Assembly: GCA_964570325.1 (NCBI GenBank)
Contig: CAZMXS010000002.1
Span: 17,398-81,397, forward strand
DNA length: 64,000 bases
Reading direction: 5' to 3'
From: an uncultured Verrucomicrobiota bacterium
Lineage (GTDB): Bacteria; Verrucomicrobiota; Kiritimatiellia; CAIQIC01; CAZMXS01
Shown here: positions 1 to 64,000 of the stretch, piece by piece
How positions within the stretch are numbered: position 1 is the stretch's first letter
How the letters are laid out: every line of letters begins with the position of its first letter
The notes under the pieces: model-generated
What the model saw: the letters and a program-made list of their open reading frames with translations, nothing else
The model's database searches: none
What the model was told of the DNA's origin: nothing
Translations under genes and position numbers: made by a program

Positions 1-548
1 ATCGGCACCGCGGGCGCCGCCAACCGTTCCCGCATCTGGCGCACCACCCAATCAAAGCGGGCGCCCATGCGGTCCATCTTGTTGATGAAGGCCAGCCGCG
101 GCACATTGTATTTCTGAGCCTGGTGCCAGACGGTCTCGGACTGGGGCTGAACACCGCCCACGCCGCAGAAAATGCCGATCGCGCCGTCGAGCACCCGCAG
201 GGACCGTTCGACTTCAACAGTGAAATCCACGTGCCCCGGCGTGTCGAGAATGTTGATCTGATGGTCGCGCCAGAAACAGGTGGTCGCCGCGCTGGTGATC
301 GTGATGCCGCGTTCCTGCTCCTGCACCATCCAATCCATGGTGGCGGTGCCTTCGTGCACCTCGCCCAGTTTGTAGACGCGGCCGGTGTAAAACAGCATAC
401 GCTCGGTAACCGTGGTCTTGCCGGCGTCAATGTGGGCGATAGTGCCCACATTGCGCAGACGGGCCAGCGTCCGGCGGCGCCCCGGGGCCTCGCGCCCCGC
501 CGCGTCCGTCCCGATCTGGGTTTTACTCTGTTCTGCCACGGTTGCCAT
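1..548 (-). CDS. fusA: elongation factor G, N-terminal part (partial, runs off window edge)
   Basis: Minus-strand translation from ATG at 546-548 gives [18 protein letters not shown]...[25 protein letters not shown]...[22 protein letters not shown], the G1/G3 GTPase motifs typical of EF-G. It directly follows rpsG, the canonical str-operon order. Confidence 0.9.
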
Positions 549-565
549 GTCCGCTTCCGTCCGCC

Positions 566-1036
566 TCACCACCGATAATGCGCGAACGCCTTGTTCGCCT
601 GCGCCATCTTGTGTGTGTCGTCGCGTTTCTTGATTGCCGAGCCCTGGTTCTTGTGGGCGTCGAGCACTTCCAGCGCCAAGGCCTTGCCCATGGAAACGCC
701 CTTGCGCGCGCCGGAGAAATCAATGATCCAACGCAAGGCCAGACTGACCTGGCGCTCGGGGGCCACCTCGACGGGCACCTGGTAAGTCGCGCCGCCGACC
801 CGACGGGACTTGACTTCCAGACGCGGTTTCACGTTCTCGATGGCGGCATTGAAAATCTCGATCGGGTCGGCGTTGGCCATTTCCTTGATTTGGTCCAGCG
901 CGCCGTAGACGATGCGCTCAGCGACGGACTTCTTGCCGCGCTCCATGATCGTGTTGATCAGGCAAGCCACCAGCGGGCTGCCGTAGCGCATGTCCGTCGT
1001 CACCGGCCGTTTTTCAGCTCTGCGTCTTCTTGCCAT
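566..1036 (-). CDS. rpsG: 30S ribosomal protein S7
   Basis: Internal start [12 protein letters not shown]... within ORF 566..1117; 156 aa; S7-family sequence ([15 protein letters not shown]...[22 protein letters not shown]); sits between rpsL and fusA. Confidence 0.93.
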
Positions 1037-1047
1037 GGTCGTCCACC

Positions 1048-1425
1048 TTATTGCTGTTTCGGACGCTTTGCGCCGTATTTCGACCGCTGGCGCCGGCGGC
1101 TCTCTACGCCGAGACAATCCAGCGTGCCACGCACGATGTGGTAACGCACGCCGGGCAGATCTTTCACGCGGCCGCCCCGCACCAGCACCATGCTGTGCTC
1201 TTGGAGATTGTGTCCCTCGCCGGGAATATACGCCGTGACCTCCTCGCCATTGGTCAGACGCACGCGCGCGATTTTGCGCAGCGCGGAGTTGGGTTTCTTC
1301 GGCGTCATCGTCTTGACGATCAAGCAGACGCCGCGCCGCTGAGGACAGGCCTGGAGCGCGGGCGCCTTGTTCTTCGCGCGCAGCGTATCGCGGCCGCCTC
1401 GCACCAACTGATTGATTGTCGGCAT
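1048..1425 (-). CDS. rpsL: 30S ribosomal protein S12
   Basis: [12 protein letters not shown]...[18 protein letters not shown]...[19 protein letters not shown]; 125 aa; the longer track ORF (to 1497) has a non-conserved N-terminal extension. Confidence 0.95.
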
Positions 1426-1498
1426 AAATCTTTCCTTCCCTTCCAAAACAAGCGAGCGCGAAAAAGTATCAGGCCGCGCGACGCTTGACAATAGCAAC

Positions 1499-4400
1499 TT
1501 ATAGTTCCGGCAATTTTTTCTGCTCCGGCAACGTGTCGGGCAACAGTTCCTCCGCCGGGATCTCCTTGGCCAGCGGCACCAGCTTGATATTTCGGTACAT
1601 CCCGAAACCGGTGCCCGCCGGGATCACGTGCCCCATGATCACGTTCTCCTTGAATCCGCGCAAGTAGTCCACGCGGCCCAAGGTCGCGGCATCGGTCAGA
1701 ACCCGCGTGGTGTCCTGGAACGACGCCGCGGAAATGAAACTTTCGGTCTCGAGCGAGGCTTTGGTGATACCCAGCAGCACCGGCGACGCCTCCGCCGGCA
1801 GCTTGCCTTCGGCCGCGGCCCGCTGGTTGACATCCTGGAACAGATGCTTTTCGACCTGCTCGCCCCAGAGAAATTCCGTGCCGCCGGGTTCGGTGATGCG
1901 GACCTTGCGGAGCATCTGGCGCACGATAATCTCGATGTGCTTGTCGTTGATCTCGACGCCCTGCAGCCGGTAGACCTCCTGCACCTCGTTGACCAGGTAC
2001 TCTTGCAATTCCTGCGGACCGCACACCTCCAACACCTCCTGCGGCACCACCGGACCCTCCGTCAACGCCTGCCCCTTCTTGACATGGTCGCCCTGGAAAA
2101 CCACCACATGCTTGCCCATCGGGATCAGGTGCTCTTCCTGGTCGCCGGTCGCCGGATCCTTGACGATCAGCTTGCGCCGACCGCGCACCATCCCGCCGGT
2201 CTCGACTACGCCCTCGATCTTCGCGATCTCGGCTGCGTCCTTCGGTCGGCGCGCCTCGAACAACTCGGCCACCCGGGGCAGACCGCCGGTGATGTCCTTC
2301 GTCCGGATAACCTTGCGCGGCGTCTTGGCCAGCATTGCGCCGGCGCGAACTTCCGCGCCCTTCGCCACCGTTACGTGCGCGCCGGACGGGATCGTGTAAT
2401 AACTGATAATCTCGCGCGTTTTCGGATCCCTGAGCACAATCTGGGGATGCAAGTCCTCCTTGTGCTCCATAACCACCGTGCCTTCGAGCCCGGTGGACTC
2501 GTCCACGTCTTTCTTGACCGTGACCCCCTCGATAAAGTCGTGGAATTCAATAATGCCGGACTGCTCGGAAAGGATCGGCACGTTGTATGGATCCCAGCGG
2601 ACAAAGCTCTGTCCCTTCTCCACCTGGCCGCCATCGGGCACCGAGATCACTGCGCCAATCGGGGTCGTGTAATGCTCCAGTTCACGCCCTTCCTTATCGA
2701 AGACGCCAATCACGCCATTCTTGTTGAGCGCGATGAAGCTGCCCTCCTGGGACTCGACCACGCGCAGATCCTGGTAGCGCACCACGCCATTGTGCTTGGC
2801 AATGAACTGCGGCTGCTTATAGACCGAACTCGCGGTGCCGCCGATGTGGAACGTGCGCATCGTTAATTGGGTGCCCGGCTCGCCAATGGACTGCGCCGCG
2901 ATGATGCCGACGGCCTCGCCCAGCGCGACCGTGCGGCCGTTTGCCAGGTTGCGCCCGTAGCACTTCGCGCAGGCGCCGCGCCGCGATTCGCAGGTCAGCA
3001 CGCTGCGGATGCGCAGGCTCTCGAAATTGCCCTTGATACGTTCCACGGCCTTTTCGTCAATCTCCTGCCCCGCGACGACAATGATCTCGCCGTTGCGCGG
3101 ATCCTTAATGTCGTCCAACGCCGTCCGGCCGAGAATGCGCGCGGCCAGCGGCACCAGTTCGTCATCCCCCTCCTGGATCGGACGAACCTCAATGCCGTTT
3201 AACGTGTTGCAATCCTGTTCAATAATGATCACGTCCTGCGCCACGTCCACCAACTTGCGCGTAAGATAGCCGGAGTCGGCTGTCTTCAGCGCGGTGTCGG
3301 CCAGGCCCTTGCGGGCGCCATGCGTACTGATGAAGTACTCCAGCACGGTCAGGCCCTCGCGGAAATTCGAGATGATCGGGCGCTCGATAATTTCGCCCGA
3401 CGGCTTGGCCATCAGCCCGCGCATACCGCCCAACTGGCGAATCTGCTGGCGGCTGCCACGCGCGCCAGAGTCCACCATCATGAAGACGGGGTTGACATCC
3501 TCGCGGCCCGCATTGAATTCCAGCGCGCGGAACATCGCGCTGGAGATTTCGTCATTCACGTGCGTCCAGATGTCCACAATCTTGTTGTAACGCTCGCCGT
3601 CGGTGATCACGCCCTTGCGGTACTGCAGCTCGACGTCCGCAATCTGCTTGTGGCCCTGCTCGATGATCCGGGATTTCTCGTCGGGAATGATCATGTCGTC
3701 CACGCCAATCGAGATGCCGGCCAGGGTCGCGTATTCGAACCCGAGGGCCTTGAGCCGGTCCAGCACGCGGACGGTCTCATCATGTCCCGCCACTTGGTAA
3801 CAGCGCCAGATCAACTCCTCCAGACGCTTCTTGGTAACCGGAATGTTGACAAAGGGCATGCGCGGCAGGGGTTTTTCGCCGGCCAATTCCAACGCGCGGG
3901 CCGCCGCCCCCTGCGGGGTCTCCAGCGGCGTCAGCGTTCCCGGCCAGATCTCATTGAAAAAGACGCGACCCACGGTCGTCGTGATCACGCGCGGCCGGCC
4001 GGCCACGCGCTCGGGATCCCGCTGCCGCTCATACTCATAGTCGGGATCGCGGAAACGGATTCGGTCATGCACGCGCAGCGCCCCCTCGTCGTAGGCCGTA
4101 TGCACCTCGGCTGCGTCGCGCAGAATAGGCAGATGTTCCAGCGACTTCTCGTCCGCTTTCGACTGCCGCTGGCGAATCCGGTCGCGCTGCGATTCGATCG
4201 TCAGGTAGTAGCAGCCCAGCGCGATGTCCTGCGTCGGAGTCGTAATGGGTTTGCCACTGGACGGCGAGAAGATATTGTTCGGCGCCAGCATCAGCAGGCG
4301 CGATTCGAGCTGGGCCTCGACCGACAGCGGCACATGCACAGCCATCTGGTCGCCGTCGAAGTCCGCGTTATAGGCGGTGCAGACCAGCGGGTGGATCCGG

Positions 4401-5743
4401 ATGGCCTCGCCCTCGATCAACACCGGTTCAAACGACTGGATGCTCAAACGGTGCAGCGTCGGCGCGCGGTTTAGCATGACCGTATGACCCTTGGTCACTT
4501 CTTCGAGAATGTCCCACACCTCATCGGCCTCGCGCTCAATCAGCTTTTTCGCGCTACGCACGGTGTGCACCATCCCCTGCTCCTTGAGGCGGCGGATGAT
4601 GAAGGGTTCAAAGAGCACCAACGCCATCTTCTTCGGCAGACCGCACTGGCGCAATGTCAATTCCGGACCGATGACAATAACCGAGCGGCCGGAATAGTCC
4701 ACGCGCTTACCCAACAGGTTCTGGCGGAAGCGCCCCTGCTTGCCGCGCAGCATGTCGCTGAGCGACTTCAGCGGACGGTTGCCCGCGCCGGTCACGGCGC
4801 GCCCGTGGCGGCCGTTGTCAAAAAGCGCGTCCACCGCCTCTTGCAGCATGCGCTTCTCGTTGCGAATAATAACGTCTGGCGTCTTCAACTGCAGCAGGTT
4901 CTTCAGGCGGTTGTTGCGGTTGATCACGCGACGGTAGAGATCGTTCAGGTCCGACGTGGCGAAACGCCCACCCTCCAACGGCACCAGCGGCCGCAGGTCA
5001 GGCGGAATAACCGGCAGCACCTCCAGAATCATCCACTCCGGCCGGGTCCGCGTCCGCCGGAACGCATCCAGCACCTTCATCCGCTTGGTGAGCTTCTTGC
5101 GGGTCTGCTTGCTCCGCGTGTCCTCCATCTGCTTTTCCAGTTCCTGGAGTGTCGTATCAATATCCATGCGCGCCATCAGGTCGCGAATACCCTCGGCGCC
5201 CATCTTGGCGGAGAACTTGTCGCCATACTTGTCCTGCGCCTCCCGGTATTCCATCTCATTCAGGAGTTGTTTCTCCTGGAACGGGCTCTCGCCGGGATCG
5301 GTGACGATGTAATCCTCATAATACAGCACGCGTTCCAACTCGCGCGAGGTGATGTCCAGGACCAACCCCATGCGGCTCGGCGTGCATTTGAAGAACCAGA
5401 TGTGCGAGACCGGCACGGCCAGCTCGATGTGCCCCATGCGCTCGCGGCGCACGCGGGCCAGCGTGACCTCGACGCCGCAGCGGTCGCAGATGACGCCCTT
5501 GTGCTTGATGCGCTTGTACTTGCCGCAACTGCATTCCCAATCCTTTGTCGGCCCGAAAATGCGCTCGCAGAACAAGCCGCCCTTCTCCGGCTTGAACGTC
5601 CGGTAGTTGATTGTCTCGGGGTTCTTGACCTCTCCCTTGCTCCATTTCCGGATTTCGTCCGGCGAAGCCAGGGTAATCGTTGCCCGATCAAACCCCTCCG
5701 CGGCATCCGCCCCCAAAATCTGTGTGGCGCTGGTATTCTGCAC
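1499..5743 (-). CDS. rpoC: DNA-directed RNA polymerase subunit beta-prime
   Basis: 1414-aa ORF; Zn-finger [23 protein letters not shown]; [14 protein letters not shown] catalytic motif; immediately downstream of rpoB. Confidence 0.97.
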
Positions 5744-5758
5744 CTTTCGCCTCCGTGG

Positions 5759-8700
5759 TTACCGGCTCTCCGGCCCGGCCATTGAACTGTCGCTCCGCCC
5801 ACTCTCCGGCTTCACGCGGATGTCGAGGGCCAGACTCTGCATCTCCTTCATCAACACGTTGAACGACTCGGGCGTGCCGGCCTCGAGCACGTTCTCCCCC
5901 TTAACGATGGCTTCGTATATCCGAGTCCGGCCGGCCACATCGTCGCTCTTGACCGTCAGCAGCTCCTGCAGGGCGTAGGCGGCGCCATAGGCCTCCATCG
6001 CCCACACCTCCATTTCACCGAAGCGCTGGCCGCCATACTGGGCCTTGCCCCCCAGCGGTTGCTGCGTTACCAGCGAATACGGCCCGACGGCGCGGGCATG
6101 GATCTTGTCACTGACCAAATGGTGCAGCTTCATCATATAGATCGCGCCAACCACCACGCGCTGGTCGAACGGCTCGCCGGTGCGGCCGTCATACAACAAA
6201 GTCTTGCCGTCCGAATCGCGACCCGCCTTCTTGAGCATTTCGCGCACCTGCGCCTCCGGAATGCCATCGAAGACCGGCGTCGCCGCGTAGATGCCGAGCA
6301 TCCGGCAGGCAACGCCCAGATGCGTCTCAAGCACCTGGCCGACATTCATGCGTGAGGGCACACCCAACGGATTAAGGACAATCTCGACCGGCGTCCCGTC
6401 GGGCATGAAGGGCATGTCCTCCTCCGGCACGATTTTGGCAATGACGCCCTTGTTGCCGTGCCGGCCGGCCATCTTGTCGCCAACGGACAGTTTCTTCTTG
6501 CTGGCAACATAGACCTTGACCTGCTTGATAATGCCCGGATCCACGTCGTCGCCACTCTCCAAGCGGTCCAAGGCGCGTTCCTGCTCGAGCTCCAGCTCGG
6601 AGAACTTGTGACTGAACTCGCTGATAATGCCTTGAATCTTGATTTGGATCGGGCTCGGGTCAATTTCGATATGCTCGCTGGCCGCCGCCAGTTTCCGCAG
6701 CAATGTCTTCGTGATCTTGCGGTTGGCCGGGATAATGATTTCGCCGGTCTCCACGTTGACCACATCCAGCGGAATCTTCTCGCCCAGCAGGATATTGCTG
6801 AGGGCCTCCGTCAAATCCTCGGTCAACTGCTGGCGCTTGTTCTTGTATTCTTCCTGGACCGACTTGCTCTGCTTGCGCCGCTCGGACGGCGTCAGTTTTG
6901 TGCGGCTGATCTCCTTGCGCGCCGACACCTTGACATCCATGACGATGCCATACGTGCCGGACGGCACAGTGAGCGAGGTATCGCGCACATCGGCCGCCTT
7001 CTCGCCAAAGATCGCACGCAGCAGGCGCTCCTCGGGGGCCAATTCCGTCTCGCTCTTCGGCGTAATCTTGCCAACCAGGATGTCGCCCGGCTTGACCTCG
7101 GCGCCGACGCGGACCACGCCGTCATGGCCCAGGTTCTTCAGCGCTTCCTCGCCAACATTCGGGATGTCGCGCGTGATCTCTTCCGGACCGAGTTTGGTGT
7201 CGCGCGCGCCGCACTCGAACTCCTCGATATGAATCGAGGTAAACACGTCCTCGCGCACCAGTTTTTCGCTGATCAGGATGGCATCCTCAAAATTGTAGCC
7301 GCACCACGGCATGAATGCGCAAAGCACATTGCGGCCGAGCGCCAGTTCGCCCTGGCTGGTGGCCGGCCCATCGGCCAGCACGTCGCCCTTCTTAATCCGC
7401 TGGCCAAAACGAACGATCGGCTTCTGGTTGATGCAGGTGCCGGCGTTCGAGCGCATAAACTTGCGCAACTCGTACTCCTGGTAATCCTCGGCGGGCGTCT
7501 TCTTGGTCGGCATCTCGCCATCCTTGGAAACCACGATGCGATCGGCCGCGACGTAGGCGACTTTGCCCGATTCCTCGGCCACCACCATCACGCGCGAGTC
7601 GCGCGCGACCCGCTCCTCGATGCCCGTGGCCACATATGGCCGCTCGGTAACCAGCAGCGGCACCGCCTGGCGTTGCATGTTGGAGCCCATCAGCGCCCGG
7701 TTGGCGTCGTCATGCTCCAAGAACGGGATCAGGCCGGCCGCCACGCTGACCAGTTGCTTGGGCGAGACATCCATATAGTGAACCAGCTTGGGGTCCACCT
7801 CTTTGAAATCGCCGCGCGAACGAACCGACACCTTGTCGGTCTTGAACCGCCCCTTCTCATCAATCGGCACATTGGCCTGCGCGATGATGTATTGCTCTTC
7901 CTCATCCGCAGTCAGATAGTCCACGCGCTCGGTCACGCGGCCATCCTCGACCTTGCGGTAGGGGCTTTCGATGAAGCCAAACTCGTTGACCCGCGCATAC
8001 ATGCTGAGCGAGGAAATCAGGCCGATGTTCGGACCTTCCGGGGTCTCGATCGGGCAGATGCGGCCATAGTGGCTGCTATGCACGTCGCGCACCTCGAAAC
8101 CGGCGCGCTCGCGGCTCAATCCGCCCGGACCCAGCGCGCTCAAGCGGCGCTTGTGCGTCAATTCCGCGAGCGGGTTGGTCTGGTCCATGAACTGGCTGAG
8201 CTGGCTGCGGCCGAAAAAGTCGCGGATCACGGCCGACAGCGCCTTGGGGTTCACCAGCTTCTGCGGCGTCAACTTTTCCTTGTCATCCACCATCGTCATG
8301 CGTTCGCGAACCAACCGCTCGGTACGGGACAGGCCGACGCGACACTGGTTCTCCACCAGTTCGCCGACCGTCCGTACCCGGCGGCTGCCGAGATGGTCAA
8401 TATCATCCACCGTGCCCTCGCCCCGCTTGAGATTGACGAGGTACTTGATGGCCGCCAAGATGTCCTCCTTCTCGAGGACGCGGGATTCGGCGTTCGCCTG
8501 CAGATTCAATTTCTGCTGGATCTTGTAGCGGCCCACGCGGCCCAGATCATAGCGCCGCGGGTCGAAAAAGATCCGCTTCAACAACTGGCGGGCATTCGAG
8601 ATCGTCGGCGGGTCGCCGGGACGCAACTTGTGATAGATATCCTTCAAGGCGTCGTCCGCGCTCTTGGTGTCGTCCTTCTGGACACTCTTGAGCATGACCC

Positions 8701-9541
8701 CCTCATCCCACGAGACGTTTACCACCTCGACGGTCGTCAGCCCCGCAGCCTTCATCTGCTTGATGAGGTCCTTCGTCAGCGGCGTGTAGCGCTTGGCCAG
8801 CACGCTCTGCGAATCCACGTCCACGATATCGTCCTTCACCACCCGCCACGCGAGTTGCTCCTCGTCCAGCGCGTCCTTCAACGCCAGTTTTTCAAAGGTG
8901 TAGAAGAGACCCAGCAATTCCTCGTCCGTACCGTAACCCAGCGCACGCAGGAAGGTCGTCGCCAGAAACTTGCGGCGGCGTTTCTTACGATCCAGGTAGA
9001 TGTGCAGGAGGTCGGAGGTGTCGAACTGGACCTCGATCCAAGAGCCCCGATCAGGGATAATCCGGAACGAGTAGAGCACTGAACCGTTGGCATGAATGGA
9101 CTGCTCGAAGCAGATGCCCGGGGAACGGTGCAACTGGCTGACAACGACCCGCTCGGCGCCGTTGACAATGAAGGTGCCCGGCGCGGTGATTAGGGGGATT
9201 TCCCCCATGTAAATGTTCTCCTCCGTGACCTGCTGTTTGCTGTCCTTGAGGCGGAACTTCACATAGAGCGGGGCGGAATACGAGGCCCCCTCTTTGATGC
9301 ACTCGATCGGCGACATCTTGGGCTCGGAGATTTCGTACTGGACGAAATCCAGCGAGCACTGCCCGTCGTAGCTGTCAATCGGAAAAACCTCCTTGAAGAC
9401 CGCCTGCAAACCGATCAGCTTACGCTTGTTCGGCGGCACATCCATCTGGAGAAAATCCCGATAGGACGTCGTCTGGATCTCAATGAGATCCGGCAGTTCG
9501 ATGACATCAGCCAGCTTGCCGAACTGTTGTCTTTCGACCAT
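5759..9541 (-). CDS. rpoB: DNA-directed RNA polymerase subunit beta
   Basis: 1260-aa ORF; conserved beta-subunit blocks (rif-cluster region ...[17 protein letters not shown]..., C-terminal ...[32 protein letters not shown]...). Confidence 0.97.
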
Positions 9542-9596
9542 TCAACACCTACAGTCTGCGGGTTAAAGAAAGCACGCCAACGGATTCAGCCACGCC

Positions 9597-9616
9597 GCCG
9601 GGGGACGCGCCCCCGG
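9597..9616 (-). promoter_or_regulatory. GC-rich stem-loop in the rplL-rpoB intergenic region (candidate attenuator)
   Basis: Perfect inverted repeat CCGGGGG-acgcg-CCCCCGG in the 89-nt gap between the rplL stop and rpoB start, the classic position of the rplL-rpoB attenuator. No U-tract follows it. Confidence 0.3.
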
Positions 9617-9630
9617 CGATGAAGACATCC

Positions 9631-10053
9631 CTACTTCAGCTCGACCTTGGCGCCAGCCGCCTCGAGCTGCTTCTTCATCTTCTCGGCCTCTTCCTTCGTG
9701 GCGCCTTCCTTCACCGGCTTGGGCGCGGACTCGACCAGATCCTTGGCCTCCTTCAGACCCAGGTTGACCAGCGCGCGGACTTCCTTGATGACCTGGATCT
9801 TGTTGGCGCCAGCGCTCGCCAGGACCACCGTGAACTCGGTCTTCTCCGCCGCCGGGGCCGCCGCCGCGCCGCCCGCCGCGCCACCCGCCGCCGCCACCGC
9901 CACCGGCGCCGCCGCGGAAACGCCCAGCTTCTGCTCCAGCGCCTTGACGAGATTCGACAACTCGAGCACGGTGATCCCCTGGATCCACTCCACGAACTCG
10001 GCCGCCTTACCTTCGAGCTTTACCTGTTCCTTGACTTCCGTATTCTCCGCCAT
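9631..10053 (-). CDS. rplL: 50S ribosomal protein L7/L12
   Basis: 140 aa; Ala/Gly-rich flexible hinge; C-terminal domain [33 protein letters not shown]... Confidence 0.95.
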
Positions 10054-10079
10054 GTTCGTTCTCCTCTCTTAAATCGCCC

Positions 10080-10601
10080 CTACGAGGCTTTTTCCTTCTT
10101 TTCCTGCACCGCCTTCAGCGCATACACAATGCTCGCCACCTTCTGGTTGAGCACACCGGCCAACCGGGTCATCGGCGCCGCGATCGTGCCAAGCATCTGA
10201 GCCAGCAACACCTCGCGCGCCGGCAGACCGGCCAATTGCTCAACGTCCTGGGCTGTAATCAAGGCGCCCGCCAAGGCGCCCGCCTTGATCTTCGGACGCT
10301 CGTTCTCCCGGACAAAATCCTTCAACACCTTCGCGGCCTGAACCACATCGCCCGGCCCATACACCAGCGCCGACGGCCCCTTCAGGGCCGGCTCGAGTCC
10401 CGGCAGTGACGCTTCCTTGGCCACGGCCCGGAACACGCGGTTCTGGATTACCTGCATCCGCGCGTTAACGCCGCGCAGCCGCCGGCGCAACTCATCGGTC
10501 TTGGACACGCTCAGCCCGCGGTAATCCGCCAGGATCATGAAGGCGGCATCCTTCACGCGGGACCGGAACTCGTCCGCCATTGCTTGTTTTTCTGGTCTCA
10601 T
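10080..10601 (-). CDS. rplJ: 50S ribosomal protein L10
   Basis: Internal start MRPEKQAMADEFRSRVKDAAFMILADYRGLSVSKTDELRRRL matches the L10 N-terminus; the upstream extension in the track ORF overlaps rplA. Confidence 0.9.
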   Translation of the reverse strand: MRPEKQAMADEFRSRVKDAAFMILADYRGLSVSKTDELRRRLRGVNARMQVIQNRVFRAVAKEASLPGLEPALKGPSALVYGPGDVVQAAKVLKDFVRENERPKIKAGALAGALITAQDVEQLAGLPAREVLLAQMLGTIAAPMTRLAGVLNQKVASIVYALKAVQEKKEKAS

Positions 10602-10618
10602 GGTTGAAACGCTCCGTA

Positions 10619-11326
10619 TCAGGCGGCGGTCGCGGCCGCCGTTTCCTTCGGGTCCAAATGCAGCCCGACACCCATCGTCGAACTGACCGTACACCGCTTG
10701 ATGTAGACGCCCTTGGCCGAAGCCGGCCGCGCGGCATTGACCGCGGCGATCACCGCGCGACAGTTTTCAATCAACGCCTCCGGCGCAAACGAGAGCTTGC
10801 CGAACGGCACCATCACGTTGCCATTACGGTCCATGCGAAATTCCACCCGGCCGGCCTTGCACTGCTTGACCGCCGTGGCCGTGTCGTCCGTGACCGTGCC
10901 GGTCTTAGGATTCGGCATCAGGCCCCGCGGCCCGAGCGCTTTGCCGAGTTTGCGGACTTCCTTCATCGCCTCGGGAGTGGCAACCGCAACATCAAAGTCC
11001 AGCCACCCCTCATTGATCTTGGCAATTAAATCTTCAAAGCCGATGAAATCGGCGCCCGCCTCCTTCGCCGCGTCCGCCGCCGGGCCCTTCGCGAACACCA
11101 GCACGCGAACCTTCTTGCCGGTGCCATGCGGCAAGACCACCGTGCCGCGGATCGCCTGATCCGATTTGGTCGGATCCACGCCCAGGCGGAACGCCACCTC
11201 GGCGGTTTCGTCGAATTTCGCGAGCTTGTGCTCCTTGAGGAACGCAATCGCCTTGGCCAGATCAAAGTAGTCCTCGGGCTTGACCTGCTGCTTGACCTGA
11301 CGATATTTCTTGCCGTGCTTGGCCAT
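10619..11326 (-). CDS. rplA: 50S ribosomal protein L1
   Basis: Internal start MAKHGKKYRQVKQQV...; L1 family (GTVVLPHGTGKKVRVLVFAKG...). The upstream 158-aa extension in the track ORF overlaps rplK in another frame. Confidence 0.9.
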   Translation of the reverse strand: MAKHGKKYRQVKQQVKPEDYFDLAKAIAFLKEHKLAKFDETAEVAFRLGVDPTKSDQAIRGTVVLPHGTGKKVRVLVFAKGPAADAAKEAGADFIGFEDLIAKINEGWLDFDVAVATPEAMKEVRKLGKALGPRGLMPNPKTGTVTDDTATAVKQCKAGRVEFRMDRNGNVMVPFGKLSFAPEALIENCRAVIAAVNAARPASAKGVYIKRCTVSSTMGVGLHLDPKETAAATAA

Positions 11327-11328
11327 GG

Positions 11329-11751
11329 TTATTCCACCTCGATTCCCATGCTGCGCGCCGTGCCCATAATCATGCGCGCGGCGTGCTCGGGATCCTTCGC
11401 GTTCAAATCCTTTTCCTTCAGCTTGGCAATCTCCGCCACCTGCTGCCGGGTGACCTTGCCCACCTTCTCGCGGTTCGGCGTACCCGACCCCTTCGCGATG
11501 TTCGCCGCCTTTTTCAACAGCGTCGCCGCCGGCGGACTCTTCGTCACAAACGTGAAGGACTTGTCCTGGTACACCGTGATGATCACCGGTATAACCAAAC
11601 CCGCGTCTTTCTGCGTCGCGGCGTTGAACTCCTTGCAGAACGCCATGATGTTGACGCCCTGCTGGCCGAGCGCCGGCCCCACCGGAGGCGCCGGGTTGGC
11701 CTGCCCCGCCGGAATCTGCAGCTTGATAATGCCTGTTACTTTTTTTGCCAT
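11329..11751 (-). CDS. rplK: 50S ribosomal protein L11
   Basis: [44 protein letters not shown]...; 140 aa. Confidence 0.95.
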
Positions 11752-11775
11752 GGAAACACCGCCTGCTGATTGGAA

Positions 11776-12339
11776 TTACGTGGCCCGTTCCACTTGCCAA
11801 TATTCAAGCTCCACCGGCGCCGACCGGCCAAAGATCGAAACCGATACCTTCAGCTTGCCGCGCTCCGGGTCAATCTCCTCGATCACGCCGCTGAAATTCA
11901 GGAAGGGACCATCGTTGATCTTGACCGTCTCGCCGGGCTCGAACTCCACCTTGGGCTTGATCCGATCCTTCTTCTCTTCAATCTGCCGCATAATCGTCTC
12001 GACCTCGGCCGGCCGCAACGGCACCGGCCGGTCCCCCCCCACGAACCCGATGATGCCCGGCGTCTGCTGAGTGAAATACCAAGTTTTATCCACCAGTTGC
12101 CGCTGGTCGTCATAGAGCGTCATGTGCACCAGCACATAGCCCGGGTAGAACTTCCGGGTCGTCGTCGCCCGCCGACCGCCCTTTGTCGGCTTCGCGTTGT
12201 CGTAAATCTTTTCTGTCGGGACCAGCACCTCGTCAATGTAGTCCCCCATCTCCTCCGTTTTGATCCGGCGCTCGATGCTTTCCTTGACCTTCATCTCCTG
12301 GCCGGAAAGCGTATGCAAAACAAACCACTGCTTTTCCAT
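11776..12339 (-). CDS. nusG: transcription termination/antitermination factor NusG
   Basis: MEKQWFVLHTLSGQEMKVKESIE... NGN domain plus C-terminal KOW domain (GETVKINDGPFLNFSGVIEEIDPERGKLKVSVSIFGR); canonical secE-nusG-rplK order. Confidence 0.93.
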   Translation of the reverse strand: MEKQWFVLHTLSGQEMKVKESIERRIKTEEMGDYIDEVLVPTEKIYDNAKPTKGGRRATTTRKFYPGYVLVHMTLYDDQRQLVDKTWYFTQQTPGIIGFVGGDRPVPLRPAEVETIMRQIEEKKDRIKPKVEFEPGETVKINDGPFLNFSGVIEEIDPERGKLKVSVSIFGRSAPVELEYWQVERAT

Positions 12340-12366
12340 GAAACACCGGTTTCTGAAAATATCGCG

Positions 12367-12570
12367 TTAACGGATGACCATCCGCAGCAGACCGTTCAAC
12401 ACCAGATCGCTGGCACCGACGAACACTCCCACGATCAACACGGAGATGATCACCACCACCGTAGATTCCACCAGCTCCGCGCGCGTGGGCCAGGAACACT
12501 TCTTCAGCTCCACGCGCACCTCCTCAATGAAGGTCTTGATGCCGGTCACAAATTGTCTGATCTTGTTCAT
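12367..12570 (-). CDS. secE: preprotein translocase subunit SecE
   Basis: Internal start MNKIRQFVTGIKTFIEEVRVELKKCSWPTRAELVESTVVVIISVLIVGVFVGASDLV; single TM helix; located between tRNA-Trp and nusG. Confidence 0.85.
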   Translation of the reverse strand: MNKIRQFVTGIKTFIEEVRVELKKCSWPTRAELVESTVVVIISVLIVGVFVGASDLVLNGLLRMVIR

Positions 12571-12607
12571 AAGTGATCCGCCCGCCCCCCATGATCGCGC
12601 CACCGCT

Positions 12608-12685
12608 TGGCAGGCCAGGAGGGACTTGAACCCCCAACACCCGGTTTTGGAGACCGGTACTCTGCCAATTGAGCTACTGGCCTAC
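12608..12685 (-). tRNA. tRNA-Trp (anticodon CCA)
   Basis: Minus-strand sequence GTAGGCCAGTAGCTCAATTGGCAGAGTACCGGTCTCCAAAACCGGGTGTTGGGGGTTCAAGTCCCTCCTGGCCTGCCA folds as a cloverleaf with anticodon-loop CTCCAAA. Position between rpmG and secE is canonical. Confidence 0.85.
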
Positions 12686-12701
12686 CCCCGAAACCGCTCC
12701 G

Positions 12702-12854
12702 CTATTTGATCTCTCGGTGCGTTGTATGCTTCCGTTCAGCCGGGCAGAACTTCTTCAGCTCCAGCCGCTCCGTCGAAGTGCGCTTGTTCTTGGTTGTCGC
12801 ATAGTTCCTGCGCTTGCACTCCGTGCACGCCATCTGGATGATCTCTCTGGGCAT
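12702..12854 (-). CDS. rpmG: 50S ribosomal protein L33
   Basis: Below the ORF-track size threshold. Minus-strand ATG at 12854 translates to [50 protein letters not shown] (50 aa, CxxC...C L33 signature). Confidence 0.85.
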
Positions 12855-12894
12855 ATCGCGCCTCTTCCGCTTTGCGCCGCGCCGGACCGCCCGG

Positions 12895-14103
12895 CTACTT
12901 GATGATATCCGTCACGCGCCCGGCGCCGACCGTGCGACCACCCTCGCGAATGGCGAAGCGCATCGTCTTCTCCATGGCAATCGGGGTAATCAGCTTGACT
13001 TCCATGCTGACATTGTCGCCCGGCATGACCATGTCCACGCCCGCCGGCAGCGTAATATCGCCGGTGACGTCGGTCGTACGGAAATAGAACTGCGGGCGAT
13101 ACCCCTTGAAGAACGGGGTGTGCCGGCCGCCTTCATCCTTGCTCAAAATATAAACTTCCGCCTTGAACTCGGTGTGCGGCGTGATGGATCCCGGCTTCGC
13201 CACCACCTGCCCGCGTTCCACATCCTCCTTTTTCAGGCCGCGCAGCAGGCAACCGATATTGTCGCCCGCGCGCCCCTCATCCAAGAGCTTGCGGAACATC
13301 TCGACGCCCGTCACCACTGTCTTCTGCGTATCGCGCAGGCCGACGATCTCCACTTCCTCGCCAACCTTGATGATCCCGCGCTCCACACGGCCGGTTACCA
13401 CCGTGCCGCGGCCTTCGATCGAGAACACGTCCTCGATCGGCATCAAGAACGCCTGATCAATGATCCGAACCGGCTCCGGCACGAACGAATCGACCGCGTC
13501 CAGCAGTTCGGCGATGCACTTGGCGTCCGGATGATCCGGCGACGGCGCATTGATCGCCTTCAGCGCGGAACCCCGGATGATCGGCGTCTTGTCGCCCGGG
13601 AATTCATACTTCGTCAACAGCTCGCGAATCTCGAGTTCGACAAGGTCCAGCAGCTCCGGATCATCCACCGTGTCCACTTTGTTCAGGAAGACGACGATCG
13701 CCGGCACGCCCACTTGGCGGGCCAGCAGGATGTGTTCGCGCGTCTGGGGCATCGGACCGTCAGAGGCGCTGACGACAAGGATCGCGCCGTCCATCTGCGC
13801 CGCGCCGGTGATCATGTTCTTAATGTAGTCGGCGTGCCCCGGACAATCCACGTGCGCGTAATGGCGCTTCGGCGACTGGTACTCCACATGCGATGTCGCA
13901 ATTGTCAGAATCTTGGTTGGATCGCGCCGGCCCTGGGACTCGGAGGCCTTGGCCACCTGGTCATACGACACGTACGTGGCCATATTCCGGGCCGACTGGA
14001 CCTTCGTGATCGCCGCGGTCAGCGTCGTTTTGCCATGGTCCACGTGGCCAATGGTGCCGACATTGACGTGCGGTTTGGTGCGTTCGAATTTTTCCTTAGC
14101 CAT
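12895..14103 (-). CDS. tuf: elongation factor Tu
   Basis: [33 protein letters not shown]...[26 protein letters not shown]...; 402 aa. Confidence 0.97.
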
Positions 14104-14197
14104 GAGTTGCCTCCTCGCCTGTGCTTCGTTTTTTACCCTTCCGTTGTCGTTGCCGCATCTTCACGCCATCCGCGCAATCCCCGCCGCGGCCTGCAGC

Positions 14198-14273
14198 TGG
14201 AGCCCACGAGCGGGATTGAACCGCTGACCTCGTCCTTACCAAGGACGTGCTCTACCAACTGAGCTACGTGGGC
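14198..14273 (-). tRNA. tRNA-Thr (anticodon GGT)
   Basis: Minus-strand GCCCACGTAGCTCAGTTGGTAGAGCACGTCCTTGGTAAGGACGAGGTCAGCGGTTCAATCCCGCTCGTGGGCTCCA; anticodon-loop CTTGGTAAG; immediately upstream of tuf. Confidence 0.85.
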
Positions 14274-14327
14274 TTCAATCCACCCCGCGGCTTCCGCCGG
14301 CCACGCCGGCTACCCGCGCGCAAAACA

Positions 14328-14348
14328 AAAAGACACAAGACAAAACAC
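14328..14348. repeat. degenerate heptanucleotide tandem tract (AAAAGAC / ACAAGAC / AAAACAC)
   Basis: Three consecutive 7-nt units with 5/7-6/7 identity, inside an AT-rich 450-bp intergenic island upstream of tRNA-Thr. Confidence 0.4.
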
Positions 14349-14733
14349 TCCCCGCTCCGCAGTACTCACTCAATTCCATGAGACAGCGAGAAGTGTTCTT
14401 GCTCTACCAGTCTCGATATAAGAAGGCTCGTCGCCGAAACCTTCGATTCCGCGTGAATGTATAAGAAAGAATCCGCGTGTCAACCAACAAATGAAAAAAT
14501 TTTTAAGTGGCATATTATTGGCACGGTTCTTAACAATCCGCCCGCCCAATACAGCGCGCCGGGACAGCGCACCAACCGGCAGGATATGGAGAACGGCCAA
14601 TCGCGAAAGCGGGAAAGGCAAAAAGAACGAAGAACTTAAGCATTTGACCATGAATATGTTAGATCACAAAAAGGCGTTCGCCAAATTTAACAGATGGAAC
14701 CGTTCCCGATATTTGTATCAGGTTGAGTAGTTC

Positions 14734-17700
14734 ATGAATGCTTTTCGGATCATGCTCGCTGCGGCGTTGGCAAGCGGCGCGCTGGCGCTTGAGCCCAGCG
14801 CACAGGCAGCCAATTTGCTGCGAAATAACGGGTTCGAAGCCCCGACCAGCACGGACTGGACGCAGGAGAACACGAACTGGTTTACTTGGGGTGGAGCTTT
14901 TCGCACAGATTGGCAGAAATATGCCGGCAACTATGCCCTCGGCATCCCCGGCTCCTGGAGCGGCTCCACCAGCGGCGGCTTCGAGCAAAAGGCGCCGGTG
15001 ACCAATGGGCATCGCTATGCCGTCAGTTTCTTTTATTTCTGGGACAATGAGTTTCAGGCCAGTCAGCGCTCTTTTTCGGCGCATTGGTACGACGCCACCG
15101 CCGCCTGGCTCGCTTCACATGAGTATGACCTCAATCTTGTCGGCGCTCAATCCAACTGGTGCTTCTCCGGCTGGTATCCGCTGCGCGCGCCCGACGGCGC
15201 GGCGCGCCTGGAAATCAAGCTGGATATTGCCGGCGTGGGCGGCGGTGGAGTGCTCTATCTGGATGAATTTGCGCTTGAGGATTGCGGCACGGCGCTCGAT
15301 TCTTTTTTGGCCAACGGCACCTGGGAGACCCCGCCGGATCAGACCGGATACGGCAACTGGCGCCTCGCGGGCAATGCGATCCATTCGGATTGGCAGAAAC
15401 ACGCCGGCCAATATGCGGTCGGCTTCTGCGGCCGCTGGTGGGGCGCCCAGACGCAATGCCTCGCCCGCCAATGCATCGCCGTAACCGGCAGCCACGTCTA
15501 TGCGACGGATTTCTGGCACTTTTGGGACAACGATTTCACCTGCGCAGTCCGGCAGTTCAGCGTTGAATGGAAAAACAGCGCCGGCGTCGGCCTGGGAACC
15601 AATCTGACGATCGTCCTCACCAATGGCGCTCAAGCCCAATGGCATCTGGCCGGCCCGTTCACCGTCACCGCCCCCGTCGCTGCCGCCGCCGCCGTTATCC
15701 AATACCGCTGCGCCGGCATGGGGACCAGTGGCGTGTATTATCTGGATGACATCACCTGGCGCGATCAATCCGCCGCCGGCCCCGCCTTCTTTCGGCGGCA
15801 AGGCACCAATATCGTGGATGGCCAGGGCCAGCCGTTCCTCATCCGCGGCGAGGCGCTCAGCGGCTGGCTTTCACCCGAACCCTACATGCTGCAGATTTCC
15901 GGCGACGCCAGCGGGCGGGTCTACAGCACGCACACGCGCCTGCGTAACCAGATCAACTGGATTCTCAAGAACCGCGCGGAAATTGACCTGTTCTGGAACA
16001 CCTACAACTCCAATTTTGTGACGGAAAGCGATATCCAATTCCTGGCCGATGAGGGCTGCAACACGCTGCGCATCCCGCTTAATTTCCGGGATCTCAGCCC
16101 GCAGAATAACGAGGGGGCCTTCCTGCCCGACACGTTCGCGTTGCTCGATCGCGTGATCGGCTGGTGCCGCGCGCGCGGGCTGCGCGTCATCCTCGATCTC
16201 CATGTCTGCCCCGGCGGCCAGGCCCCTGAAACCTCCGGCGACCCCGAATACCTGCAAACAATCAGCAACCAGGAGCATGGCGTGGAATGCCTTTGGGTCA
16301 CCAACGCGGCCTACACCACGCTGACTGGCCGCACGCCGGAATCCAATCGCCGCCGCACCGCCGATATCTGGCGCGAGCTCGCGCGTCATTTCCGCACCAA
16401 TGAATATGTCATGGGTTATGAACTGATCAACGAACCGCACCTGCCCGCCATCACCTGGTCAAACCTCCTGCGCGCCACGTTTGTCCAGATCAGCTCGGCC
16501 ATCCGTGAGGTGGACACGAACCACTTGCTCTTCGTCGAGGGCGATATGTTTGCCGAGCGCATTGACGGGCTGCTCCCAATGTGGGACGGCAACACCGGCA
16601 TTGCCGTTCACCGCTACTGGCGCGAGACCGGCTACCAGGACGGCTGGGTACAGACCTATCTCGACGCGCGCGCCGCGCACCAGGTTCCGTTCTGGCTGAG
16701 CGAGGCGGGCGAGAATTCCAGCCCGTGGTATCATGACGTGGCCCGGCTCTTCGAAAGCAACCGCATCGGCTGGACGTGGTGGGGCTGGAAAAAAGTGGAC
16801 AGCATTTCGTGCGCGCTTTCCGTTTCAAAATCCACCAACTACCAGTACGTCATTGACCATTTGTGGAGTTCCAACGTCAATCCGGTCCTGTTCCGCGCCG
16901 GGCTCATGGCCCTGGCCGACGCGGTCAAGTTCACCAATTGCACGTTGCGCAAGGAATGGCCGCTGGCTTTGTTCGACACCAACGGCCGCTATAACACGGC
17001 CACAACGCCCTACACCAACCACACGCTCCCTTGCGCGATCCAACTGGCCGACTACGACATCGGCACCATCCACCAAGCCTATTACGACACCGACTACTGG
17101 GCGACCAACTATCCCCCCGCCGCATGGAACCGGGGCTGGGGCTACCGCAACAACGGCGTGGATGTTGTGCCGTTGAACAGCGGCGGCTACTACGTCGGCT
17201 ACAACGTCGCCGGCGAGTGGGTGCGCTACACGATTCAGGTGGTTCACGGCAGCCGCTACGATATCCGGCTGAACGTGTCTTCGCCGGACAGCGCCGGCAA
17301 GGTGGCGGTGTACCTTGACGAAACCAACGCGCTCACCGGCGTCATCAACATCCCGCACACGGGCGGGTGGGAAAACTGGAGTCCCGTCACGATCAGCAAC
17401 TGCGTCATCCCAGCCGCCGGCGTCCACACCCTGAAGGTCAGCGTGGTCAGCGAGTCGCTCAACATGCGCGACATGCAGATCAGCTTCCCCAATGTGAACT
17501 TCCTGGACTATGACAACGACGGCATGGACGACCGCTGGGAAGTTCGGCAGGGCGGGCACCTGCCGCCAACCGGCGACCCGGACGGCGACCGAATGAGCAA
17601 CGTGAACGAGTATCTCGCGGATACCGACCCATTCAGCGCCACGTCATACTTCGCGGAGGCCATCAGCCGCACCCGCACCAACACCGTGCTGAGCGTGCCC

Positions 17701-17865
17701 ATCACCTCGACGGCGCGGTACTACGCCATCCACAGCGCCACGAACCTGGTGCGCGGCCCGTGGCGGGCGCTGGGCGCCAACCTTAAGGGTACCGGCGGCG
17801 CGCTGACCTGGTCGGACACCAGCAGCCCGCGCAACGTGTACTACCGCTGGCTCGCCGCGCCGTAG
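14734..17865 (+). CDS. secreted multidomain glycoside hydrolase: two N-terminal beta-sandwich (CBM-like) repeats, GH5 catalytic domain, CBM6/35-like module, C-terminal Ca-binding repeat + terminal domain
   Basis: Signal peptide MNAFRIMLAAALASGALALEPSAQA. Repeated ...DWQK[YH]AG[NQ]YA[LV]G... modules. GH5 signatures RIPLNF, acid/base GYELINEPHL, nucleophile region WLSEAGE. CBM6-like VYLDETNALTGVINIPHTGGWENW. C-terminal DYDNDGMDDRWE...DPDGDRMSNVNEYLADTDP...YYRWLAAP. Confidence 0.65.
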   Translation: MNAFRIMLAAALASGALALEPSAQAANLLRNNGFEAPTSTDWTQENTNWFTWGGAFRTDWQKYAGNYALGIPGSWSGSTSGGFEQKAPVTNGHRYAVSFFYFWDNEFQASQRSFSAHWYDATAAWLASHEYDLNLVGAQSNWCFSGWYPLRAPDGAARLEIKLDIAGVGGGGVLYLDEFALEDCGTALDSFLANGTWETPPDQTGYGNWRLAGNAIHSDWQKHAGQYAVGFCGRWWGAQTQCLARQCIAVTGSHVYATDFWHFWDNDFTCAVRQFSVEWKNSAGVGLGTNLTIVLTNGAQAQWHLAGPFTVTAPVAAAAAVIQYRCAGMGTSGVYYLDDITWRDQSAAGPAFFRRQGTNIVDGQGQPFLIRGEALSGWLSPEPYMLQISGDASGRVYSTHTRLRNQINWILKNRAEIDLFWNTYNSNFVTESDIQFLADEGCNTLRIPLNFRDLSPQNNEGAFLPDTFALLDRVIGWCRARGLRVILDLHVCPGGQAPETSGDPEYLQTISNQEHGVECLWVTNAAYTTLTGRTPESNRRRTADIWRELARHFRTNEYVMGYELINEPHLPAITWSNLLRATFVQISSAIREVDTNHLLFVEGDMFAERIDGLLPMWDGNTGIAVHRYWRETGYQDGWVQTYLDARAAHQVPFWLSEAGENSSPWYHDVARLFESNRIGWTWWGWKKVDSISCALSVSKSTNYQYVIDHLWSSNVNPVLFRAGLMALADAVKFTNCTLRKEWPLALFDTNGRYNTATTPYTNHTLPCAIQLADYDIGTIHQAYYDTDYWATNYPPAAWNRGWGYRNNGVDVVPLNSGGYYVGYNVAGEWVRYTIQVVHGSRYDIRLNVSSPDSAGKVAVYLDETNALTGVINIPHTGGWENWSPVTISNCVIPAAGVHTLKVSVVSESLNMRDMQISFPNVNFLDYDNDGMDDRWEVRQGGHLPPTGDPDGDRMSNVNEYLADTDPFSATSYFAEAISRTRTNTVLSVPITSTARYYAIHSATNLVRGPWRALGANLKGTGGALTWSDTSSPRNVYYRWLAAP

Positions 17866-18181
17866 CCGGCGATGGCTACGCGGCGCCATCGCAAAAAATC
17901 CCGTTCGATGGTCTAAGTTTTCCCTGTCGCCGTGGTAAAAAAAGCAGGTTGCTTCCGTCTGCGGATCCGGCGTCTCCAGATTCCTGCGGCCGGACCCATT
18001 TCACTCGCGGCGGGCCCCTGCGCACATGCAGGCAATTCATGGATCCATTCCTGCCGCGATGGAGTATGCGCCCCCCGGGCGCCTCCACATTCCAGCCGTG
18101 CGAATCCTCTTCCTCCGTGGACCAATCAATTCCCGCCAATTCACGGTTGCAAAACCGGCAAAATTCACAAAAAGATACGCC

Positions 18182-19714
18182 ATGTCTTTCACCAACCCTA
18201 TTCTGCCGGGCTTTTACCCCGATCCCAGCATTTGCCGCGTCGGGACTGATTTTTACTTGGCCACCAGCAGCTTCGAGTACTTTCCCGGCGTGCCGGTTTT
18301 TCACAGTCGCGACCTGGTCCATTGGCGGCAAATCGGGCACGCCCTCGACCGGCCCAGCCAGTTGCCGCTGGCCCATGCCGTCTCCTCCGGCGGCATTCTC
18401 GCGCCCACCATCCGGCATCACCAGGATCGCTTTTACCTGGTCACCACCAATTTCACGGCGGGCCGCCATCTGCTCGTTCACGCCACTGACCCCGCCGGCC
18501 CATGGTCGGAGCCGCTCTGGCTGGGCCACGACGGCATTGATCCATCGCTCTTTTTCGATGACGATGGGCGCGTGTTTTTCTGCTGCACCGGGCCTGGCGG
18601 CATCCAGCAGGCGGAATTGGACCTGGCCGCCGGCCGATTCGTCTCGGATTGGCGCCTGCTCTGGGGCGGGACCGGCGGCTCGTTCCCCGAAGCGCCGCAC
18701 CTCTACAAAATCAACGGAGTCTATTATCTCATGCTCGCCGAAGGCGGCACGGAGTACGGACACATGGTGACAATCGCGCGCGCCGCCGGGCCTTGGGGTC
18801 CGTTTGAGCCCTGTCCACGCAACCCGATCCTCAGCCATCGCAGTCGGGCGCTGGACCTCCGCTCCACCGGCCACGGCGATCTCGCGCAGGACCACGCCGG
18901 TAACTGGTGGATCGTGTTTCTTGGCGTGCGGCCGGTGGGCTACCCGCCTTGCCATCACCTCGGCCGCGAAACCTGCCTTGCGCCGGTGACTTGGGATGCG
19001 GCGGGCTGGCCGGTGGTCAATCAGAACCAACCGGTCCAACTCCTGATGCATACCCCCGCGCTGCCGGCCGCGCCGTGGCCGGCCACCCCAAGCCGTGACG
19101 ATTTCGACGCCCCGCGACTGGCTTTCCAGTGGAACTTCTTACGCAATCCGAGCGCGGACGACTGGTCACTCACCACGCGCCCAGGCCACCTGCGCCTGCG
19201 GGGCAGCGCCTTCACACTCGATGACTTCGAATCGCCGGCTTTTATCGGGCGGCGTCAGCAGCACTTCCACGCGCGCGCCGCCGCGCGCCTCGATTTCACG
19301 CCAACGGCGCCGAATGAGGAGGCGGGCCTGACCGTGCTGATGAACAATCGGCACCATTATGAAATTGGCGTGACGCTTAAAGACGGGCGGCGCTGCGCGC
19401 AAGTGCGCCGTCGGATCGGTTCGCTCAGCGCCATCGTCGCCAATGAGCCGATTCCCAACGGCGCGCTGATCCTGGCTATTTCCGCCGATCCGAATTGGTA
19501 CACCTTCACCGTGGAGGATGCAGCCGGCGTCCGGCGGGAACTGGCGCGCGCGGAGACGCGCTATCTTTCAACCGAGGTGGCCGGCGGATTCACCGGCGTC
19601 TATCTCGGGATGTACGCCACCGGCAACGGAGCGCCCGCGCGCGCGGCCGCGGACTTCGACTGGTTCGAATATACGAATGAAAACCCGGGAACGCCGTCGG
19701 CGCGACCCGAATAA
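18182..19714 (+). CDS. GH43 beta-xylosidase / alpha-L-arabinofuranosidase (5-bladed propeller + C-terminal beta-sandwich)
   Basis: Internal start MSFTNPILPGFYPDPSICRVGTDFYLATSSFEYFPGVPVFHSRDLVHWRQIGHAL is the canonical GH43 XynB-type N-terminus; 510 aa. The upstream extension in the track ORF (from 18026) is non-conserved. Confidence 0.85.
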   Translation: MSFTNPILPGFYPDPSICRVGTDFYLATSSFEYFPGVPVFHSRDLVHWRQIGHALDRPSQLPLAHAVSSGGILAPTIRHHQDRFYLVTTNFTAGRHLLVHATDPAGPWSEPLWLGHDGIDPSLFFDDDGRVFFCCTGPGGIQQAELDLAAGRFVSDWRLLWGGTGGSFPEAPHLYKINGVYYLMLAEGGTEYGHMVTIARAAGPWGPFEPCPRNPILSHRSRALDLRSTGHGDLAQDHAGNWWIVFLGVRPVGYPPCHHLGRETCLAPVTWDAAGWPVVNQNQPVQLLMHTPALPAAPWPATPSRDDFDAPRLAFQWNFLRNPSADDWSLTTRPGHLRLRGSAFTLDDFESPAFIGRRQQHFHARAAARLDFTPTAPNEEAGLTVLMNNRHHYEIGVTLKDGRRCAQVRRRIGSLSAIVANEPIPNGALILAISADPNWYTFTVEDAAGVRRELARAETRYLSTEVAGGFTGVYLGMYATGNGAPARAAADFDWFEYTNENPGTPSARPE

Positions 19715-19832
19715 TCGGATTAAATCGGAAGGTTGAAGCGGGCCGAATGCCTGCGTTCCATGGGGCGCGCCAAAACGCGGTCGCGTCTGACAATGGCTTG
19801 CATCACCGTCAACCGTTCGGGAATATCCGCAC

Positions 19833-21173
19833 GTGCGCATCAAACTTATCATGCCGATCGGCCGCAGCAATCTGATGGGCAAGGATTTCTATTTTCGCCT
19901 GCCCGCCCTCGGACTGCTCAAAGTGGCCGCGCTGACTCCGGCGCCGCACACGGTCACCATTAGCGACGAGGCGCTGGCGCCCCTCGACTTCGACAAACCG
20001 GCCGACCTGGTCGGACTCAGCGTGATGACCCCGATGGCCATGCGCGCCTATGAGATCGCGGACGAGTATCGCCGGCGCGGCGTCCAGGTGGTCCTTGGCG
20101 GCGTGCACGCCACAATGTGCTACGACGAGGCCATTCGGCATGCCGACACGATCGTGAAGGGGCAGGCGGAGGGCTGCTGGGAGGAACTGCTGCGCGACGC
20201 CGCCGGCGGCGCGCTCCAGCCCTGCTACGCGAGCCGCAAGGCGATCCCGATCGAAGGCATCGCGCCCGCGCCGTGGCGCCTGGTGCGCGGCAAGGGCTAC
20301 CTGCCGGTGCATTTCATCGAAACCAGCCGCGGGTGCAGCCTGGCCTGTGAGTTCTGCTCCGTGACCGCCTATTTCGGCGGCCAGCACCGTTTTCGGCCGG
20401 TCGGCGAGGTAGTGCGCGAGATCGAGGGCTTCCAGTGGCATACCGGCCGGTTTGTCCTGCCGCGCGCGGTTTTCTTTGTGGACGACAACATCATCAACCA
20501 GCGCGCCTACGCGCTCGACCTGTTCAAGCAGATCGAGCGATTCAACATGAACTGGACCGGACAGGTCTCGATGGATCTGGCGGAGGATGATGAACTGCTC
20601 AATGCCATGGTGAAATCCAACTGCATCGGCGTCGTGTTGGGCATTGAAACGATCGTGCCGGAGAACGCCGCCGAAATCGGCGCCAAGATTCGGACGCCGG
20701 AATATTATCGCTGGGCGGTCAACAAGATCCACGACGCTGGAATCGGCGTCTACGGCTCGTTCGTGTTCGGTTTCGACCAGGACGGACTCGACGTTTTTGA
20801 GCGATTCGAGACGTTCATCCGCACTACCCGGCTCGACGCTGTGCACTGCTCAATCCTGACCCCCTACCCCGGCACCCGCCTGCACCGCCGGCTGAAAAAA
20901 GAGGGACGCCTGTTCCATGAAAACTGGGAAATCTACGACACCTCGCATGTCGTTTTCCAACCCGCCCGCATGACGCCGGATCAATTGTTGCAGGGCTACA
21001 ACTGGGCCTTGAGCCGGGCCTATTCGATCGGCGCCATCCTCCGCCGCTACCGGCACGAACGCAAGCGGCACTTCAAGTTCTTCGGTCCGATGAACATTGG
21101 TTTTCGCATTACCACCCGCCGCTACCTCAAGCGCCAGACCACGCCGCCGCGAAATCCGATCCGGAACCGATGA
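19833..21173 (+). CDS. B12-binding-domain radical SAM protein (class B rSAM), function unknown
   Basis: N-terminal cobalamin-binding Rossmann segment (DLVGLSVMTPMAMRAYEIADEYRRRGVQVVLGGVHATM...), then the radical-SAM cluster motif SRGCSLACEFCSV (CxxxCxxC). Probable GTG start at 19833. Confidence 0.75.
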   Translation: MRIKLIMPIGRSNLMGKDFYFRLPALGLLKVAALTPAPHTVTISDEALAPLDFDKPADLVGLSVMTPMAMRAYEIADEYRRRGVQVVLGGVHATMCYDEAIRHADTIVKGQAEGCWEELLRDAAGGALQPCYASRKAIPIEGIAPAPWRLVRGKGYLPVHFIETSRGCSLACEFCSVTAYFGGQHRFRPVGEVVREIEGFQWHTGRFVLPRAVFFVDDNIINQRAYALDLFKQIERFNMNWTGQVSMDLAEDDELLNAMVKSNCIGVVLGIETIVPENAAEIGAKIRTPEYYRWAVNKIHDAGIGVYGSFVFGFDQDGLDVFERFETFIRTTRLDAVHCSILTPYPGTRLHRRLKKEGRLFHENWEIYDTSHVVFQPARMTPDQLLQGYNWALSRAYSIGAILRRYRHERKRHFKFFGPMNIGFRITTRRYLKRQTTPPRNPIRNR

Positions 21174-21186
21174 GCCCGCGCAGCCA

Positions 21187-22014
21187 TCACAAATCCGGGT
21201 ATAACTTCTTGATGCAATCCGGGCATAGGCCGTGGCTGAACTCGACATCGGCATGGGCATGGATGTAGGACTCGATCTGCTGCCAGTACCCGGAGTCATC
21301 GCGGATTTTCTTGCAGCCGGCGCAGATCGGCAACATGCCCCGCAACTGCTTGACCTGCGCCAAGGCCTCCTGCAATTCATGCAGCAGGCGCTCGCGTTGC
21401 TCCTCGGCCTGCTTGCGATCGGTGATGTCCATGGACACGCCGAACAGGTGGTATTTTTTCGGCTCGATCTGCTTGATCCGCGCGTCCTCCTGAAACCAGA
21501 CCGCCTTGCCGTTCTGGTCATGACAGAGGAATTCCTGGCGATACCCCCCCAAGCCGCCGCGAATCGCATTGCGCGCATTGTCGCCCAAGCGCAGGAGTTC
21601 ATTCCGGTCGCGGCCGTGATACCAAAGGCCCACGCGGTAGTTGACCGGCACCCGCTCGATGTTGATGAAATCGCCCTCCTCCTCGACAAAAACACGCAAG
21701 TCCCAGAGCAGATCGTAATCCACGTCCACCACCTCGGCGTGCCAGAGGACGCACTGGGCGCTTGCGCCAACCAGTCTGAACTCCTCCTCCGCCATCTTCC
21801 GTACGGCCAGGGCGGACATCATCGCCTCGCGATCCGCCTCGTCGTAGCTGCGCACCATCTCCTGGAAACGCGCGGTCGCCCGCTGCTCAACCCCGGCTTC
21901 AATACGGCGAATCTGCCGGCGAAGCAAAATCAGAGCCAGCGCTCCCGTCAGCATGATGACGCCAAACAGGGCTACGATAACGATCGCGCTGGGCATGATG
22001 GGCCCAATATACAC
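21187..22014 (-). CDS. membrane-anchored PAS-domain sensor with C-terminal Cys/His metal-binding (zinc-ribbon-like) module; no kinase domain
   Basis: N-terminal TM helix (IVIVALFGVIMLTGALALILL), central PAS-like region (VDYDLLWDLRVFVEEEGDFINIERVPVNYRVGLWYHGRDRNELLRLG), C-terminal LPICAGCKKIRDDSGYWQQIESYIHAHADVEFSHGLCPDCIKK. Confidence 0.5.
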   Translation of the reverse strand: MYIGPIMPSAIVIVALFGVIMLTGALALILLRRQIRRIEAGVEQRATARFQEMVRSYDEADREAMMSALAVRKMAEEEFRLVGASAQCVLWHAEVVDVDYDLLWDLRVFVEEEGDFINIERVPVNYRVGLWYHGRDRNELLRLGDNARNAIRGGLGGYRQEFLCHDQNGKAVWFQEDARIKQIEPKKYHLFGVSMDITDRKQAEEQRERLLHELQEALAQVKQLRGMLPICAGCKKIRDDSGYWQQIESYIHAHADVEFSHGLCPDCIKKLYPDL

Positions 22015-22104
22015 CCAAACAATCCGGGGCGATACTGGAATCGCTGACAGCCGGACGGCTGACGGGGCTCGCGTTGGCGCCGCATCAGCGCTCCCGGCGC
22101 CAGG

Positions 22105-22902
22105 TTACCGGCCGGCCAGCAGGCGACGCCACTGCTCCAGACTGCGGATGGCGAGCGGTTTCGACATTTCCGGCCGGCTGCCATGCAACGCCGGCGCAAC
22201 TTCAATGGTCGAAACGCCATTAAATCCAACCGCCTTCAACCCCGCCGCGACAGCGGGAAACGGCACGGAGCCGAACCCGATGTGACCATGCTCGTCCTTG
22301 GTTCCGTTGTTATCGTGCACATGAATCTCGATAATACGCAGCGGCAGGCGCGCGATGTAGTCGGCCGAGCTCATCCGCGCGAAGTAATAGCCGCGCTTCA
22401 TCCGCAGATACATGTGCCCGACATCCATCAGGATCCCCGCCCGCTCATTTTCCAGCAGCGCGCCCAGGTCGCCGCGATAATGCGCATAGGCCTCGGCGTC
22501 CAGCGGAAAATCCTCTACGCCCACGCGCGTCGGCAAACCGGCCGTTACCGCCAGCAGCAGCCGTAACGCGGCCGATATCCGGACGCCGTCATAAACGGTC
22601 CAGCGCGAATCCTCCCACATCAGCGGATCCAGCGTGAAGTTCAACAGCCGCGCGCCGAAGGTGTCGGTCACGCAACGCGCCTCCGTCTCCGCCAAGTGGC
22701 AACTGCCATGCACGGTCACTCCCAAATTCAGCGCTTCAATCGTTCGCGCCAGTTCCAAACGCTGGGCGGACGAAAGGCCCGTCACCTGGGACGGCAGGAA
22801 GGAGACCGTGTCAAATCCGCAGGCGGCGAACTCACGGATCAGCGCAGCCAGGTCTGCGCCAGGTTCCTGGTAATTCCAACTGGCAATACCATAACGGTCC
22901 AT
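22105..22902 (-). CDS. sugar phosphate isomerase/epimerase (xylose-isomerase-like TIM barrel)
   Basis: Internal start MDRYGIASWNY...; metal-ligand pattern typical of the AP-endonuclease-2/xylose isomerase-like fold (...IEIHVHDNNGTKDEHGHIGFGSVPF...). Confidence 0.6.
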   Translation of the reverse strand: MDRYGIASWNYQEPGADLAALIREFAACGFDTVSFLPSQVTGLSSAQRLELARTIEALNLGVTVHGSCHLAETEARCVTDTFGARLLNFTLDPLMWEDSRWTVYDGVRISAALRLLLAVTAGLPTRVGVEDFPLDAEAYAHYRGDLGALLENERAGILMDVGHMYLRMKRGYYFARMSSADYIARLPLRIIEIHVHDNNGTKDEHGHIGFGSVPFPAVAAGLKAVGFNGVSTIEVAPALHGSRPEMSKPLAIRSLEQWRRLLAGR

Positions 22903-23192
22903 GCAACACCTCCGATCAAGAAATACCAATTGCGCCAGCCGGCTGCCATAAAATAGCGGGCCCGGCGTTGGCAGGCGCGCAGCCACTGCCCGGTGACAAC
23001 CCTGTCAGCGCGCGGCCAATCACATTGGGTTGGCCGGGACTGGCACATTTCGCCTCCGGGGAAGGCGGCAACTCGGCTGGGACGCTGCCTTCAGACAGTT
23101 TACGGCCAACATAACCCAGCCTTGATCGCCGAGCGCAACAACCGCGCGCCGAGTTGACGGGGCCGCGTATTTGTTGCAGGCTGAACCGCGCC

Positions 23193-24305
23193 ATGAATGA
23201 AGCCGCCACCGACCCGATTTCCCCCGCCGTGGCGCTGGCACAACTGCGCCGCCAGTACAATCTTATCAAGTGGCTCGGCTTGGCGACTGCCGGACTGGTC
23301 GGCCTTACCGTGATCATGCTGCTGTTCATCCTGTATCGTCTGGCCGGCATGCAACATGCGATCCGGAGTTCCATCGGCCTGCTGGCGCTCCTCTGTTCAT
23401 TGCCCATTCCCATTGTGGTTTACTTACTGTTGCGCCATTATCGGGGACGCCTGAACGCCGCCACCCGGCTTCTCAAAGAAGTACCGCCCGCTAGGTTAAT
23501 CATGCACCCGGTGTACGAGCTGAACCGGGCAACGGCGATGGTGGAACTCCGTCGGGCGGAACCGCCGGCGCCCGGTGCGCCACGACTTTTCGCCCGTGTG
23601 GAGCGGCCGCGCCGCGGCAGGGTCATCCGGGCCGGCGAACCCGTGCACGCTTACATTGACCCCACACAGCCGGCCGGACCGATCGTACTGTGTGGATTTC
23701 AGTTCGCGCTCATCGGCAAGCTGCTGCCCGACACCACCGGCACAACCATCCGCCGCCAGGCCATCGGCTCATTTCTGTTGCTCTTCATTATCATTGGGTG
23801 CGGCGCCCTTTTCGCGATGGCTATGTTCGCGCAGTCAGCCCTGCGCCTGCGCGACACGGCCCGCCTGGCGCGCGCATCGTTGAACTGGCCGGCGGTGACC
23901 GGCCAGGTCGTCCGCTCCGAAGTGGGGCCCACGCGGATCAAACGCGGCAAGTCCAGCGTCGCCGGTTTTGAAGCCCGTGTGACATACGAATATCGCGGCG
24001 CCGACGGCAAACTGCGGCAGGGGCGGCGCATTCACTTCGGCAACCGTCCGACCACCGACCGCGACCAAGCCGCTCGACTCGCCGCCGGCTATCCGGCGGG
24101 CCATCAGGTGCGGATTTACCACGCGCCGGAAAATCCGGACCTGGCGGTTCTGGAAGCCGGCCACGAGGAATCCGTGCGGCGGGAACTGCAGGGCGCGCTA
24201 GCCGGAGGCGCGGCCGTCCTGCTATGCAGCCTGATTTTCCTGGCCGCGATGGGATTGCATTTTCGGCAGCAGATGCGCAAATTGAGGGCCGCGCTGAACT
24301 GGTAA
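23193..24305 (+). CDS. membrane protein with tandem DUF3592-like domains
   Basis: Two repeats of a TM helix followed by a beta-rich segment (second: WPAVTGQVVRSEV...VTYEYRGADGKLRQGR...GHQVRIYHAPENPDLAVL), matching the DUF3592 pattern. Start may instead be 23154. Confidence 0.4.
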   Translation: MNEAATDPISPAVALAQLRRQYNLIKWLGLATAGLVGLTVIMLLFILYRLAGMQHAIRSSIGLLALLCSLPIPIVVYLLLRHYRGRLNAATRLLKEVPPARLIMHPVYELNRATAMVELRRAEPPAPGAPRLFARVERPRRGRVIRAGEPVHAYIDPTQPAGPIVLCGFQFALIGKLLPDTTGTTIRRQAIGSFLLLFIIIGCGALFAMAMFAQSALRLRDTARLARASLNWPAVTGQVVRSEVGPTRIKRGKSSVAGFEARVTYEYRGADGKLRQGRRIHFGNRPTTDRDQAARLAAGYPAGHQVRIYHAPENPDLAVLEAGHEESVRRELQGALAGGAAVLLCSLIFLAAMGLHFRQQMRKLRAALNW

Positions 24306-24349
24306 CTCTGGAGATGAGTACGAGCAAACAATCAGGATAAGCCTTGGTT

Positions 24350-25000
24350 ATGTCCATCATCCGCCAAGAACTCGCCGAATACGCGCGCAAGCTGGCCGCG
24401 GCCGGGTTGGTTGCCGGCGCCGGCGGCAACGTCAGCGCGCGCGACGGCCGACTGATTTGGATCAAGCCCAGCGGCATCGCGATGGAGGAACTGGCGGGGC
24501 CGGATCTGTGCGCGGTGGACCTGGCATCCGGCCGCCGGGTCGAAGGCCGGTTCAAACCTTCGTCGGAATTGCCCATGCACCTGGGAATCTACCGCGCGCG
24601 GCCGGATATCGTCGCCGTCTTCCACACCCATTCGCCGTGGGCCAGCGGCGTCATTTCCAGCGGCATCGAATTCAAGCCGATGTTCCCCGAGGTCATCAAC
24701 GATCTGGGCGCGACCATCACCCTGCCCTACCTGCTCACTTCGACCCAGGCGCTGGCGGACGCGGTTGCCGCCGCGGCCATGGCGCACGAAACCATTTTTC
24801 TTAAAAATCATGGAGTCGTCGCGCTCGGCCGGTCGCTGCGGCAAGCGTATTACCGTTGCGGCGTCGTGGAGGACGCGGCGCGGTCGTTTGTGGCCGCTTC
24901 AATCGTCGGCCGGCCGGAGTTCCTGACGGAGGCGCAAATCGCGGAGCTTAAGCAGCTCGACGCCGCCGCGCACCGCACGCGGATGGCGGAGCGGGAATAG
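24350..25000 (+). CDS. class II aldolase/adducin-family protein (L-fuculose-phosphate aldolase / L-ribulose-5-P 4-epimerase-like)
   Basis: MSIIRQELAEYARKLAAAGLVAGAGGNVSAR...WIKPSG...; His-rich metal site HTHSPWASG...KNHGVVALG. Confidence 0.7.
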   Translation: MSIIRQELAEYARKLAAAGLVAGAGGNVSARDGRLIWIKPSGIAMEELAGPDLCAVDLASGRRVEGRFKPSSELPMHLGIYRARPDIVAVFHTHSPWASGVISSGIEFKPMFPEVINDLGATITLPYLLTSTQALADAVAAAAMAHETIFLKNHGVVALGRSLRQAYYRCGVVEDAARSFVAASIVGRPEFLTEAQIAELKQLDAAAHRTRMAERE

Positions 25001-25139
25001 CCGCAGGCTAAAAGCGGTGGATTGCGCGAATCATACCCATACTGGGCATCACGCCCGGATCCGCGGGCGGAAGCGAGGAGTCATTGGTCGGGACGAACCG
25101 CGGGCCGTCCGTTGCGCCGGCGCGCCCGCCTTGGGCGCT

Positions 25140-26126
25140 TCAATCCGTGTGAATTCGGCCGGTGGCCAGATGTTTTTGGACGTAATCCTTGATCCCGTCT
25201 TCCAGCGAGGTGAACTCATCGGTGTAGCCGGCCGCGCGCAGGCGCCGGATGTCCGCCTCGGTATGATACTGGTACTTGCCCTGCAGCGCCTCCGGCATAT
25301 CAATGAATGTGATTTTCGGCTCGCGACCGAGGGCGGCAAAGACCGCCCGGGCGAGGTCGTTCCATGTCCGGGCCTTGCCCGTGCCGCAGTTGAACAGCCC
25401 AAAAACGCGCGGCGATTCATAGAAGAACAGCGTGACCGCCACCGCATCGCGCACGTAAATAAAATCGCGCACCTGCTCGCCATCCCGATAGCCGGGCTTA
25501 TAGGACTTGAACAGCTTCACCTCGCCCGTTTTCAGGATCGAGTCGTAGGCTTTGCTGATCACCGAGCGCATCTCGCCCTTGTGCTCTTCGCCTGGGCCAT
25601 AGACATTGAAGTACTTGATTCCAACCAGCCCCTTCTGCTCATAAAGGTCGTGGCGCAAGGCCCACAAATCGAACATCTGCTTGGAGTAGGCATACATGTT
25701 GAGCGGCTTCAAACGCGGCGTCAATTCGAGACTGTCCGAGTAGCCCAGCGCCCCGTCGCCATAGGTCGCCGCGCTGGAGGCGTAAATGAAGCGCACGTCG
25801 TTTTGCAGCGCCCACGCGCATAGTTCGCGCGTGTAGCGGTAGTTGTTGTCCAGCAGGTACTGCGCGTTACGCTCCGTCGTCGCGCTGCAGGCGCCCAAGT
25901 GAAAAATCGTTTCGATCCCCTGCAACGTGTCATGCCGCACCGCGACGCGGAAGTCGTCGCGATCCATGAAGTCCTCGAACTTGAGTCCGACGAGATTCTT
26001 CCATTTTTCATCCTGGCCGAGGTCGTCCACGATCAGGATGTCCTCTTCCCCCAGACGGTTCAGCGCCAACACCAGGTTGCTCCCGATAAATCCCGCGCCG
26101 CCGGTGACCACAATCTTGACGCTCAT
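25140..26126 (-). CDS. hldD: ADP-L-glycero-D-manno-heptose 6-epimerase
   Basis: MSVKIVVTGGAGFIGSNLVLALNRLGEEDILIVDDL... SDR-fold; YxxxK (NMYAYSKQMFD); strong resemblance to RfaD/HldD. Confidence 0.85.
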   Translation of the reverse strand: MSVKIVVTGGAGFIGSNLVLALNRLGEEDILIVDDLGQDEKWKNLVGLKFEDFMDRDDFRVAVRHDTLQGIETIFHLGACSATTERNAQYLLDNNYRYTRELCAWALQNDVRFIYASSAATYGDGALGYSDSLELTPRLKPLNMYAYSKQMFDLWALRHDLYEQKGLVGIKYFNVYGPGEEHKGEMRSVISKAYDSILKTGEVKLFKSYKPGYRDGEQVRDFIYVRDAVAVTLFFYESPRVFGLFNCGTGKARTWNDLARAVFAALGREPKITFIDMPEALQGKYQYHTEADIRRLRAAGYTDEFTSLEDGIKDYVQKHLATGRIHTD

Positions 26127-26626
26127 GCCTGCGCCCCTTTCCCGTAAACCGCGATAATCTTTCGAATAATGTCGCTGGTGGACAGGCCCGGCACCAGCGG
26201 CGCCAACACGACCCGCCCGCCGTTCCGCTCCACAACGTCCCGGCCGCTGACATAATGCGCCCAGTCCTCGGCCTTGACCAGTACGTCCGGCAAGAGCTCC
26301 GCAATCAACGCCGCCGGCTCGTCTTCGTCGAAAATAACCACATAATCAATCATCTCAAGCGCCGCGAGCACTCGCGCCCGATCGTTTTGTCCGACAATCG
26401 GGCGTTGAATGCCTTTAATGCGCCGCACCGATGCGTCCGAGTTCAACCCGAGGATCAGCACGTCGCCCTGCGCCCGCGCGAAGCCCAGATAGGCTATGTG
26501 CCCCGCATGCACGATGTCGAAGCAGCCGTTCGTGAACACGACCTTGCGGCCGGCGGCCTGCAACCGCTGGCGCTCGACCCGCATCTGCTCGCGGCTCAAG
26601 ATTTTATCCTTGGCATCACGCATCAT
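26123..26626 (-). CDS. hldC: D-beta-D-heptose 1-phosphate adenylyltransferase (stand-alone HldE domain II, HldC/RfaE2)
   Basis: Cytidylyltransferase-fold motif VVFTNGCFDIVHAGHIAYLGFARAQGDVLILGLNSD; 167 aa; 4-nt ATGA overlap with hldD. Confidence 0.8.
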   Translation of the reverse strand: MMRDAKDKILSREQMRVERQRLQAAGRKVVFTNGCFDIVHAGHIAYLGFARAQGDVLILGLNSDASVRRIKGIQRPIVGQNDRARVLAALEMIDYVVIFDEDEPAALIAELLPDVLVKAEDWAHYVSGRDVVERNGGRVVLAPLVPGLSTSDIIRKIIAVYGKGAQA

Positions 26627-26640
26627 GTTTCAATCCCAAA

Positions 26641-26680
26641 TCGGCGCGAATGCGACATAACTTCGTGTTTTGCTTCGCGC
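26641..26680 (-). terminator. candidate terminator hairpin downstream of icd
   Basis: Inverted repeat CGGCGCGAA...TTCGCGCCG about 100 nt after the icd stop, followed on the minus strand by a weak U-containing tract (AUUUGGGAUU). Confidence 0.25.
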
Positions 26681-26778
26681 CGATGGGTCTCCATGACTAT
26701 CATTGGGCCACCACCAGCGGCACGGAAATACGGAGGAATGAATCGGTTGCCCCGCGCATCGCCGTTGCTTTTCATCGC

Positions 26779-28041
26779 TCACATGTTGTCCGCGATTGCC
26801 TGGCCGAACTCGCTGCACTTCAGCAGGCGCGCGCCCTCCATCAGGCGCTCAAAATCATAGGTCACGGTTTTGCGGCGGATCGTCTCTTCCATGCCTTTGA
26901 CCAGCAGGTCGGCCGCCTCGGTCCAGCCCAGGTAACGGAACATCATCTCGCCGGAAAGAATGAGCGAGCCCGGATTGACCTTGTCCTGGTTGGCGTATTT
27001 CGGCGCCGTGCCGTGAGTGGCCTCGAAGCAAGCCGCGCCGGTGTCGTAGTTGATATTCGCGCCGGGCGCGATGCCGATACCGCCCACGCAGGCCGCGAGC
27101 GCGTCGGAGATATAGTCGCCGTTGAGATTGAGCGTCGCAATCACCGAGTATTCCGCGGGCCGCGTCAGAATCTGTTGCAGGAAGGCATCGGCGATGACAT
27201 CCTTGACCACAATCTCAGCGCCCGATTTCGGGTTCCTGAATTTCATCCATGGCCCCTTTTCGATCAACTGCGCGCCAAACTGCTCCCGCGCGACCTGATA
27301 ACCCCAGTCACGGAATGCGCCTTCGGTGAACTTCATAATGTTGCCCTTGTGAACCAGCGTCACCGACGGCCGATTCTGCTCAATGGCGTAGCGCAGCGCG
27401 GCCTTTACCAGGCGCTCCGTGCCCTCCCGCGAAACCGGCTTGATACCGATGCCGGACGTCGCGGGAAACCGGATTTTCTTCACCCCCATTTCCTGTTGCA
27501 AAAAAGCAATGACCCTCTTCGCTTCGGGCGTGCCGGCCGCCCACTCGATGCCGGCATAGATATCCTCGGAGTTCTCGCGGAAAATGACCATGTCGGTAAG
27601 TTCCGGGTGCTTCACCGGCGAAGGCACGCCCTCGAACCAGCGGACCGGTCGCAGGCACACATACAGGTCCAATTCCTGCCGCAACGCCACATTCAGGCTG
27701 CGGATCCCACCGCCAACCGGCGTGGTAAGCGGGCCCTTGATAGAGACGAGAAACTCCCGGCAAGCCGTCAGGGTCTCCGGCGGCAACCACACAGGCTGGC
27801 CATAAACCGCATTGGCCTTCTCTCCAGCGTAGATTTCCATCCACTCAATACCGCGCCGCCCGCCGTAAGCCTTCGCGACTGCCGCATTCCAGGCAATCAT
27901 GGCCGCGCGCGTGATATCGGCGCCCGTGCCGTCGCCCTCAATGTACGGGATGATCGGCCGATCGGGAACCCGCAGGCAGCCATCCGGACCCATTGTGATT
28001 CTGGCGCCCGCGGCGGGCACCTTGATCTTGTCGTAGCTCAT
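26779..28041 (-). CDS. icd: NADP-dependent isocitrate dehydrogenase
   Basis: [44 protein letters not shown]... strongly resembles prokaryotic homodimeric Icd; 420 aa. Confidence 0.9.
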
Positions 28042-28185
28042 ATTCGTCCTTTGGTTTGGCGAGGTTGATCTTGTAGCAGATCGCCGGCGCCGCGTAAATG
28101 GCGCACAGCCTAAAGATACGAAAATCGCGCCCGGCGGTCGCGCCCTCCCTTCAAGGCCGGCGGTCTTCCCGGCAAAGTAAGTTGT

Positions 28186-29013
28186 TCACGGGTTCAACGG
28201 CCAGTCCAGATACTGCGTCCGGTAGCCGATCCGGCCATCGTCATATTCGTAAATGCGGTAGACGCTCTGCCGGTTCCACTCGGTCGAGACGGCGCCGCAG
28301 ACAAACAGCGGCACACGATCCAGCCAGTGCAACTCGTCGCGGTGAAAATGCCCCGTGATCACGCCCTTGACGTTGGCGGAACGCAGTTGCGCGATCCATT
28401 CGCGCCGCACGTCGGCCGCCCACCCCGGATGCATCCGGTTGTTGTAAAAGTCATCCGCCTCCGGCGCATGATGGAAGACCACGACCGGTTTTGTCCCCGC
28501 GTCACGCAGCGCAGCCGCCAGCCACTCCAGGGGCGCGTAGCCGGGAACCGTCACTTCCCGGCGCAGCGGTTCGGTGTAGAGCAATAGAAAAACAACGCCG
28601 TGATATTCGGCCCGCCCGCAAATCGCGCCGGCGACATTGGTATAAGCCGCATAGGTGGAATCAAAACGGCTGCGCACAATGTCGTGATTGCCGGGCAACC
28701 AGTGAACCGGCGCCCGCAACCGGCGCAGAATCGCCAGGGCTTCGGCCAGACTGTGGCCGTCATCCGTCCGCTCGCTGGTGATATCTCCGGTATGCACCAC
28801 GCACTCGATCGGCAGCGGCAGGGCGTTGATCTGCCGCACGACCTCGGCCAACCGGTTGGAATGATCGCGGTCGCCGAAGTGGGTGTCCGTGATTTGAACA
28901 AAATAGAAATGGTTGCTCGCGGCGGCGACCCCGGCCGGCAGAACCCATAATATAAGCGCCGAAATAGCCAACACCGCCAACCGGCCGCGATAATACGGCA
29001 ACTTTTTTTTCAT
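28186..29013 (-). CDS. secreted calcineurin-like metallophosphoesterase
   Basis: Signal peptide; metallophosphatase motifs (QITDTHFGD; VHTGDIT; GNHD; GHFHRD). Confidence 0.6.
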   Translation of the reverse strand: MKKKLPYYRGRLAVLAISALILWVLPAGVAAASNHFYFVQITDTHFGDRDHSNRLAEVVRQINALPLPIECVVHTGDITSERTDDGHSLAEALAILRRLRAPVHWLPGNHDIVRSRFDSTYAAYTNVAGAICGRAEYHGVVFLLLYTEPLRREVTVPGYAPLEWLAAALRDAGTKPVVVFHHAPEADDFYNNRMHPGWAADVRREWIAQLRSANVKGVITGHFHRDELHWLDRVPLFVCGAVSTEWNRQSVYRIYEYDDGRIGYRTQYLDWPLNP

Positions 29014-30188
29014 CGCTCAGCCTCCAGCCCCATCCCAGGCAACACCCGTTCAATTGCCGCCGCCCGCCAGACACCCGCAGTCCCCACAGCGCGCGGCTCG
29101 ACGGCGCGCAGAATATCGCCGCGCGCCAGGGCGCGCAACCGCGCAACCCTTGCACGATCCAGGTTTCGTTCCAACACTTCGTAGGTCCGCAGTTCCCCGT
29201 CCGCCGCGCAGCCGCGCATGAAGCGGCGTCCGCGCGCGCGCAATAATGGGCTAACCATCCGAAAGCGATCCGCGCCGCCGCGGCGAGTTCCAGCCGGATG
29301 CGCCAGGATCAAGAAGCTGTGCTTGAGATCGGCCAGCGTGCGTTGCATTTTGCGGTTCAAATAAGCCAGTGTCGCGGGGACGCGCCAGGGGCGGACATCG
29401 TGGCAGTATTCCCCGCCCTGTCGCTGCAAGGGACAGGGCCGCGCATGCAGGCATGGTCCCGCGATCCGCCAGCGGCCGGCGGCGGCCACGGCGTCCCGCA
29501 ACCGCTCCAAGCGCCCGCTGGATTCATGGCCCGCCGGCTCAATAAGGATCAACGCGCCCGCCGGCGCCACACCCGCCATCCAGCCGTCCAGAATTTCCAA
29601 CCAGCCGGCATCGTCATCTGTCCTGGAGACCTCGTTGAGCACAAACGATACCAGGATCAAATCGCAGGGCGGGTCCGGCTGCATGGCGGACCGCAAGTCG
29701 CCGGGCGCGGCGTCCAGCGTCACGGTCGGCCATAGCGCGCGGACTTCGGCAAACACGCGCTGCAGCATCGCGAGACTGCGCGGCGCGATGTCGCGCGCCC
29801 GCACCTCCACGGCGCGTCCCGGCCAGATTTGGGAAAAACTTTGCGCCACCGCGCAGGCGGATGCCCCCAGACCGCAACCCCAATCCAACACCCGTAAAGG
29901 ACGCGCGGCCGCGGAACAGTCAGCGACGGCCAGCCATTCAGCCAGTACCCACTGCGCGCGCACAAAGTTTTGCGGGAACAAATACAGACCATAGGCCAGC
30001 AGCAACTCCGGATCGCCGGCGTATCCGCCGAATCCGGGTCCACGCTTAACAGTCAGGTGGTCGCTTAAGCGCACGACGTCGTCGCGGAGCGCATCCAGCA
30101 CCTCCGGGATCGCCTGGCGCCCCGTATGGCGCCGGGCTTCATCCAGCCACCATTGTTCCAATTCAATGGGATATGCAGGCGTTAGCAT
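29010..30188 (-). CDS. Rsm22-family SAM-dependent methyltransferase (small-subunit rRNA methyltransferase-like)
   Basis: Class I MTase glycine loop VLDWGCGLGAS; C-terminal Cys/His-rich region (CLHARPCPLQRQGGEYCH) typical of the Rsm22 family; overlaps upstream phosphoesterase stop by 4 nt. Confidence 0.5.
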   Translation of the reverse strand: MLTPAYPIELEQWWLDEARRHTGRQAIPEVLDALRDDVVRLSDHLTVKRGPGFGGYAGDPELLLAYGLYLFPQNFVRAQWVLAEWLAVADCSAAARPLRVLDWGCGLGASACAVAQSFSQIWPGRAVEVRARDIAPRSLAMLQRVFAEVRALWPTVTLDAAPGDLRSAMQPDPPCDLILVSFVLNEVSRTDDDAGWLEILDGWMAGVAPAGALILIEPAGHESSGRLERLRDAVAAAGRWRIAGPCLHARPCPLQRQGGEYCHDVRPWRVPATLAYLNRKMQRTLADLKHSFLILAHPAGTRRGGADRFRMVSPLLRARGRRFMRGCAADGELRTYEVLERNLDRARVARLRALARGDILRAVEPRAVGTAGVWRAAAIERVLPGMGLEAER

Positions 30189-30372
30189 GGCGCATCCAGC
30201 AAGAGATGTAGCCGCCCCCGCGCCGCTTGCCAAACGCCAAAGTTAAGGAACGGCCTTTTTGCCCGCGTTGAGCCTGAAACCAGATCCCCCGCTCCGGCAT
30301 CCCCGTTTGCTGCGATTGCGGCGAATCCAGTGGCGCCGCGGCACATCCAACTTCCCGCGCTCATACTCGGAC

Positions 30373-30410
30373 CTTGAACTTTGAACTTTGAACCCCAAAC
30401 CTCGAACCTG
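30373..30410. repeat. heptanucleotide tandem array TTGAACT x ~5 (TTGAACT TTGAACT TTGAACC CCAAACC TCGAACC)
   Basis: Directly visible in the divergent promoter region between the Rsm22-like gene (-) and the methyltransferase gene (+). Confidence 0.6.
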
Positions 30411-30424
30411 CTATAGTCCACGGC

Positions 30425-31621
30425 ATGAATTCACCCGCACCTGACTATGTCGAACTGATTCGCGCAGCCGTCTGTGACGAACGCGGCTTTCAGCGCCTGA
30501 TCCTGACCGGTCCGGCCCGCGCCCGCGAGATACCCTGGGACAAGATCATTGTCCGGCCCGTCCGCCTGCGCGGGACGCGCCACTACCAGGTGGTGTGTTC
30601 AGACGCCAAGAAAAGCCACGCGAAAAACGTGGCGCCCGCGGCGATCAGCGCCGAGATCGGCAAAATCCTGGGGGTCGGCTTTACGCGCATCCATCTGCAG
30701 TCCGCCGCCGGCGATATCCATGTCCGCGTCACCCGCAAAGGCCACGCCCTCGTCACGCGCGGCGCGCCCTCACGACCGGACGGCGCGCCCGCCCTCGCGC
30801 ACGACCACGCCCGGCAACATGTGTTCAACACACCGGATTCGGATGTCTTTCTGCGCGCGGTCGGGATCAAGAACGAGGTCGGCGAAGTTCGACCCTCGAT
30901 GCAGGCGAAATTCCGCCAGATCAACCATTTCATCACTTTGCTCGAACCGCTGCTGCCCGCGCCCGACCCCGCCGCCGGACCGGTGACCATACTGGACTGC
31001 GGATGCGGCAGCGCGCATCTGACCTTTGCGCTGTATCATTTCCTGGCGCATATCCGCCGGACACCCGCGCGGGTGACCGGCATTGATAAAAACGGCGAGG
31101 TCGTCGAAAAATGCCTGCGCCTGCGGGATGAACTGGGTTGGCCGGACCTGGACTTCCAAGCCGTGGAAATCGCCCGCTACGAGCCGGCCGCGCCCCCCGA
31201 TTTCGTGCTCAGCCTGCACGCCTGCGACACGGCGACCGATGAGGCCTTGGCGCGCGGCGTGGCGTGGGCCAGCCGCGGCCTGGTCGCCGCCCCCTGCTGC
31301 CAGCATGAACTGCACCGGCAGCTCCAGCATCCGGCCTTCGCCGCCGCGCTGCGCCACGGCATCCTGCGCGAGCGATTGGCGGATATCACGACCGACGCCC
31401 TGCGCGCGGCGGCGCTGCGGATCATGGGCTATACGGCTGAAGTGGTGGAGTTTGTCGCGCCCGAGTTCACCGGCAAAAACCTGATGATCCGCGCGGCGCG
31501 CCAGGACGGTTCGCCGGCGGCCGACGCCGGCGCTGAATACCTGGCGCTCAAGGCCTTCTGGGGTGTGGAGCCGGCCATCGAGCGTCTGCTGGGCGCGGAA
31601 TTCAAACAGCGGTTGAATTAA
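30425..31621 (+). CDS. class I SAM-dependent methyltransferase
   Basis: SAM-binding glycine loop ILDCGCGSAHLTF plus acidic loop LHACDTATDEAL; 398 aa. Confidence 0.5.
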   Translation: MNSPAPDYVELIRAAVCDERGFQRLILTGPARAREIPWDKIIVRPVRLRGTRHYQVVCSDAKKSHAKNVAPAAISAEIGKILGVGFTRIHLQSAAGDIHVRVTRKGHALVTRGAPSRPDGAPALAHDHARQHVFNTPDSDVFLRAVGIKNEVGEVRPSMQAKFRQINHFITLLEPLLPAPDPAAGPVTILDCGCGSAHLTFALYHFLAHIRRTPARVTGIDKNGEVVEKCLRLRDELGWPDLDFQAVEIARYEPAAPPDFVLSLHACDTATDEALARGVAWASRGLVAAPCCQHELHRQLQHPAFAAALRHGILRERLADITTDALRAAALRIMGYTAEVVEFVAPEFTGKNLMIRAARQDGSPAADAGAEYLALKAFWGVEPAIERLLGAEFKQRLN

Positions 31622-31678
31622 CGACGACCCGAAGCGGCCCCAGTGCGATTGGAGAAAATTCATCAACGAGGCGCCATC

Positions 31679-33742
31679 ATGCATCCAACGATCAATCGCC
31701 CATTGCCCAACGCAATTCGCCTGTGGCGGTTCAAACTGCCCGCGCTCCTGACGTTGGCCGGCCTCTGCGCCGCCTGCGCTATTCGCCGCGAAACCCCGGC
31801 GCCACCGGCCGGCCGCGAGGGGCCGGCCGGCGCGGGCGGAGCCGTCAGCGATCGCGAATTGATGCAGCGTTTTCTCGCCGGCAAACCACTGCCGACGCCC
31901 GCATTCACGCTGGCCGATCCCGGCCGGGACGAGCCCATTGACTACGCGAAATATGGCCGGTTCCATGGCGTGGGGACTGACCAGTATGAGTATGAGATTA
32001 CCGATGTCGCGGGACTGCAACGCGCGGTCGGCGAGGGGATCTTCCCCAACGAGGACGGCGTCATTGACGATCCGGCCTATACGCGCCTGCATAGCGCAGA
32101 CCGGCTGGACGCCAATCATTGGGATGCGTTGAGCAGCAGCAATCTGCAGGCGGCCTTCATGATCTGGGCGCAATGCCACGAGGAACCCGGGGTGAAGGCC
32201 TTCTTCACCGCCAGCATCCTCGAGCGCGCGGGCCTGATTATGCATGCGCTCAAGGGCTATCGCGCGGTCATGATCCATTTCCCTCGCTCCGTCTGCTGGT
32301 CGGCCGACAGCACATTTGTCTGGTATGTCGCTCCGGCCGCGCTGGGCAACATTCAGCGGCTGTGCCGCGAATACCCGCAACTCGGCCTGCGGCTGGAGGG
32401 CGCCAAGCTTAGCGTTCGCAACGGCCACGACACGGACCTGGATAACGACCAGGTCAGCGTCACGCCTGGCCGCTTCGTGAAGCAGGCGCCCACGGATCGG
32501 TTGGCCCGCTTGCCGCGCCTGGACGCCATGCCGTATGCCCAGCGGCGCGGCACGGGCCGGGTCCAGGTTGTCCAATACACCAACGGCCACTGGCAACTGC
32601 GGGTGAACGGCCGGCCGTTCACCGTGCGGGGAGTCAGTTACGGGCCGACTGAAGTCGGATTCGGCCCCAACAATGACCCCGAATTCGGCCACCGCTGGCA
32701 GTTCACCGACAAGAACACCAATGGCCTCGCGGATGCCCCCTACGAAGCCTGGGTGGACGCCGATCACAACGGCATCCGCGGCGTAAACGAGATCGCGCGC
32801 GGCGATTTCGCGCTCTTGCGCGACATGGGCTGCAACGCGATCCGCTGGTACATCCCCAATGGCGCGTCCAACACCTATGATCCGCTGAAGGTTAACAAGA
32901 CGCTGTTGCGCGACTTGGTGAACCGCTACGGAATTTACGTCATCGCCGGCGATTTCCTGGGCGCCTACACCGTCGGCTCCGGCGCGGACTGGTCGCGGGG
33001 CACGGACTACACCGACCCGGCTCAACGCGCCCGCATGAAAGAAATCGTCCGGCAGAAGGTGTTGGATCTGCGCGGCGAGCCATGGCTGCTGATGTGGCTG
33101 CTGGGCAACGAAAACAACATGAGCGGCGGCTACAACGGCGTCAACGCCACCCGCACCAACGCGGGGTCGCACCCGGAAGACTGGGCGCGCTTTGTCAACG
33201 AGGTCGCGGAGATGATCCACGAACTCGACCCGGACCATCCGGTCGCCATCGGCAACCAGGAAACCGGACTGGCGGAGGTGTATAACCGATGCGCGCCGGC
33301 AATAGATGTTTTCGGGGTCAATGCGTACCGCGGCGCGGGCGGCTTCGGCGGGCTTTGGAGCGAGGTACGCGAGCAATTCGACCGCCCGGTGTTGATCACC
33401 GAATACGGGACGCCGGCCTGCACCGCCGAGAAGGGACTCGACGAGGCAGCGCAAGCGGCTTATCATGAGGGGTGTCTGCGGGATATCACGCTCAATCTCG
33501 CCGGCGGCGATGGCGAAGGCAACTGCATCGGCGGCATCATTTTTGCCTACACCGATGAATGGTGGAAGGCCAACGATAACCCGGCCACGCAGGCCACCCC
33601 AAAAGCCGGCCACGGCGCCGGACACGAGGAATGGTTCGGCATCACCAGCCAAGGCTCCGGCAAAGACAGCCCATTCGAACGAACACTGCGCCCCGCTTAT
33701 GATATGTACCGCCAGGCGTGGATGAAAGCGAGCGACCGGTAG
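31679..33742 (+). CDS. secreted clan GH-A (TIM-barrel) glycoside hydrolase, family unresolved
   Basis: Signal peptide (LPALLTLAGLCAACA). Candidate acid/base WLLGNENN and nucleophile LITEYGT spaced about 110 aa apart, as in GH2/GH5-type retaining hydrolases. Internal start MHPTINR. Confidence 0.45.
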   Translation: MHPTINRPLPNAIRLWRFKLPALLTLAGLCAACAIRRETPAPPAGREGPAGAGGAVSDRELMQRFLAGKPLPTPAFTLADPGRDEPIDYAKYGRFHGVGTDQYEYEITDVAGLQRAVGEGIFPNEDGVIDDPAYTRLHSADRLDANHWDALSSSNLQAAFMIWAQCHEEPGVKAFFTASILERAGLIMHALKGYRAVMIHFPRSVCWSADSTFVWYVAPAALGNIQRLCREYPQLGLRLEGAKLSVRNGHDTDLDNDQVSVTPGRFVKQAPTDRLARLPRLDAMPYAQRRGTGRVQVVQYTNGHWQLRVNGRPFTVRGVSYGPTEVGFGPNNDPEFGHRWQFTDKNTNGLADAPYEAWVDADHNGIRGVNEIARGDFALLRDMGCNAIRWYIPNGASNTYDPLKVNKTLLRDLVNRYGIYVIAGDFLGAYTVGSGADWSRGTDYTDPAQRARMKEIVRQKVLDLRGEPWLLMWLLGNENNMSGGYNGVNATRTNAGSHPEDWARFVNEVAEMIHELDPDHPVAIGNQETGLAEVYNRCAPAIDVFGVNAYRGAGGFGGLWSEVREQFDRPVLITEYGTPACTAEKGLDEAAQAAYHEGCLRDITLNLAGGDGEGNCIGGIIFAYTDEWWKANDNPATQATPKAGHGAGHEEWFGITSQGSGKDSPFERTLRPAYDMYRQAWMKASDR

Positions 33743-33765
33743 ACGAAGCGCGGTAAACGGAAGTA

Positions 33766-33780
33766 GTAATCACTGATTAC
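33766..33780. repeat. palindrome GTAATCA-ct-GATTAC (CTGATTA-family heptamer pair)
   Basis: Inverted pair of the CTGATTA/TAATCAG heptamer located between the convergent GH-A and STAS gene ends. Confidence 0.4.
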
Positions 33781-33804
33781 GGTCAACTGCTCCACAATTA
33801 CCGC

Positions 33805-34170
33805 TCACGGTCCCGCCTCCTTCTTCTCGCCCCAGGACAAAATGGCCATTGCTTCTTCGCGGCTGTGCACGATGGGGATGAGCGCATCCATATTCGCCGC
33901 CTTCAGGCCCAATTCGGCCATCTTCTGCGGGTTCAGGAGGATCAGTTTCAGATTGTCCCGATGAAGGGCTTTCGCGGCGCTCAAGAGCATCCGCATACCC
34001 ATGGACGAAAGAAAACTCACTCCCGCCAGGTCCACCAGCACGTGGGTGCGCGCGCCCAACACATGACTTTGGAATTGCATCTCGCTATCCCGCACCGCCT
34101 GCGTGTCCAGTTTGCCCGCAATGGCAATCTGCACCCAGCGTTCATTCTTTTCCACCGGATTGATTTCCAT
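33805..34170 (-). CDS. STAS-domain anti-sigma-factor antagonist (SpoIIAA/RsbV-like)
   Basis: MEINPVEKNERWVQIAIAGKLDTQAVRDSEMQFQSH...VDLAGVSFLSSMGMRMLLS; 121 aa from the internal start. Confidence 0.65.
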   Translation of the reverse strand: MEINPVEKNERWVQIAIAGKLDTQAVRDSEMQFQSHVLGARTHVLVDLAGVSFLSSMGMRMLLSAAKALHRDNLKLILLNPQKMAELGLKAANMDALIPIVHSREEAMAILSWGEKKEAGP

Positions 34171-34241
34171 GAGCTGTATCTCCTCGCCTTGGCGCAATAG
34201 CCGCACTGATCAGTATCTTCCAGTTTTCTCCCGGCTGACCA

Positions 34242-34256
34242 CTGATTACTGATTAC
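34242..34256. repeat. direct heptamer pair CTGATTA-CTGATTA-C
   Basis: Tandem 7-mer about 70-85 nt upstream of the STAS gene start; same unit as at 33766 and 55089. Confidence 0.4.
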
Positions 34257-34704
34257 CCTTATCATCCAGCGCCGTCATTACCCGTTCGATTTCTCTGAAC
34301 AACGCCTGACTGCTGACCGGTTTGGTGACGTATCCATCCATGCCGGCTTGCCGGCATTTCTCAGCATCACCCTTCATGGCGTAAGCGGTCAGCGCAATAA
34401 TGGGAATATGCCCGCCGCTTTCACGCTCAGCCGCGCGGACGCGCCGGGTGGCATCCCAACCACTCAACTCCGGCATCCGCACATCCATCAATACCAGGTC
34501 GAACCGGCCCCCCAAGATGGCTTTGACACCGCTGGGGCCATCCTCCGCTACGGTTATTTGATATCCACGCTCCTGCAAATAAATCCGCACCAGTTGCTGG
34601 CTGATAGGATCGTCGTCCACCAAAAGCACCTTCAACGAACGCGGCCCGAACGGTTCAGACCGCCCATGCGGAACATCCGGTTTTTGATCCGACTGATTCA
34701 TCAT
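34246..34704 (-). CDS. single-domain response regulator (CheY-like receiver)
   Basis: LKVLLVDDDPISQQLVRIYLQERGYQITVAEDGPSGV...DLVLMDVRMPELSGWDATRRVR...PIIALTAYAMKGD...GMDGYVTKP; start at MMNQSD. Confidence 0.75.
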   Translation of the reverse strand: MMNQSDQKPDVPHGRSEPFGPRSLKVLLVDDDPISQQLVRIYLQERGYQITVAEDGPSGVKAILGGRFDLVLMDVRMPELSGWDATRRVRAAERESGGHIPIIALTAYAMKGDAEKCRQAGMDGYVTKPVSSQALFREIERVMTALDDKGNQ

Positions 34705-34860
34705 GCCGGATCTCATTATGACAGCGGCCGGCTGGCGGCACAAGCCCAGGTTAAGGCATGACATGCCGGGAGGCCCAGCGGGCGCCGGGCGGCAATAAGG
34801 GACAGGATGGCGGCACAAGCGGGCAAGATGCCCGCGCTCCGTGGAATGCCTTGGTTTTCT

Positions 34861-37377
34861 TTATGGCAGGCGGGCCCGCAGGCGATAGAAGCCGGTTTCG
34901 GAGTCGGCCGCATTGGTCAAGGTCAACCAGGCGCCGTTGCCGGGATGGTTGGAGGCCACGACCAGCCAGACCGCCGCGGTCAGCGTCGGCTTGTATTGCA
35001 AATCATATAGACGGTGGCCGGCCGAGGCGAAGGACAGGCAATCCGCCATGTTGCTGGTGGCCGGCGTCAGGCTCAACCAAAGGCAGGATTGCCCGTTGGT
35101 CGGATCAGTCGCCGCGCGGTATTCGCCCAGATTGCACAAGCCATCGCCATCAAGGTCAACGCCGGAGTCATTGGCATAGACATTCAATCCGTAGCGTTGC
35201 TCCCACAAATCGGGCATGCCATCGGCGTCGGCATCCGGACCCGACACCACGAGGGTCAACTCGTTCGTGCCCTCGCCAACGGGCAAGGCTACCTGCGCCA
35301 CAAGCGCGGTGACCACGGATGAAGTGATCGCCAGGGTGTAAACCCCGTGGAATCCGCGGAAGGTCAACGTGCCGGCGGCGTCAGCCGCGCGGTTGGTGCG
35401 CGTGGTCCACGCGCGCATGAGGCTCTCGTACTGGCGACCGGCGGCGTTGGTGGTCCAGTCACCATTAACCAGGGCGGCATTCGCGCCGCGCCAGTGATTG
35501 CTGGCCCAGAACCCCCACATCAGGATCCCCCCGACGGCGGGGTGGCTGAACGCCGTTTTGTAAAATGTCTTCAACAAGCGCGCGCGCTCATTCTCGTCCG
35601 GCGCGGAGATGTCAAACTCCGTGCACCAGACCGGCAGGCCCACTTCACCGAGGGTGTTCAGCCGCGCCAGCACGAGGTATGGATTAAGCTCCCACATGTG
35701 ACACTGCGCGCCGATGCCGCCCACTGGCGCGCCGGCGGCGCGCAAGCCCTGGATATGGGCGACATATTGGTCCGTATCCGAGAAGGACACCACGCCGTAG
35801 TCATTGACGAAAAGCCGCGCGTCCGGGTCCAGTTCAGCCGCGCGCTGAAACATCCACGGGCGGATGATTCCACCCAGATAATTGGAATAAAAGGCGCCAT
35901 GCAGCATCTCATTGTTCACATCCCAGTGCTCAAAGCGCCCGCGATAACGCGGCACGACGCTGTCCAACCGATTGGACACCGCCGCGCGCAACTCCGCCGG
36001 CGCGTTGGTAAGCTCGCGCACCCATTCCTGAACATGACTCTCCACTTCCCAGAAAATGCAGTGGCCGCGCATGCGAATGTTGTTGGAAACACAGTAGTTC
36101 GCCATGGCATCCGCATTGTCATAGTCCAACATGCCTGTTTCGGGTTCATTCTGGCTCCACTTGGTCTCATTCTCAAACACCGCCCATTCAAAGTGTCGGG
36201 CGAAGAAATCAGCATAACGCGGCGTGGACCGCACCCATTGGCTAAGCGCGGAGCCGAAGGCGAAGTCATGCCGTGTCTGCGTGATCGCGACGGCGGCATT
36301 GGTGAGCGGACGGCCAAGGGCGTCGAGCAGCCGGATACGCATATCGCGCTTGCGCAGGAGTTCGATGCGCGCGTCGGCCTCGGCTTCCCATTCCCCGCTG
36401 CCGATCAGCACTGCGTCGTCCGCATAGAAATTGACCCCGGGCGGCGGCCCTTCGATGTACATGTTCAGTTCGGAAAGCGTGCCGGTATACTGCAACGTGT
36501 AAGCGCCAACCAGTTCAGTCCAGCCGCTGTTACCGGCCCAGACATTGGTGGTCAGGTGCGTATATTCCGCCTGGCCATTGGCCACTTTTTTGATGGTGAG
36601 CGTTACGGGCGCAGCCGAGGTGTTGGCGATCCGGACCCAGACGCGGTTGGTGTAACTCATGCCGTTGGCCATGATGTTGCGCATGTCGTGGACCGGGCCC
36701 TGCCAATAAGCGGTGCGGCCGGTGACGTAACCGGCGTGCGCGCCGCCGTGAACCTGCGCAGTGGATGTGGTCAACACACAGGGGCTGTAGGCATACCAGG
36801 CGGTTGTGCCGTCTTCAAAGCCCCCGTTGTTGAGCAGGTTGTCCGCCGGCATCGGCGGCGTGCCATGGGAAAGAATCCACATTCGGTCCACATACAACGT
36901 ATCTTTCGAACGTTTACTATTTCTCCGATCCGTATCCAGCACGCGGACGAAGATTGTGCCGGCGGGCGCGCCGACCAGGGTGACGCTCTGGGTGGTTTTG
37001 GCATCGGTGGCAATCGTCAGTAAATCGTTGTATGTCGTGCCGTCGGCCGACCACGCGAAAATAAAGTTATCACCATCGCTGTTATTCGGGCGGCAGGCGA
37101 CGACGTTGAAAATAACGGTCGTGCCCCCGGAAACATCGAAACGCCATTTATGCTCCAAATAACTGTAGCGCGAATTGGTGATTTCCGTCAGCGCCTCGCA
37201 CCCATCATCGTTGGCATACGTGTCGGCATACGTGCCGGCCACCGTACCGGCGAAAAACAAATCCTCCTGAGCATAGTTGGTCGCCACCTGCGCGGACGCC
37301 ACTTGGCCCCACAGCATCCCCGCCAGCAGGATTCCCAACCCTTTGTCGGTAGCGCTCCCGATTTTTGACCAATTCAT
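34861..37377 (-). CDS. secreted GH10 endo-1,4-beta-xylanase with N-terminal CBM-like modules and C-terminal Ca-binding repeat + terminal domain
   Basis: Signal peptide; CBM22-like NLLNNGGFEDG; GH10 motifs GHCIFWE, WDVNNEMLHG (acid/base), CTEFDI (nucleophile); C-terminal DADADGMPDLWEQ...DLDGDGLCNLGEYRAATDP...FYRLRARLP. Confidence 0.7.
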   Translation of the reverse strand: MNWSKIGSATDKGLGILLAGMLWGQVASAQVATNYAQEDLFFAGTVAGTYADTYANDDGCEALTEITNSRYSYLEHKWRFDVSGGTTVIFNVVACRPNNSDGDNFIFAWSADGTTYNDLLTIATDAKTTQSVTLVGAPAGTIFVRVLDTDRRNSKRSKDTLYVDRMWILSHGTPPMPADNLLNNGGFEDGTTAWYAYSPCVLTTSTAQVHGGAHAGYVTGRTAYWQGPVHDMRNIMANGMSYTNRVWVRIANTSAAPVTLTIKKVANGQAEYTHLTTNVWAGNSGWTELVGAYTLQYTGTLSELNMYIEGPPPGVNFYADDAVLIGSGEWEAEADARIELLRKRDMRIRLLDALGRPLTNAAVAITQTRHDFAFGSALSQWVRSTPRYADFFARHFEWAVFENETKWSQNEPETGMLDYDNADAMANYCVSNNIRMRGHCIFWEVESHVQEWVRELTNAPAELRAAVSNRLDSVVPRYRGRFEHWDVNNEMLHGAFYSNYLGGIIRPWMFQRAAELDPDARLFVNDYGVVSFSDTDQYVAHIQGLRAAGAPVGGIGAQCHMWELNPYLVLARLNTLGEVGLPVWCTEFDISAPDENERARLLKTFYKTAFSHPAVGGILMWGFWASNHWRGANAALVNGDWTTNAAGRQYESLMRAWTTRTNRAADAAGTLTFRGFHGVYTLAITSSVVTALVAQVALPVGEGTNELTLVVSGPDADADGMPDLWEQRYGLNVYANDSGVDLDGDGLCNLGEYRAATDPTNGQSCLWLSLTPATSNMADCLSFASAGHRLYDLQYKPTLTAAVWLVVASNHPGNGAWLTLTNAADSETGFYRLRARLP

Positions 37378-37445
37378 CTCTGCTCCTGGTTATGTACTGG
37401 ATTTGGACATATTGTTACGCATATCATGCAAATCTGTTAAGGGCT

Positions 37446-37475
37446 TTTTTGAACTTTGAACCTCGTGCCTTGAGC
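37446..37475. repeat. heptanucleotide tandem array (TTGAACT TTGAACC TCGTGCC TTGAGCC ...)
   Basis: Same unit as at 30373; located in the divergent region between the GH10 xylanase (-) and SLT (+). Confidence 0.5.
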
Positions 37476-37489
37476 CCTAGACTTGGCCC

Positions 37490-38044
37490 ATGCGCATGGT
37501 TCCGCGAAGCACGGCCCTTAAAATCATATACTGGAACGTCGTGGTGGCGGTCCTGCTGGTCGGCATGGCCGGGATCGCCGCATTTCACCGCATCCATCGT
37601 TTCGACAAGCTGATCGTGGCGGCCGGGCGGCAATACGGGGTGGACCCGCGCCTGGTTTCCGCGCTGATCTGGCGCGAAAGCCGGTTTCGGGAACATTGCG
37701 TCGGCGCGCGCGGGGAAATCGGCCTGATGCAGGTGACGGAGACCGCGGCGCGCGAATGGGCGCGCGCCACCGGCGTGACCGACTTCGAGCGCGCACATCT
37801 GTTCGACCCCGGCGTCAATATCCGGGCGGGCACATGGTATCTTGCCCGCGCGATCCAGCGCTGGTCCAACCGGCGGGATCCCCTGCCCTTCGCGCTGGCC
37901 GAATACAACGCCGGCCGCTCGAATGCCCAGCGTTGGGCGCTCCTCTGCGGCACGGATGACCGCGCGTTCATCGAACGTATTACCTATCCGACAACCCGGC
38001 AATACGTGCAGGACATTCTGAAACGTTATCGCAACAAGATGTAA
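37490..38044 (+). CDS. lytic transglycosylase (SLT domain), membrane-anchored
   Basis: SLT catalytic motif ESRFREHCVGARGEIGLMQV...AEYNAG; N-terminal TM helix. Confidence 0.7.
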   Translation: MRMVPRSTALKIIYWNVVVAVLLVGMAGIAAFHRIHRFDKLIVAAGRQYGVDPRLVSALIWRESRFREHCVGARGEIGLMQVTETAAREWARATGVTDFERAHLFDPGVNIRAGTWYLARAIQRWSNRRDPLPFALAEYNAGRSNAQRWALLCGTDDRAFIERITYPTTRQYVQDILKRYRNKM

Positions 38045-38092
38045 AGCTGGACAGGAACGCGGGCAGCGCCCGGCGGCCAGCGCTAAAACCGC

Positions 38093-39868
38093 TCACGCCT
38101 CCTTGAACTGGAGGTTGTAGAGATACTGGTACACGCCGCCTTGGGCCAGCAGTTCCGTGTGCGCCCCGCGCTCGACGATTCGGCCCTTGTCCAGGACCAG
38201 GATCAGGTCGGCGTGGACGATCGTCGAGAGCCGATGCGCGATCACGAAAACCGTCCGATGTTCCATCAGCTCGTCCAACGCCGCCTGGACCTGTCGCTCA
38301 GACTCCGTGTCCAGCGCGCTGGTGGCTTCGTCCAGGATCAGCACGGGCGGATTGCGCAGTATTGCGCGCGCGATCGCCAGGCGCTGGCACTCGCCGCCGG
38401 ACAAACGCAGGCCACGTTCCCCAATGATAGTCTCGTACCCTTCCGGCATGGCCATGATAAACTCGTGCGCATGCGCCCGCCGGGCGGCATCCTCGATCGC
38501 CTGGCGTGAGCTGCCCTCCAAGCCATAGGCGATATTATTGGCCACTGTGTCGTTGAACAGGATCGTCTCCTGGGTGACAATACCGATCTGGCGCCGAAGC
38601 GAGGCCAGGGTCAATCCGCGGACATCGCAGCCGTTGAAGAGGATGGCGCCCGCCCGCACATCGTAAAAACGCGGCAACAGGCTCACCAATGTCGTCTTGC
38701 CGGACCCCGAACTGCCGACCAGCGCCACGCACTGGCCCGCGCTCACGATGAAGTTGAGATCCGACAACACCGGCTCCGCGCCATACGCAAATGTGACGCC
38801 ACGATATTCGATTTCACGCACGGGGCCCTCAAACACGACCGCGCCCGGCTGGTCGCTGACGGTGATCGGCATGTCCAGCAGTTCAAAGATGCGATCGGCC
38901 GCCCCCGAACTCTGCTGGATCGCCAGATGCACCCGGCTGAGTTTCTTAACGGGCTGATACATCAAGACCAGCGCCGCGGCGAAAGTCACAAACTGGTCAA
39001 AGGTCATCCCGATCCAGCGGACATACACCAACGCCAGCGCGAGCCCGACAAACGAGATAAAGACCACCAGCGGGTCAATTGCCGCGTTGGCGCGCACCAC
39101 CTTCATGACGCGGGAAAAGACCGCCTGCGCCTGCTGGTCAAACCGTTGCGATTCGCGCCCCTCCATGCCGAACGCCTTGACGATCCGCGCGCCCATGATC
39201 GTCTCCTGCATGATGGAGACCATGTCGGCCAATTTCTGCTGGCTCTCGCGCGCGAAGCGGCGAACGCGGCGGCCGAAGATGGCCACCGGAATAATGCAGA
39301 TCGGAAACAGCAACAGACTGGCGCCCGCCATCATGGCGTTCAACCAGAACAGGTAGGCGATGGCGCCGATCAGGACAAACGGCTCGCGCACCATTTCGCC
39401 GATGACATTGGAAACGCCGCGCTCAACCTGCATCGTGTCGTTGGTCGTCCGCGAGATCAATTCGCCGGTGCGGCTCTGCGAGAAGAACAGCAACGGCAGT
39501 TCATGGATATGCGCGAACATGCGCTTGCGCAGGTCCATGACCACGCGGTTACCGACCCAGTTCATGAAATAAATGCTGAAATACCCGCCCAGGCCCCAGA
39601 GCAGGGCGAAGACCGGCAGCAAAGCCGCTGCCGCAATCACGACCGGCCAAGGCAGCCGGTTCGGATCGAAAATCGCCGCCAGGGTATGCTGCAGCGAGAA
39701 CAACATCCCGGGGACGGAGCAGCCATAGATCATGGCGAAGCAAATGCCCATCGCCAGCCGCGGCCAATAAGGCCTGACAAACTGCAGCAACCGGCGGTAA
39801 ATCCGCCACTCCTGGCGGAAATCCAGTTGGGGCCGCGGCAACGATTTGTTTTCAGCCATCAGACCCAT
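38093..39868 (-). CDS. ABC transporter permease/ATPase fusion, MsbA-like lipid exporter
   Basis: 6-TM domain then NBD with Walker A GSSGSGKTT, signature LSGGECQRLAIAR, Walker B ILILDEATSALD. Confidence 0.8.
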   Translation of the reverse strand: MGLMAENKSLPRPQLDFRQEWRIYRRLLQFVRPYWPRLAMGICFAMIYGCSVPGMLFSLQHTLAAIFDPNRLPWPVVIAAAALLPVFALLWGLGGYFSIYFMNWVGNRVVMDLRKRMFAHIHELPLLFFSQSRTGELISRTTNDTMQVERGVSNVIGEMVREPFVLIGAIAYLFWLNAMMAGASLLLFPICIIPVAIFGRRVRRFARESQQKLADMVSIMQETIMGARIVKAFGMEGRESQRFDQQAQAVFSRVMKVVRANAAIDPLVVFISFVGLALALVYVRWIGMTFDQFVTFAAALVLMYQPVKKLSRVHLAIQQSSGAADRIFELLDMPITVSDQPGAVVFEGPVREIEYRGVTFAYGAEPVLSDLNFIVSAGQCVALVGSSGSGKTTLVSLLPRFYDVRAGAILFNGCDVRGLTLASLRRQIGIVTQETILFNDTVANNIAYGLEGSSRQAIEDAARRAHAHEFIMAMPEGYETIIGERGLRLSGGECQRLAIARAILRNPPVLILDEATSALDTESERQVQAALDELMEHRTVFVIAHRLSTIVHADLILVLDKGRIVERGAHTELLAQGGVYQYLYNLQFKEA

Positions 39869-39874
39869 GCGCTC

Positions 39875-40798
39875 TCACACCCCTTCCGCCGCGAGATACC
39901 GTTCCGCCTCAAGCGCCGCCATGCAGCCGGAGCCGGCGGCTGTGACGGCCTGACGATAATGCGCGTCCTGAACATCGCCGGCGGCGAACACCCCCGCTAC
40001 GTTGGTGCGCGTGTTTTGGGCGACAATATACCCCTTGGCATCCAGTTCCAACTGGCCCTTGAACGGGTCGGTGTTCGGTTGGTGGCCGATCGCCGCGAAC
40101 ATCGCGCGCACCGCCAGTTCGCTGGTGGCGCCGGTCTTGACGTTCTTCAAACGCAGGCCGGTCACCTCATTGCGAGTCGCGTCCAGCACTTCCGTGACCA
40201 CGGAGTTCCAGACCACCTCGATTTTAGCATTGGCGCGCACCCGCTCCCCCATGATCCGGGAGGCGCGAAACTCGTCGCGCCGGTGAATCAAATAGACCCG
40301 CGACGCGAACCGCGTCAGGAACAGCGCCTCCTCCATCGCCGAGTCGCCACCGCCCACGACGGCCACCGGCACATTCCGATAAAAAGCGCCATCGCAAGTG
40401 GCACAACCGGAGACCCCGCGCCCAATCAGTTTCTGTTCGGATTCCAGCCCCAGGTAGCGGGCCGACGCACCGGTGGCGACAATCACCGTCCGGGCCGAGA
40501 GCGTCTCGCCACTATCGAGCCGAACCTGGAGCGGCCGGCCGGAGAAATCCGCCGCGGCAACCAACCCCGCCATGAAGCGCGCGCCGAAGCGCTCCGCCTG
40601 TTGCCGCATTTGCGTCACCAACAGGGTCCCGTCAATGCCCTCCGGAAATCCGGGGAAATTCTCGACCTCCGTCGTGGTCGTCAACTGCCCCCCCGGCTGC
40701 AGGCCATCCACCACCAAGGGCGCCAGCCCGGCGCGCGCGGTGTAAAGCGCGGCGGTCAGCCCGGCCGGACCGGTGCCCAAGATCAAGACCTTCTCCAT
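39875..40798 (-). CDS. trxB: thioredoxin-disulfide reductase
   Basis: FAD motif ILGTGPAGLTAALYTARAG; redox-active CATCDG; NADPH motif VVGGGDSAMEEA. Confidence 0.9.
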   Translation of the reverse strand: MEKVLILGTGPAGLTAALYTARAGLAPLVVDGLQPGGQLTTTTEVENFPGFPEGIDGTLLVTQMRQQAERFGARFMAGLVAAADFSGRPLQVRLDSGETLSARTVIVATGASARYLGLESEQKLIGRGVSGCATCDGAFYRNVPVAVVGGGDSAMEEALFLTRFASRVYLIHRRDEFRASRIMGERVRANAKIEVVWNSVVTEVLDATRNEVTGLRLKNVKTGATSELAVRAMFAAIGHQPNTDPFKGQLELDAKGYIVAQNTRTNVAGVFAAGDVQDAHYRQAVTAAGSGCMAALEAERYLAAEGV

Positions 40799-40972
40799 TA
40801 CATGTTCCTCCGTTTCGCGCGACAGTCATACCGGGTTGGGCATAGGATGTAAATGCCGAAGGCGGCGCCGGTGCGCTTCCCGTGGATTTGCGGTTGCATG
40901 TTTTTTAGGGGCGGGTCTATGCTGACATCATTGATGGGTTTGTCCCGGCGGGACGGAAAGGCGGTGGTGGCG

Positions 40973-41365
40973 ATGCCTGAAAAAGACATGCTGAAGCGGC
41001 TTTGGGAAAAGCAGACCGAATTGAACCTGCGCATCGGCGTGGATTGCGCGCAGATGAGCGAGGAAGACCAGCAGAAATGGATTCTCAACTACTGCCGGGC
41101 CATGTCGCAGGAGATCGCCGAACTCACCGACAGCGTCCCTTGGAAATGGTGGGCGCGCTACCAGAAGTTCGACCGGCAGAATGCCCGGGTTGAAGTGGTG
41201 GATTTATTTCATTTCCTGATCTCGTTGGCACAGGTGCTCGGTATGAGCGCCGAGGATGTGTTTGACACCTATCTGCAAAAACACAAAGTCAACCTCCAAC
41301 GACAGGATACGGGCTATCAGGTAAAGGACGAGTCCGATAACCGGCAGATTGGCGCCGGCAATTAG
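40973..41365 (+). CDS. all-alpha NTP pyrophosphohydrolase (dimeric dUTPase / MazG-like)
   Basis: Internal start MPEKDMLKRLWEKQTELN...; EEDQQKWILNYCRAMSQEIAELTDSVPWKWW...VEVVDLFHFLISL, resembling dimeric-dUTPase-family helices. Confidence 0.45.
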   Translation: MPEKDMLKRLWEKQTELNLRIGVDCAQMSEEDQQKWILNYCRAMSQEIAELTDSVPWKWWARYQKFDRQNARVEVVDLFHFLISLAQVLGMSAEDVFDTYLQKHKVNLQRQDTGYQVKDESDNRQIGAGN

Positions 41366-41390
41366 GACGCGACGGCAAGCGGAAAGGGCT

Positions 41391-44030
41391 ATGAGACTGG
41401 CGGATAAAGTCACCGGGTTGCTGGTCATCGTGCTGGCGATTTCGATCGCCCTGAACTTTGCCGTTTTCCGCATTGTTATCTTCCGCGGCTTCATTCAGAT
41501 GGAGGATGAGCGCGCCGTCCAGGACATGGACCGCTGCCGCGAGGCGCTCAAGCGCGAGATTGATGGCGTCCGCATGCTGGCCATTGACTGGGCGCAGTGG
41601 GACGACAGCTATCGTTTCGTCGCGGACGGCAACCCCGAGTATACCGAGGCCAACCTGCTGCTTAAGTCGTTCAAAGATAACAGTCTTTCATTGATCGCCT
41701 ATTACACGATCTCCAACACGCTGGTCTGGGGCCAATGCTACGACCTCGACACCGGAGAAGAAATCCACCTGCGGGAGTTTGCCGGCACCACGCTGCCTGA
41801 TCATAGCGCGCTGGTCTCTTATCCGCAAACCCAGCCGGCGGTCGCGGGCATCCTGATGACCGACCGCGGACCAATGCTCGTCGCTTCGGCGACCATCCTG
41901 ACCTCGGAGGGCCTGGGGCCGCCGCGCGGCCACCTGATCATGGGCCGTTTCCTTGATGCCGCTCTCGTCAAGGCGTTGGGTGAACGGGTCAATCTGGCGT
42001 TGGATATCTTCCCGATCCCGGGGGGCAAAGTGCCGGATTCCGTGCGCGGGATTGTGGCCCAATTGCCGGCCGCGGGCGCGGCGCACATCGAGAAGAAGGA
42101 CGCGCGTCGCCTGCTTGTGTACGCGATTATCACCGACATTAACAACGCGCCCGCGATCCTGCTGCGCACCACGGTAGTGCGGGAAATCAACGCGCGCGCG
42201 CGCGCCACCCAGCACTATGTCTCCATTGCACTGCTGGTCGCCGGCCTGCTGATCCTCGTGGTTATCATCCGCCTGATGCGGGTGCTGGTAGTCGGCCCCA
42301 TCAGTTGGCTGACCCAGACGGTGCTGGCCGTGCGCGAAAGCGCGCGAACCGGGCTGGGTATTCACCGCAAGATCGCCCTGCGCCGCAATGACGAAATTGG
42401 CGTGCTGTCGCGCGAGTTCGAGAATACCATCCAGGAATGGGATGCCGCGCGCACCCGGGCGGAACAGGCCAGCCAGGCCAAGTCCGACTTCCTGACCTTT
42501 ATTTCACACGAACTGCGTACGCCCCTCAACGGCATCATGGGTTTGGCTGAACTCATCGCCAATGCCAAGTCGCTCGAAAGCAACCGCGAACGCGCGCGCA
42601 CGATCATTGACGAATCCGAATCGCTGGTCAATCTGATCAACGAGTTGCTCGACACGGCGCGGATCGAGGCCGGCAAGCTGGAATTGGAAAGCGTGCCGTT
42701 CGATCCCGCCGCCTTGGTCGAGAAGATCGTGTCGGTAATGTCGGTGCGGGCCCTGAAAAAGGGGTTGGGGTTCGACGTGCGGCTCGACCCCAAGCTGCCG
42801 GCCGAACTGATCGGCGACCCCGGCCGTATCCGCCAAGTCATCGTCAATCTCGCCGGCAACTCGCTCAAGTTCACCGAACAGGGCTCGGTTTCATTGGGAA
42901 TCAGCGTGTTGGAGGATCTCGGCCAGCGCGTCAAACTCCGCTTTGAGGTGGTGGACACCGGTATCGGCATTCCCCGGGAGAAACAAGAGGCGATTTTTGA
43001 GCGGTTCGTCCAGGCCGACCGCAACATTGCCGTACGCTACGGCGGCACCGGCCTGGGCATGAGCATCTCGCGCGACTTGGTCCGGCTGATGGGCGGGGAA
43101 ATCGGGGTGGACAGCGAAGTTGGGCGCGGCAGCACGTTCTGGTTCCAGCTTGTCCTGCGCAAGGGAACCGGCACGCGGCACGGCGAGGAGCCTGGCGCCG
43201 CCAATCAGCCGGCGCCCTATGAGACCGGCCGGACCGGCCACATCCTGCTGGTGGACGATTATGCGACCAATCGCGAAGTCGCCATGAGCCACCTCTTCGC
43301 CGCCGGCTACACAATTGAAACGGCCGAAAACGGTCTGGAAGCCATTGCCGCGGCGGAACGACACCGTTTCGACCTGATCCTGATGGATGTCGAAATGCCC
43401 GAGATGAACGGTTGCGAAGCAACCCGTCGGATTCGGGCCGGCAATTCACCTAATCGGCAAACCCCCATCCTGGCCATGACCGCTTATGTTTCCGGAGTGA
43501 CGCGTGAGGAGTGCCTAGCTGCCGGAATGAACGGCGTAATCACCAAGCCGATTCGCCGCAAGGCCCTGCTGGCCGAAGTGGACCGCCGGATTCGCCGCGC
43601 ACGCGGCGAGGCATCGGCCGGAGAAACCCAGACGGGCGCCCGGCCGGCGGCAACCGGCGCCGCGCAACAGGCCGAACCCATCCAGTGGGACCAGGCCGTC
43701 GCGGAATTTCTCGGCGATGAAAAGGAAGTAGAACGTCTGCTGCGCTCGTTCCTCGACGCCGGGGCTGAACAACTGGTACGTATGAAGGAAGCCATGAACA
43801 AAGGCCATTTCGCGCAACTGGCGCGCGAGGCGCATTCGATCAAGGGCGCCGCCACGAATTTGACAGCGGCGCCGTTGGCGGACGCCGCCGCCGCCCTTGA
43901 AAAGGTGGCCCGCGCGGGCAGCGGCTCGGAATGCCCGGCCGCGTTCGACAAAATGGTCGTGGAATTCGACCGGCTGCGCCGTCATGTTCAGACGCGGGTG
44001 CCGCCGGGCGAGAAGGACTGGCTGCAATGA
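41391..44030 (+). CDS. hybrid sensor histidine kinase (periplasmic sensor domain, HAMP, HisKA, HATPase_c, REC, HPt)
   Basis: Two TM helices flanking a ~250-aa extracytoplasmic domain; H-box SHELRTPLNGIMG; N/G boxes; receiver ILLVDDYATNREV...DLILMDVEMPEMNG; C-terminal HPt (AHSIKGAATNL). Confidence 0.85.
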   Translation: MRLADKVTGLLVIVLAISIALNFAVFRIVIFRGFIQMEDERAVQDMDRCREALKREIDGVRMLAIDWAQWDDSYRFVADGNPEYTEANLLLKSFKDNSLSLIAYYTISNTLVWGQCYDLDTGEEIHLREFAGTTLPDHSALVSYPQTQPAVAGILMTDRGPMLVASATILTSEGLGPPRGHLIMGRFLDAALVKALGERVNLALDIFPIPGGKVPDSVRGIVAQLPAAGAAHIEKKDARRLLVYAIITDINNAPAILLRTTVVREINARARATQHYVSIALLVAGLLILVVIIRLMRVLVVGPISWLTQTVLAVRESARTGLGIHRKIALRRNDEIGVLSREFENTIQEWDAARTRAEQASQAKSDFLTFISHELRTPLNGIMGLAELIANAKSLESNRERARTIIDESESLVNLINELLDTARIEAGKLELESVPFDPAALVEKIVSVMSVRALKKGLGFDVRLDPKLPAELIGDPGRIRQVIVNLAGNSLKFTEQGSVSLGISVLEDLGQRVKLRFEVVDTGIGIPREKQEAIFERFVQADRNIAVRYGGTGLGMSISRDLVRLMGGEIGVDSEVGRGSTFWFQLVLRKGTGTRHGEEPGAANQPAPYETGRTGHILLVDDYATNREVAMSHLFAAGYTIETAENGLEAIAAAERHRFDLILMDVEMPEMNGCEATRRIRAGNSPNRQTPILAMTAYVSGVTREECLAAGMNGVITKPIRRKALLAEVDRRIRRARGEASAGETQTGARPAATGAAQQAEPIQWDQAVAEFLGDEKEVERLLRSFLDAGAEQLVRMKEAMNKGHFAQLAREAHSIKGAATNLTAAPLADAAAALEKVARAGSGSECPAAFDKMVVEFDRLRRHVQTRVPPGEKDWLQ

Positions 44031-44449
44031 GAATGCTGGTAGTGGATGATGAACCCGTCAGCCGCCGCAAACTGCAGTTATTGCTCGAACAGTACGGCAC
44101 ATGCGAGACCGCCGACAGCGGCGAGCGCGCGCTGGAATTGATTTGCCAGGCCCACGCGCAGACCGAGCCTTACGCCTTAATCACAATGGATATCGAGCTG
44201 CCCGGCATACAAGGCCCCGAGGTCGTCGCGCGCATCCGGCAATGGGAGCGCGAAAACGCGGTTGGCGCCCCAGCCCGGATCGTGATGGTCACAGTCATGG
44301 CGGACGTGCCAACCGTCATGGCCGCCCTGAAAACCGGCTGCGACCGTTACCTGCTGAAGCCCTTCACCCCCGACAAGATCCGCGAAACGCTGACCGCCCT
44401 TGGTTATGAATTGAACCCGCCGCGGCAAAAGGCCGCTGGCGGCGCCTGA
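44027..44449 (+). CDS. single-domain response regulator
   Basis: MRMLVVDDEPVSRRKLQLLLEQYG...ITMDIELPGIQGPEVVARIR; ATGA overlap with the hybrid HK stop suggests translational coupling. Confidence 0.8.
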   Translation: MRMLVVDDEPVSRRKLQLLLEQYGTCETADSGERALELICQAHAQTEPYALITMDIELPGIQGPEVVARIRQWERENAVGAPARIVMVTVMADVPTVMAALKTGCDRYLLKPFTPDKIRETLTALGYELNPPRQKAAGGA

Positions 44450-44456
44450 ATGATCA

Positions 44457-44478
44457 GCGCCCACTCGGAGATGGGCGC
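44457..44478. terminator. GC-rich hairpin between the convergent RR and aroD gene ends
   Basis: GCGCCCA-ctcggaga-TGGGCGC inverted repeat 8 nt after the RR stop; no clear U-tract. Confidence 0.25.
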
Positions 44479-44582
44479 CACCGGCCCCCCCTTCCGTCGT
44501 CAACCGTGGCGGCCAAGACCATTGGGCGCTATTCAGGAAAATCCGGCATCTGTTTATGCGTTGCGCGCGCCATCCGGCCCAG

Positions 44583-45377
44583 TCAACGGCGGGCGTGAAC
44601 CGGTCCGGTATAGCCCGGACAATACTCGGCCAGTTGCCGCGCCAGTTGGCGGCACGACATCTGGCCGGGAGCCGCCGGCCGGTCAATATAGCCATAGGTC
44701 AGGCAGGAACCCGCGCACGCCAGGCTCAATCGGCTCTGAGCGCCCAAGGCGCCCATTCCGATCAAACATACCGGGCCGCGATCCGCCAGGCGGAGTATAT
44801 CAAACAGCTCGATCACGTCCGGCGGGCGATTGATGAAAGTGGCAATCTTTACGATACCGGCTCCGGCCTGGCGCCCCTGCCGCACATAGTCGGCCAACAC
44901 GGCGGCCGGAGAGGTGCCCAGAAACTCATGATACGAACCCACCAGCGTTTTGCCGCGCCGGCGCGCCTCGGCGGCCAAGGGCTTGATGATCGCGCTGCGG
45001 ATTTCGACGTCTATGGCGGATATATGCGGCAGCGCCCGCCGATACAAGGCTTCCCGCTCCGCCTCCGAACCAGCCCAATGTCCGCCCTCGTGGATCAGCC
45101 GAATGGTGAGCAGGACCGGGATGCCGGCGCGCTCGATCCGACGGCAGGCTCCGAGCCAGTCAGTCATCGTGGCGCCTACCTGGTCCAAGCGAATTTCCAC
45201 AATATCCATGACGGGCTGCTTGAGAAATGCCAAGTCTTCGACTTCCGCCGCTGTAGTCAACGACCCAACCACGCGCGGTACACCGCCAATGACCAATTTC
45301 CCGATTCTAACCGGTTTCACCACGACCTCACGCCGCTTTTGTTTTGCCACCGCCTTGCTCATCCCCACCCCCATCAT
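44583..45377 (-). CDS. aroD: 3-dehydroquinate dehydratase, type I
   Basis: TIM-barrel type I DHQase features (EIRLD...; VGSYHEFLGTSP...; KIATF). Start possibly at MSKAVAK (45359). Confidence 0.7.
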   Translation of the reverse strand: MMGVGMSKAVAKQKRREVVVKPVRIGKLVIGGVPRVVGSLTTAAEVEDLAFLKQPVMDIVEIRLDQVGATMTDWLGACRRIERAGIPVLLTIRLIHEGGHWAGSEAEREALYRRALPHISAIDVEIRSAIIKPLAAEARRRGKTLVGSYHEFLGTSPAAVLADYVRQGRQAGAGIVKIATFINRPPDVIELFDILRLADRGPVCLIGMGALGAQSRLSLACAGSCLTYGYIDRPAAPGQMSCRQLARQLAEYCPGYTGPVHARR

Positions 45378-45402
45378 TAAGACCCGCTTGGTGTTCCGCC
45401 GT

Positions 45403-46293
45403 TCAACCGCCCGTCGGAACCAGGACCGTCAGCGCCCGCGGCCGAACCATCACCACAACTTCCGCCGGCGCCTCAACCACCTCGCCGTCCACCTGAATCG
45501 GCGCGGGCATGACCCGCTGCACTATCAACTCTTGGAAGCGCCGGCTCATCACCCCCGGCAATTCATTCCAAGTGCCGTCAAACAGCTTGTTCAGCGACGG
45601 CAACAACGCCGGCGCATCCTTTTGCGCCACCACCACCAGTTCCAGGAAACCATCGTCCGGGCAAGCCTGCGGCGCAATGCGAGCCCCGCCACCGTACTGG
45701 GTCAGATTGGCAACAGTAAAAACCAGCGGATCCGAGAATTCGATCTGCTCCCGGCCGTCCAGCGTGACGCGCATGGGTTGCGGCACGTATCCGATCGCCT
45801 CATACACCGCCGCGAAAACATACGGTAGAATGCCGCGCACGGGGGACATCTGAAACGTCCGGGCCAACGCGGCGTCCCATGCCATGCTGCAGGTCACAAA
45901 AAACGGCCGCCCGTTGGCCGTGCCTACATCAATCGCCCGGCGCTGGGCCTTGAACAACGCCGCGGCAGCCCGTCCCGGTTGCAGCGGGATGCCGAAATGG
46001 CGGGCGAACCCGTTGCCGCTTCCGGCCGGGATCACGCCCAAGGCCACCGGGCTGCCGACCAACGCGCTGCCGATCGTGTTGACCATGCCGTCGCCGCCGA
46101 TCACCAGCACCGTATCTACGCCCTCGGCGATCGCCCGTTCCGCCTTGGCGCGCCCATCGGCCGCGTCCCGGCTGATCTGGTAAGCCAGATCCACGCCCGG
46201 CACGTCCCAGCATTCCTCCAGCACATTCTGGACAGCGCCGAACCCGCTGAGCAGCCGCGACCGGGGATTAATGAATACCCGCACTTTACGCAT
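45403..46293 (-). CDS. diacylglycerol-kinase-catalytic-domain lipid kinase (YegS/DagK-like)
   Basis: DAGK_cat motifs VLVIGGDGMVNT...GVIPAGSGNGFAR. Confidence 0.7.
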   Translation of the reverse strand: MRKVRVFINPRSRLLSGFGAVQNVLEECWDVPGVDLAYQISRDAADGRAKAERAIAEGVDTVLVIGGDGMVNTIGSALVGSPVALGVIPAGSGNGFARHFGIPLQPGRAAAALFKAQRRAIDVGTANGRPFFVTCSMAWDAALARTFQMSPVRGILPYVFAAVYEAIGYVPQPMRVTLDGREQIEFSDPLVFTVANLTQYGGGARIAPQACPDDGFLELVVVAQKDAPALLPSLNKLFDGTWNELPGVMSRRFQELIVQRVMPAPIQVDGEVVEAPAEVVVMVRPRALTVLVPTGG

Positions 46294-46420
46294 GGCGCAT
46301 AATCAATCCGGAATGAACGCGCGAAACAATACAATTCTGCGCGCCGCGCCGTGAACGCCGCCTCTGGCATTTCATCAAAGCACCTGATATATTCACCGGC
46401 GGTTTGGGAGTCTGAATCAA

Positions 46421-47452
46421 ATGAGCATTAAATACAAAGACTACTACGAAATTCTCGGTGTCAGCCGCACAGCGTCCGCCGATGAAATCAAAAAAGCCTA
46501 CCGCAAGCTGGCGCAGAAGTATCACCCTGACCGCAACAAATCACCCGAGGCGGAGACCCGTTTCAAAGAGATCAACGAGGCGCACGAAGTGCTCAGCGAC
46601 GCCGAGAAGCGAAAAAAGTACGACGCCCTTGGCGCGGGCTGGCGCTCAGGCCAGGATTTCCGTCCGCCGCCAGGCTGGGAGAACTACCAGTACGGCTTTC
46701 GCGGCGCGCCGGGCGGCGGCGCGGGCGGGTCAGCCGGCGGGTTCCGCATGGAGGATCTGGGCGGTTTCAGCGATTTCTTCGAGACGCTGTTTGGCGGCGG
46801 CTTTGCCGGCGGCGCGCGCGGGCGCCGGGCGGCGGCCACGGAGGAAGAATTTGGCGGCTTCGGCGCCGAACCGTGGACTCAACAGGGTGAGGATTTCGAG
46901 GCGGCGCTCAATGTCACCGTGGAGGATCTCTACCACCGGGCGCACAAGAAGTTTGCACTGGAAACCCCGGAGATGGACGCCCACGGCCAGGTACAATACA
47001 AGACCCGCACCTATGAACTGAACATCCCGACCGGTGCAACTGAAGGCACGCGCATCCGATTGAGCGGCCAAGGCGGCCACAGCCGGCGGGGCGGGCCGGC
47101 CGGACATCTCTACCTGCGTTTGCACATCCTGCCACACCGGCTGTTCAAGGTAGTCGGCCACGACCTGGAGGTGGACCTGCCCGTAACACCATGGGAAGCC
47201 GCGCTGGGCGCCAAGGTCAGTGTCCCGCTGGTGGATGGATCGGCCATGCTGACCCTGCCGCCGGGCACACAGAGCGGGCAACGATTCCGGCTGCGCGGCA
47301 AGGGCCTGCCGGAAAAAAGCGCGGATGGCGCGGGCGATATCTTTGTGATTGCGAAGATCGTTGTGCCCGATCACTTGAGTGCGAAAGAGCGCGAAGCCTT
47401 CGAAGCGCTGGCGAAAGTTTCGGTATTTAATCCGCGAGCCGGCCGGTTTTAA
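46421..47452 (+). CDS. cbpA: DnaJ-class co-chaperone (CbpA-like: J domain, G/F region, C-terminal substrate-binding domains, no Zn finger)
   Basis: J domain [33 protein letters not shown]; Gly/Phe-rich linker; no CxxCxGxG repeats. Confidence 0.8.
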
Positions 47453-47466
47453 AGCGGAAACCCGCG

Positions 47467-50100
47467 TCACGTCGTCCGCGGCGTGAGCAACTCCGACACC
47501 CGGGCGATAGCCTCGGCCACTTTGGACGGATCCTTGCCGCCAGCCTGGGCCTTGTGCGGCTGCCCACCCCCGCCGCCCCCGGCGACCTTCGCCACCTGGC
47601 CAATCAGTTTGCCGGCATGCAAGCCGCGCTTGACCAGGTCATCGCTCACGGAAGCCACGAAACATGCCTTGCCTTCGCAGGTGCTGCCCAGCACGATCAC
47701 ACCGGACGGCATTTTTGCGCGGATGACATCCATCATTCCGCGCAGGCTATCCTGCGTCTGCTCGCCAACCGCCGCCGCCACCAACTTCACGCCCGCAACC
47801 TCTTGTTGTTGATCGGCCAACGTGTCGGCCGCGCCGGCGGCCGCCTTCGCCGCCTGCTGCTTCAGCTCCTTCTCCAACTTGCGGACCTGTCCCACGAGCG
47901 CGTCAATCCGCCCCTCCAATTCGGCGGGCGGCGCGCTGAAGCGCTGAGCCAGGCTATGCACCAGGTCGTGCTCACGGCGGGTCAATTCATAGGCCGGCAG
48001 GCCGCAGACGCCTTCAATACGCCGGATACCGGCCGCGACGGAGCTTTCCGAGACAATCCGGAAATGGCCGAGCTGACCGGTCTGTTTCACGTGCGTGCCG
48101 CCGCACAATTCGCGGCTGAACCCGTCAATATCAATGACGCGCACGGTGTCGCCATATTTCTCGTCGAACACCGCGATGATCCCGGATTGCGGAACATCCT
48201 TGAGCGCCATCGTGTAGGTCCGGACCGGGTGATCCTCCATGATCCACTCGTTGACGCGTTTTTCGACCGCGCGCAGCTTGTCCGCATGCACGGCCTCGAA
48301 ATAATTGAAGTCAAACCGGAAATATTCGGGCGCCACCAACGAGCCGGCCTGCCGAATGGTCGGGCTGACCAATTCCCGCAACGCGCAGTTGAGCAAGTGC
48401 GTGGCCGTGTGGTGCCGAATCAGGCGCCCGCGCCGCCCGTGACCGACCAACGCCGCCGCCTTTTCTCCCTTGGCGATACGGCCCTGGGTCACTTTGCCGA
48501 TGTGCAGCACGATGCCCTCGGCGGGCCGCTGGGTATCCCAGACCTCGAACTCGCCCGATGGCGTGCGAATGACGCCGGTGTCGCCCACCTGGCCGCCGGA
48601 CTCCGCGTAAAAAGGCGTGCGCGCCAGCACCAACTCGCCGGCGCCACCCTCGGGCAAATCATCCGCCAGCCGCCCCTCAGCGAATACCGCCAGGATCTCG
48701 CCTTCGTCCGCCAGGGTGTCGTAACCGCTGAACTCGGATTTGATGCCGCGGTTAACCAGATCCGCAACCAGATCCATTTCTTTGTGGAAGACCGCGTCCT
48801 TGCGCGCGCCGCGGGCGCGTTCGCGCTGCTCCTCCATCAATTGCCGAAACCGTTCCTGGTCCACCACCAACTGTTGCTCGGTGGCCATCAGGATCGTCAG
48901 GTCCAGTGGAAAGCCATAGGTATCGTACAATTTGAATGCTTGGTCGCCAGGGAAGGTCGTTTCCTTGTGCTGCCGGAGATCGCGCACCACATCCTCGAAC
49001 AGGCTGATGCCACGATCCAGTGTGGCGGCAAAACTCTCCTCCTCAGCCTGCAGCGCGCGCAACACCTCCGTCCGCTGTTTCTTCAACTCCGGGAAAACCG
49101 GCGCCATCAACGTCTCGAGCGTGGGGAACAGCGCGCACAGGAACGGCTCCCGGAAGCCGAGCTTGCGGCCGTAGCGGACCGCGCGGCGCAGCAACCGGCG
49201 CAACACGTAGCCGCGCCCATCGTTCGATGGCACGACGCCGTCGGCGATGGCGAATGCCAGCGTACGCAGATGGTCGGCAATCACCCGCATGGCAATCGCG
49301 TCCGCGCCGGCGTAGGGGCGGCCGGTCATCCGCCCGATCGCGTCAATCATCGGCGTGAACAGGTCCGTGTCATAGTTGGAGGTTTTGCCCTGCAGGACGG
49401 CCACGACGCGCTCCAAACCCATGCCGGTATCTACATGCTTGGCCGGCAATTCCTCGAGCTGGCCATCGCCACGCCGATTGTACTGGATGAACACCAGGTT
49501 CCAGATTTCCATAACATCGGGCGAACCGGCGTTGACCAGTTCCGGGCCGCAGCCCTTTTCAGTTCGGTCAAAGTGAATTTCCGAGCACGGCCCGCAGGGG
49601 CCGGTTTCCCCCATCTCCCAAAAATTATCCTTTTCGTCAAAACGCAGGATATGGGCCGGATTGACATCCGTCACTTCCCGCCAGATCCGCGCGGCCTCGT
49701 CGTCCTCGCGAAATACGGTGACCCAGAGCCGGTCCTTGGGCATTTTCCATACCACGGTCAACAGCTCCCACGCCCAGGCAATGGCCTCGCGCTTGTAGTA
49801 ATCGCCAAACGACCAATTGCCGAGCATTTCGAAAAAGGTATGGTGATAGGTGTCCAGCCCGACCTCTTCCAAGTCGTTGTGCTTGCCGCTGACCCGAATG
49901 CATTTCTGCGTGTCCGCCACGCGCCGATACTGGCTTTCGCGCGCGCCCAGGAAAATCTCTTTGAACTGGTTCATCCCCGCGTTGGCGAACAACAATGTCG
50001 GGTCCGCGGGCAGCACCACCGGCGAACTCGGCACAATCTCGTGCTGTTTGGCGCGGAAAAAATCCAGAAACGACTGACGTATTTGGGCGGCGGTCAGCAT
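47467..50100 (-). CDS. alaS: alanine--tRNA ligase
   Basis: MLTAAQIRQSFLDFFRAKQHEIVPSSPVV...DPTLLFANAGMNQFKEIFLG; 877 aa; C-terminal DHHA1-type domain. Confidence 0.95.
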   Translation of the reverse strand: MLTAAQIRQSFLDFFRAKQHEIVPSSPVVLPADPTLLFANAGMNQFKEIFLGARESQYRRVADTQKCIRVSGKHNDLEEVGLDTYHHTFFEMLGNWSFGDYYKREAIAWAWELLTVVWKMPKDRLWVTVFREDDEAARIWREVTDVNPAHILRFDEKDNFWEMGETGPCGPCSEIHFDRTEKGCGPELVNAGSPDVMEIWNLVFIQYNRRGDGQLEELPAKHVDTGMGLERVVAVLQGKTSNYDTDLFTPMIDAIGRMTGRPYAGADAIAMRVIADHLRTLAFAIADGVVPSNDGRGYVLRRLLRRAVRYGRKLGFREPFLCALFPTLETLMAPVFPELKKQRTEVLRALQAEEESFAATLDRGISLFEDVVRDLRQHKETTFPGDQAFKLYDTYGFPLDLTILMATEQQLVVDQERFRQLMEEQRERARGARKDAVFHKEMDLVADLVNRGIKSEFSGYDTLADEGEILAVFAEGRLADDLPEGGAGELVLARTPFYAESGGQVGDTGVIRTPSGEFEVWDTQRPAEGIVLHIGKVTQGRIAKGEKAAALVGHGRRGRLIRHHTATHLLNCALRELVSPTIRQAGSLVAPEYFRFDFNYFEAVHADKLRAVEKRVNEWIMEDHPVRTYTMALKDVPQSGIIAVFDEKYGDTVRVIDIDGFSRELCGGTHVKQTGQLGHFRIVSESSVAAGIRRIEGVCGLPAYELTRREHDLVHSLAQRFSAPPAELEGRIDALVGQVRKLEKELKQQAAKAAAGAADTLADQQQEVAGVKLVAAAVGEQTQDSLRGMMDVIRAKMPSGVIVLGSTCEGKACFVASVSDDLVKRGLHAGKLIGQVAKVAGGGGGGQPHKAQAGGKDPSKVAEAIARVSELLTPRTT

Positions 50101-50229
50101 GGCGGCAACCTCAACTGGGATTTGCGATTTTCAATTTACGATTGACAATGGCCCGCGCGGTCCCGGCCGCCGGGATTAGCGATCTCGCCGCCAATGGCGG
50201 GATCGCCCCGCACGTCTCTACCGAAATCC

Positions 50230-51357
50230 TTATACCGCCGGCGCTTGCGGTTTGGTGTCTTTGGCCCCGCCGGCTGCGTGATGCAACTCCCGGCTCCGGG
50301 CTTTGACCCGCTCCTCGATCTTCTGCAGCAGCTCGGTATCGTGCTTGAGATTCTCGCAGGCGGAGTCCCGCCCCTGCCCGAGCTGCTGGCCCTCAAACGA
50401 TAGCCACGTGCCGCGCTTTTCCAGCAAGCCCAAATCGGTCGCGGCGTCAATAATCGCGCCAGTGCGCGAAATGCCTTCGGCGTATAGAATATCGAACTCC
50501 GCCTCGGTAAACGGCGGAGCCATCTTGTTTTTGACGACCTTGACCTTCGTCCGATTGCCGATCACCTTGCCGGCCGGATCCTTGATCGCGGCCAGGCGCC
50601 GGATATCGAGCCGGACCGAAGCGTAGAATTTCAGCGCGCGCCCCCCCGGCGTTGTCTCGGGGTTGCCGAACATCACACCAATCTTCTCGCGGATTTGGTT
50701 CGTGAAAATACAGCAGGTCTTGGACTTGTTCAGGATGCCCGTCAGCTTGCGCATCGCCTGGGACATCAGGCGCGCCTGGAGGCCGACATGCGAGTCGCCC
50801 ATCTGCCCCTCAAGTTCAGCGCGCGGCGCAAGCGCGGCGACGGAGTCAATCACCACCACGTCGAGCGAATTGCTGCGGACAAGCTGGTCGGCGATGGTCA
50901 ACGCCTCCTCGCCCGAGTCCGGTTGAGAGACCAGCAAGTCGTCGAGGTTGACGCCGATCTTCTTGGCATAGGCAGGATCGAGCGCATGCTCGGTATCAAT
51001 GAACGCGGCCATGCCGCCGGCCCGCTGGGCATTGGCAATGATATGCAGAACGAGCGTGGTTTTCCCGGACGATTCAGGACCAAAAATCTCGATGATGCGG
51101 CCACGCGGCACGCCGCCGATACCGAGCGCGTTGTCCAACGTCAACGCGCCGGTTGGAATGCAGGGAACGCTGACCATGGCCTCCTCGGAGCCCAGCCGCA
51201 TGATCGCGCCATCGCCGAACTCCTTTTGAATCTGGGCCAGAACCGCGCTCAACGCGGCCGGCAGTTTCTTCTCCTGCTTTTCCATCTTCTCCGTCTTTTC
51301 GATCTTTTCCACCTTGTCGGCCTCTGCTTTCGCGGCCGGCTGTGTTTTCGGCGCCAT
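50230..51357 (-). CDS. recA: recombinase RecA
   Basis: [10 protein letters not shown]...[33 protein letters not shown]...; Lys/Glu-rich N-terminal extension, so the true start could be the internal MEKQEKK. Confidence 0.95.
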
Positions 51358-51361
51358 AGGA

Positions 51362-51970
51362 TCAAGCTCCTTTCAAGAGCGATTCATGCAATACTGTGTA
51401 TCGGACTCCCTGCGGATCCAGGTGACTCTGCATCAACCGGACCTCCCCCACCCGGGTCACTCCAAAGCGCGCATTTGTAGCGGAGGCTATCCGGGATGTC
51501 AATGCGTCGGCCCCGCGGCTGGCGCGCACACGGCCCAGCGTCAGGTGCGGTGTAAACGGACGCGAATCCACCATGAGTCCCAACTCGCGCACGGATGCCC
51601 GCACGCGCTCGTGGAGTCCGGTCAGGGCGCCGGTGGGATCCTCGATCCCGGCCCAAAGCACCTTCGGGGCGCGCGGCGAACCGAAAAAACCGGCGCCCAC
51701 TACCGTGTAATCGAATGGCGGCACAGCGGTGCCCGCCGCATCCAGCGCGGCCGCCAGGTCCGGCACGCGCGCGGCGAACACCGCCCCAAGAAACACCAGC
51801 GTGATGTGCAAGTTGGCAGGCTGGACCCAACTGACACGGGCCGGCGTCTGCCGCCAGGCACGCACGAGTTCGCCCAGGCTGCGGCGCACCGGCTCGGCAA
51901 CCGGGACGGCGATAAAAAGCCGCAGCACGGTGTCCGGCGCGAGCGGCAAACTGGACTGAACCGTTGACAC
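51362..51970 (-). CDS. thpR: RNA 2',3'-cyclic phosphodiesterase (2H phosphoesterase, ThpR/LigT)
   Basis: Two H-x-T-x motifs ([10 protein letters not shown] and [10 protein letters not shown]). Confidence 0.7.
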
Positions 51971-51975
51971 GAGTT

Positions 51976-53205
51976 TCAGCCTTCCAATAAACGTCGCCGT
52001 AATAGATCCAATGCGAACTGAACAGTCCAGTCCCGGATTCGCGCGCGCGCGCCGGTGAATTGATGACGCCGCGCCACGGTCGCTTGCGCATCGGCCACGG
52101 CGAGATAAACCAGCCCCACCGGTTTGTCCACGGTTCCACCGCCAGGTCCGGCGATCCCGGTAACGGCCACGCCGTAATCCGCGCCGAAGCGTTCCCGCAC
52201 GCCTACCGCCATGGCGCGCGCCGTCTCTTCGCTAACCGCGCCGCAACGCGCGATCAGATCAGGCGCCACTCCCAACTCGCGAATCTTCACGGTATTGGAA
52301 TACGCAATAACACCACCCGGATAATAAAGCGAACTGCCGGCGGCGGCCGTCAAGCGTCCACCCAGCAATCCGCCGGTGCAGGATTCGGCGGTGGCCACCG
52401 TGGCGCGCCGCTCCGCGAGCAGGCGGCCGACCACCACCTCCATCTCCGCGCCATCCTCGGAATAAATGCACGCGCCCAACACGCGCCGCACATCCGCGGC
52501 GGCGCGCGCCAGCGCATCGGCGTCGGACGTAGCCAGGCGCACCTCGACCCGGCCGGTCATGGCGCAATACGCCACCTCCATGCCGGGCCGGGGAAAGCCC
52601 TCAACCTCCAGCCGGGCGCCGATGTCAGACTCGCCCAGGCCGCAGACCAGGAACCGCTGCTCGCGGGGCGGCGTCACGCCGAGCGCCTGCGCGCGCAACC
52701 ACGGCAAAACGTGCTCGGTCAGAACCGCGCTGAACTCCTGGGGCGGGCCGGGTAAGATGAAGAGGGTCTTGGCGCCGAAGTTCAGGCGTTCGCCCGGCGC
52801 CATGCCGGCCGAATTGGGCAAGACCACGGCGCCTTCCAATACCAACGCCTGGCGCTCCGAGACGGGAGCAAGCTCGCGCCCCAGGCGGCGGTATTTGATC
52901 CGCATCTGCTCCAGCGAATCACGGTCCAATATAATGCCCCGGTTCAGCACGCGGGCAACCGCGTCGCGAGTAACATCATCGCTCGTGGGACCCAGCCCGC
53001 CGCTCACCACCACATAATCCACTCGCGCCAGCGCGCCGCGCACCGCTTCGGCAATCGCGTCCAAATCGTCCGGCACGGTCGTGTCGCGCGCCAGTCGGAA
53101 ACCCAGCATACGGAGCTGGCCGCCAAGCGTCTGGGCGTGGCTGTTGAGCGTGCTCCCGTTCAACAACTCGGCGCCGGTGGAAACCAGTTCAACCGCTGGA
53201 TTCAT
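51976..53205 (-). CDS. cinA: competence/damage-inducible protein CinA (MoCF-binding domain + NMN deamidase PncC domain)
   Basis: Internal start MNPAVELVSTGAELLNGSTLNSHAQ...; C-terminal CinA domain ATAESCTGGLLG; the cinA-thpR-recA order matches the common cinA-recA linkage. Confidence 0.8.
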   Translation of the reverse strand: MNPAVELVSTGAELLNGSTLNSHAQTLGGQLRMLGFRLARDTTVPDDLDAIAEAVRGALARVDYVVVSGGLGPTSDDVTRDAVARVLNRGIILDRDSLEQMRIKYRRLGRELAPVSERQALVLEGAVVLPNSAGMAPGERLNFGAKTLFILPGPPQEFSAVLTEHVLPWLRAQALGVTPPREQRFLVCGLGESDIGARLEVEGFPRPGMEVAYCAMTGRVEVRLATSDADALARAAADVRRVLGACIYSEDGAEMEVVVGRLLAERRATVATAESCTGGLLGGRLTAAAGSSLYYPGGVIAYSNTVKIRELGVAPDLIARCGAVSEETARAMAVGVRERFGADYGVAVTGIAGPGGGTVDKPVGLVYLAVADAQATVARRHQFTGARARIRDWTVQFALDLLRRRLLEG

Positions 53206-54173
53206 GAGCGGTAGCCGCGGGGGTGCGCCTGGTGCCAGCGCCATGCATGCTGCACAATGGTGCGCAGGTCGGAAAATTCGGGGTTCCAACCAAGCGTCCG
53301 CCGGGCCTTTTCGGCGGCAGCCACCAAGCGAGCGGGATCGCCGGGCCGGCGCGGCGCCAGAACCACCGGAATCGGATGCCCGGTGACTTCGCGGCAGACC
53401 TGGACCACTTCCTGGACTGAGCAGCCCGTGCCGGTGCCAAGGTTGAACGGACCGGTCACCTCCCGCTCCAGCGCCAAAATGTGCGCGCGGGCCAGGTCCA
53501 CAATATGGATGTAATCGCGGATGCAGGTGCCATCCGGTGTATCGTAATCGGTTCCGAAGATTTGCACGTGCGGGGCCTGACCCAGCGCCACTTTCAGCAC
53601 ATTGGGGATCAGGTGGGTTTCAGGGTCGTGGTCCTCGCCAAATTGTTCGGTGGCGCCGCAGGCATTGAAATAGCGCAGGAATACCGGGCACAGGTCCGCG
53701 CGCTCCATCATCCAAATCAGGATCTTTTCCAGCATCAGCTTGGATGAGCCATAGGGATTGGTGGGATGCTGCGGGACATCCTCCGTCATCGGGATCTTTT
53801 CCGGCTGCCCGTAGGTCGCGCAGGTGGAAGAGAAAATGATCTTCTTCACGCCGGTCGCGCGCATGGCCTCCACCAGATGAATGCCACCTTCGACATTGTT
53901 GCGGTAGTACAGCAACGGATCCTGCATGGACTCGCCCACCAGGGCATAGGCGGCGAAATGCATCACCGCGTCAGGCTTGATTGCCCGCATGACATCCGCG
54001 ATCGGGCCGCGGTCGCGCAGGTCGCCACAGACCAGGCGCGCGCGCCGGTCCACCGCCTCGGGGTGGCCGCGTTCGAGATTGTCGAAAACCACCACTTCAT
54101 GGCCGCCGTTGAGCAGCAGTTCAGTGGTCACGCTGCCAATGTAGCCGGAACCGCCGGTAAGCAATATTTTCAT
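53202..54173 (-). CDS. galE: UDP-glucose 4-epimerase
   Basis: MKILLTGGSGYIGSVTTELLLNGGHEVVVFDNL...; catalytic YGSSK; 323 aa. Confidence 0.9.
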   Translation of the reverse strand: MKILLTGGSGYIGSVTTELLLNGGHEVVVFDNLERGHPEAVDRRARLVCGDLRDRGPIADVMRAIKPDAVMHFAAYALVGESMQDPLLYYRNNVEGGIHLVEAMRATGVKKIIFSSTCATYGQPEKIPMTEDVPQHPTNPYGSSKLMLEKILIWMMERADLCPVFLRYFNACGATEQFGEDHDPETHLIPNVLKVALGQAPHVQIFGTDYDTPDGTCIRDYIHIVDLARAHILALEREVTGPFNLGTGTGCSVQEVVQVCREVTGHPIPVVLAPRRPGDPARLVAAAEKARRTLGWNPEFSDLRTIVQHAWRWHQAHPRGYRS

Positions 54174-54228
54174 GGGCGCGGATGGTAGCGCCGGGCCGGG
54201 TGACAGGCCAGTGAAAAGAAGCGGTGGG

Positions 54229-54714
54229 TCAAGGCGGCGGCGCGGCGGAATCGGGCGGCTCGCTTTCGCCCTTGTCGGGATTCTCGGAGGCCGCCTGTTC
54301 CAGGGCCCAGGTCATATCTTCAGCTTGATCCCAGACCTTGCGGGCCACAAAGATCGGGCACCGCTGCTGTAGCGCAATTGCAATCGAGTCGCTGGGGCGC
54401 GCATCAATCTCAATAAAATTACGGCCGGCATCCCCCGTCTGCAGCAGGAACAGGCGGGCAAAGAACGTGTCATCCTTCAGATCATTGACCACGACTTTCT
54501 GCACCTTGACCCCCAGACCGGCGAAAATCTGGGCGATGAGGTCATGTGTCAACGGCCGCGGCTTTTTGATGCCATGCAGGAACATGGTGATGGCGGCCGC
54601 GACGCTGTGATCAACAAAGATGGCAATGGTTTTGGCGCCGTGTCCGAGAAAAACACCACACCCGGTGGGGGTGGGGACCAAGCCTTTTATCTGGACGGGA
54701 ACATCGGCTTCCAT
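54229..54714 (-). CDS. bifunctional-nuclease-domain (DUF151/BFN) protein
   Basis: Internal start MEADVPVQIKGLVPTPTGCGVFLGHGAKTIAIFVDHSVAAAITMFLHG...RPLTHDLIAQIFAGLGVKVQKVVVNDLKDDTFFARL...ARPSDSIAIAL matches the DUF151 consensus. Confidence 0.6.
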   Translation of the reverse strand: MEADVPVQIKGLVPTPTGCGVFLGHGAKTIAIFVDHSVAAAITMFLHGIKKPRPLTHDLIAQIFAGLGVKVQKVVVNDLKDDTFFARLFLLQTGDAGRNFIEIDARPSDSIAIALQQRCPIFVARKVWDQAEDMTWALEQAASENPDKGESEPPDSAAPPP

Positions 54715-54715
54715 G

Positions 54716-54811
54716 TCACATGTCGCGGGTGACGAAATACACCGAACAGAAGATGAAAACAATCATGGCTCCGGATGTCAGCGACGACCAACTCAGCCCT
54801 ATAAAACCCAT
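54716..54811 (-). CDS. small hydrophobic peptide, 31 aa (paralog 1 of 3): MGFIGLSWSSLTSGAMIVFIFCSVYFVTRDM
   Basis: Minus-strand ATG at 54811 to TGA at 54716-54718; one predicted TM helix; the stop is 1 nt from the BFN start (ATGTGACATGG); paralogous to the next two ORFs. Confidence 0.5.
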   Translation of the reverse strand: MGFIGLSWSSLTSGAMIVFIFCSVYFVTRDM

Positions 54812-54826
54812 GTCCACAAAAGCAGA

Positions 54827-54922
54827 TTACATGTTTCTGGTAACATAGAAAACCATAAAAAATATAAAAAGGATCAACGAGCCTGACGATAAAGTGGACC
54901 AGCTAATGCCGACAAATTCCAT
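54827..54922 (-). CDS. small hydrophobic peptide, 31 aa (paralog 2 of 3): MEFVGISWSTLSSGSLILFIFFMVFYVTRNM
   Basis: AAGGA Shine-Dalgarno 7 nt upstream of the ATG (54922); ~35% GC; differs from paralogs mostly at synonymous positions. Confidence 0.55.
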   Translation of the reverse strand: MEFVGISWSTLSSGSLILFIFFMVFYVTRNM

Positions 54923-54940
54923 GATGATTCCTTGGGCGCG

Positions 54941-55015
54941 CTACATGTTACGGGTGACGTAGAATACCATGAAGAAAATGAAAAGGATCATCCCGCCTGA
55001 CAGAAATGTTTCCAT
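54941..55015 (-). CDS. small hydrophobic peptide, 24 aa (paralog 3 of 3): METFLSGGMILFIFFMVFYVTRNM
   Basis: ATG at 55015 lies 10 nt downstream of a -10-like TATATT (apparently leaderless); C-terminal 16 aa identical to paralog 2 despite different codons. Confidence 0.5.
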   Translation of the reverse strand: METFLSGGMILFIFFMVFYVTRNM

Positions 55016-55025
55016 TGCGATATTT

Positions 55026-55054
55026 AATATACCCCGCCGACCAATTCCGGTCAA
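55026..55054 (-). promoter_or_regulatory. sigma70-like promoter (-35 TTGACC, 17-nt spacer, -10 TATATT) driving the small-peptide triplet
   Basis: Minus-strand sequence TTGACCggaattggtcggcggggTATATTaaatatcgcaATG; the -10 end to ATG distance of 10 nt implies a leaderless or near-leaderless transcript. Confidence 0.4.
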
Positions 55055-55088
55055 AGGCAAGTTACCAGCAGACAGCCATCAGTAAACG

Positions 55089-55109
55089 GTAATCAGCAAT
55101 CAGTGATCG
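55089..55109. repeat. heptamer tract TAATCAG CAATCAG TGATCGG
   Basis: Three 7-nt units about 35-55 nt upstream of the predicted -35 of the peptide-operon promoter; same unit family as 33766 and 34242. Confidence 0.4.
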
Positions 55110-55290
55110 GCGCCTGGCCCGACGGTTGAGAAGGCGTAAAACCAACGCTGAATGAGGGCGCGCATACGCTCGCCGGCATACGGGTCGTTAAGGAACAAGT
55201 TGATGGTTGAAGCGGGCCAGCCGCCCGCGCTCCATGTTCAGTTTCAAGAAACAGCGTCCCGACCACTGCGCGCCGATTACCGGCCCCAAC

Positions 55291-57930
55291 TCACGCCCCC
55301 TTCTTCCGGTGAATGGCCTTGAACGTCAATTCATTTGGCTGCCGGGAGTCCAAATCCACGCGGATCTGATCGCCTTCGCGGACTTCGCCTTTGAGAATTT
55401 CAGTGGCCAGCGCGTCCAATATGCGGCGCTGGATCACCCGTTTGAGAGGACGCGCGCCAAAGGCGGGATCGTAGCCTTCGTTCGCCAGAAAATTCTTGGC
55501 GGCATCGGTCAGCTCCAGCGTCACCTGTTTTTCATCGAGATACTGGCCAACCCGCTGGAGCTGGATTTCCACGATCCGCTGGAGCTGTTCGCGGCTGAGG
55601 CTGTGGAAGATAATGATTTCGTCTATCCGGTTGAGAAACTCCGGCCGGAAATGAGCTCGTAACGCCTCGGTTACGCGCGCTTCCATCTGCTCGTAGGCGG
55701 AACTGTCGCGGGCCAGGTCGGGATTGCGCTCCAGGGTTTCCTGGATGATCGGACCGCCGATGTTCGAGGTCATAATCACCAGCGTGTTCTTGAAGTCCAC
55801 CGTCCGCCCCTGCCCATCGGTCAACCGCCCGTCATCGAGGATTTGCAGCAAAACATTGAATACTTCAGCATGCGCCTTCTCGATCTCGTCGAACAGTACG
55901 ACCGAATATGGTTTGCGGCGCACATGCTCGGTCAGGTACCCGCCTTCTTCATAGCCGACGTATCCCGGCGGCGCGCCAATCAGGCGGCTGACCGCGTGCT
56001 TTTCCATGAACTCGGACATGTCAATCCGAATCAGCGCGTGCTCATCGTCGAATAAAAATTCGGCCAGCGCGCGAGCCAGTTCGGTTTTGCCGACACCGGT
56101 CGGCCCCAGGAAAATAAAGGAACCGATCGGCCGGTTCGGATCCTGCAGGCCCGAGCGAGCGCGCCGGACCGCGGCGGCGACGGCGGCGACCGCCTCGTCC
56201 TGGCCGACAACACGCCGGCGCAGCCGCTCCTCCATCTGCAACAGCTTGTCTTTCTCGCTCTCCAAAAGCCGGCTGACGGGAATATGCGTCCACGCCGCGA
56301 CCACGTCGGCGATATCCTCCGGATCCACCTCCTCCTTGAGCATCCGCTGGTTCTTCTGCAAGGTGGCAAGTTTTTTCTGGGCGGCCTGAATCTGCTGTTC
56401 CGCTCGGGGAACCTGCCCATACATGATTTCCGCGGCGCGCTCCAACCGGCCCTCGCGTTTGGCGGTCTCGCCCTCATTCCGCAACGCATCCAGCGCCTCG
56501 GTCTGGCGCGCGAGTTCCGTGATCAATTCTTTCTCCTGCCGCCAATGCAATTTCATTACGCGGCTGCGCTCTTTCAGATCAGCCAGTTCCGCCTCCAATT
56601 TGGCAAGCCGCTCGCGCGAAGCCGCGTCCTTCTCCTTGCGCAGCGCCTGGCGCTCGATCTCCAGTTGCATGACACGGCGCTCAACCTCGTCAATCTCGGT
56701 CGGCAAACTGTCAATCTCCATCCGCAGCCGGCTGGCGGCCTCGTCCACCAGGTCAATCGCCTTGTCCGGCAGAAAACGATCCGTGATGTAGCGGTGGGCG
56801 AGCTTGGCGGCCTCGACCAGCGCCGCATCCTGAATCCGAACGCCGTGATGTGCCTCGTAGCGCTCGCGCAAGCCGCGCAGGATGGCAATCGTGGCCTCGA
56901 CGCTCGGCTCGTCCACCATCACCGGCTGAAAACGCCGCTCCAGCGCGGCGTCTTTTTCGATGTATTTCCGGTATTCGTCCAGGGTCGTGGCGCCGATGCA
57001 ACGCAATTCGCCGCGCGCCAGCGGCGGCTTGATCATGTTCGAAGCATCCACCGCACCCTCGGCGCGCCCGGCGCCAACGAGCGTATGCAATTCGTCAATG
57101 AAAAGAATGATCCGTCCCTGGGACTCAATCACCTCCTTGATAAAAGCCTTGAAGCGATCCTCGAACTCCCCGCGATATTTTGCGCCCGCGAGCATCGCGC
57201 CCAGGTCCATTGAGACGACCTGCTTGTTCTTCAATCCATCGGGAACGTCCCCGGCAACAACCCGTTGGGCCAGCCCTTCGGCGATCGCCGTCTTGCCAAC
57301 GCCGGGCTCGCCAATGAGCACCGGGTTGTTTTTCGTGCGCCGGGAAAGCACTTGGATCACACGACGGATTTCCCCATCGCGGCCGATAACGGGATCCAGC
57401 TTGCCGCTGCGCGCGGCGGCCGTCAGGTCGCGGCCGTATTTCTTGAGGGTCTCATACTTGTCTTCGGGCGCCGGATCGGTCACCCGCTGGCCGCCGCGCA
57501 CAGACTGAAGCGCCTTGAGCACGGCATCAGCGCGCAGCCCCAAGCGCTGGGCAATTCGGTGGAAATCCGAATCCTTCTGTTCCAGCGCGGCCAGCAATAG
57601 ATGTTCCGTGCTGACGTACTCATCCTTCATCTTTTCGGAGAGGTTGAAAGCCTCGTCCAACACCTGGCGCAACGCGCGCGACGGGTAGCGTTCAGCGGCG
57701 GAACCCGCCACGGTGGCGCGGTTCTTCAGCGCCGTCTCGAGTTCAGCCTTCAACTGCTCACGGGCAACGCCGAGACGTTGCAGCAGCGGGACGACCACGC
57801 CATCGTCCTGATCCAGCAAGGCCAGCATCAGATGCTCGACATCCATCTCGCCGTGGCCGGCCTGAGCCGCCAGGCGCTGGGCCTGCTGCAGGGCCTCCTG
57901 TGATTTAAGGGTCAAGCGGTCCAATTGCAT
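55291..57930 (-). CDS. clpB: ATP-dependent chaperone ClpB
   Basis: 879 aa; two AAA+ modules ([17 protein letters not shown]; [16 protein letters not shown]); long middle coiled coil; N-terminal Clp_N repeats. Confidence 0.95.
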
Positions 57931-58087
57931 CGGACACCTCCGGTTCTGCCGTATTCGATCATGCGCACATGGTAGCCAAACGGTGATGGCGGGAAAGTAT
58001 TTTTCGGCGTCGTTGCGCCGGACTGGACAGGGTTTTTTGAACTAGCCGATGGCTCGGCGGGCGAAAAGACCATCGCGTTGATTGACG

Positions 58088-58927
58088 TTATGGCTCGACC
58101 AGACGCACCCGGTAACTGCCGTTCTCGTTGGCGAAACCGTTGGTGACGACCGTTTCAGTGATTGGGCCGACGGCGGTGATCACGGCGCTGACGTTATTGT
58201 AGACCGGATTCTCCTTCAGGTCGTCAACCGTGTACTCCACCTGGTACTGCTTGCCGGCAACGGAATCCCAGCCAATGACCGCGTCATTGTTCTCGTCGGC
58301 GCGGACCCAGGCCATGATAAAGACGGAATTGATATCGAGCAAATCGGTGCCGGCGCGCGGCTCATCGCCGTCGCGCATGCCGTCACCGTCGGAATCCCAC
58401 TTGGTCGGGTCAGAACCGTAGCTCTTCTCCCAGGAATTGTTAAGGCCGTCGTTATCCGGATCGCGCGGGTCAATTGGATTGGTGGTCGCGGATATCGCCG
58501 CCACCATGTCATAAATACCGGCCGGTACCGGCATCGCCTGCGAGTCCCCGTAGAAAGAAGCGGCGGCCAGGGTTGGCGCATTGAAAACCCGCACAAAAAT
58601 GGTGCCAGACGGCTTGGGATCCATGAACACAGCCGCAAAACGGGCCGGCTCAATCAAGCCCGGCGCCATCATGCCGCCGATGGTGGTTTGACTGACCAGC
58701 GGGTTGTTGGGATCGGCGTTACCATCATAATCCGGAGGGAAAATGCCGCTGTTCGCATAGCGGATCTCGACCAAATCACAGTTGGTCGCCGGGCTCAAGA
58801 TATTGCCGACCAGTTTAGCGCCGAACTCGTCCACAATCTCGTTGGTCACACCAATGTTGAGCGGAATTTCCTGGGCAAGAACCGGCAAGCTCCATAACGC
58901 CCCCAACGCCAACAGTCCAGCGAGCAT
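58088..58927 (-). CDS. secreted protein with thrombospondin-type-3-like Ca-binding repeats and conserved terminal domain
   Basis: Signal peptide MLAGLLALGALWSLPVLAQE (internal start); DPRDPDNDGLNNSWEKSYGSDPTKWDSDGDGMRDGDEP...; terminal ...GSYRVRLVEP resembling the C-termini of the GH5 and GH10 proteins. Confidence 0.5.
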   Translation of the reverse strand: MLAGLLALGALWSLPVLAQEIPLNIGVTNEIVDEFGAKLVGNILSPATNCDLVEIRYANSGIFPPDYDGNADPNNPLVSQTTIGGMMAPGLIEPARFAAVFMDPKPSGTIFVRVFNAPTLAAASFYGDSQAMPVPAGIYDMVAAISATTNPIDPRDPDNDGLNNSWEKSYGSDPTKWDSDGDGMRDGDEPRAGTDLLDINSVFIMAWVRADENNDAVIGWDSVAGKQYQVEYTVDDLKENPVYNNVSAVITAVGPITETVVTNGFANENGSYRVRLVEP

Positions 58928-59189
58928 GGGTCCAAGGATCGGGTTAAGCGTTTTACCCCGACATAGGAAAAACGCGGCATAAAAACCGCTCGCCGCCACC
59001 CCCGCCGGTAAGCGGGTCACAGCTTGTCCTGCCGCCCCACCCGGCTGCGTCGCCCTGTGACTGTACGTCTTCATCGCTCGTTCACCATGTTCCCCAACAT
59101 AACCGACATCCTGCGCCCCTGCAACCATCGCTTCCCAACAGATTCGACATTCCGGCCTGATTTTTGCTCATCTTTTCCCAGCCGGATCA

Positions 59190-59807
59190 TCATTCCTGCC
59201 TGCGACGAACCGCCGTCGCCGGACGCGGTTCCACCCGTTTCAAACTGAAATAAACCCCGCCGGCCAACGCCAGAAACAGCAACATATAGCTGCCCGTGCG
59301 TGGTTCCGGGATCACAATGAAATTATTTGTGGCATTAACCTGAATCGGCGCATCCGGCGCAAAATCAACCGCAATCTGCTGGAATGCATCCCAGTTGGTG
59401 GCGGGCATCATAATCGAAGTGCCCCATGCGACCAAACCCAGCACCGGATCATTAACCGTCTCGAAGAAACGGATATACAGCCACTTGACAGCCTCCGAGT
59501 CAAAAGTGAAGCCGCCGACGTCGAAACCGCCCCAGCCATCCGCCAGACGAATGGTTCCGATGTAGACATCGTTGCCCTGGGTTGAATTGGCGATTAAATT
59601 GGTCCCGATTTGAATGGGTCCGTTGTTGATATTGTCATAACTGCCGAAAATATAAACTACCGACCCATCTCCCAATGGCGCGCCAGCCGAACCCAGCAAT
59701 TCCCAGCTTGTATAAGCCTCCAGGGTAATCGTAAGCGCTTGCGCCCCCGGCACGATGCCGGCTAGGGCGATCATGGCGACCGCCAGCGCCCGCTTCAGAT
59801 TGTGCAT
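59190..59807 (-). CDS. PEP-CTERM sorting-domain protein (exosortase substrate)
   Basis: N-terminal signal peptide; C-terminal VIPEPRTGSYMLLFLALAGGVYFSLKRVEPR (PEP motif, TM helix, basic cluster). Confidence 0.65.
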   Translation of the reverse strand: MHNLKRALAVAMIALAGIVPGAQALTITLEAYTSWELLGSAGAPLGDGSVVYIFGSYDNINNGPIQIGTNLIANSTQGNDVYIGTIRLADGWGGFDVGGFTFDSEAVKWLYIRFFETVNDPVLGLVAWGTSIMMPATNWDAFQQIAVDFAPDAPIQVNATNNFIVIPEPRTGSYMLLFLALAGGVYFSLKRVEPRPATAVRRRQE

Positions 59808-60146
59808 CGGCACACGCATACCCCGCCTACCCCGATTTAACACCCATAACGCCTGTTTTGTCCGCTTGCCATAACTGACCGAGCTGGATCAAAACAGACT
59901 GATCCCACTTCGAGCATATTATCCGCACTCTCTACGGTTATAGATACCTGTTCAGGCTGATAATGTCAAACGATTGAACCGTGTTTTTATTGTTCGGAAT
60001 CAGTATGCCAGCGCCCCTGTTCATGTCAGGAATGAGAATGGAATTACCGGTATCATACGGGTACCGGGAAAATTTGCGGGCCAGCCGAACCAGAATCCCA
60101 TATATGACGGCCCACTGATAATTTTCCGTTACCGAGCCAAAAGATT

Positions 60147-60174
60147 TTGACAATCGCCAACTTGGGGCGATAAT
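60147..60174 (+). promoter_or_regulatory. near-consensus sigma70 promoter (-35 TTGACA, 16-nt spacer, -10 GATAAT) upstream of the MsmX-like ATPase gene
   Basis: TTGACAatcgccaacttggggcGATAAT about 75 nt upstream of the ATG at 60252, in a 400-bp low-GC intergenic region. Confidence 0.4.
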
Positions 60175-60251
60175 TCAGCCGTTTTTTATTGGCTGGACCT
60201 GCCATCCTGCGGATCCGGCTGGGTGGCGAAGCGGCACAAGGAGCAACACAC

Positions 60252-61355
60252 ATGGCCAAGGTTTTGCTGGAGCACGTGTATAAGATTTATCCGGGGAACG
60301 TCGTCGCGGTCAACGATGCCAATCTCGAGATCGAAGACCAGGAGTTCGTCGTTCTCGTCGGGCCGTCCGGCTGCGGCAAATCCACCACCCTGCGCATGGT
60401 CGCCGGCTTGGAGGAGATCAGCAAGGGAACGATCTACATTGACGGCAAGGCGGTAAACGACGTCCCCCCGAAGAACCGCGACATCGCCATGGTCTTCCAA
60501 AACTACGCGCTTTACCCGCATATGACGGTCTATAAGAACATGGCCTTTGGCCTTAAGTTGCGCCGGTATCCAAAGGATGAGATTGATAAGCGCGTCCGCG
60601 AGGCCGCCGAAATCCTGGGGATCCAGCATCTGCTGGAACGTAAGCCCAAGGCGCTTTCCGGCGGCCAACGCCAGCGCGTTGCGGTCGGCCGCGCGATCGT
60701 TCGCAAGCCCAAGGCTTTTTTGTTCGACGAGCCGCTTTCCAATCTGGACGCCAAGATGCGCGTGCAGATGCGCACCGAAATCAGCAAACTGCATACGCGG
60801 CTTTCATCCACAATGATCTACGTCACCCACGATCAGACCGAAGCCATGACGATGGGCGACCGGATTGTCGTGATGAAAGACGGTTTCATCCAGCAGGTGG
60901 CCGCGCCCATGGAGCTCTATGACCATCCGGCCAACCAGTTCGTGGCCGGTTTCATCGGCAGCCCGCCGATGAACTTCTTTCAAGGCACGCTTGAGCAGAA
61001 AGGCGGCGGGATATTTTTTAACGAAGGCCGTTTTGCCGTGCGTCTCGAGGATGCGCATGCGGCCAAGCTGAACGCCCGCGCCGGGCAACCCGTGGTATTT
61101 GGAGTCCGGCCCGAGGACGTTGCGGACGTGCTCTATACGGCCAATCCCAATCCGGAGCAGCAGGTCAAAGCGAAGGTCGAGGTCGTCGAGCCAATGGGCT
61201 CCGAGACCTATCTCTACCTCAACACCGGCAAACATAATTTCATCGCCCGAGTCAGCGTGCATGACAACGCGGATGTTAACCAGGAACTGACGCTTGTGCT
61301 GAACATGAAGAAAAGCCATTTCTTCGATCCGCAGACCGGCGAGACCCTCGTTTGA
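60252..61355 (+). CDS. sugar ABC transporter ATP-binding protein (MalK/UgpC/MsmX family), orphan ATPase
   Basis: Internal start MAKVLLEHVYKIYPGNVVAVNDANLEIEDQEFVVLVGPSGCGKSTTLRMVAGLEEIS; signature LSGGQRQRVAVGRA; C-terminal TOBE/MalK regulatory domain; no permease genes adjacent. Confidence 0.85.
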   Translation: MAKVLLEHVYKIYPGNVVAVNDANLEIEDQEFVVLVGPSGCGKSTTLRMVAGLEEISKGTIYIDGKAVNDVPPKNRDIAMVFQNYALYPHMTVYKNMAFGLKLRRYPKDEIDKRVREAAEILGIQHLLERKPKALSGGQRQRVAVGRAIVRKPKAFLFDEPLSNLDAKMRVQMRTEISKLHTRLSSTMIYVTHDQTEAMTMGDRIVVMKDGFIQQVAAPMELYDHPANQFVAGFIGSPPMNFFQGTLEQKGGGIFFNEGRFAVRLEDAHAAKLNARAGQPVVFGVRPEDVADVLYTANPNPEQQVKAKVEVVEPMGSETYLYLNTGKHNFIARVSVHDNADVNQELTLVLNMKKSHFFDPQTGETLV

Positions 61356-61365
61356 AGCGTTCGCC

Positions 61366-62487
61366 ATGCAAGCTTTTCTTGCCGGCCTGAGCCAGTTCCT
61401 ACTGGTCACCGCCGGTGCTTTCGTCATCCTGTTATTGCTGGCCAGTTGGTTCCGTTACCAGGCGCTGTTGCGCGCCGCCGAGGCCGGCGGCGCCGGATTC
61501 GCCAACGGTCAACCGGACCCGTTTCTTTTCGCGGTTAACTCCCGGCTTGGCTCGCTATGGCGCGCCTCCGCCCCCTTCGGTGTGGGCTTGTTGGAAACCG
61601 CCGGGACAGCGGCGGACGTCCGCGCGGAGGAAATCGCGGACGCCCTGCGACCGCTGCTGCGCAAGCGGGATATTGTGCTGGTGACCGGAAAACGGGTCGG
61701 CTTGGTGGTTGGCGCGGCTCGCGTTCATTTCCCAGTCATCGCAAACCGGATTCTCCAGGGGTTGCGGCCGGTTCGTATCGGCCGGGAACACCGTGCCTTG
61801 TCCCGCGCCGGATTGTGCGCGGGTTTCGCCACGGCGCCGGAGAACGGCACGCGCGCCAGCGCCCTGATTGCCGCGGCCGAGGCGGCGCTGCGGCAAGCCG
61901 CCGCCGAACCGGCGGGTTGGCATCTGGCCGAAAGCCCCGCGGCGGCCGCGGCGGCCGGCGCGCCGCACCAACCGTTGTCGCCCGGCCGGTTCCTGATTAA
62001 CGCCCAACGCTTCGGGTCTCGCTGCCGCAAGGAACGTCGGCCGTACGCCGTTGGCGTTGTCGGCGTGGATCATCTCGCGCGCTATCTGGATCATTACGGC
62101 CCCCAAGCGGGGCCGGCCATCATCCGACATCTCGGCCGCCTCCTGCGAAATGGCGTGCGGCCCGCCGATCTGGTCGGGCAGTTGGCGGAGAACGAGTTTG
62201 GGCTGGTATTCGACAGCGACGCCGCGATGGCGCTGCGGATTACCCAGCGGCTGGCAGATCAGGTGAAGAAATCCAGTCTGGACCACGCCGGCGCCAGCCT
62301 TAAAATTACTATTTCGATTGGCGTCGCGGCTTGTCCCGAACACGGGCTGGTGCCGCCGCTGCTGCTCGAATCCGCGCAGGCCGCTTTGGAAACCGCGCGC
62401 GACCGCGGCGGCAACATCAGCCTGGTCTATACCGATGACATGGCCGGACGCCGGCGACCGGCAGGGGCCAGGGCGGAAACCTATTGA
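61366..62487 (+). CDS. membrane-anchored protein with degenerate GGDEF-like (diguanylate-cyclase-like) domains
   Basis: N-terminal TM helix; C-terminal domain has GGDEF-fold features but the active-site motif reads AENEF instead of GG[DE]EF (…LVGQLAENEFGLVFDS…ISIGVAACPEHG…); an earlier segment shows weaker similarity. Confidence 0.45.
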   Translation: MQAFLAGLSQFLLVTAGAFVILLLLASWFRYQALLRAAEAGGAGFANGQPDPFLFAVNSRLGSLWRASAPFGVGLLETAGTAADVRAEEIADALRPLLRKRDIVLVTGKRVGLVVGAARVHFPVIANRILQGLRPVRIGREHRALSRAGLCAGFATAPENGTRASALIAAAEAALRQAAAEPAGWHLAESPAAAAAAGAPHQPLSPGRFLINAQRFGSRCRKERRPYAVGVVGVDHLARYLDHYGPQAGPAIIRHLGRLLRNGVRPADLVGQLAENEFGLVFDSDAAMALRITQRLADQVKKSSLDHAGASLKITISIGVAACPEHGLVPPLLLESAQAALETARDRGGNISLVYTDDMAGRRRPAGARAETY

Positions 62488-62490
62488 AAT

Positions 62491-62518
62491 TGTCCAATGC
62501 CAAGTGCCAAATGCCAAT
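62491..62518. repeat. heptanucleotide tandem array TGTCCAA TGCCAAG TGCCAAA TGCCAAT
   Basis: Four consecutive 7-nt units between the GGDEF-like gene stop and the pdxJ start. Confidence 0.55.
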
Positions 62519-62567
62519 TGAGTAGCGGTCGCCGGGCCGGTGACCATCCGACCCGGGGGCGGCTCGT

Positions 62568-63314
62568 ATGAAGCCCAGCGTTCAGCTCCGGCTCGGAGTC
62601 AACATTGACCATGTTGCCACGCTTAGACAAGCACGTGGAACGGATTATCCCGACCCGCTGGCGGCCGCGCGCATCTGCATTGCCGCCGGCGCCGACGGGA
62701 TCACCATCCATCTGCGCGAGGACCGCCGACACATCCAGGATCGCGACCTGTTTGCGCTCCGCCGCGAGCGGACCATCCCGTTGAACCTGGAAATGGCCAA
62801 CACGCCGGAAATCCTGCGCATCGCGTTGCGCGCCCGGCCGGACGAGGCCTGCCTGGTGCCGGAAAAGCGGCGGGAGCTGACAACGGAGGGTGGGCTGGAC
62901 GCCGCCGCCGCCATTTCCCGCCTGCGGCCAACGATCCGGGCCTTGACTGATGCCGGGGTCGCCGTGAGTCTATTTCTGGAGCCCGATCCGCGCCAGCTCG
63001 ACGCGGCCGCGGAATTGGGGGTGCCGTATGTCGAATTGCACACCGGCACATTTTGCAACGCGCGCGGCGCCGCCGCCCGGCGAGAACTGCAGCGCCTGAT
63101 TACTGGGGCGCGCCATGCCCACCGACTTGGGCTGCGCGTCAACGCCGGCCATGGCATCAATCTGCACAACTTGAAGGGCATTCTCCGGATACCCCACCTG
63201 AACACACTGAACATCGGGCACAGCATTGTCGCCCGCGCCGTACTGGTCGGACTGGACGCTGCGGTCCGCGAAATGCGGCAGGCAATGTCCGCCTACCGCG
63301 GAGGCGACCGATGA
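62568..63314 (+). CDS. pdxJ: pyridoxine 5'-phosphate synthase
   Basis: MKPSVQLRLGVNIDHVATLRQARGTDYPDPLAAARICIAAGADGITIHLREDRRHIQDRD... canonical PdxJ. Confidence 0.9.
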   Translation: MKPSVQLRLGVNIDHVATLRQARGTDYPDPLAAARICIAAGADGITIHLREDRRHIQDRDLFALRRERTIPLNLEMANTPEILRIALRARPDEACLVPEKRRELTTEGGLDAAAAISRLRPTIRALTDAGVAVSLFLEPDPRQLDAAAELGVPYVELHTGTFCNARGAAARRELQRLITGARHAHRLGLRVNAGHGINLHNLKGILRIPHLNTLNIGHSIVARAVLVGLDAAVREMRQAMSAYRGGDR

Positions 63315-63787
63315 AACTGTCAGGGGTGCTCGGAATAGGCATTGATCTCGTCGAGAACCGGCGCATGCGCGACAGTCTCGCGCGCTGGGGCGCCCGTTTC
63401 AAAGCCAAGGTCTTCCTCCCCGCCGAGCAGGCCTATTGCGACAGCCGCGCCCAACCCTGGCGGCATTATGCCGGCCGGTTCGCGGTCAAAGAGGCTGTCA
63501 GCAAGGCTTTTGGCACCGGCATTGGCGCCCATCTCGACTGGTTGGACATCGAGGTGGTCCGCGATGAAGATACCGGCGCGCCGGCGGTGCGCTTGAATGG
63601 CAAGGGAGCGCGGATGGCGCAACGGCGCGGTGTCGCGGCGGTGCTGGCCAGCCTATCGCACACGCGAACTCAGACGATCGCGCAGGCGGTGCTGGTGGGC
63701 CACCCGGCAGAGGGCGGGCCGTCTGGGTCGGCAGGCGCAAACATCTTGGATTCGCAAATCGCAAATCGGAAATCGGAAATCCCATGA
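63311..63787 (+). CDS. acpS: holo-[acyl-carrier-protein] synthase with ~30-aa C-terminal extension
   Basis: MKLSGVLGIGIDLVENRRM...FAVKEAVSKAFGTG (4'-phosphopantetheinyl transferase motifs); ATGA overlaps with pdxJ and with nnr. Confidence 0.8.
   Translation: MKLSGVLGIGIDLVENRRMRDSLARWGARFKAKVFLPAEQAYCDSRAQPWRHYAGRFAVKEAVSKAFGTGIGAHLDWLDIEVVRDEDTGAPAVRLNGKGARMAQRRGVAAVLASLSHTRTQTIAQAVLVGHPAEGGPSGSAGANILDSQIANRKSEIP
63752..63779. repeat. heptamer tract TCGCAAA TCGCAAA TCGGAAA TCGGAAA inside the 3' end of acpS
   Basis: Four 7-nt units encoding ...DSQIANRKSEIP; a unit length not divisible by 3 makes any copy-number change frameshifting. Confidence 0.5.
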
Positions 63788-64000
63788 AAGTTGTCACTAC
63801 GGCGCAAATGCGCGAATTGGATCGGCGCACGATCGAGGAAGCCGATATCACCGGCGAGGAGCTGATGGAGCGGGCCGGCGGGGGCGTCGCCGGAGCGGTC
63901 CAGCACCTGGCGGAGATTGCCGGATTCAATCGGCCTTTTGTCCTGTTGGTGGCCGGCCGGGGCAACAACGGGGGGGATGCCTTCGCGGCGGCGCGGCACT
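63784..64000 (+). CDS. nnr: NAD(P)H-hydrate epimerase/dehydratase (YjeF N-terminal domain), 3'-truncated (runs off window edge)
   Basis: MKVVTTAQMRELDRRTIEEADITGEELMERAGGGVA...FVLLVAGRGNNGGDAFAAARH typical YjeF_N start; continues past the window end. Confidence 0.6.
   Translation, partial: MKVVTTAQMRELDRRTIEEADITGEELMERAGGGVAGAVQHLAEIAGFNRPFVLLVAGRGNNGGDAFAAARH

What the first reader, a model, noticed from the sequence alone, without database searches (positions are those of the whole stretch)
34861..35235. Recurrent C-terminal module (Ca-binding Asp-rich repeats + ~75-aa terminal domain ending YRxRxxP-COOH) shared by three secreted proteins
The GH10 xylanase (C-terminus encoded at 34861-35235), the GH5 enzyme (17506-17865) and the stand-alone secreted protein at 58088-58471 all end with the same architecture. 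It runs DxDxDG(M/L)xDxWE..., then DxDGDGxxNxxEYxAxTDP (thrombospondin-type-3-like Ca-binding loops), then a ~70-aa beta-rich segment terminating in FYRLRARLP / YYRWLAAP / YRVRLVEP. Only the domain positions and key residues are conserved. That pattern argues for a functional targeting or anchoring tag, analogous to T9SS CTDs or PEP-CTERM, rather than a recent duplication. The third carrier sits next to a bona fide PEP-CTERM protein, so this tag appears distinct from exosortase sorting. No named sorting signal could be matched from memory.
Basis: partly seen in the sequence, partly recalled or inferred. Interest (0 to 1): 0.6.

Follow-up and report, generated by a model that had tools for sequence, protein, structure and literature searches.

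The report
Unnamed C-terminal tail domain on secreted proteins
Three exported proteins in this Kiritimatiellia/Verrucomicrobiota contig end in the same two-part module, two calcium-binding Asp-rich repeats plus a small Ig-like beta-sandwich ending ...FYRxRxxP, and this sandwich is a widespread domain with no curated family name that almost always sits at the very end of its carrier, which makes it a candidate surface-anchoring or sorting tag.

Summary
The GH10 xylanase, the GH5/CBM6 enzyme and a 346-aa protein each end with two TSP3-like DxDxDG repeats followed by a ~78-aa domain ending (F/Y)YRx4-5P-COOH. A profile built only from database copies finds exactly these three tails in the six-frame window (E 3e-17, 1e-11, 7e-10; next best E>1). 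There is no DNA-level similarity, so this is not a recent duplication.

Pfam-A and NCBIfam have no model for the terminal domain. That includes the T9SS CTD, PEP-CTERM, FN3 and dockerin models. An exhaustive profile search finds 4,469 cluster representatives. After removing discoidin cross-hits, 137 of 140 top members end in the domain. It occurs as one copy, usually preceded by TSP3 repeats, or as 2-8 tandem copies. Carriers include glycosidases, peptidases, LamG proteins and giant adhesin-like proteins. All named carriers are Verrucomicrobiota or Kiritimatiellia. In one Kiritimatiellae locus, 4 of 9 genes carry it.

AlphaFold2 gives a confident six-strand Ig/FN3-like sandwich (pLDDT 90) with no close solved relative.

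The "functional tag" reading is partly supported. The best guess is a non-covalent, Ca-dependent surface-retention module. A true sorting signal is not excluded, and nothing here is experimentally shown.

The parts
34861..37377 (-). GH10 endo-xylanase gene (838 aa): Sec-type signal peptide, unassigned N-terminal domain, CBM4_9, GH10, then the C-terminal module
   Evidence: ORF. Pfam CBM_4_9 (residues 180-312) and Glyco_hydro_10 (369-638). Full-length orthologues P0001-P0004 keep the module. The signal peptide (MNWSK...VASA|QV) is by inspection.
35101..35235 (-). Xylanase residues 715-759: two TSP3-like Ca-binding repeats (DADADGMPDLWEQRYG ... DLDGDGLCNLGEYRAATDP)
   Evidence: Motif by inspection. 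NCBIfam sub-threshold hits to the TSP3 regions of MtsD and Amuc_1099_fam. AF2 pLDDT is 95-97 here, with a short helix after each loop (H14-19 and H40-45 of the 129-aa model).
34864..35100 (-). Xylanase residues 760-838: terminal beta-sandwich domain ending FYRLRARLP-COOH (stop codon at 34861-34863)
   Evidence: Independent HMM E 2.7e-17. AF2 of the domain alone: pLDDT 90.4, pTM 0.77, six strands. No Pfam or NCBIfam hit.
14734..17865 (+). GH5 (cellulase family) + CBM6/35 enzyme gene (1043 aa) with signal peptide and the same C-terminal module
   Evidence: ORF. Pfam Cellulase (424-686) and CBM_6 (806-916). The identical protein is on JGI metagenome contig Ga0255811_11614575.
17506..17631 (+). 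GH5 residues 925-966: two TSP3-like repeats (DYDNDGMDDRWE ... DPDGDRMSNVNEYLADTDP)
   Evidence: Motif by inspection. Weak Amuc_1099_fam hit at residues 945-972. Aligned with the other modules in A1 and A3.
17632..17862 (+). GH5 residues 967-1043: terminal beta-sandwich domain ending YYRWLAAP-COOH
   Evidence: Independent HMM E 6.6e-10. HMM built from A2: E 1.8e-25.
58088..59128 (-). Stand-alone exported protein (346 aa from the first ATG; the JGI gene call is 310 aa, starting at 59020): unassigned N-terminal domain plus the module
   Evidence: ORF. JGI gene call in L051. Orthologue in L001 at 48% identity.
58340..58471 (-). Residues 220-263: two TSP3 repeats (DPDNDGLNNSWE ... DSDGDGMRDGDE)
   Evidence: Pfam TSP3_bac PF18884: 37.2 bits (cut-off 25), 2 stretches.
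58091..58339 (-). Residues 264-346: terminal beta-sandwich domain ending SYRVRLVEP-COOH
   Evidence: Independent HMM E 1.1e-11.
59190..59843 (-). PEP-CTERM-like protein immediately upstream on the same strand (context; forms a conserved gene pair with the 346-aa protein)
   Evidence: Its tail ...IPEPRTGSYMLLFLALAGGVYFSLKR... is PEP-CTERM-like by inspection. TIGR02595 scores only 8.8 bits. The orthologue is adjacent to the protein-C orthologue in L001 (41% identity).

Best explanation
Each of the three proteins is exported by an N-terminal Sec signal peptide. Each ends in one structural unit: two Ca2+-binding thrombospondin-type-3-like loops (each followed by a short helix) packed against a ~70-residue, six-strand Ig/FN3-like beta-sandwich. 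The last strand of the sandwich carries the (F/Y)YR motif, and the chain stops right after a terminal Pro. The sandwich belongs to a large domain family with no model in Pfam-A or NCBIfam; every carrier that has an organism name is from Verrucomicrobiota or Kiritimatiellia. The most likely role is a non-catalytic, non-covalent retention or attachment module. It would keep secreted enzymes, proteases and giant adhesin-like proteins on the cell surface or in the cell's own matrix (LPS or exopolysaccharide). Tandem copies would add avidity, and the TSP3 loops would provide Ca2+-dependent rigidity or Ca2+-bridged binding. Shown here: homology of the three tails, the fold class, the lack of a curated family, the terminal position, the carrier diversity and the lineage. 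Inferred: export, Ca2+ binding, and the retention function itself.
For: Homology and family size: the independent HMM hits only the three tails in the window, and the exhaustive search finds 4,469 representatives at E<=1e-3 and 86 at E<=1e-10. Terminal position: 132 of 150 top hits end within 6 aa of the C-terminus, and 91 of those end in Pro. After removing 10 discoidin cross-hits and counting divergent last copies, 137 of 140 end in the domain. Architecture: 65 of the 150 top hits have one copy and 85 have 2-8 tandem copies, before any filtering; single copies are preceded by a TSP3 motif in 54% of cases. This is the pattern of terminal, repeatable wall- or surface-binding modules. Carrier diversity argues against a substrate-specific role: GH10, GH5, trypsin-like and subtilase/sedolisin-type peptidases, LamG, FG-GAP, beta-helix, MBG/YDG and Ig I-set proteins. 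Density: 3 carriers in this 64-kb window and 4 of 9 genes in Kiritimatiellae locus L055, all with the full WExxYFG...DxDxDG...EYxAGTDP + sandwich module. Position swapping: GH10+CBM4_9 homologues in other phyla carry a dockerin, CBM2/3 or CarboxypepD_reg domain at the same C-terminal position. Structure: the 129-aa module models as one compact unit (pLDDT 90.7, pTM 0.80), and the sandwich alone gives pLDDT 90.4. PDB matches are only generic Ig/FN3 folds (best E 0.02-0.09, TM ~0.5). All named carriers are Verrucomicrobiota or Kiritimatiellia.
Against: There is no direct evidence of localisation, Ca2+ binding or any ligand. No partner or receptor was identified. The conserved residues (W, Y, W, FYR) may simply be the core of an Ig-like fold. 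The terminal Pro is also present after internal copies in tandem arrays, so it is a domain-boundary feature and not proof that a free C-terminus is recognised. The top-150 list is ranked by summed score, so it over-represents multi-copy proteins. Only a handful of carriers have organism names. My crude signal-peptide heuristic on database carriers was inconclusive (17 of 44, with many truncated gene calls). The tools could not census a whole genome.
Confidence: 0.42

Rival explanations
1. The tail is a true secretion or sorting signal. The terminal beta-sandwich would be recognised by a dedicated, still undescribed outer-membrane translocation or attachment machinery of Verrucomicrobiota/Kiritimatiellia and possibly cleaved, functionally like the T9SS C-terminal domain.
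For: It has the same size, fold class and strict C-terminal position as T9SS CTDs. It is found on many unrelated exported proteins at high local density. None of the top hits carries a hydrophobic C-terminal helix after the domain, so it never co-occurs with a PEP-CTERM-type tail on the same protein there. It appears lineage-restricted.
Against: There is no sequence match to TIGR04183 or PF18962. No T9SS CTD appears among the top 50 PDB fold matches. More than half of the top hits have 2-8 tandem copies, which is unusual for a translocation signal. No candidate machinery was seen in the window or the fetched loci.
Confidence: 0.2
2. The tail is an ordinary Ig/FN3-like structural spacer or stabilising X-module with no targeting role, and the TSP3 repeats are just a Ca-stiffened linker.
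For: It has a generic Ig/FN3 fold. It forms tandem arrays in giant adhesin-like proteins alongside MBG, YDG and Ig domains. The conserved residues look like core residues.
Against: Spacers are mostly internal, whereas here ~98% of members end with the domain. A spacer with nothing after it has nothing to space. The domain is maintained on small enzymes that already have CBMs.
Confidence: 0.18
3. The tail is a carbohydrate-binding module derived from the F5/8 type C (discoidin/CBM32) fold that targets polysaccharide substrates.
For: The profile cross-hits F5/8 type C arrays. hhalign of the tail profile against those discoidin domains gives 92% probability and E 6.7e-7 over 58 columns. CBM32 structures appear among weak Foldseek hits. 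Two of the carriers in the window are glycoside hydrolases.
Against: The similarity covers only the central strands, and the tail lacks the N- and C-terminal parts of the discoidin fold. The discoidin set was selected because it cross-hit, so the E-value is biased. Carriers include peptidases and many non-CAZymes. Both enzymes in the window already carry CBM4_9 or CBM6.
Confidence: 0.12
4. The module is a dockerin-like Ca-dependent protein-protein docking unit. The TSP3 pair would be the analogue of the dockerin F-hands and the sandwich the analogue of an X-module, assembling enzymes onto a scaffold.
For: There are two Ca-loop-plus-helix units in tandem. Dockerins occupy the same position in GH10 homologues. 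The Ca-loops and sandwich model as one packed unit (pTM 0.80).
Against: There is no PF00404 match. The helices are much shorter than dockerin helices. No cohesin-like partner was identified. The tandem-array class mostly lacks TSP3 repeats.
Confidence: 0.06

Closest known systems
T9SS C-terminal domain (type A, TIGR04183 / PF18962 Por_Secre_tail)
   Same: It is a ~70-80-aa Ig-like beta-sandwich placed at the extreme C-terminus of many unrelated Sec-exported enzymes and adhesins within one bacterial lineage.
   Different: There is no sequence match. The lineage differs: Verrucomicrobiota/Kiritimatiellia rather than the FCB group. This domain is often in tandem arrays and is usually fused to TSP3 Ca-binding repeats. 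No PorU/PorV-like machinery is known or was seen.
Bacterial TSP3 repeat (PF18884), as in MtsD, CglD and Amuc_1099-family proteins
   Same: The Asp-rich DxDxDGxxDxxE loops upstream of the tail are of this type.
   Different: TSP3 repeats explain only the first ~45 aa of the module. The terminal sandwich is a separate domain that those family models do not cover.
Fibronectin type III / Ig-like domains (PF00041 and relatives)
   Same: The fold class matches: best PDB matches are Ig V, EMMPRIN D1, Tencon FN3 and cytokine-receptor FN3 domains, with TM ~0.5.
   Different: No HMM match: 0 of 66 copies hit fn3, and 2 of 66 hit Tissue_fac weakly. The domain is shorter (six strands, ~65-75 aa) and is almost always terminal.
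F5/8 type C (discoidin / CBM32) domain (PF00754, PF22633)
   Same: There is local profile similarity over the central strands: W..a..Y.iqvS.d..W..v...G.GG.....RYVRl against W.S..G..Y.vqyk..L...W..l...GtG.....RFYRv.
   Different: The tail is about half the size, lacks both flanking parts of the discoidin fold, and does not reach Pfam thresholds.
Terminal non-covalent anchoring repeats of secreted proteins (SLH, choline-binding and cell-wall-binding repeats) and dockerins
   Same: They are terminal, occur in 1 to several copies, are appended to diverse secreted enzymes, and are interchangeable with CBMs or dockerins in homologous enzymes.
   Different: There is no sequence or fold relationship. 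The carriers here are from diderm bacteria, and the binding target is unknown.

Membership tests
T9SS CTD (TIGR04183 / PF18962) | Match to the family HMM | tested here: not met
   No hit at E<=1 in Pfam or NCBIfam for the three proteins, for 9 multi-copy carriers, or for 66 isolated copies against Pfam.
T9SS CTD (TIGR04183 / PF18962) | Ig-like beta-sandwich of ~70-100 aa at the extreme C-terminus of Sec-exported proteins | tested here: met
   AF2 gives a six-strand sandwich. 137 of 140 family members end in the domain.
T9SS CTD (TIGR04183 / PF18962) | Host genome encodes the T9SS core (PorK/L/M/N, SprA, PorU/V) | not testable with these tools
   Only a 64-kb window plus ~20-kb loci are available. 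None of these genes was seen in them. Named carriers are Verrucomicrobiota or Kiritimatiellia.
PEP-CTERM (TIGR02595) | PEP motif, hydrophobic transmembrane helix and basic tail at the C-terminus | tested here: not met
   The three tails end ...FYRLRARLP...YYRWLAAP and ...YRVRLVEP, with no hydrophobic helix and no HMM hit.
LPXTG / sortase signal | LPXTG motif followed by a hydrophobic helix and basic tail | tested here: not met
   Absent from the sequences.
Bacterial TSP3 repeat (PF18884) | Asp-rich DxDxDGxxDxxE Ca-binding repeat matching the HMM | tested here: met
   Protein C scores 37.2 bits against a cut-off of 25, with 2 stretches. The two enzymes have the motif and sub-threshold hits to the TSP3 regions of MtsD and Amuc_1099 but do not reach the Pfam threshold.
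Fibronectin type III (PF00041) | HMM match and seven-strand FN3 topology | tested here: inconclusive
   There is no HMM match. Fold-level resemblance is only generic (Foldseek E 0.09-0.4, TM ~0.5). DSSP shows six strands.
F5/8 type C / CBM32 (PF00754) | Full ~125-150-aa discoidin beta-barrel matching the HMM | tested here: not met
   No Pfam hit on the three tails. hhalign similarity is limited to 58 central columns.
Dockerin type I (PF00404) | Duplicated F-hand Ca-binding loop plus long helix matching the HMM | tested here: not met
   No hit. Homologous GH10 enzymes of other phyla do carry PF00404 at this position.

The most novel reading that the evidence does not exclude
The TSP3 + FYR-tail module is the address label of an undescribed protein surface-display or secretion pathway specific to Verrucomicrobiota/Kiritimatiellia. 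A dedicated outer-membrane machinery would recognise the terminal beta-sandwich, as T9SS recognises its CTD, and would place dozens to hundreds of enzymes and adhesins per genome on the cell surface.
Probability: 0.2. Interest if true: 0.8.

Novelty: new variant of a known kind. Interest (0 to 1): 0.55.

Why it matters
Verrucomicrobiota and Kiritimatiellia are major polysaccharide degraders in soil, sediments, guts and digesters, yet how they export and display their many glycosidases and proteases is poorly understood. A single HMM for this tail could flag a large part of the surface or secreted proteome in these genomes. It would give a handle for finding the partner (receptor or machinery) by phylogenetic profiling. 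It would also fill a gap in Pfam and NCBIfam: thousands of proteins now labelled "hypothetical" or annotated only for their N-terminal domains share this terminal domain. If the tail proves to be a real sorting or anchoring signal, it would add a new entry to the short list of bacterial C-terminal protein-sorting systems.

Tried and rejected
- Word-indexed homology search with the 129-aa module found nothing. The same tool with a 66-copy alignment returned only short unnamed fragments with no precomputed Pfam on the domain.
- PDB sequence search with the tail profile gave no hit below E 0.26.
- I tested whether the PEP-CTERM-like neighbour and the 346-aa protein are paralogues with alternative anchors, a "choice-of-anchor" pattern. 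BLASTP E was >0.2 in both the window and L001, so this was rejected.
- The PEP-CTERM HMM on the neighbour scored below cut-off.
- Literature searches (Kiritimatiellota/TSP3, PEP-CTERM/GH/secretion, conserved C-terminal domain/Verrucomicrobia, PF18884, RFYRV/RFYRL strings) found no description of this domain.
- A crude hydropathy test for signal peptides on database carriers was inconclusive because many gene calls are truncated.
- Recent duplication or gene conversion was rejected: 19-23% identity and no blastn similarity.
- Scanning the ~49 TSP3-selected genome loci found only four further carriers (L001, L023, L046, L048), so TSP3 repeats alone do not predict the tail.
Full report
**1. The observation**

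- 34861-35235(-) is the end of an 838-aa protein with CBM4_9 and GH10 domains.
- 17506-17865(+) is the end of a 1043-aa GH5 + CBM6/35 protein.
- 58088-58471(-) is the end of a 346-aa protein without other recognised domains.

Each tail has two Asp-rich DxDxDG(M/L)xDxWE and DxDGDGxxNxxEYxAxTDP repeats followed by ~78 residues ending FYRLRARLP, YYRWLAAP or SYRVRLVEP. A regex scan of all six frames finds this combination only in these three ORFs. All three proteins start with a Sec-type signal peptide (by inspection).

**2. Is it more than chance?**

Pairwise BLASTP of the terminal ~78 aa alone is marginal (E 3e-4 and 2e-3), and identity is 19-23%. Profile evidence settles the question.
- Full-length orthologues of the xylanase from Kiritimatiellae and "Verrucomicrobia ADurb.Bin345" MAGs keep the same module (P0001-P0004).
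- A 7-sequence profile of the terminal domain, searched exhaustively against 1.84 billion representatives, returned 4,469 proteins at E<=1e-3 and 86 at E<=1e-10.
- An HMM rebuilt from 208 database copies, excluding the window's own proteins, finds the three window tails at E 2.7e-17, 1.1e-11 and 6.6e-10. The next best window ORF has E>1.
- blastn shows no nucleotide-level similarity.

The three tails are therefore homologous and anciently diverged, not a recent duplication.

**3. What the terminal domain is**

No Pfam-A or NCBIfam model covers it. This holds for the three window proteins, for nine strongly matching multi-copy proteins and for 66 isolated copies scanned one by one against Pfam. 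The negatives include T9SS Por_Secre_tail, PEP-CTERM, fn3 and dockerin. One protein (P0121) gave a partial hit to DUF7298.

There is no PDB sequence relative.

AlphaFold2 with a 23-sequence alignment models the whole 129-aa module as one compact unit (pLDDT 90.7, pTM 0.80). It has two loop-plus-short-helix elements followed by six beta-strands. The domain alone, modelled with 66 sequences, gives pLDDT 90.4 and pTM 0.77.

Foldseek against the PDB returns only generic Ig V, EMMPRIN, FN3 and cytokine-receptor sandwiches (best E 0.02-0.09, TM ~0.5). No T9SS CTD is among the top 50.

The family consensus is ...(L/I)xWxSxxGxxYx(V/L)(Q/E)YxxxLxxxxWxx(L/V)...GTG......(T/D).......RFYR(V/L)x(V/L)xxP.

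**4. Architecture across the family**

Among the 150 best hits, the last copy ends within 6 residues of the C-terminus in 132, and 91 of those end in Pro. I inspected the 18 exceptions.
- Ten are F5/8 type C (discoidin) arrays that cross-hit the profile.
- Five actually end in a more divergent copy.

That leaves 137 of 140 true members ending with the domain.

Copy number across all 150 top hits, before this filtering, is 1 in 65 proteins and 2-8 in 85. This list is ranked by summed score, so it favours multi-copy proteins. Single copies are terminal in 64 of 65 cases and are preceded by a TSP3 motif within 70 aa in 54%. Tandem arrays rarely have TSP3.

Carriers include the following.
- GH10 xylanases.
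- Trypsin-like and subtilase/sedolisin-type peptidases.
- A proprotein-convertase P-domain protein.
- LamG, FG-GAP/VCBS and beta-helix proteins.
- MBG/YDG and Ig I-set adhesin-like giants.

Every carrier that has a source organism name is Verrucomicrobiota, Verrucomicrobiia or Kiritimatiellae/Kiritimatiellia.

Local density is high: 3 carriers in this 64-kb window. In Kiritimatiellae locus L055, 4 of 9 genes end in the full WExxYFG...DxDxDG...EYxAGTDP + sandwich module. They are a 487-aa peptidase, a 502-aa protein, a 2,172-aa protein and a 5,872-aa protein.

The terminal Pro also follows internal copies in arrays, so it marks the domain boundary rather than a free-end recognition motif.

**5. 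Context in the window**

The window is chromosomal, carrying rpoB/rpoC, ClpB, AlaRS and ribosomal protein genes. It is identical to JGI metagenome contig Ga0255811_11614575.

The 346-aa protein lies 61 bp downstream of a PEP-CTERM-like protein on the same strand. This pair is conserved in L001 at 41% and 48% identity. The two proteins are not detectably paralogous. The neighbour does not reach the TIGR02595 cut-off.

GH10+CBM4_9 homologues from Clostridia, Planctomycetota-like and other lineages carry dockerins, CBM2/3 or CarboxypepD_reg domains at the equivalent C-terminal position. The module therefore sits where other lineages place anchoring or targeting modules.

**6. Interpretation**

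Established here:
- A real, large beta-sandwich domain family that Pfam-A and NCBIfam do not cover.
- Named carriers come only from Verrucomicrobiota sensu lato.
- It is almost obligatorily C-terminal.
- It is appended, usually through TSP3 Ca-binding repeats, to diverse exported proteins.

The function is inferred. Four features fit a non-covalent surface- or matrix-retention module better than a passive spacer or a substrate-specific CBM: the terminal position, repeatability in tandem, carrier diversity, and interchange with dockerins and CBMs.

A genuine sorting or translocation signal analogous to the T9SS CTD remains possible (about 0.2). The frequent tandem arrays argue against it, and no machinery was seen.

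There is a local profile similarity to the central strands of F5/8 type C domains (hhalign 92%, E 6.7e-7, 58 columns). This hints at a distant relationship to galactose-binding-like folds. It is partial, and it is biased because the discoidin set was chosen from sequences that had already cross-hit the profile.

**7. Verdict**

Novelty: a new variant of a known kind, namely a C-terminal Ig-like module on secreted proteins. Interest is moderate. The result gives a concrete, testable handle on surface display in a poorly understood and ecologically important lineage, but there is no mechanistic evidence yet.

Noticed in passing
window 58088-59843 (-); L001 9397-10930: The PEP-CTERM-like 217-aa protein and the 346-aa TSP3+tail protein form a conserved, same-strand gene pair (61-bp gap here, 4-bp gap in L001). 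The two proteins are not detectably homologous to each other. They may be two subunits of one surface structure with different C-terminal fates.
   Followed up: partly
database proteins P0145, P0147, P0199, P0205, P0227, P0257 and others; alignments A4 vs A5: The tail profile cross-hits F5/8 type C (discoidin/CBM32) arrays. hhalign gives 92% probability over 58 central columns. This suggests a possible distant evolutionary link between the tail and part of the galactose-binding-like fold.
   Followed up: partly
window ~36853-37290 (-), xylanase residues ~30-175: A conserved N-terminal domain of the xylanase (…SRYSYLEHKWRFDVSGG…DGDNFIFAWSADGTTY…LYVDRMWI…) has no Pfam hit. It is kept in all four full-length orthologues P0001-P0004.
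   Followed up: no
window 14734-15800 (+), GH5 residues ~25-345: The GH5 enzyme has two ~160-aa internal repeats upstream of the catalytic domain (NLLRNNGFE…YLDEFALED and FLANGTWE…YYLDDITWRD) with no Pfam assignment. They are probably CBM-like jelly rolls.
   Followed up: no
L055 (Kiritimatiellae MAG GCA_016929905.1) 5898-17775: Four of nine neighbouring genes (487, 502, 2,172 and 5,872 aa) end in the same TSP3 + tail module. An omptin-family outer-membrane protease gene lies at 134-1099 of the same locus.
   Followed up: partly
P0006 (GH10 homologue, JGI): A close GH10+CBM4_9 homologue ends in a pair of DVNCDGKINNFDIDPF dockerin-like repeats instead of the TSP3 + tail module. This shows C-terminal module swapping between lineages.
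   Followed up: no
window 33805-34818 (-): A STAS-domain protein and a stand-alone response-regulator receiver protein lie immediately downstream of the xylanase on the same strand. A CHASE4 hybrid histidine kinase lies at 41349-44030. Together they could form a regulatory context for the glycosidases.
   Followed up: no
   Followed up: yes

Follow-up and report, generated by a model that had tools for sequence, protein, structure and literature searches.

A family of 24-residue, predicted single-helix membrane peptides encoded beside BFN-domain genes in a Kiritimatiellia-centred clade, with three copies in one species

In the DNA of an uncultured Verrucomicrobiota bacterium analyzed here (a stretch of 64,000 nucleotides, referred to below as the window), three very short open reading frames (ORFs) lie in tandem between clpB and a gene encoding a protein with a "bifunctional nuclease" (BFN) domain (DUF151). 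Are these ORFs genuine genes and, if so, what kind of product do they encode? The initial annotation described three co-oriented mini-ORFs on the minus strand, and a reading of this strand from position 54400 to 55400, with the listing of all ORFs of at least 20 amino acids, yielded the same three, with identical coordinates and translations (Table 1). A GTG codon two codons upstream from the start of copy 3 would give a possible form of 33 amino acids. All three ORFs are in one reading frame, with single TAG and TAA codons between consecutive copies. Their GC content is low (0.42, 0.37 and 0.49 for copies 1, 2 and 3, respectively, versus 0.62 for the whole window), as originally reported (35–49%), although the figure of about 65% initially given for the window was too high. 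At third codon positions, GC content is 0.67 and 0.68 in copies 1 and 3, 0.52 in copy 2, which makes use of the rare codons ATA and AGA, and 0.70–0.77 in neighboring genes. The peptides contain many Phe, Ile, Tyr and Met residues, and the GC deficit is confined to codon positions 1 and 2; it therefore reflects amino-acid composition, with no sign of foreign DNA.

Table 1. Features of the peptide locus and its surroundings (positions are those of the window)
Feature	Position	Strand	Description	Basis or remark
Peptide gene, copy 1	54941-55015	minus	24 aa, METFLSGGMILFIFFMVFYVTRNM	ORF listing and strand reading; ancestral-type form
Peptide gene, copy 2	54827-54922	minus	31 aa, MEFVGISWSTLSSGSLILFIFFMVFYVTRNM	7-residue N-terminal extension
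Peptide gene, copy 3	54716-54811	minus	31 aa, MGFIGLSWSSLTSGAMIVFIFCSVYFVTRDM	TGA stop 1 nt before the BFN ATG
BFN-domain (DUF151) protein gene	54229-54714	minus	161 aa	PF02577, E = 2.6e-31
galE	53202-54173	minus		Gene calls with Pfam families, identical public contig (L092)
cinA	51976-53205	minus		Gene calls with Pfam families, identical contig (L092)
thpR/LigT	51362-51970	minus		Gene calls with Pfam families, identical contig (L092)
recA	50230-51357	minus		Gene calls with Pfam families, identical contig (L092)
clpB	55291-57930	minus	Conserved upstream neighbor	275-nt spacer here, only 6 nt in some relatives
Sigma-70-like promoter (predicted)	55026-55054	minus	TTGACC-17-TATATT	10/12 positions match; -10 ends 10 nt before the copy 1 ATG (55015)
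Shine-Dalgarno sequence of copy 2	54929-54933	minus	AAGGA	6 nt before the copy 2 ATG; read from the sequence

The coding status of the ORFs was assessed by comparison with related genomes. Eighty genomic loci encoding BFN relatives were taken, the 29 closest of which (BFN 61–78% identical to that of the window) are metagenome-assembled genomes labeled Kiritimatiellia, Lentisphaerae, Verrucomicrobiota or PVC. Listing the small hydrophobic ORFs upstream of BFN revealed a 24-codon ORF (for example, METIASAGLIIFIFFMVYYITRGM), and a profile built from the orthologous 24-codon ORFs was run on six-frame translations of all the loci and of the whole window. It gave exactly one match in 22 of the 29 close loci, in every case immediately 5' of BFN and on its strand, and exactly three in the 64-kb window, with nothing beyond the three peptide ORFs. 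The 31-residue copies were not part of the training set, yet they were recovered with E values of 3.5e-11 (copy 2) and 9.5e-09 (copy 3), which excludes chance ORFs. The profile matched none of the other 51 BFN loci, which come from Prosthecobacter, Acidobacteria and other groups, and a search for an analogous hydrophobic mini-ORF preceding BFN in other phyla was also negative. Scanning metagenome contigs with an alignment of the peptide alone as the query provided a further set of 11 loci.

The orthologues, to which copy 1 is 42–67% identical, are invariant in length, with 24 codons and no indels, and the frame is intact in 30 unique homologues. Entropy at codon positions 1, 2 and 3 is 0.65, 0.50 and 1.27, respectively (23 orthologues), the third position being the most variable, and mean pS is 0.66 versus a mean pN of 0.25 (253 pairs), these values being uncorrected and pS being close to saturation. 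The peptide is thus conserved as a peptide in the relatives, a point on which the initial annotation had made its coding interpretation depend and which favors coding. The intact frame and the variability of third positions effectively rule out non-coding repeats and chance ORFs. A non-coding RNA was likewise rejected: there is no Rfam match at E ≤ 1 between positions 53000 and 57000, and the fold z-score relative to shuffled sequence is +1.37. At the level of sequence comparison, these data establish the three ORFs as genuine protein-coding genes under purifying selection on the peptide, as had been proposed at the outset. The C-terminal signature needed rewording: the FYVTRNM-type tail is present in the window copies, but a search for the exact tail found no match in the relatives, and the tail of the family is Y-[YW]-I-T-[RKQ]-[DG]-M.

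The peptides belong to no described family that could be found: searches of Pfam, NCBIfam, PADLOC and PDB profiles gave no significant match, and Rfam gave none either, in agreement with the initial claim of novelty. The best matches, to MNSV_P7B, CcoM and ZorB (E = 0.012 each) and to cytochrome oxidase IIa (E = 2.1), do not reach the cut-offs and resemble the noise produced by hydrophobic helices. A HMMER search over 1.84 billion representative proteins retrieved three unnamed 24-residue JGI proteins of the same family and one spurious repeat protein; the peptide is not, therefore, a fragment of a larger protein. Another hit (P0001), obtained with a concatenate of eight peptides as the query, was discarded, being an ORF in which a duplicated segment of 335 nt has placed GalE(1-97) in frame with the peptide (GalE(1-97)::peptide). 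The peptides of the window are absent from a collection of 15 billion proteins, and a full-text literature search with peptide signature strings gave no match. Public gene calls for this species omit the peptides and instead call a 42-residue ORF on the antisense strand, which is spurious. There is, thus, good comparative support for considering the peptides to form a novel, previously unnamed small-protein family, found here only in a Kiritimatiellia-centred clade of the PVC group. Its recognition adds a new small-protein family to a poorly studied phylum and gives a concrete example of annotation failure, in which real genes are missed and a spurious antisense ORF is called.

The predicted product is a single hydrophobic helix, as originally suggested. 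The hydrophobic core extends from about residue 4 to residue 20, with a best 17-residue Kyte-Doolittle mean of 2.1–2.35. Among 30 unique 24-mers, S6 and I13 never vary and T21 hardly does, and conservation follows a 100-degree periodicity (moment 5.84, versus 1.1–2.1 at other angles; permutation p = 0.0004). The peptide would therefore have one conserved face, which gives it the appearance of a membrane helix packing against a partner. AlphaFold2 models the 31-residue copy 2 as a single helix over residues 2–30 (pLDDT 87). A membrane location is what these features lead us to infer. Charge is confined to positions 2 (acidic) and 22 (R/K). The positive-inside rule is the established basis for reading membrane topology, and this single basic residue weakly suggests that the C-terminus is cytoplasmic.

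The link between the peptide gene and BFN is apparent from both sets of loci. BFN is the next gene in all 11 loci of the peptide-seeded scan, and clpB precedes the peptide in 10 of them, the remaining locus (L081) having no clpB match although its upstream flank exceeds 1.3 kb. In the four of these loci in which tblastn detected galE, this gene follows BFN. The neighbors initially named for the window (clpB, BFN, cinA, thpR and recA) were confirmed, with the correction that galE sits between BFN and cinA. The distance from the peptide stop to the BFN start ranges from -4 to 63 nt among the 22 orthologues; 14 of them have a gap of no more than 23 nt and the other eight a gap of 41–63 nt, some of these eight having a Shine-Dalgarno sequence for BFN. 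In the window, a single nucleotide separates the copy 3 stop from the BFN start, no Shine-Dalgarno sequence of BFN's own can be seen, and the stretch from the peptide genes to BFN contains no predicted terminator; several BFN starts among the 22 orthologues also lack a Shine-Dalgarno sequence. Given these small gaps and the frequent lack of a Shine-Dalgarno sequence, BFN translation is probably coupled to translation of the peptide.

This linkage does not amount to dependence. In a neighbor-joining tree of BFN proteins, loci with the peptide occupy the basal branch and are found all over the clade, with four or more separate absences, so the gene appears to be ancestral to the clade and to have been lost occasionally. 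Seven of the 29 related genomes have kept BFN and lack the peptide, clpB directly abutting BFN in two of them; BFN does not, therefore, strictly need the peptide. The BFN proteins of the clade are soluble, with acidic tails, and no peptide-BFN fusion was found among the 15 longest BFN homologues, which leaves a physical partnership with BFN without Rosetta-stone support. No obvious membrane-protein partner is encoded in the operon. A functional partnership of the peptide with BFN is, thus, a tentative suggestion, possible rather than probable.

Upstream of the first peptide gene, the initial annotation had identified a promoter with the geometry expected of a leaderless mRNA, and this was confirmed: the -10 element of the predicted sigma-70-like promoter is so close to the copy 1 ATG that the mRNA of the window would have no leader, or one of no more than 4 nt. 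The promoter scan found three sites in the region, versus 1.0 ± 1.1 in shuffled sequences. The sole promoter-like site on the plus strand (54997-55024, 9/12 matches) would transcribe away from the ORFs. Comparison of 29 unique orthologous upstream regions showed TAnnnT hexamers to cluster 6–10 nt and 16–20 nt from the peptide ATG, with TTGAC clustering 36–39 nt upstream of it. A leaderless geometry (a -10-like element at 6–10 nt or TTGAC at 36–39 nt, with no Shine-Dalgarno sequence) is found in 11 of the 29 unique loci, including the window; in other loci, a leader of about 20 nt carries GGTGA, GGAG or AAGG, and in a few the peptide gene begins 6 nt after clpB. The proposed leaderless mRNA thus has comparative backing, although it is not universal in the peptide family. 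The AAGGA sequence reported before copy 2 was also found as described.

Nucleotide identity between the window copies is 60–79%; pS is 0.70 and pN 0.09 between copies 1 and 2, and pS is about 1 and pN 0.22 between copies 2 and 3. The codon example originally given to illustrate the synonymous nature of the differences is correct. Tandem Repeats Finder detected no DNA repeat with the period of the ORFs, and the repeat therefore exists at the protein level. With synonymous sites saturated and pN at only 0.09–0.22, the copies are old duplicates, each held by selection, and this selection acts on the product, since copies 1 and 2 are away from BFN and nevertheless constrained. The relatives have one 24-residue copy each, in the 22 BFN-seeded and the 11 peptide-seeded loci alike, and the triplication and both 31-residue forms, with their extension (…VGISWST…), were seen only in the species of the window. 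Contigs encoding an identical BFN protein come from this same species, and their peptide region is identical except for a 14-nt indel in a spacer in one of them. BFN relatives with 80–99% identity, which were sought to date the triplication, are absent from a set of 5.8 billion proteins, in which the next BFN relatives after those of the species itself are at most 80% identical; the nearest relatives retrieved have a single 24-residue copy. On the genomes compared, the triplication is clearly lineage-specific, and tandem multiplication, which the initial annotation had noted as characteristic of type I toxin families, is not a property of the peptide family. The triplication, with its saturated synonymous divergence, is a natural experiment on a small scale, showing how paralogues of a 24-residue protein can be retained.

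The explanation that we consider probable is that the three ORFs are paralogues belonging to an undescribed family of 24-residue single-helix membrane proteins, operonic and probably translationally coupled with BFN. In the ancestral state, one copy would have lain between clpB and BFN, as the first cistron of a peptide-BFN-galE-cinA-thpR-recA string. In the window and about one third of the relatives, transcription would begin at a sigma-70-type promoter so near the ATG as to leave the message with little or no leader; in other genomes, a short leader would carry a Shine-Dalgarno sequence or the gene would follow clpB after 6 nt. The close stop and start codons would couple BFN translation to that of the peptide. 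The peptide is too short for co-translational targeting and would, therefore, be inserted post-translationally into the cytoplasmic membrane, probably with its basic and polar C-terminal T-R-[D/G/N]-M facing the cytoplasm and with one conserved face (S6, I13, V17, I20/T21) packing against a partner helix. In the lineage of the window, the gene would have been triplicated long ago, two copies gaining the 7-residue N-terminal extension and all three being kept by purifying selection.

A more specific version of this explanation is that the stand-alone BFN/DUF151 protein has in the peptide a dedicated partner or switch, which tethers or gates BFN at the membrane while translation of the peptide sets BFN output. 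We regard this version as unlikely. If it were true, membrane state would be tied to the clpB-BFN-recA string of stress genes, and the three diverged paralogues would form a hetero-oligomer with altered properties. The tight peptide-BFN link provides a testable handle on the BFN/DUF151 domain, which is widespread and of uncertain bacterial function, and on the expression of a recA-ending operon in these bacteria.

The position of the gene lends itself to a different reading, in which the ORF is a cis-acting uORF or leader peptide that loads or gates ribosomes onto the message for BFN and the downstream recA, possibly as a nascent-chain sensor, the released peptide having no function. In 14 of the 22 orthologues, a gap of -4 to 23 nt separates the stop codon from the BFN start, and several BFN starts have no Shine-Dalgarno sequence; the ORF, as the first cistron, immediately follows the promoter, and it has an invariant 24 codons and a conserved C-terminal I-T-R-x-M. 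This reading would not, however, account for the 100-degree helical conservation and the conservative hydrophobic exchanges, which are typical of a membrane helix, or for the constraint on copies 1 and 2 (pN 0.09 vs. pS 0.70), neither of which is beside BFN. Nor does it fit the eight orthologues with gaps of 41–63 nt, some with a Shine-Dalgarno sequence for BFN, and an attenuator is further opposed by the lack of room for, and of any prediction of, a terminator/antiterminator or a structure sequestering the ribosome-binding site (fold z = +1.37). We therefore consider a purely cis-acting role improbable. Still less probable is the stop-codon read-through that the shared frame brings to mind, with one stop codon between consecutive copies (an arrangement expected by chance about once in nine), which would produce one protein of about 97 residues with three helices. 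Copy 2 is provided with a Shine-Dalgarno sequence and an ATG of its own, neighboring genes use normal stops, and the single 24-residue gene of the relatives ends in TGA, TAG or TAA. To our knowledge, there is no precedent for efficient double read-through in code 11 bacteria, and we consider this possibility extremely unlikely.

The initial annotation drew an analogy with type I toxins. Under this reading, the ORFs would encode membrane-depolarizing peptides, in tandem like ldr, ibs and zor, held in check by antisense RNA and possibly linked to the SOS response like tisB and dinQ. The small size (<60 aa) and strong hydrophobicity of these single-helix peptides, the three tandem copies in the window genome and the presence of recA in the same gene string are all in keeping with such a role. 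Across the clade (BFN 61–78% identical), however, the gene is present once, in conserved synteny, and was apparently inherited vertically, rather than being patchy or multi-copy, and it is the first cistron of a housekeeping-type operon, behind a near-consensus promoter and probably coupled to a conserved gene, rather than a stand-alone repressed unit. The 5' region is unstructured (z = +1.37), the one promoter-like site on the plus strand would direct transcription away from the ORFs, and there is no PADLOC match. The LexA motif of Verrucomicrobia is TGTTC-N4-GAACA (PMC4951493); with up to two mismatches allowed, it has 18 matches in the window versus 17.8 expected, none of them at the promoter, this motif being that of Verrucomicrobia and possibly not that of Kiritimatiellia. 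An SOS link thus has no LexA box above chance behind it. The single-copy syntenic distribution following the BFN tree, the transcript architecture and the lack of a Verrucomicrobia-type LexA box together cause the analogy to fail, and a type I toxin is very unlikely. Secreted bacteriocin-like peptides, which had also been suggested, have only small size and hydrophobicity in their favor: there is no leader or double-glycine motif, and the neighbors (ClpB, BFN, GalE, CinA, ThpR and RecA) include no transporter or immunity protein. Non-coding repeats or chance ORFs have nothing in their favor, the frame of exactly 24 codons being intact in 30 unique homologues and third positions varying most. 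The probability of either of these last two readings is negligible.

Known systems provide several points of comparison for the preferred reading, that of a small membrane-protein family associated with BFN. For BFN itself, Cor (Rv1829) of Mycobacterium tuberculosis, a DUF151 protein, is without nuclease activity (PMC3870250); the BFN protein of the window resembles Cor in being a stand-alone DUF151 protein. Plant UVR-DUF151 proteins were found trapped on CLPC1 (PMC8889267), and the conserved adjacency of BFN to a Clp/Hsp100 gene (clpB) across the clade is worth setting beside this observation. The accessible portions of these two papers make no mention of a small membrane peptide upstream, either for Cor/Rv1829 (PMC3870250) or for the plant proteins (PMC8889267). 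In the BFN loci of Acidobacteria and Prosthecobacter, no peptide was found upstream, unlike in the clade of the window.

Regulatory leader and arrest peptides include TnaC (24 aa), SecM, MifM and the Erm leaders. Like these, the peptide is encoded by a short ORF directly upstream of another gene, to which it is probably coupled, and it has a fixed length and a conserved C-terminus. It differs from them in that its conservation is helical and hydrophobic rather than resembling tunnel contacts, that non-adjacent copies are conserved and that there is no attenuator structure. The resemblance to TisB, DinQ, Ldr, Ibs, ZorO and ShoB lies in size, hydrophobicity and, in the window genome only, tandem copies. 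In contrast to these toxins, the peptide family is syntenic, apparently vertical and probably coupled to a downstream gene, and no structured leader, antisense promoter over the ORFs or Verrucomicrobia-type LexA box was detected.

Small single-pass membrane proteins encoded in operons include KdpF, CydX, AcrZ, MgtS and YohP of Escherichia coli and Prli42 of Listeria. Such proteins have 20–50 residues, are usually missed by gene callers and are often encoded by the first or last cistron, and several pack one helix face on a larger partner. The peptides described here differ from these proteins in having no similarity in Pfam, NCBIfam or PDB, in having a soluble operon partner, BFN, and in the lack of a membrane complex encoded nearby. 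They display the generic features of small membrane proteins, with a hydrophobic helix 17 or more residues long, purifying selection and a helical pattern of conservation, and they resemble KdpF, CydX, AcrZ, MgtS, YohP and Prli42 in their size, their one hydrophobic helix, their omission by gene callers, their position as first cistron and the purifying selection acting on them.

The three mini-ORFs encoding the small hydrophobic peptides (copies 1–3; window 54716-55015, minus strand) share a single reading frame, an arrangement expected by chance in about 1 in 9 cases. Between them lie only single TAG and TAA codons, together with 6 and 5 sense codons, respectively, and read-through of these stops would yield a three-helix protein of about 97 aa. 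Copy 2 (54827-54922, minus strand) contains AGA, which accounts for 0/117 arginine codons in clpB, galE and BFN combined, and ATA, which accounts for 4/79 isoleucine codons in the same genes; its GC3 is 0.52, versus 0.67–0.77 elsewhere. Translation of copy 2 may be slow or inefficient, or selection on its codon usage may be relaxed.

The three peptide genes are absent from the public gene calls for this species, which instead include a 42-aa ORF antisense to copies 2 and 3, probably an annotation artefact. The positions of this and the other features are listed below.

Features of the peptide region in the window and in related or same-species contigs (L-numbers)
Feature	Position	Strand	Remark
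42-aa ORF, public gene calls	window 54720-54848	+	antisense to copies 2 and 3
Same ORF, same-species contigs	L094 959-1087; L095 1170-1298; L096/L097 2867-2995		
Stop between copies 1 and 2	54941-54943	-	TAG, single codon
Stop between copies 2 and 3	54827-54829	-	TAA, single codon
Terminator-like hairpin and T-run	window 54654-54673	-	CACCCCCACCGGGTG TGGTGTTTTT; within BFN coding region
Duplicated galE segment with the resulting galE-peptide ORF	L102 236-643 and L103		JGI Ga0643556_000483, Ga0643557_137058

The hairpin overlaps the conserved PTPTGCGVFL motif of BFN, and its terminator-like appearance is probably a coincidence of the coding sequence. Within the clpB-peptide spacer, a 14-nt indel (AGCGTATGCGCGCC; window about 55146-55159, minus strand, relative to L093) is the sole difference between two same-species contigs over the 600 nt compared.

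In L102 and L103, a 335-nt galE copy (99.7% identical), comprising the galE upstream region and first 97 codons, precedes the peptide gene, generating an in-frame GalE(1-97)::peptide ORF (P0001). The copy is the product of either recent duplication of the segment or faulty assembly close to a contig end.

The order clpB, (peptide), BFN, galE, cinA is conserved clade-wide (window 55291-57930 for clpB and 54229-54714 for BFN; L082-L091, L098), and in some relatives only 6 nt separate the clpB stop from the peptide ATG. In two relatives (L001 and L023, upstream of position 4001), the peptide gene is absent and clpB adjoins BFN directly; mapping on the BFN tree indicated at least four peptide losses. 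A link between BFN and Hsp100 proteins may be general, because DUF151-UVR proteins are reported to be CLPC1 interactors in plants (PMC8889267).
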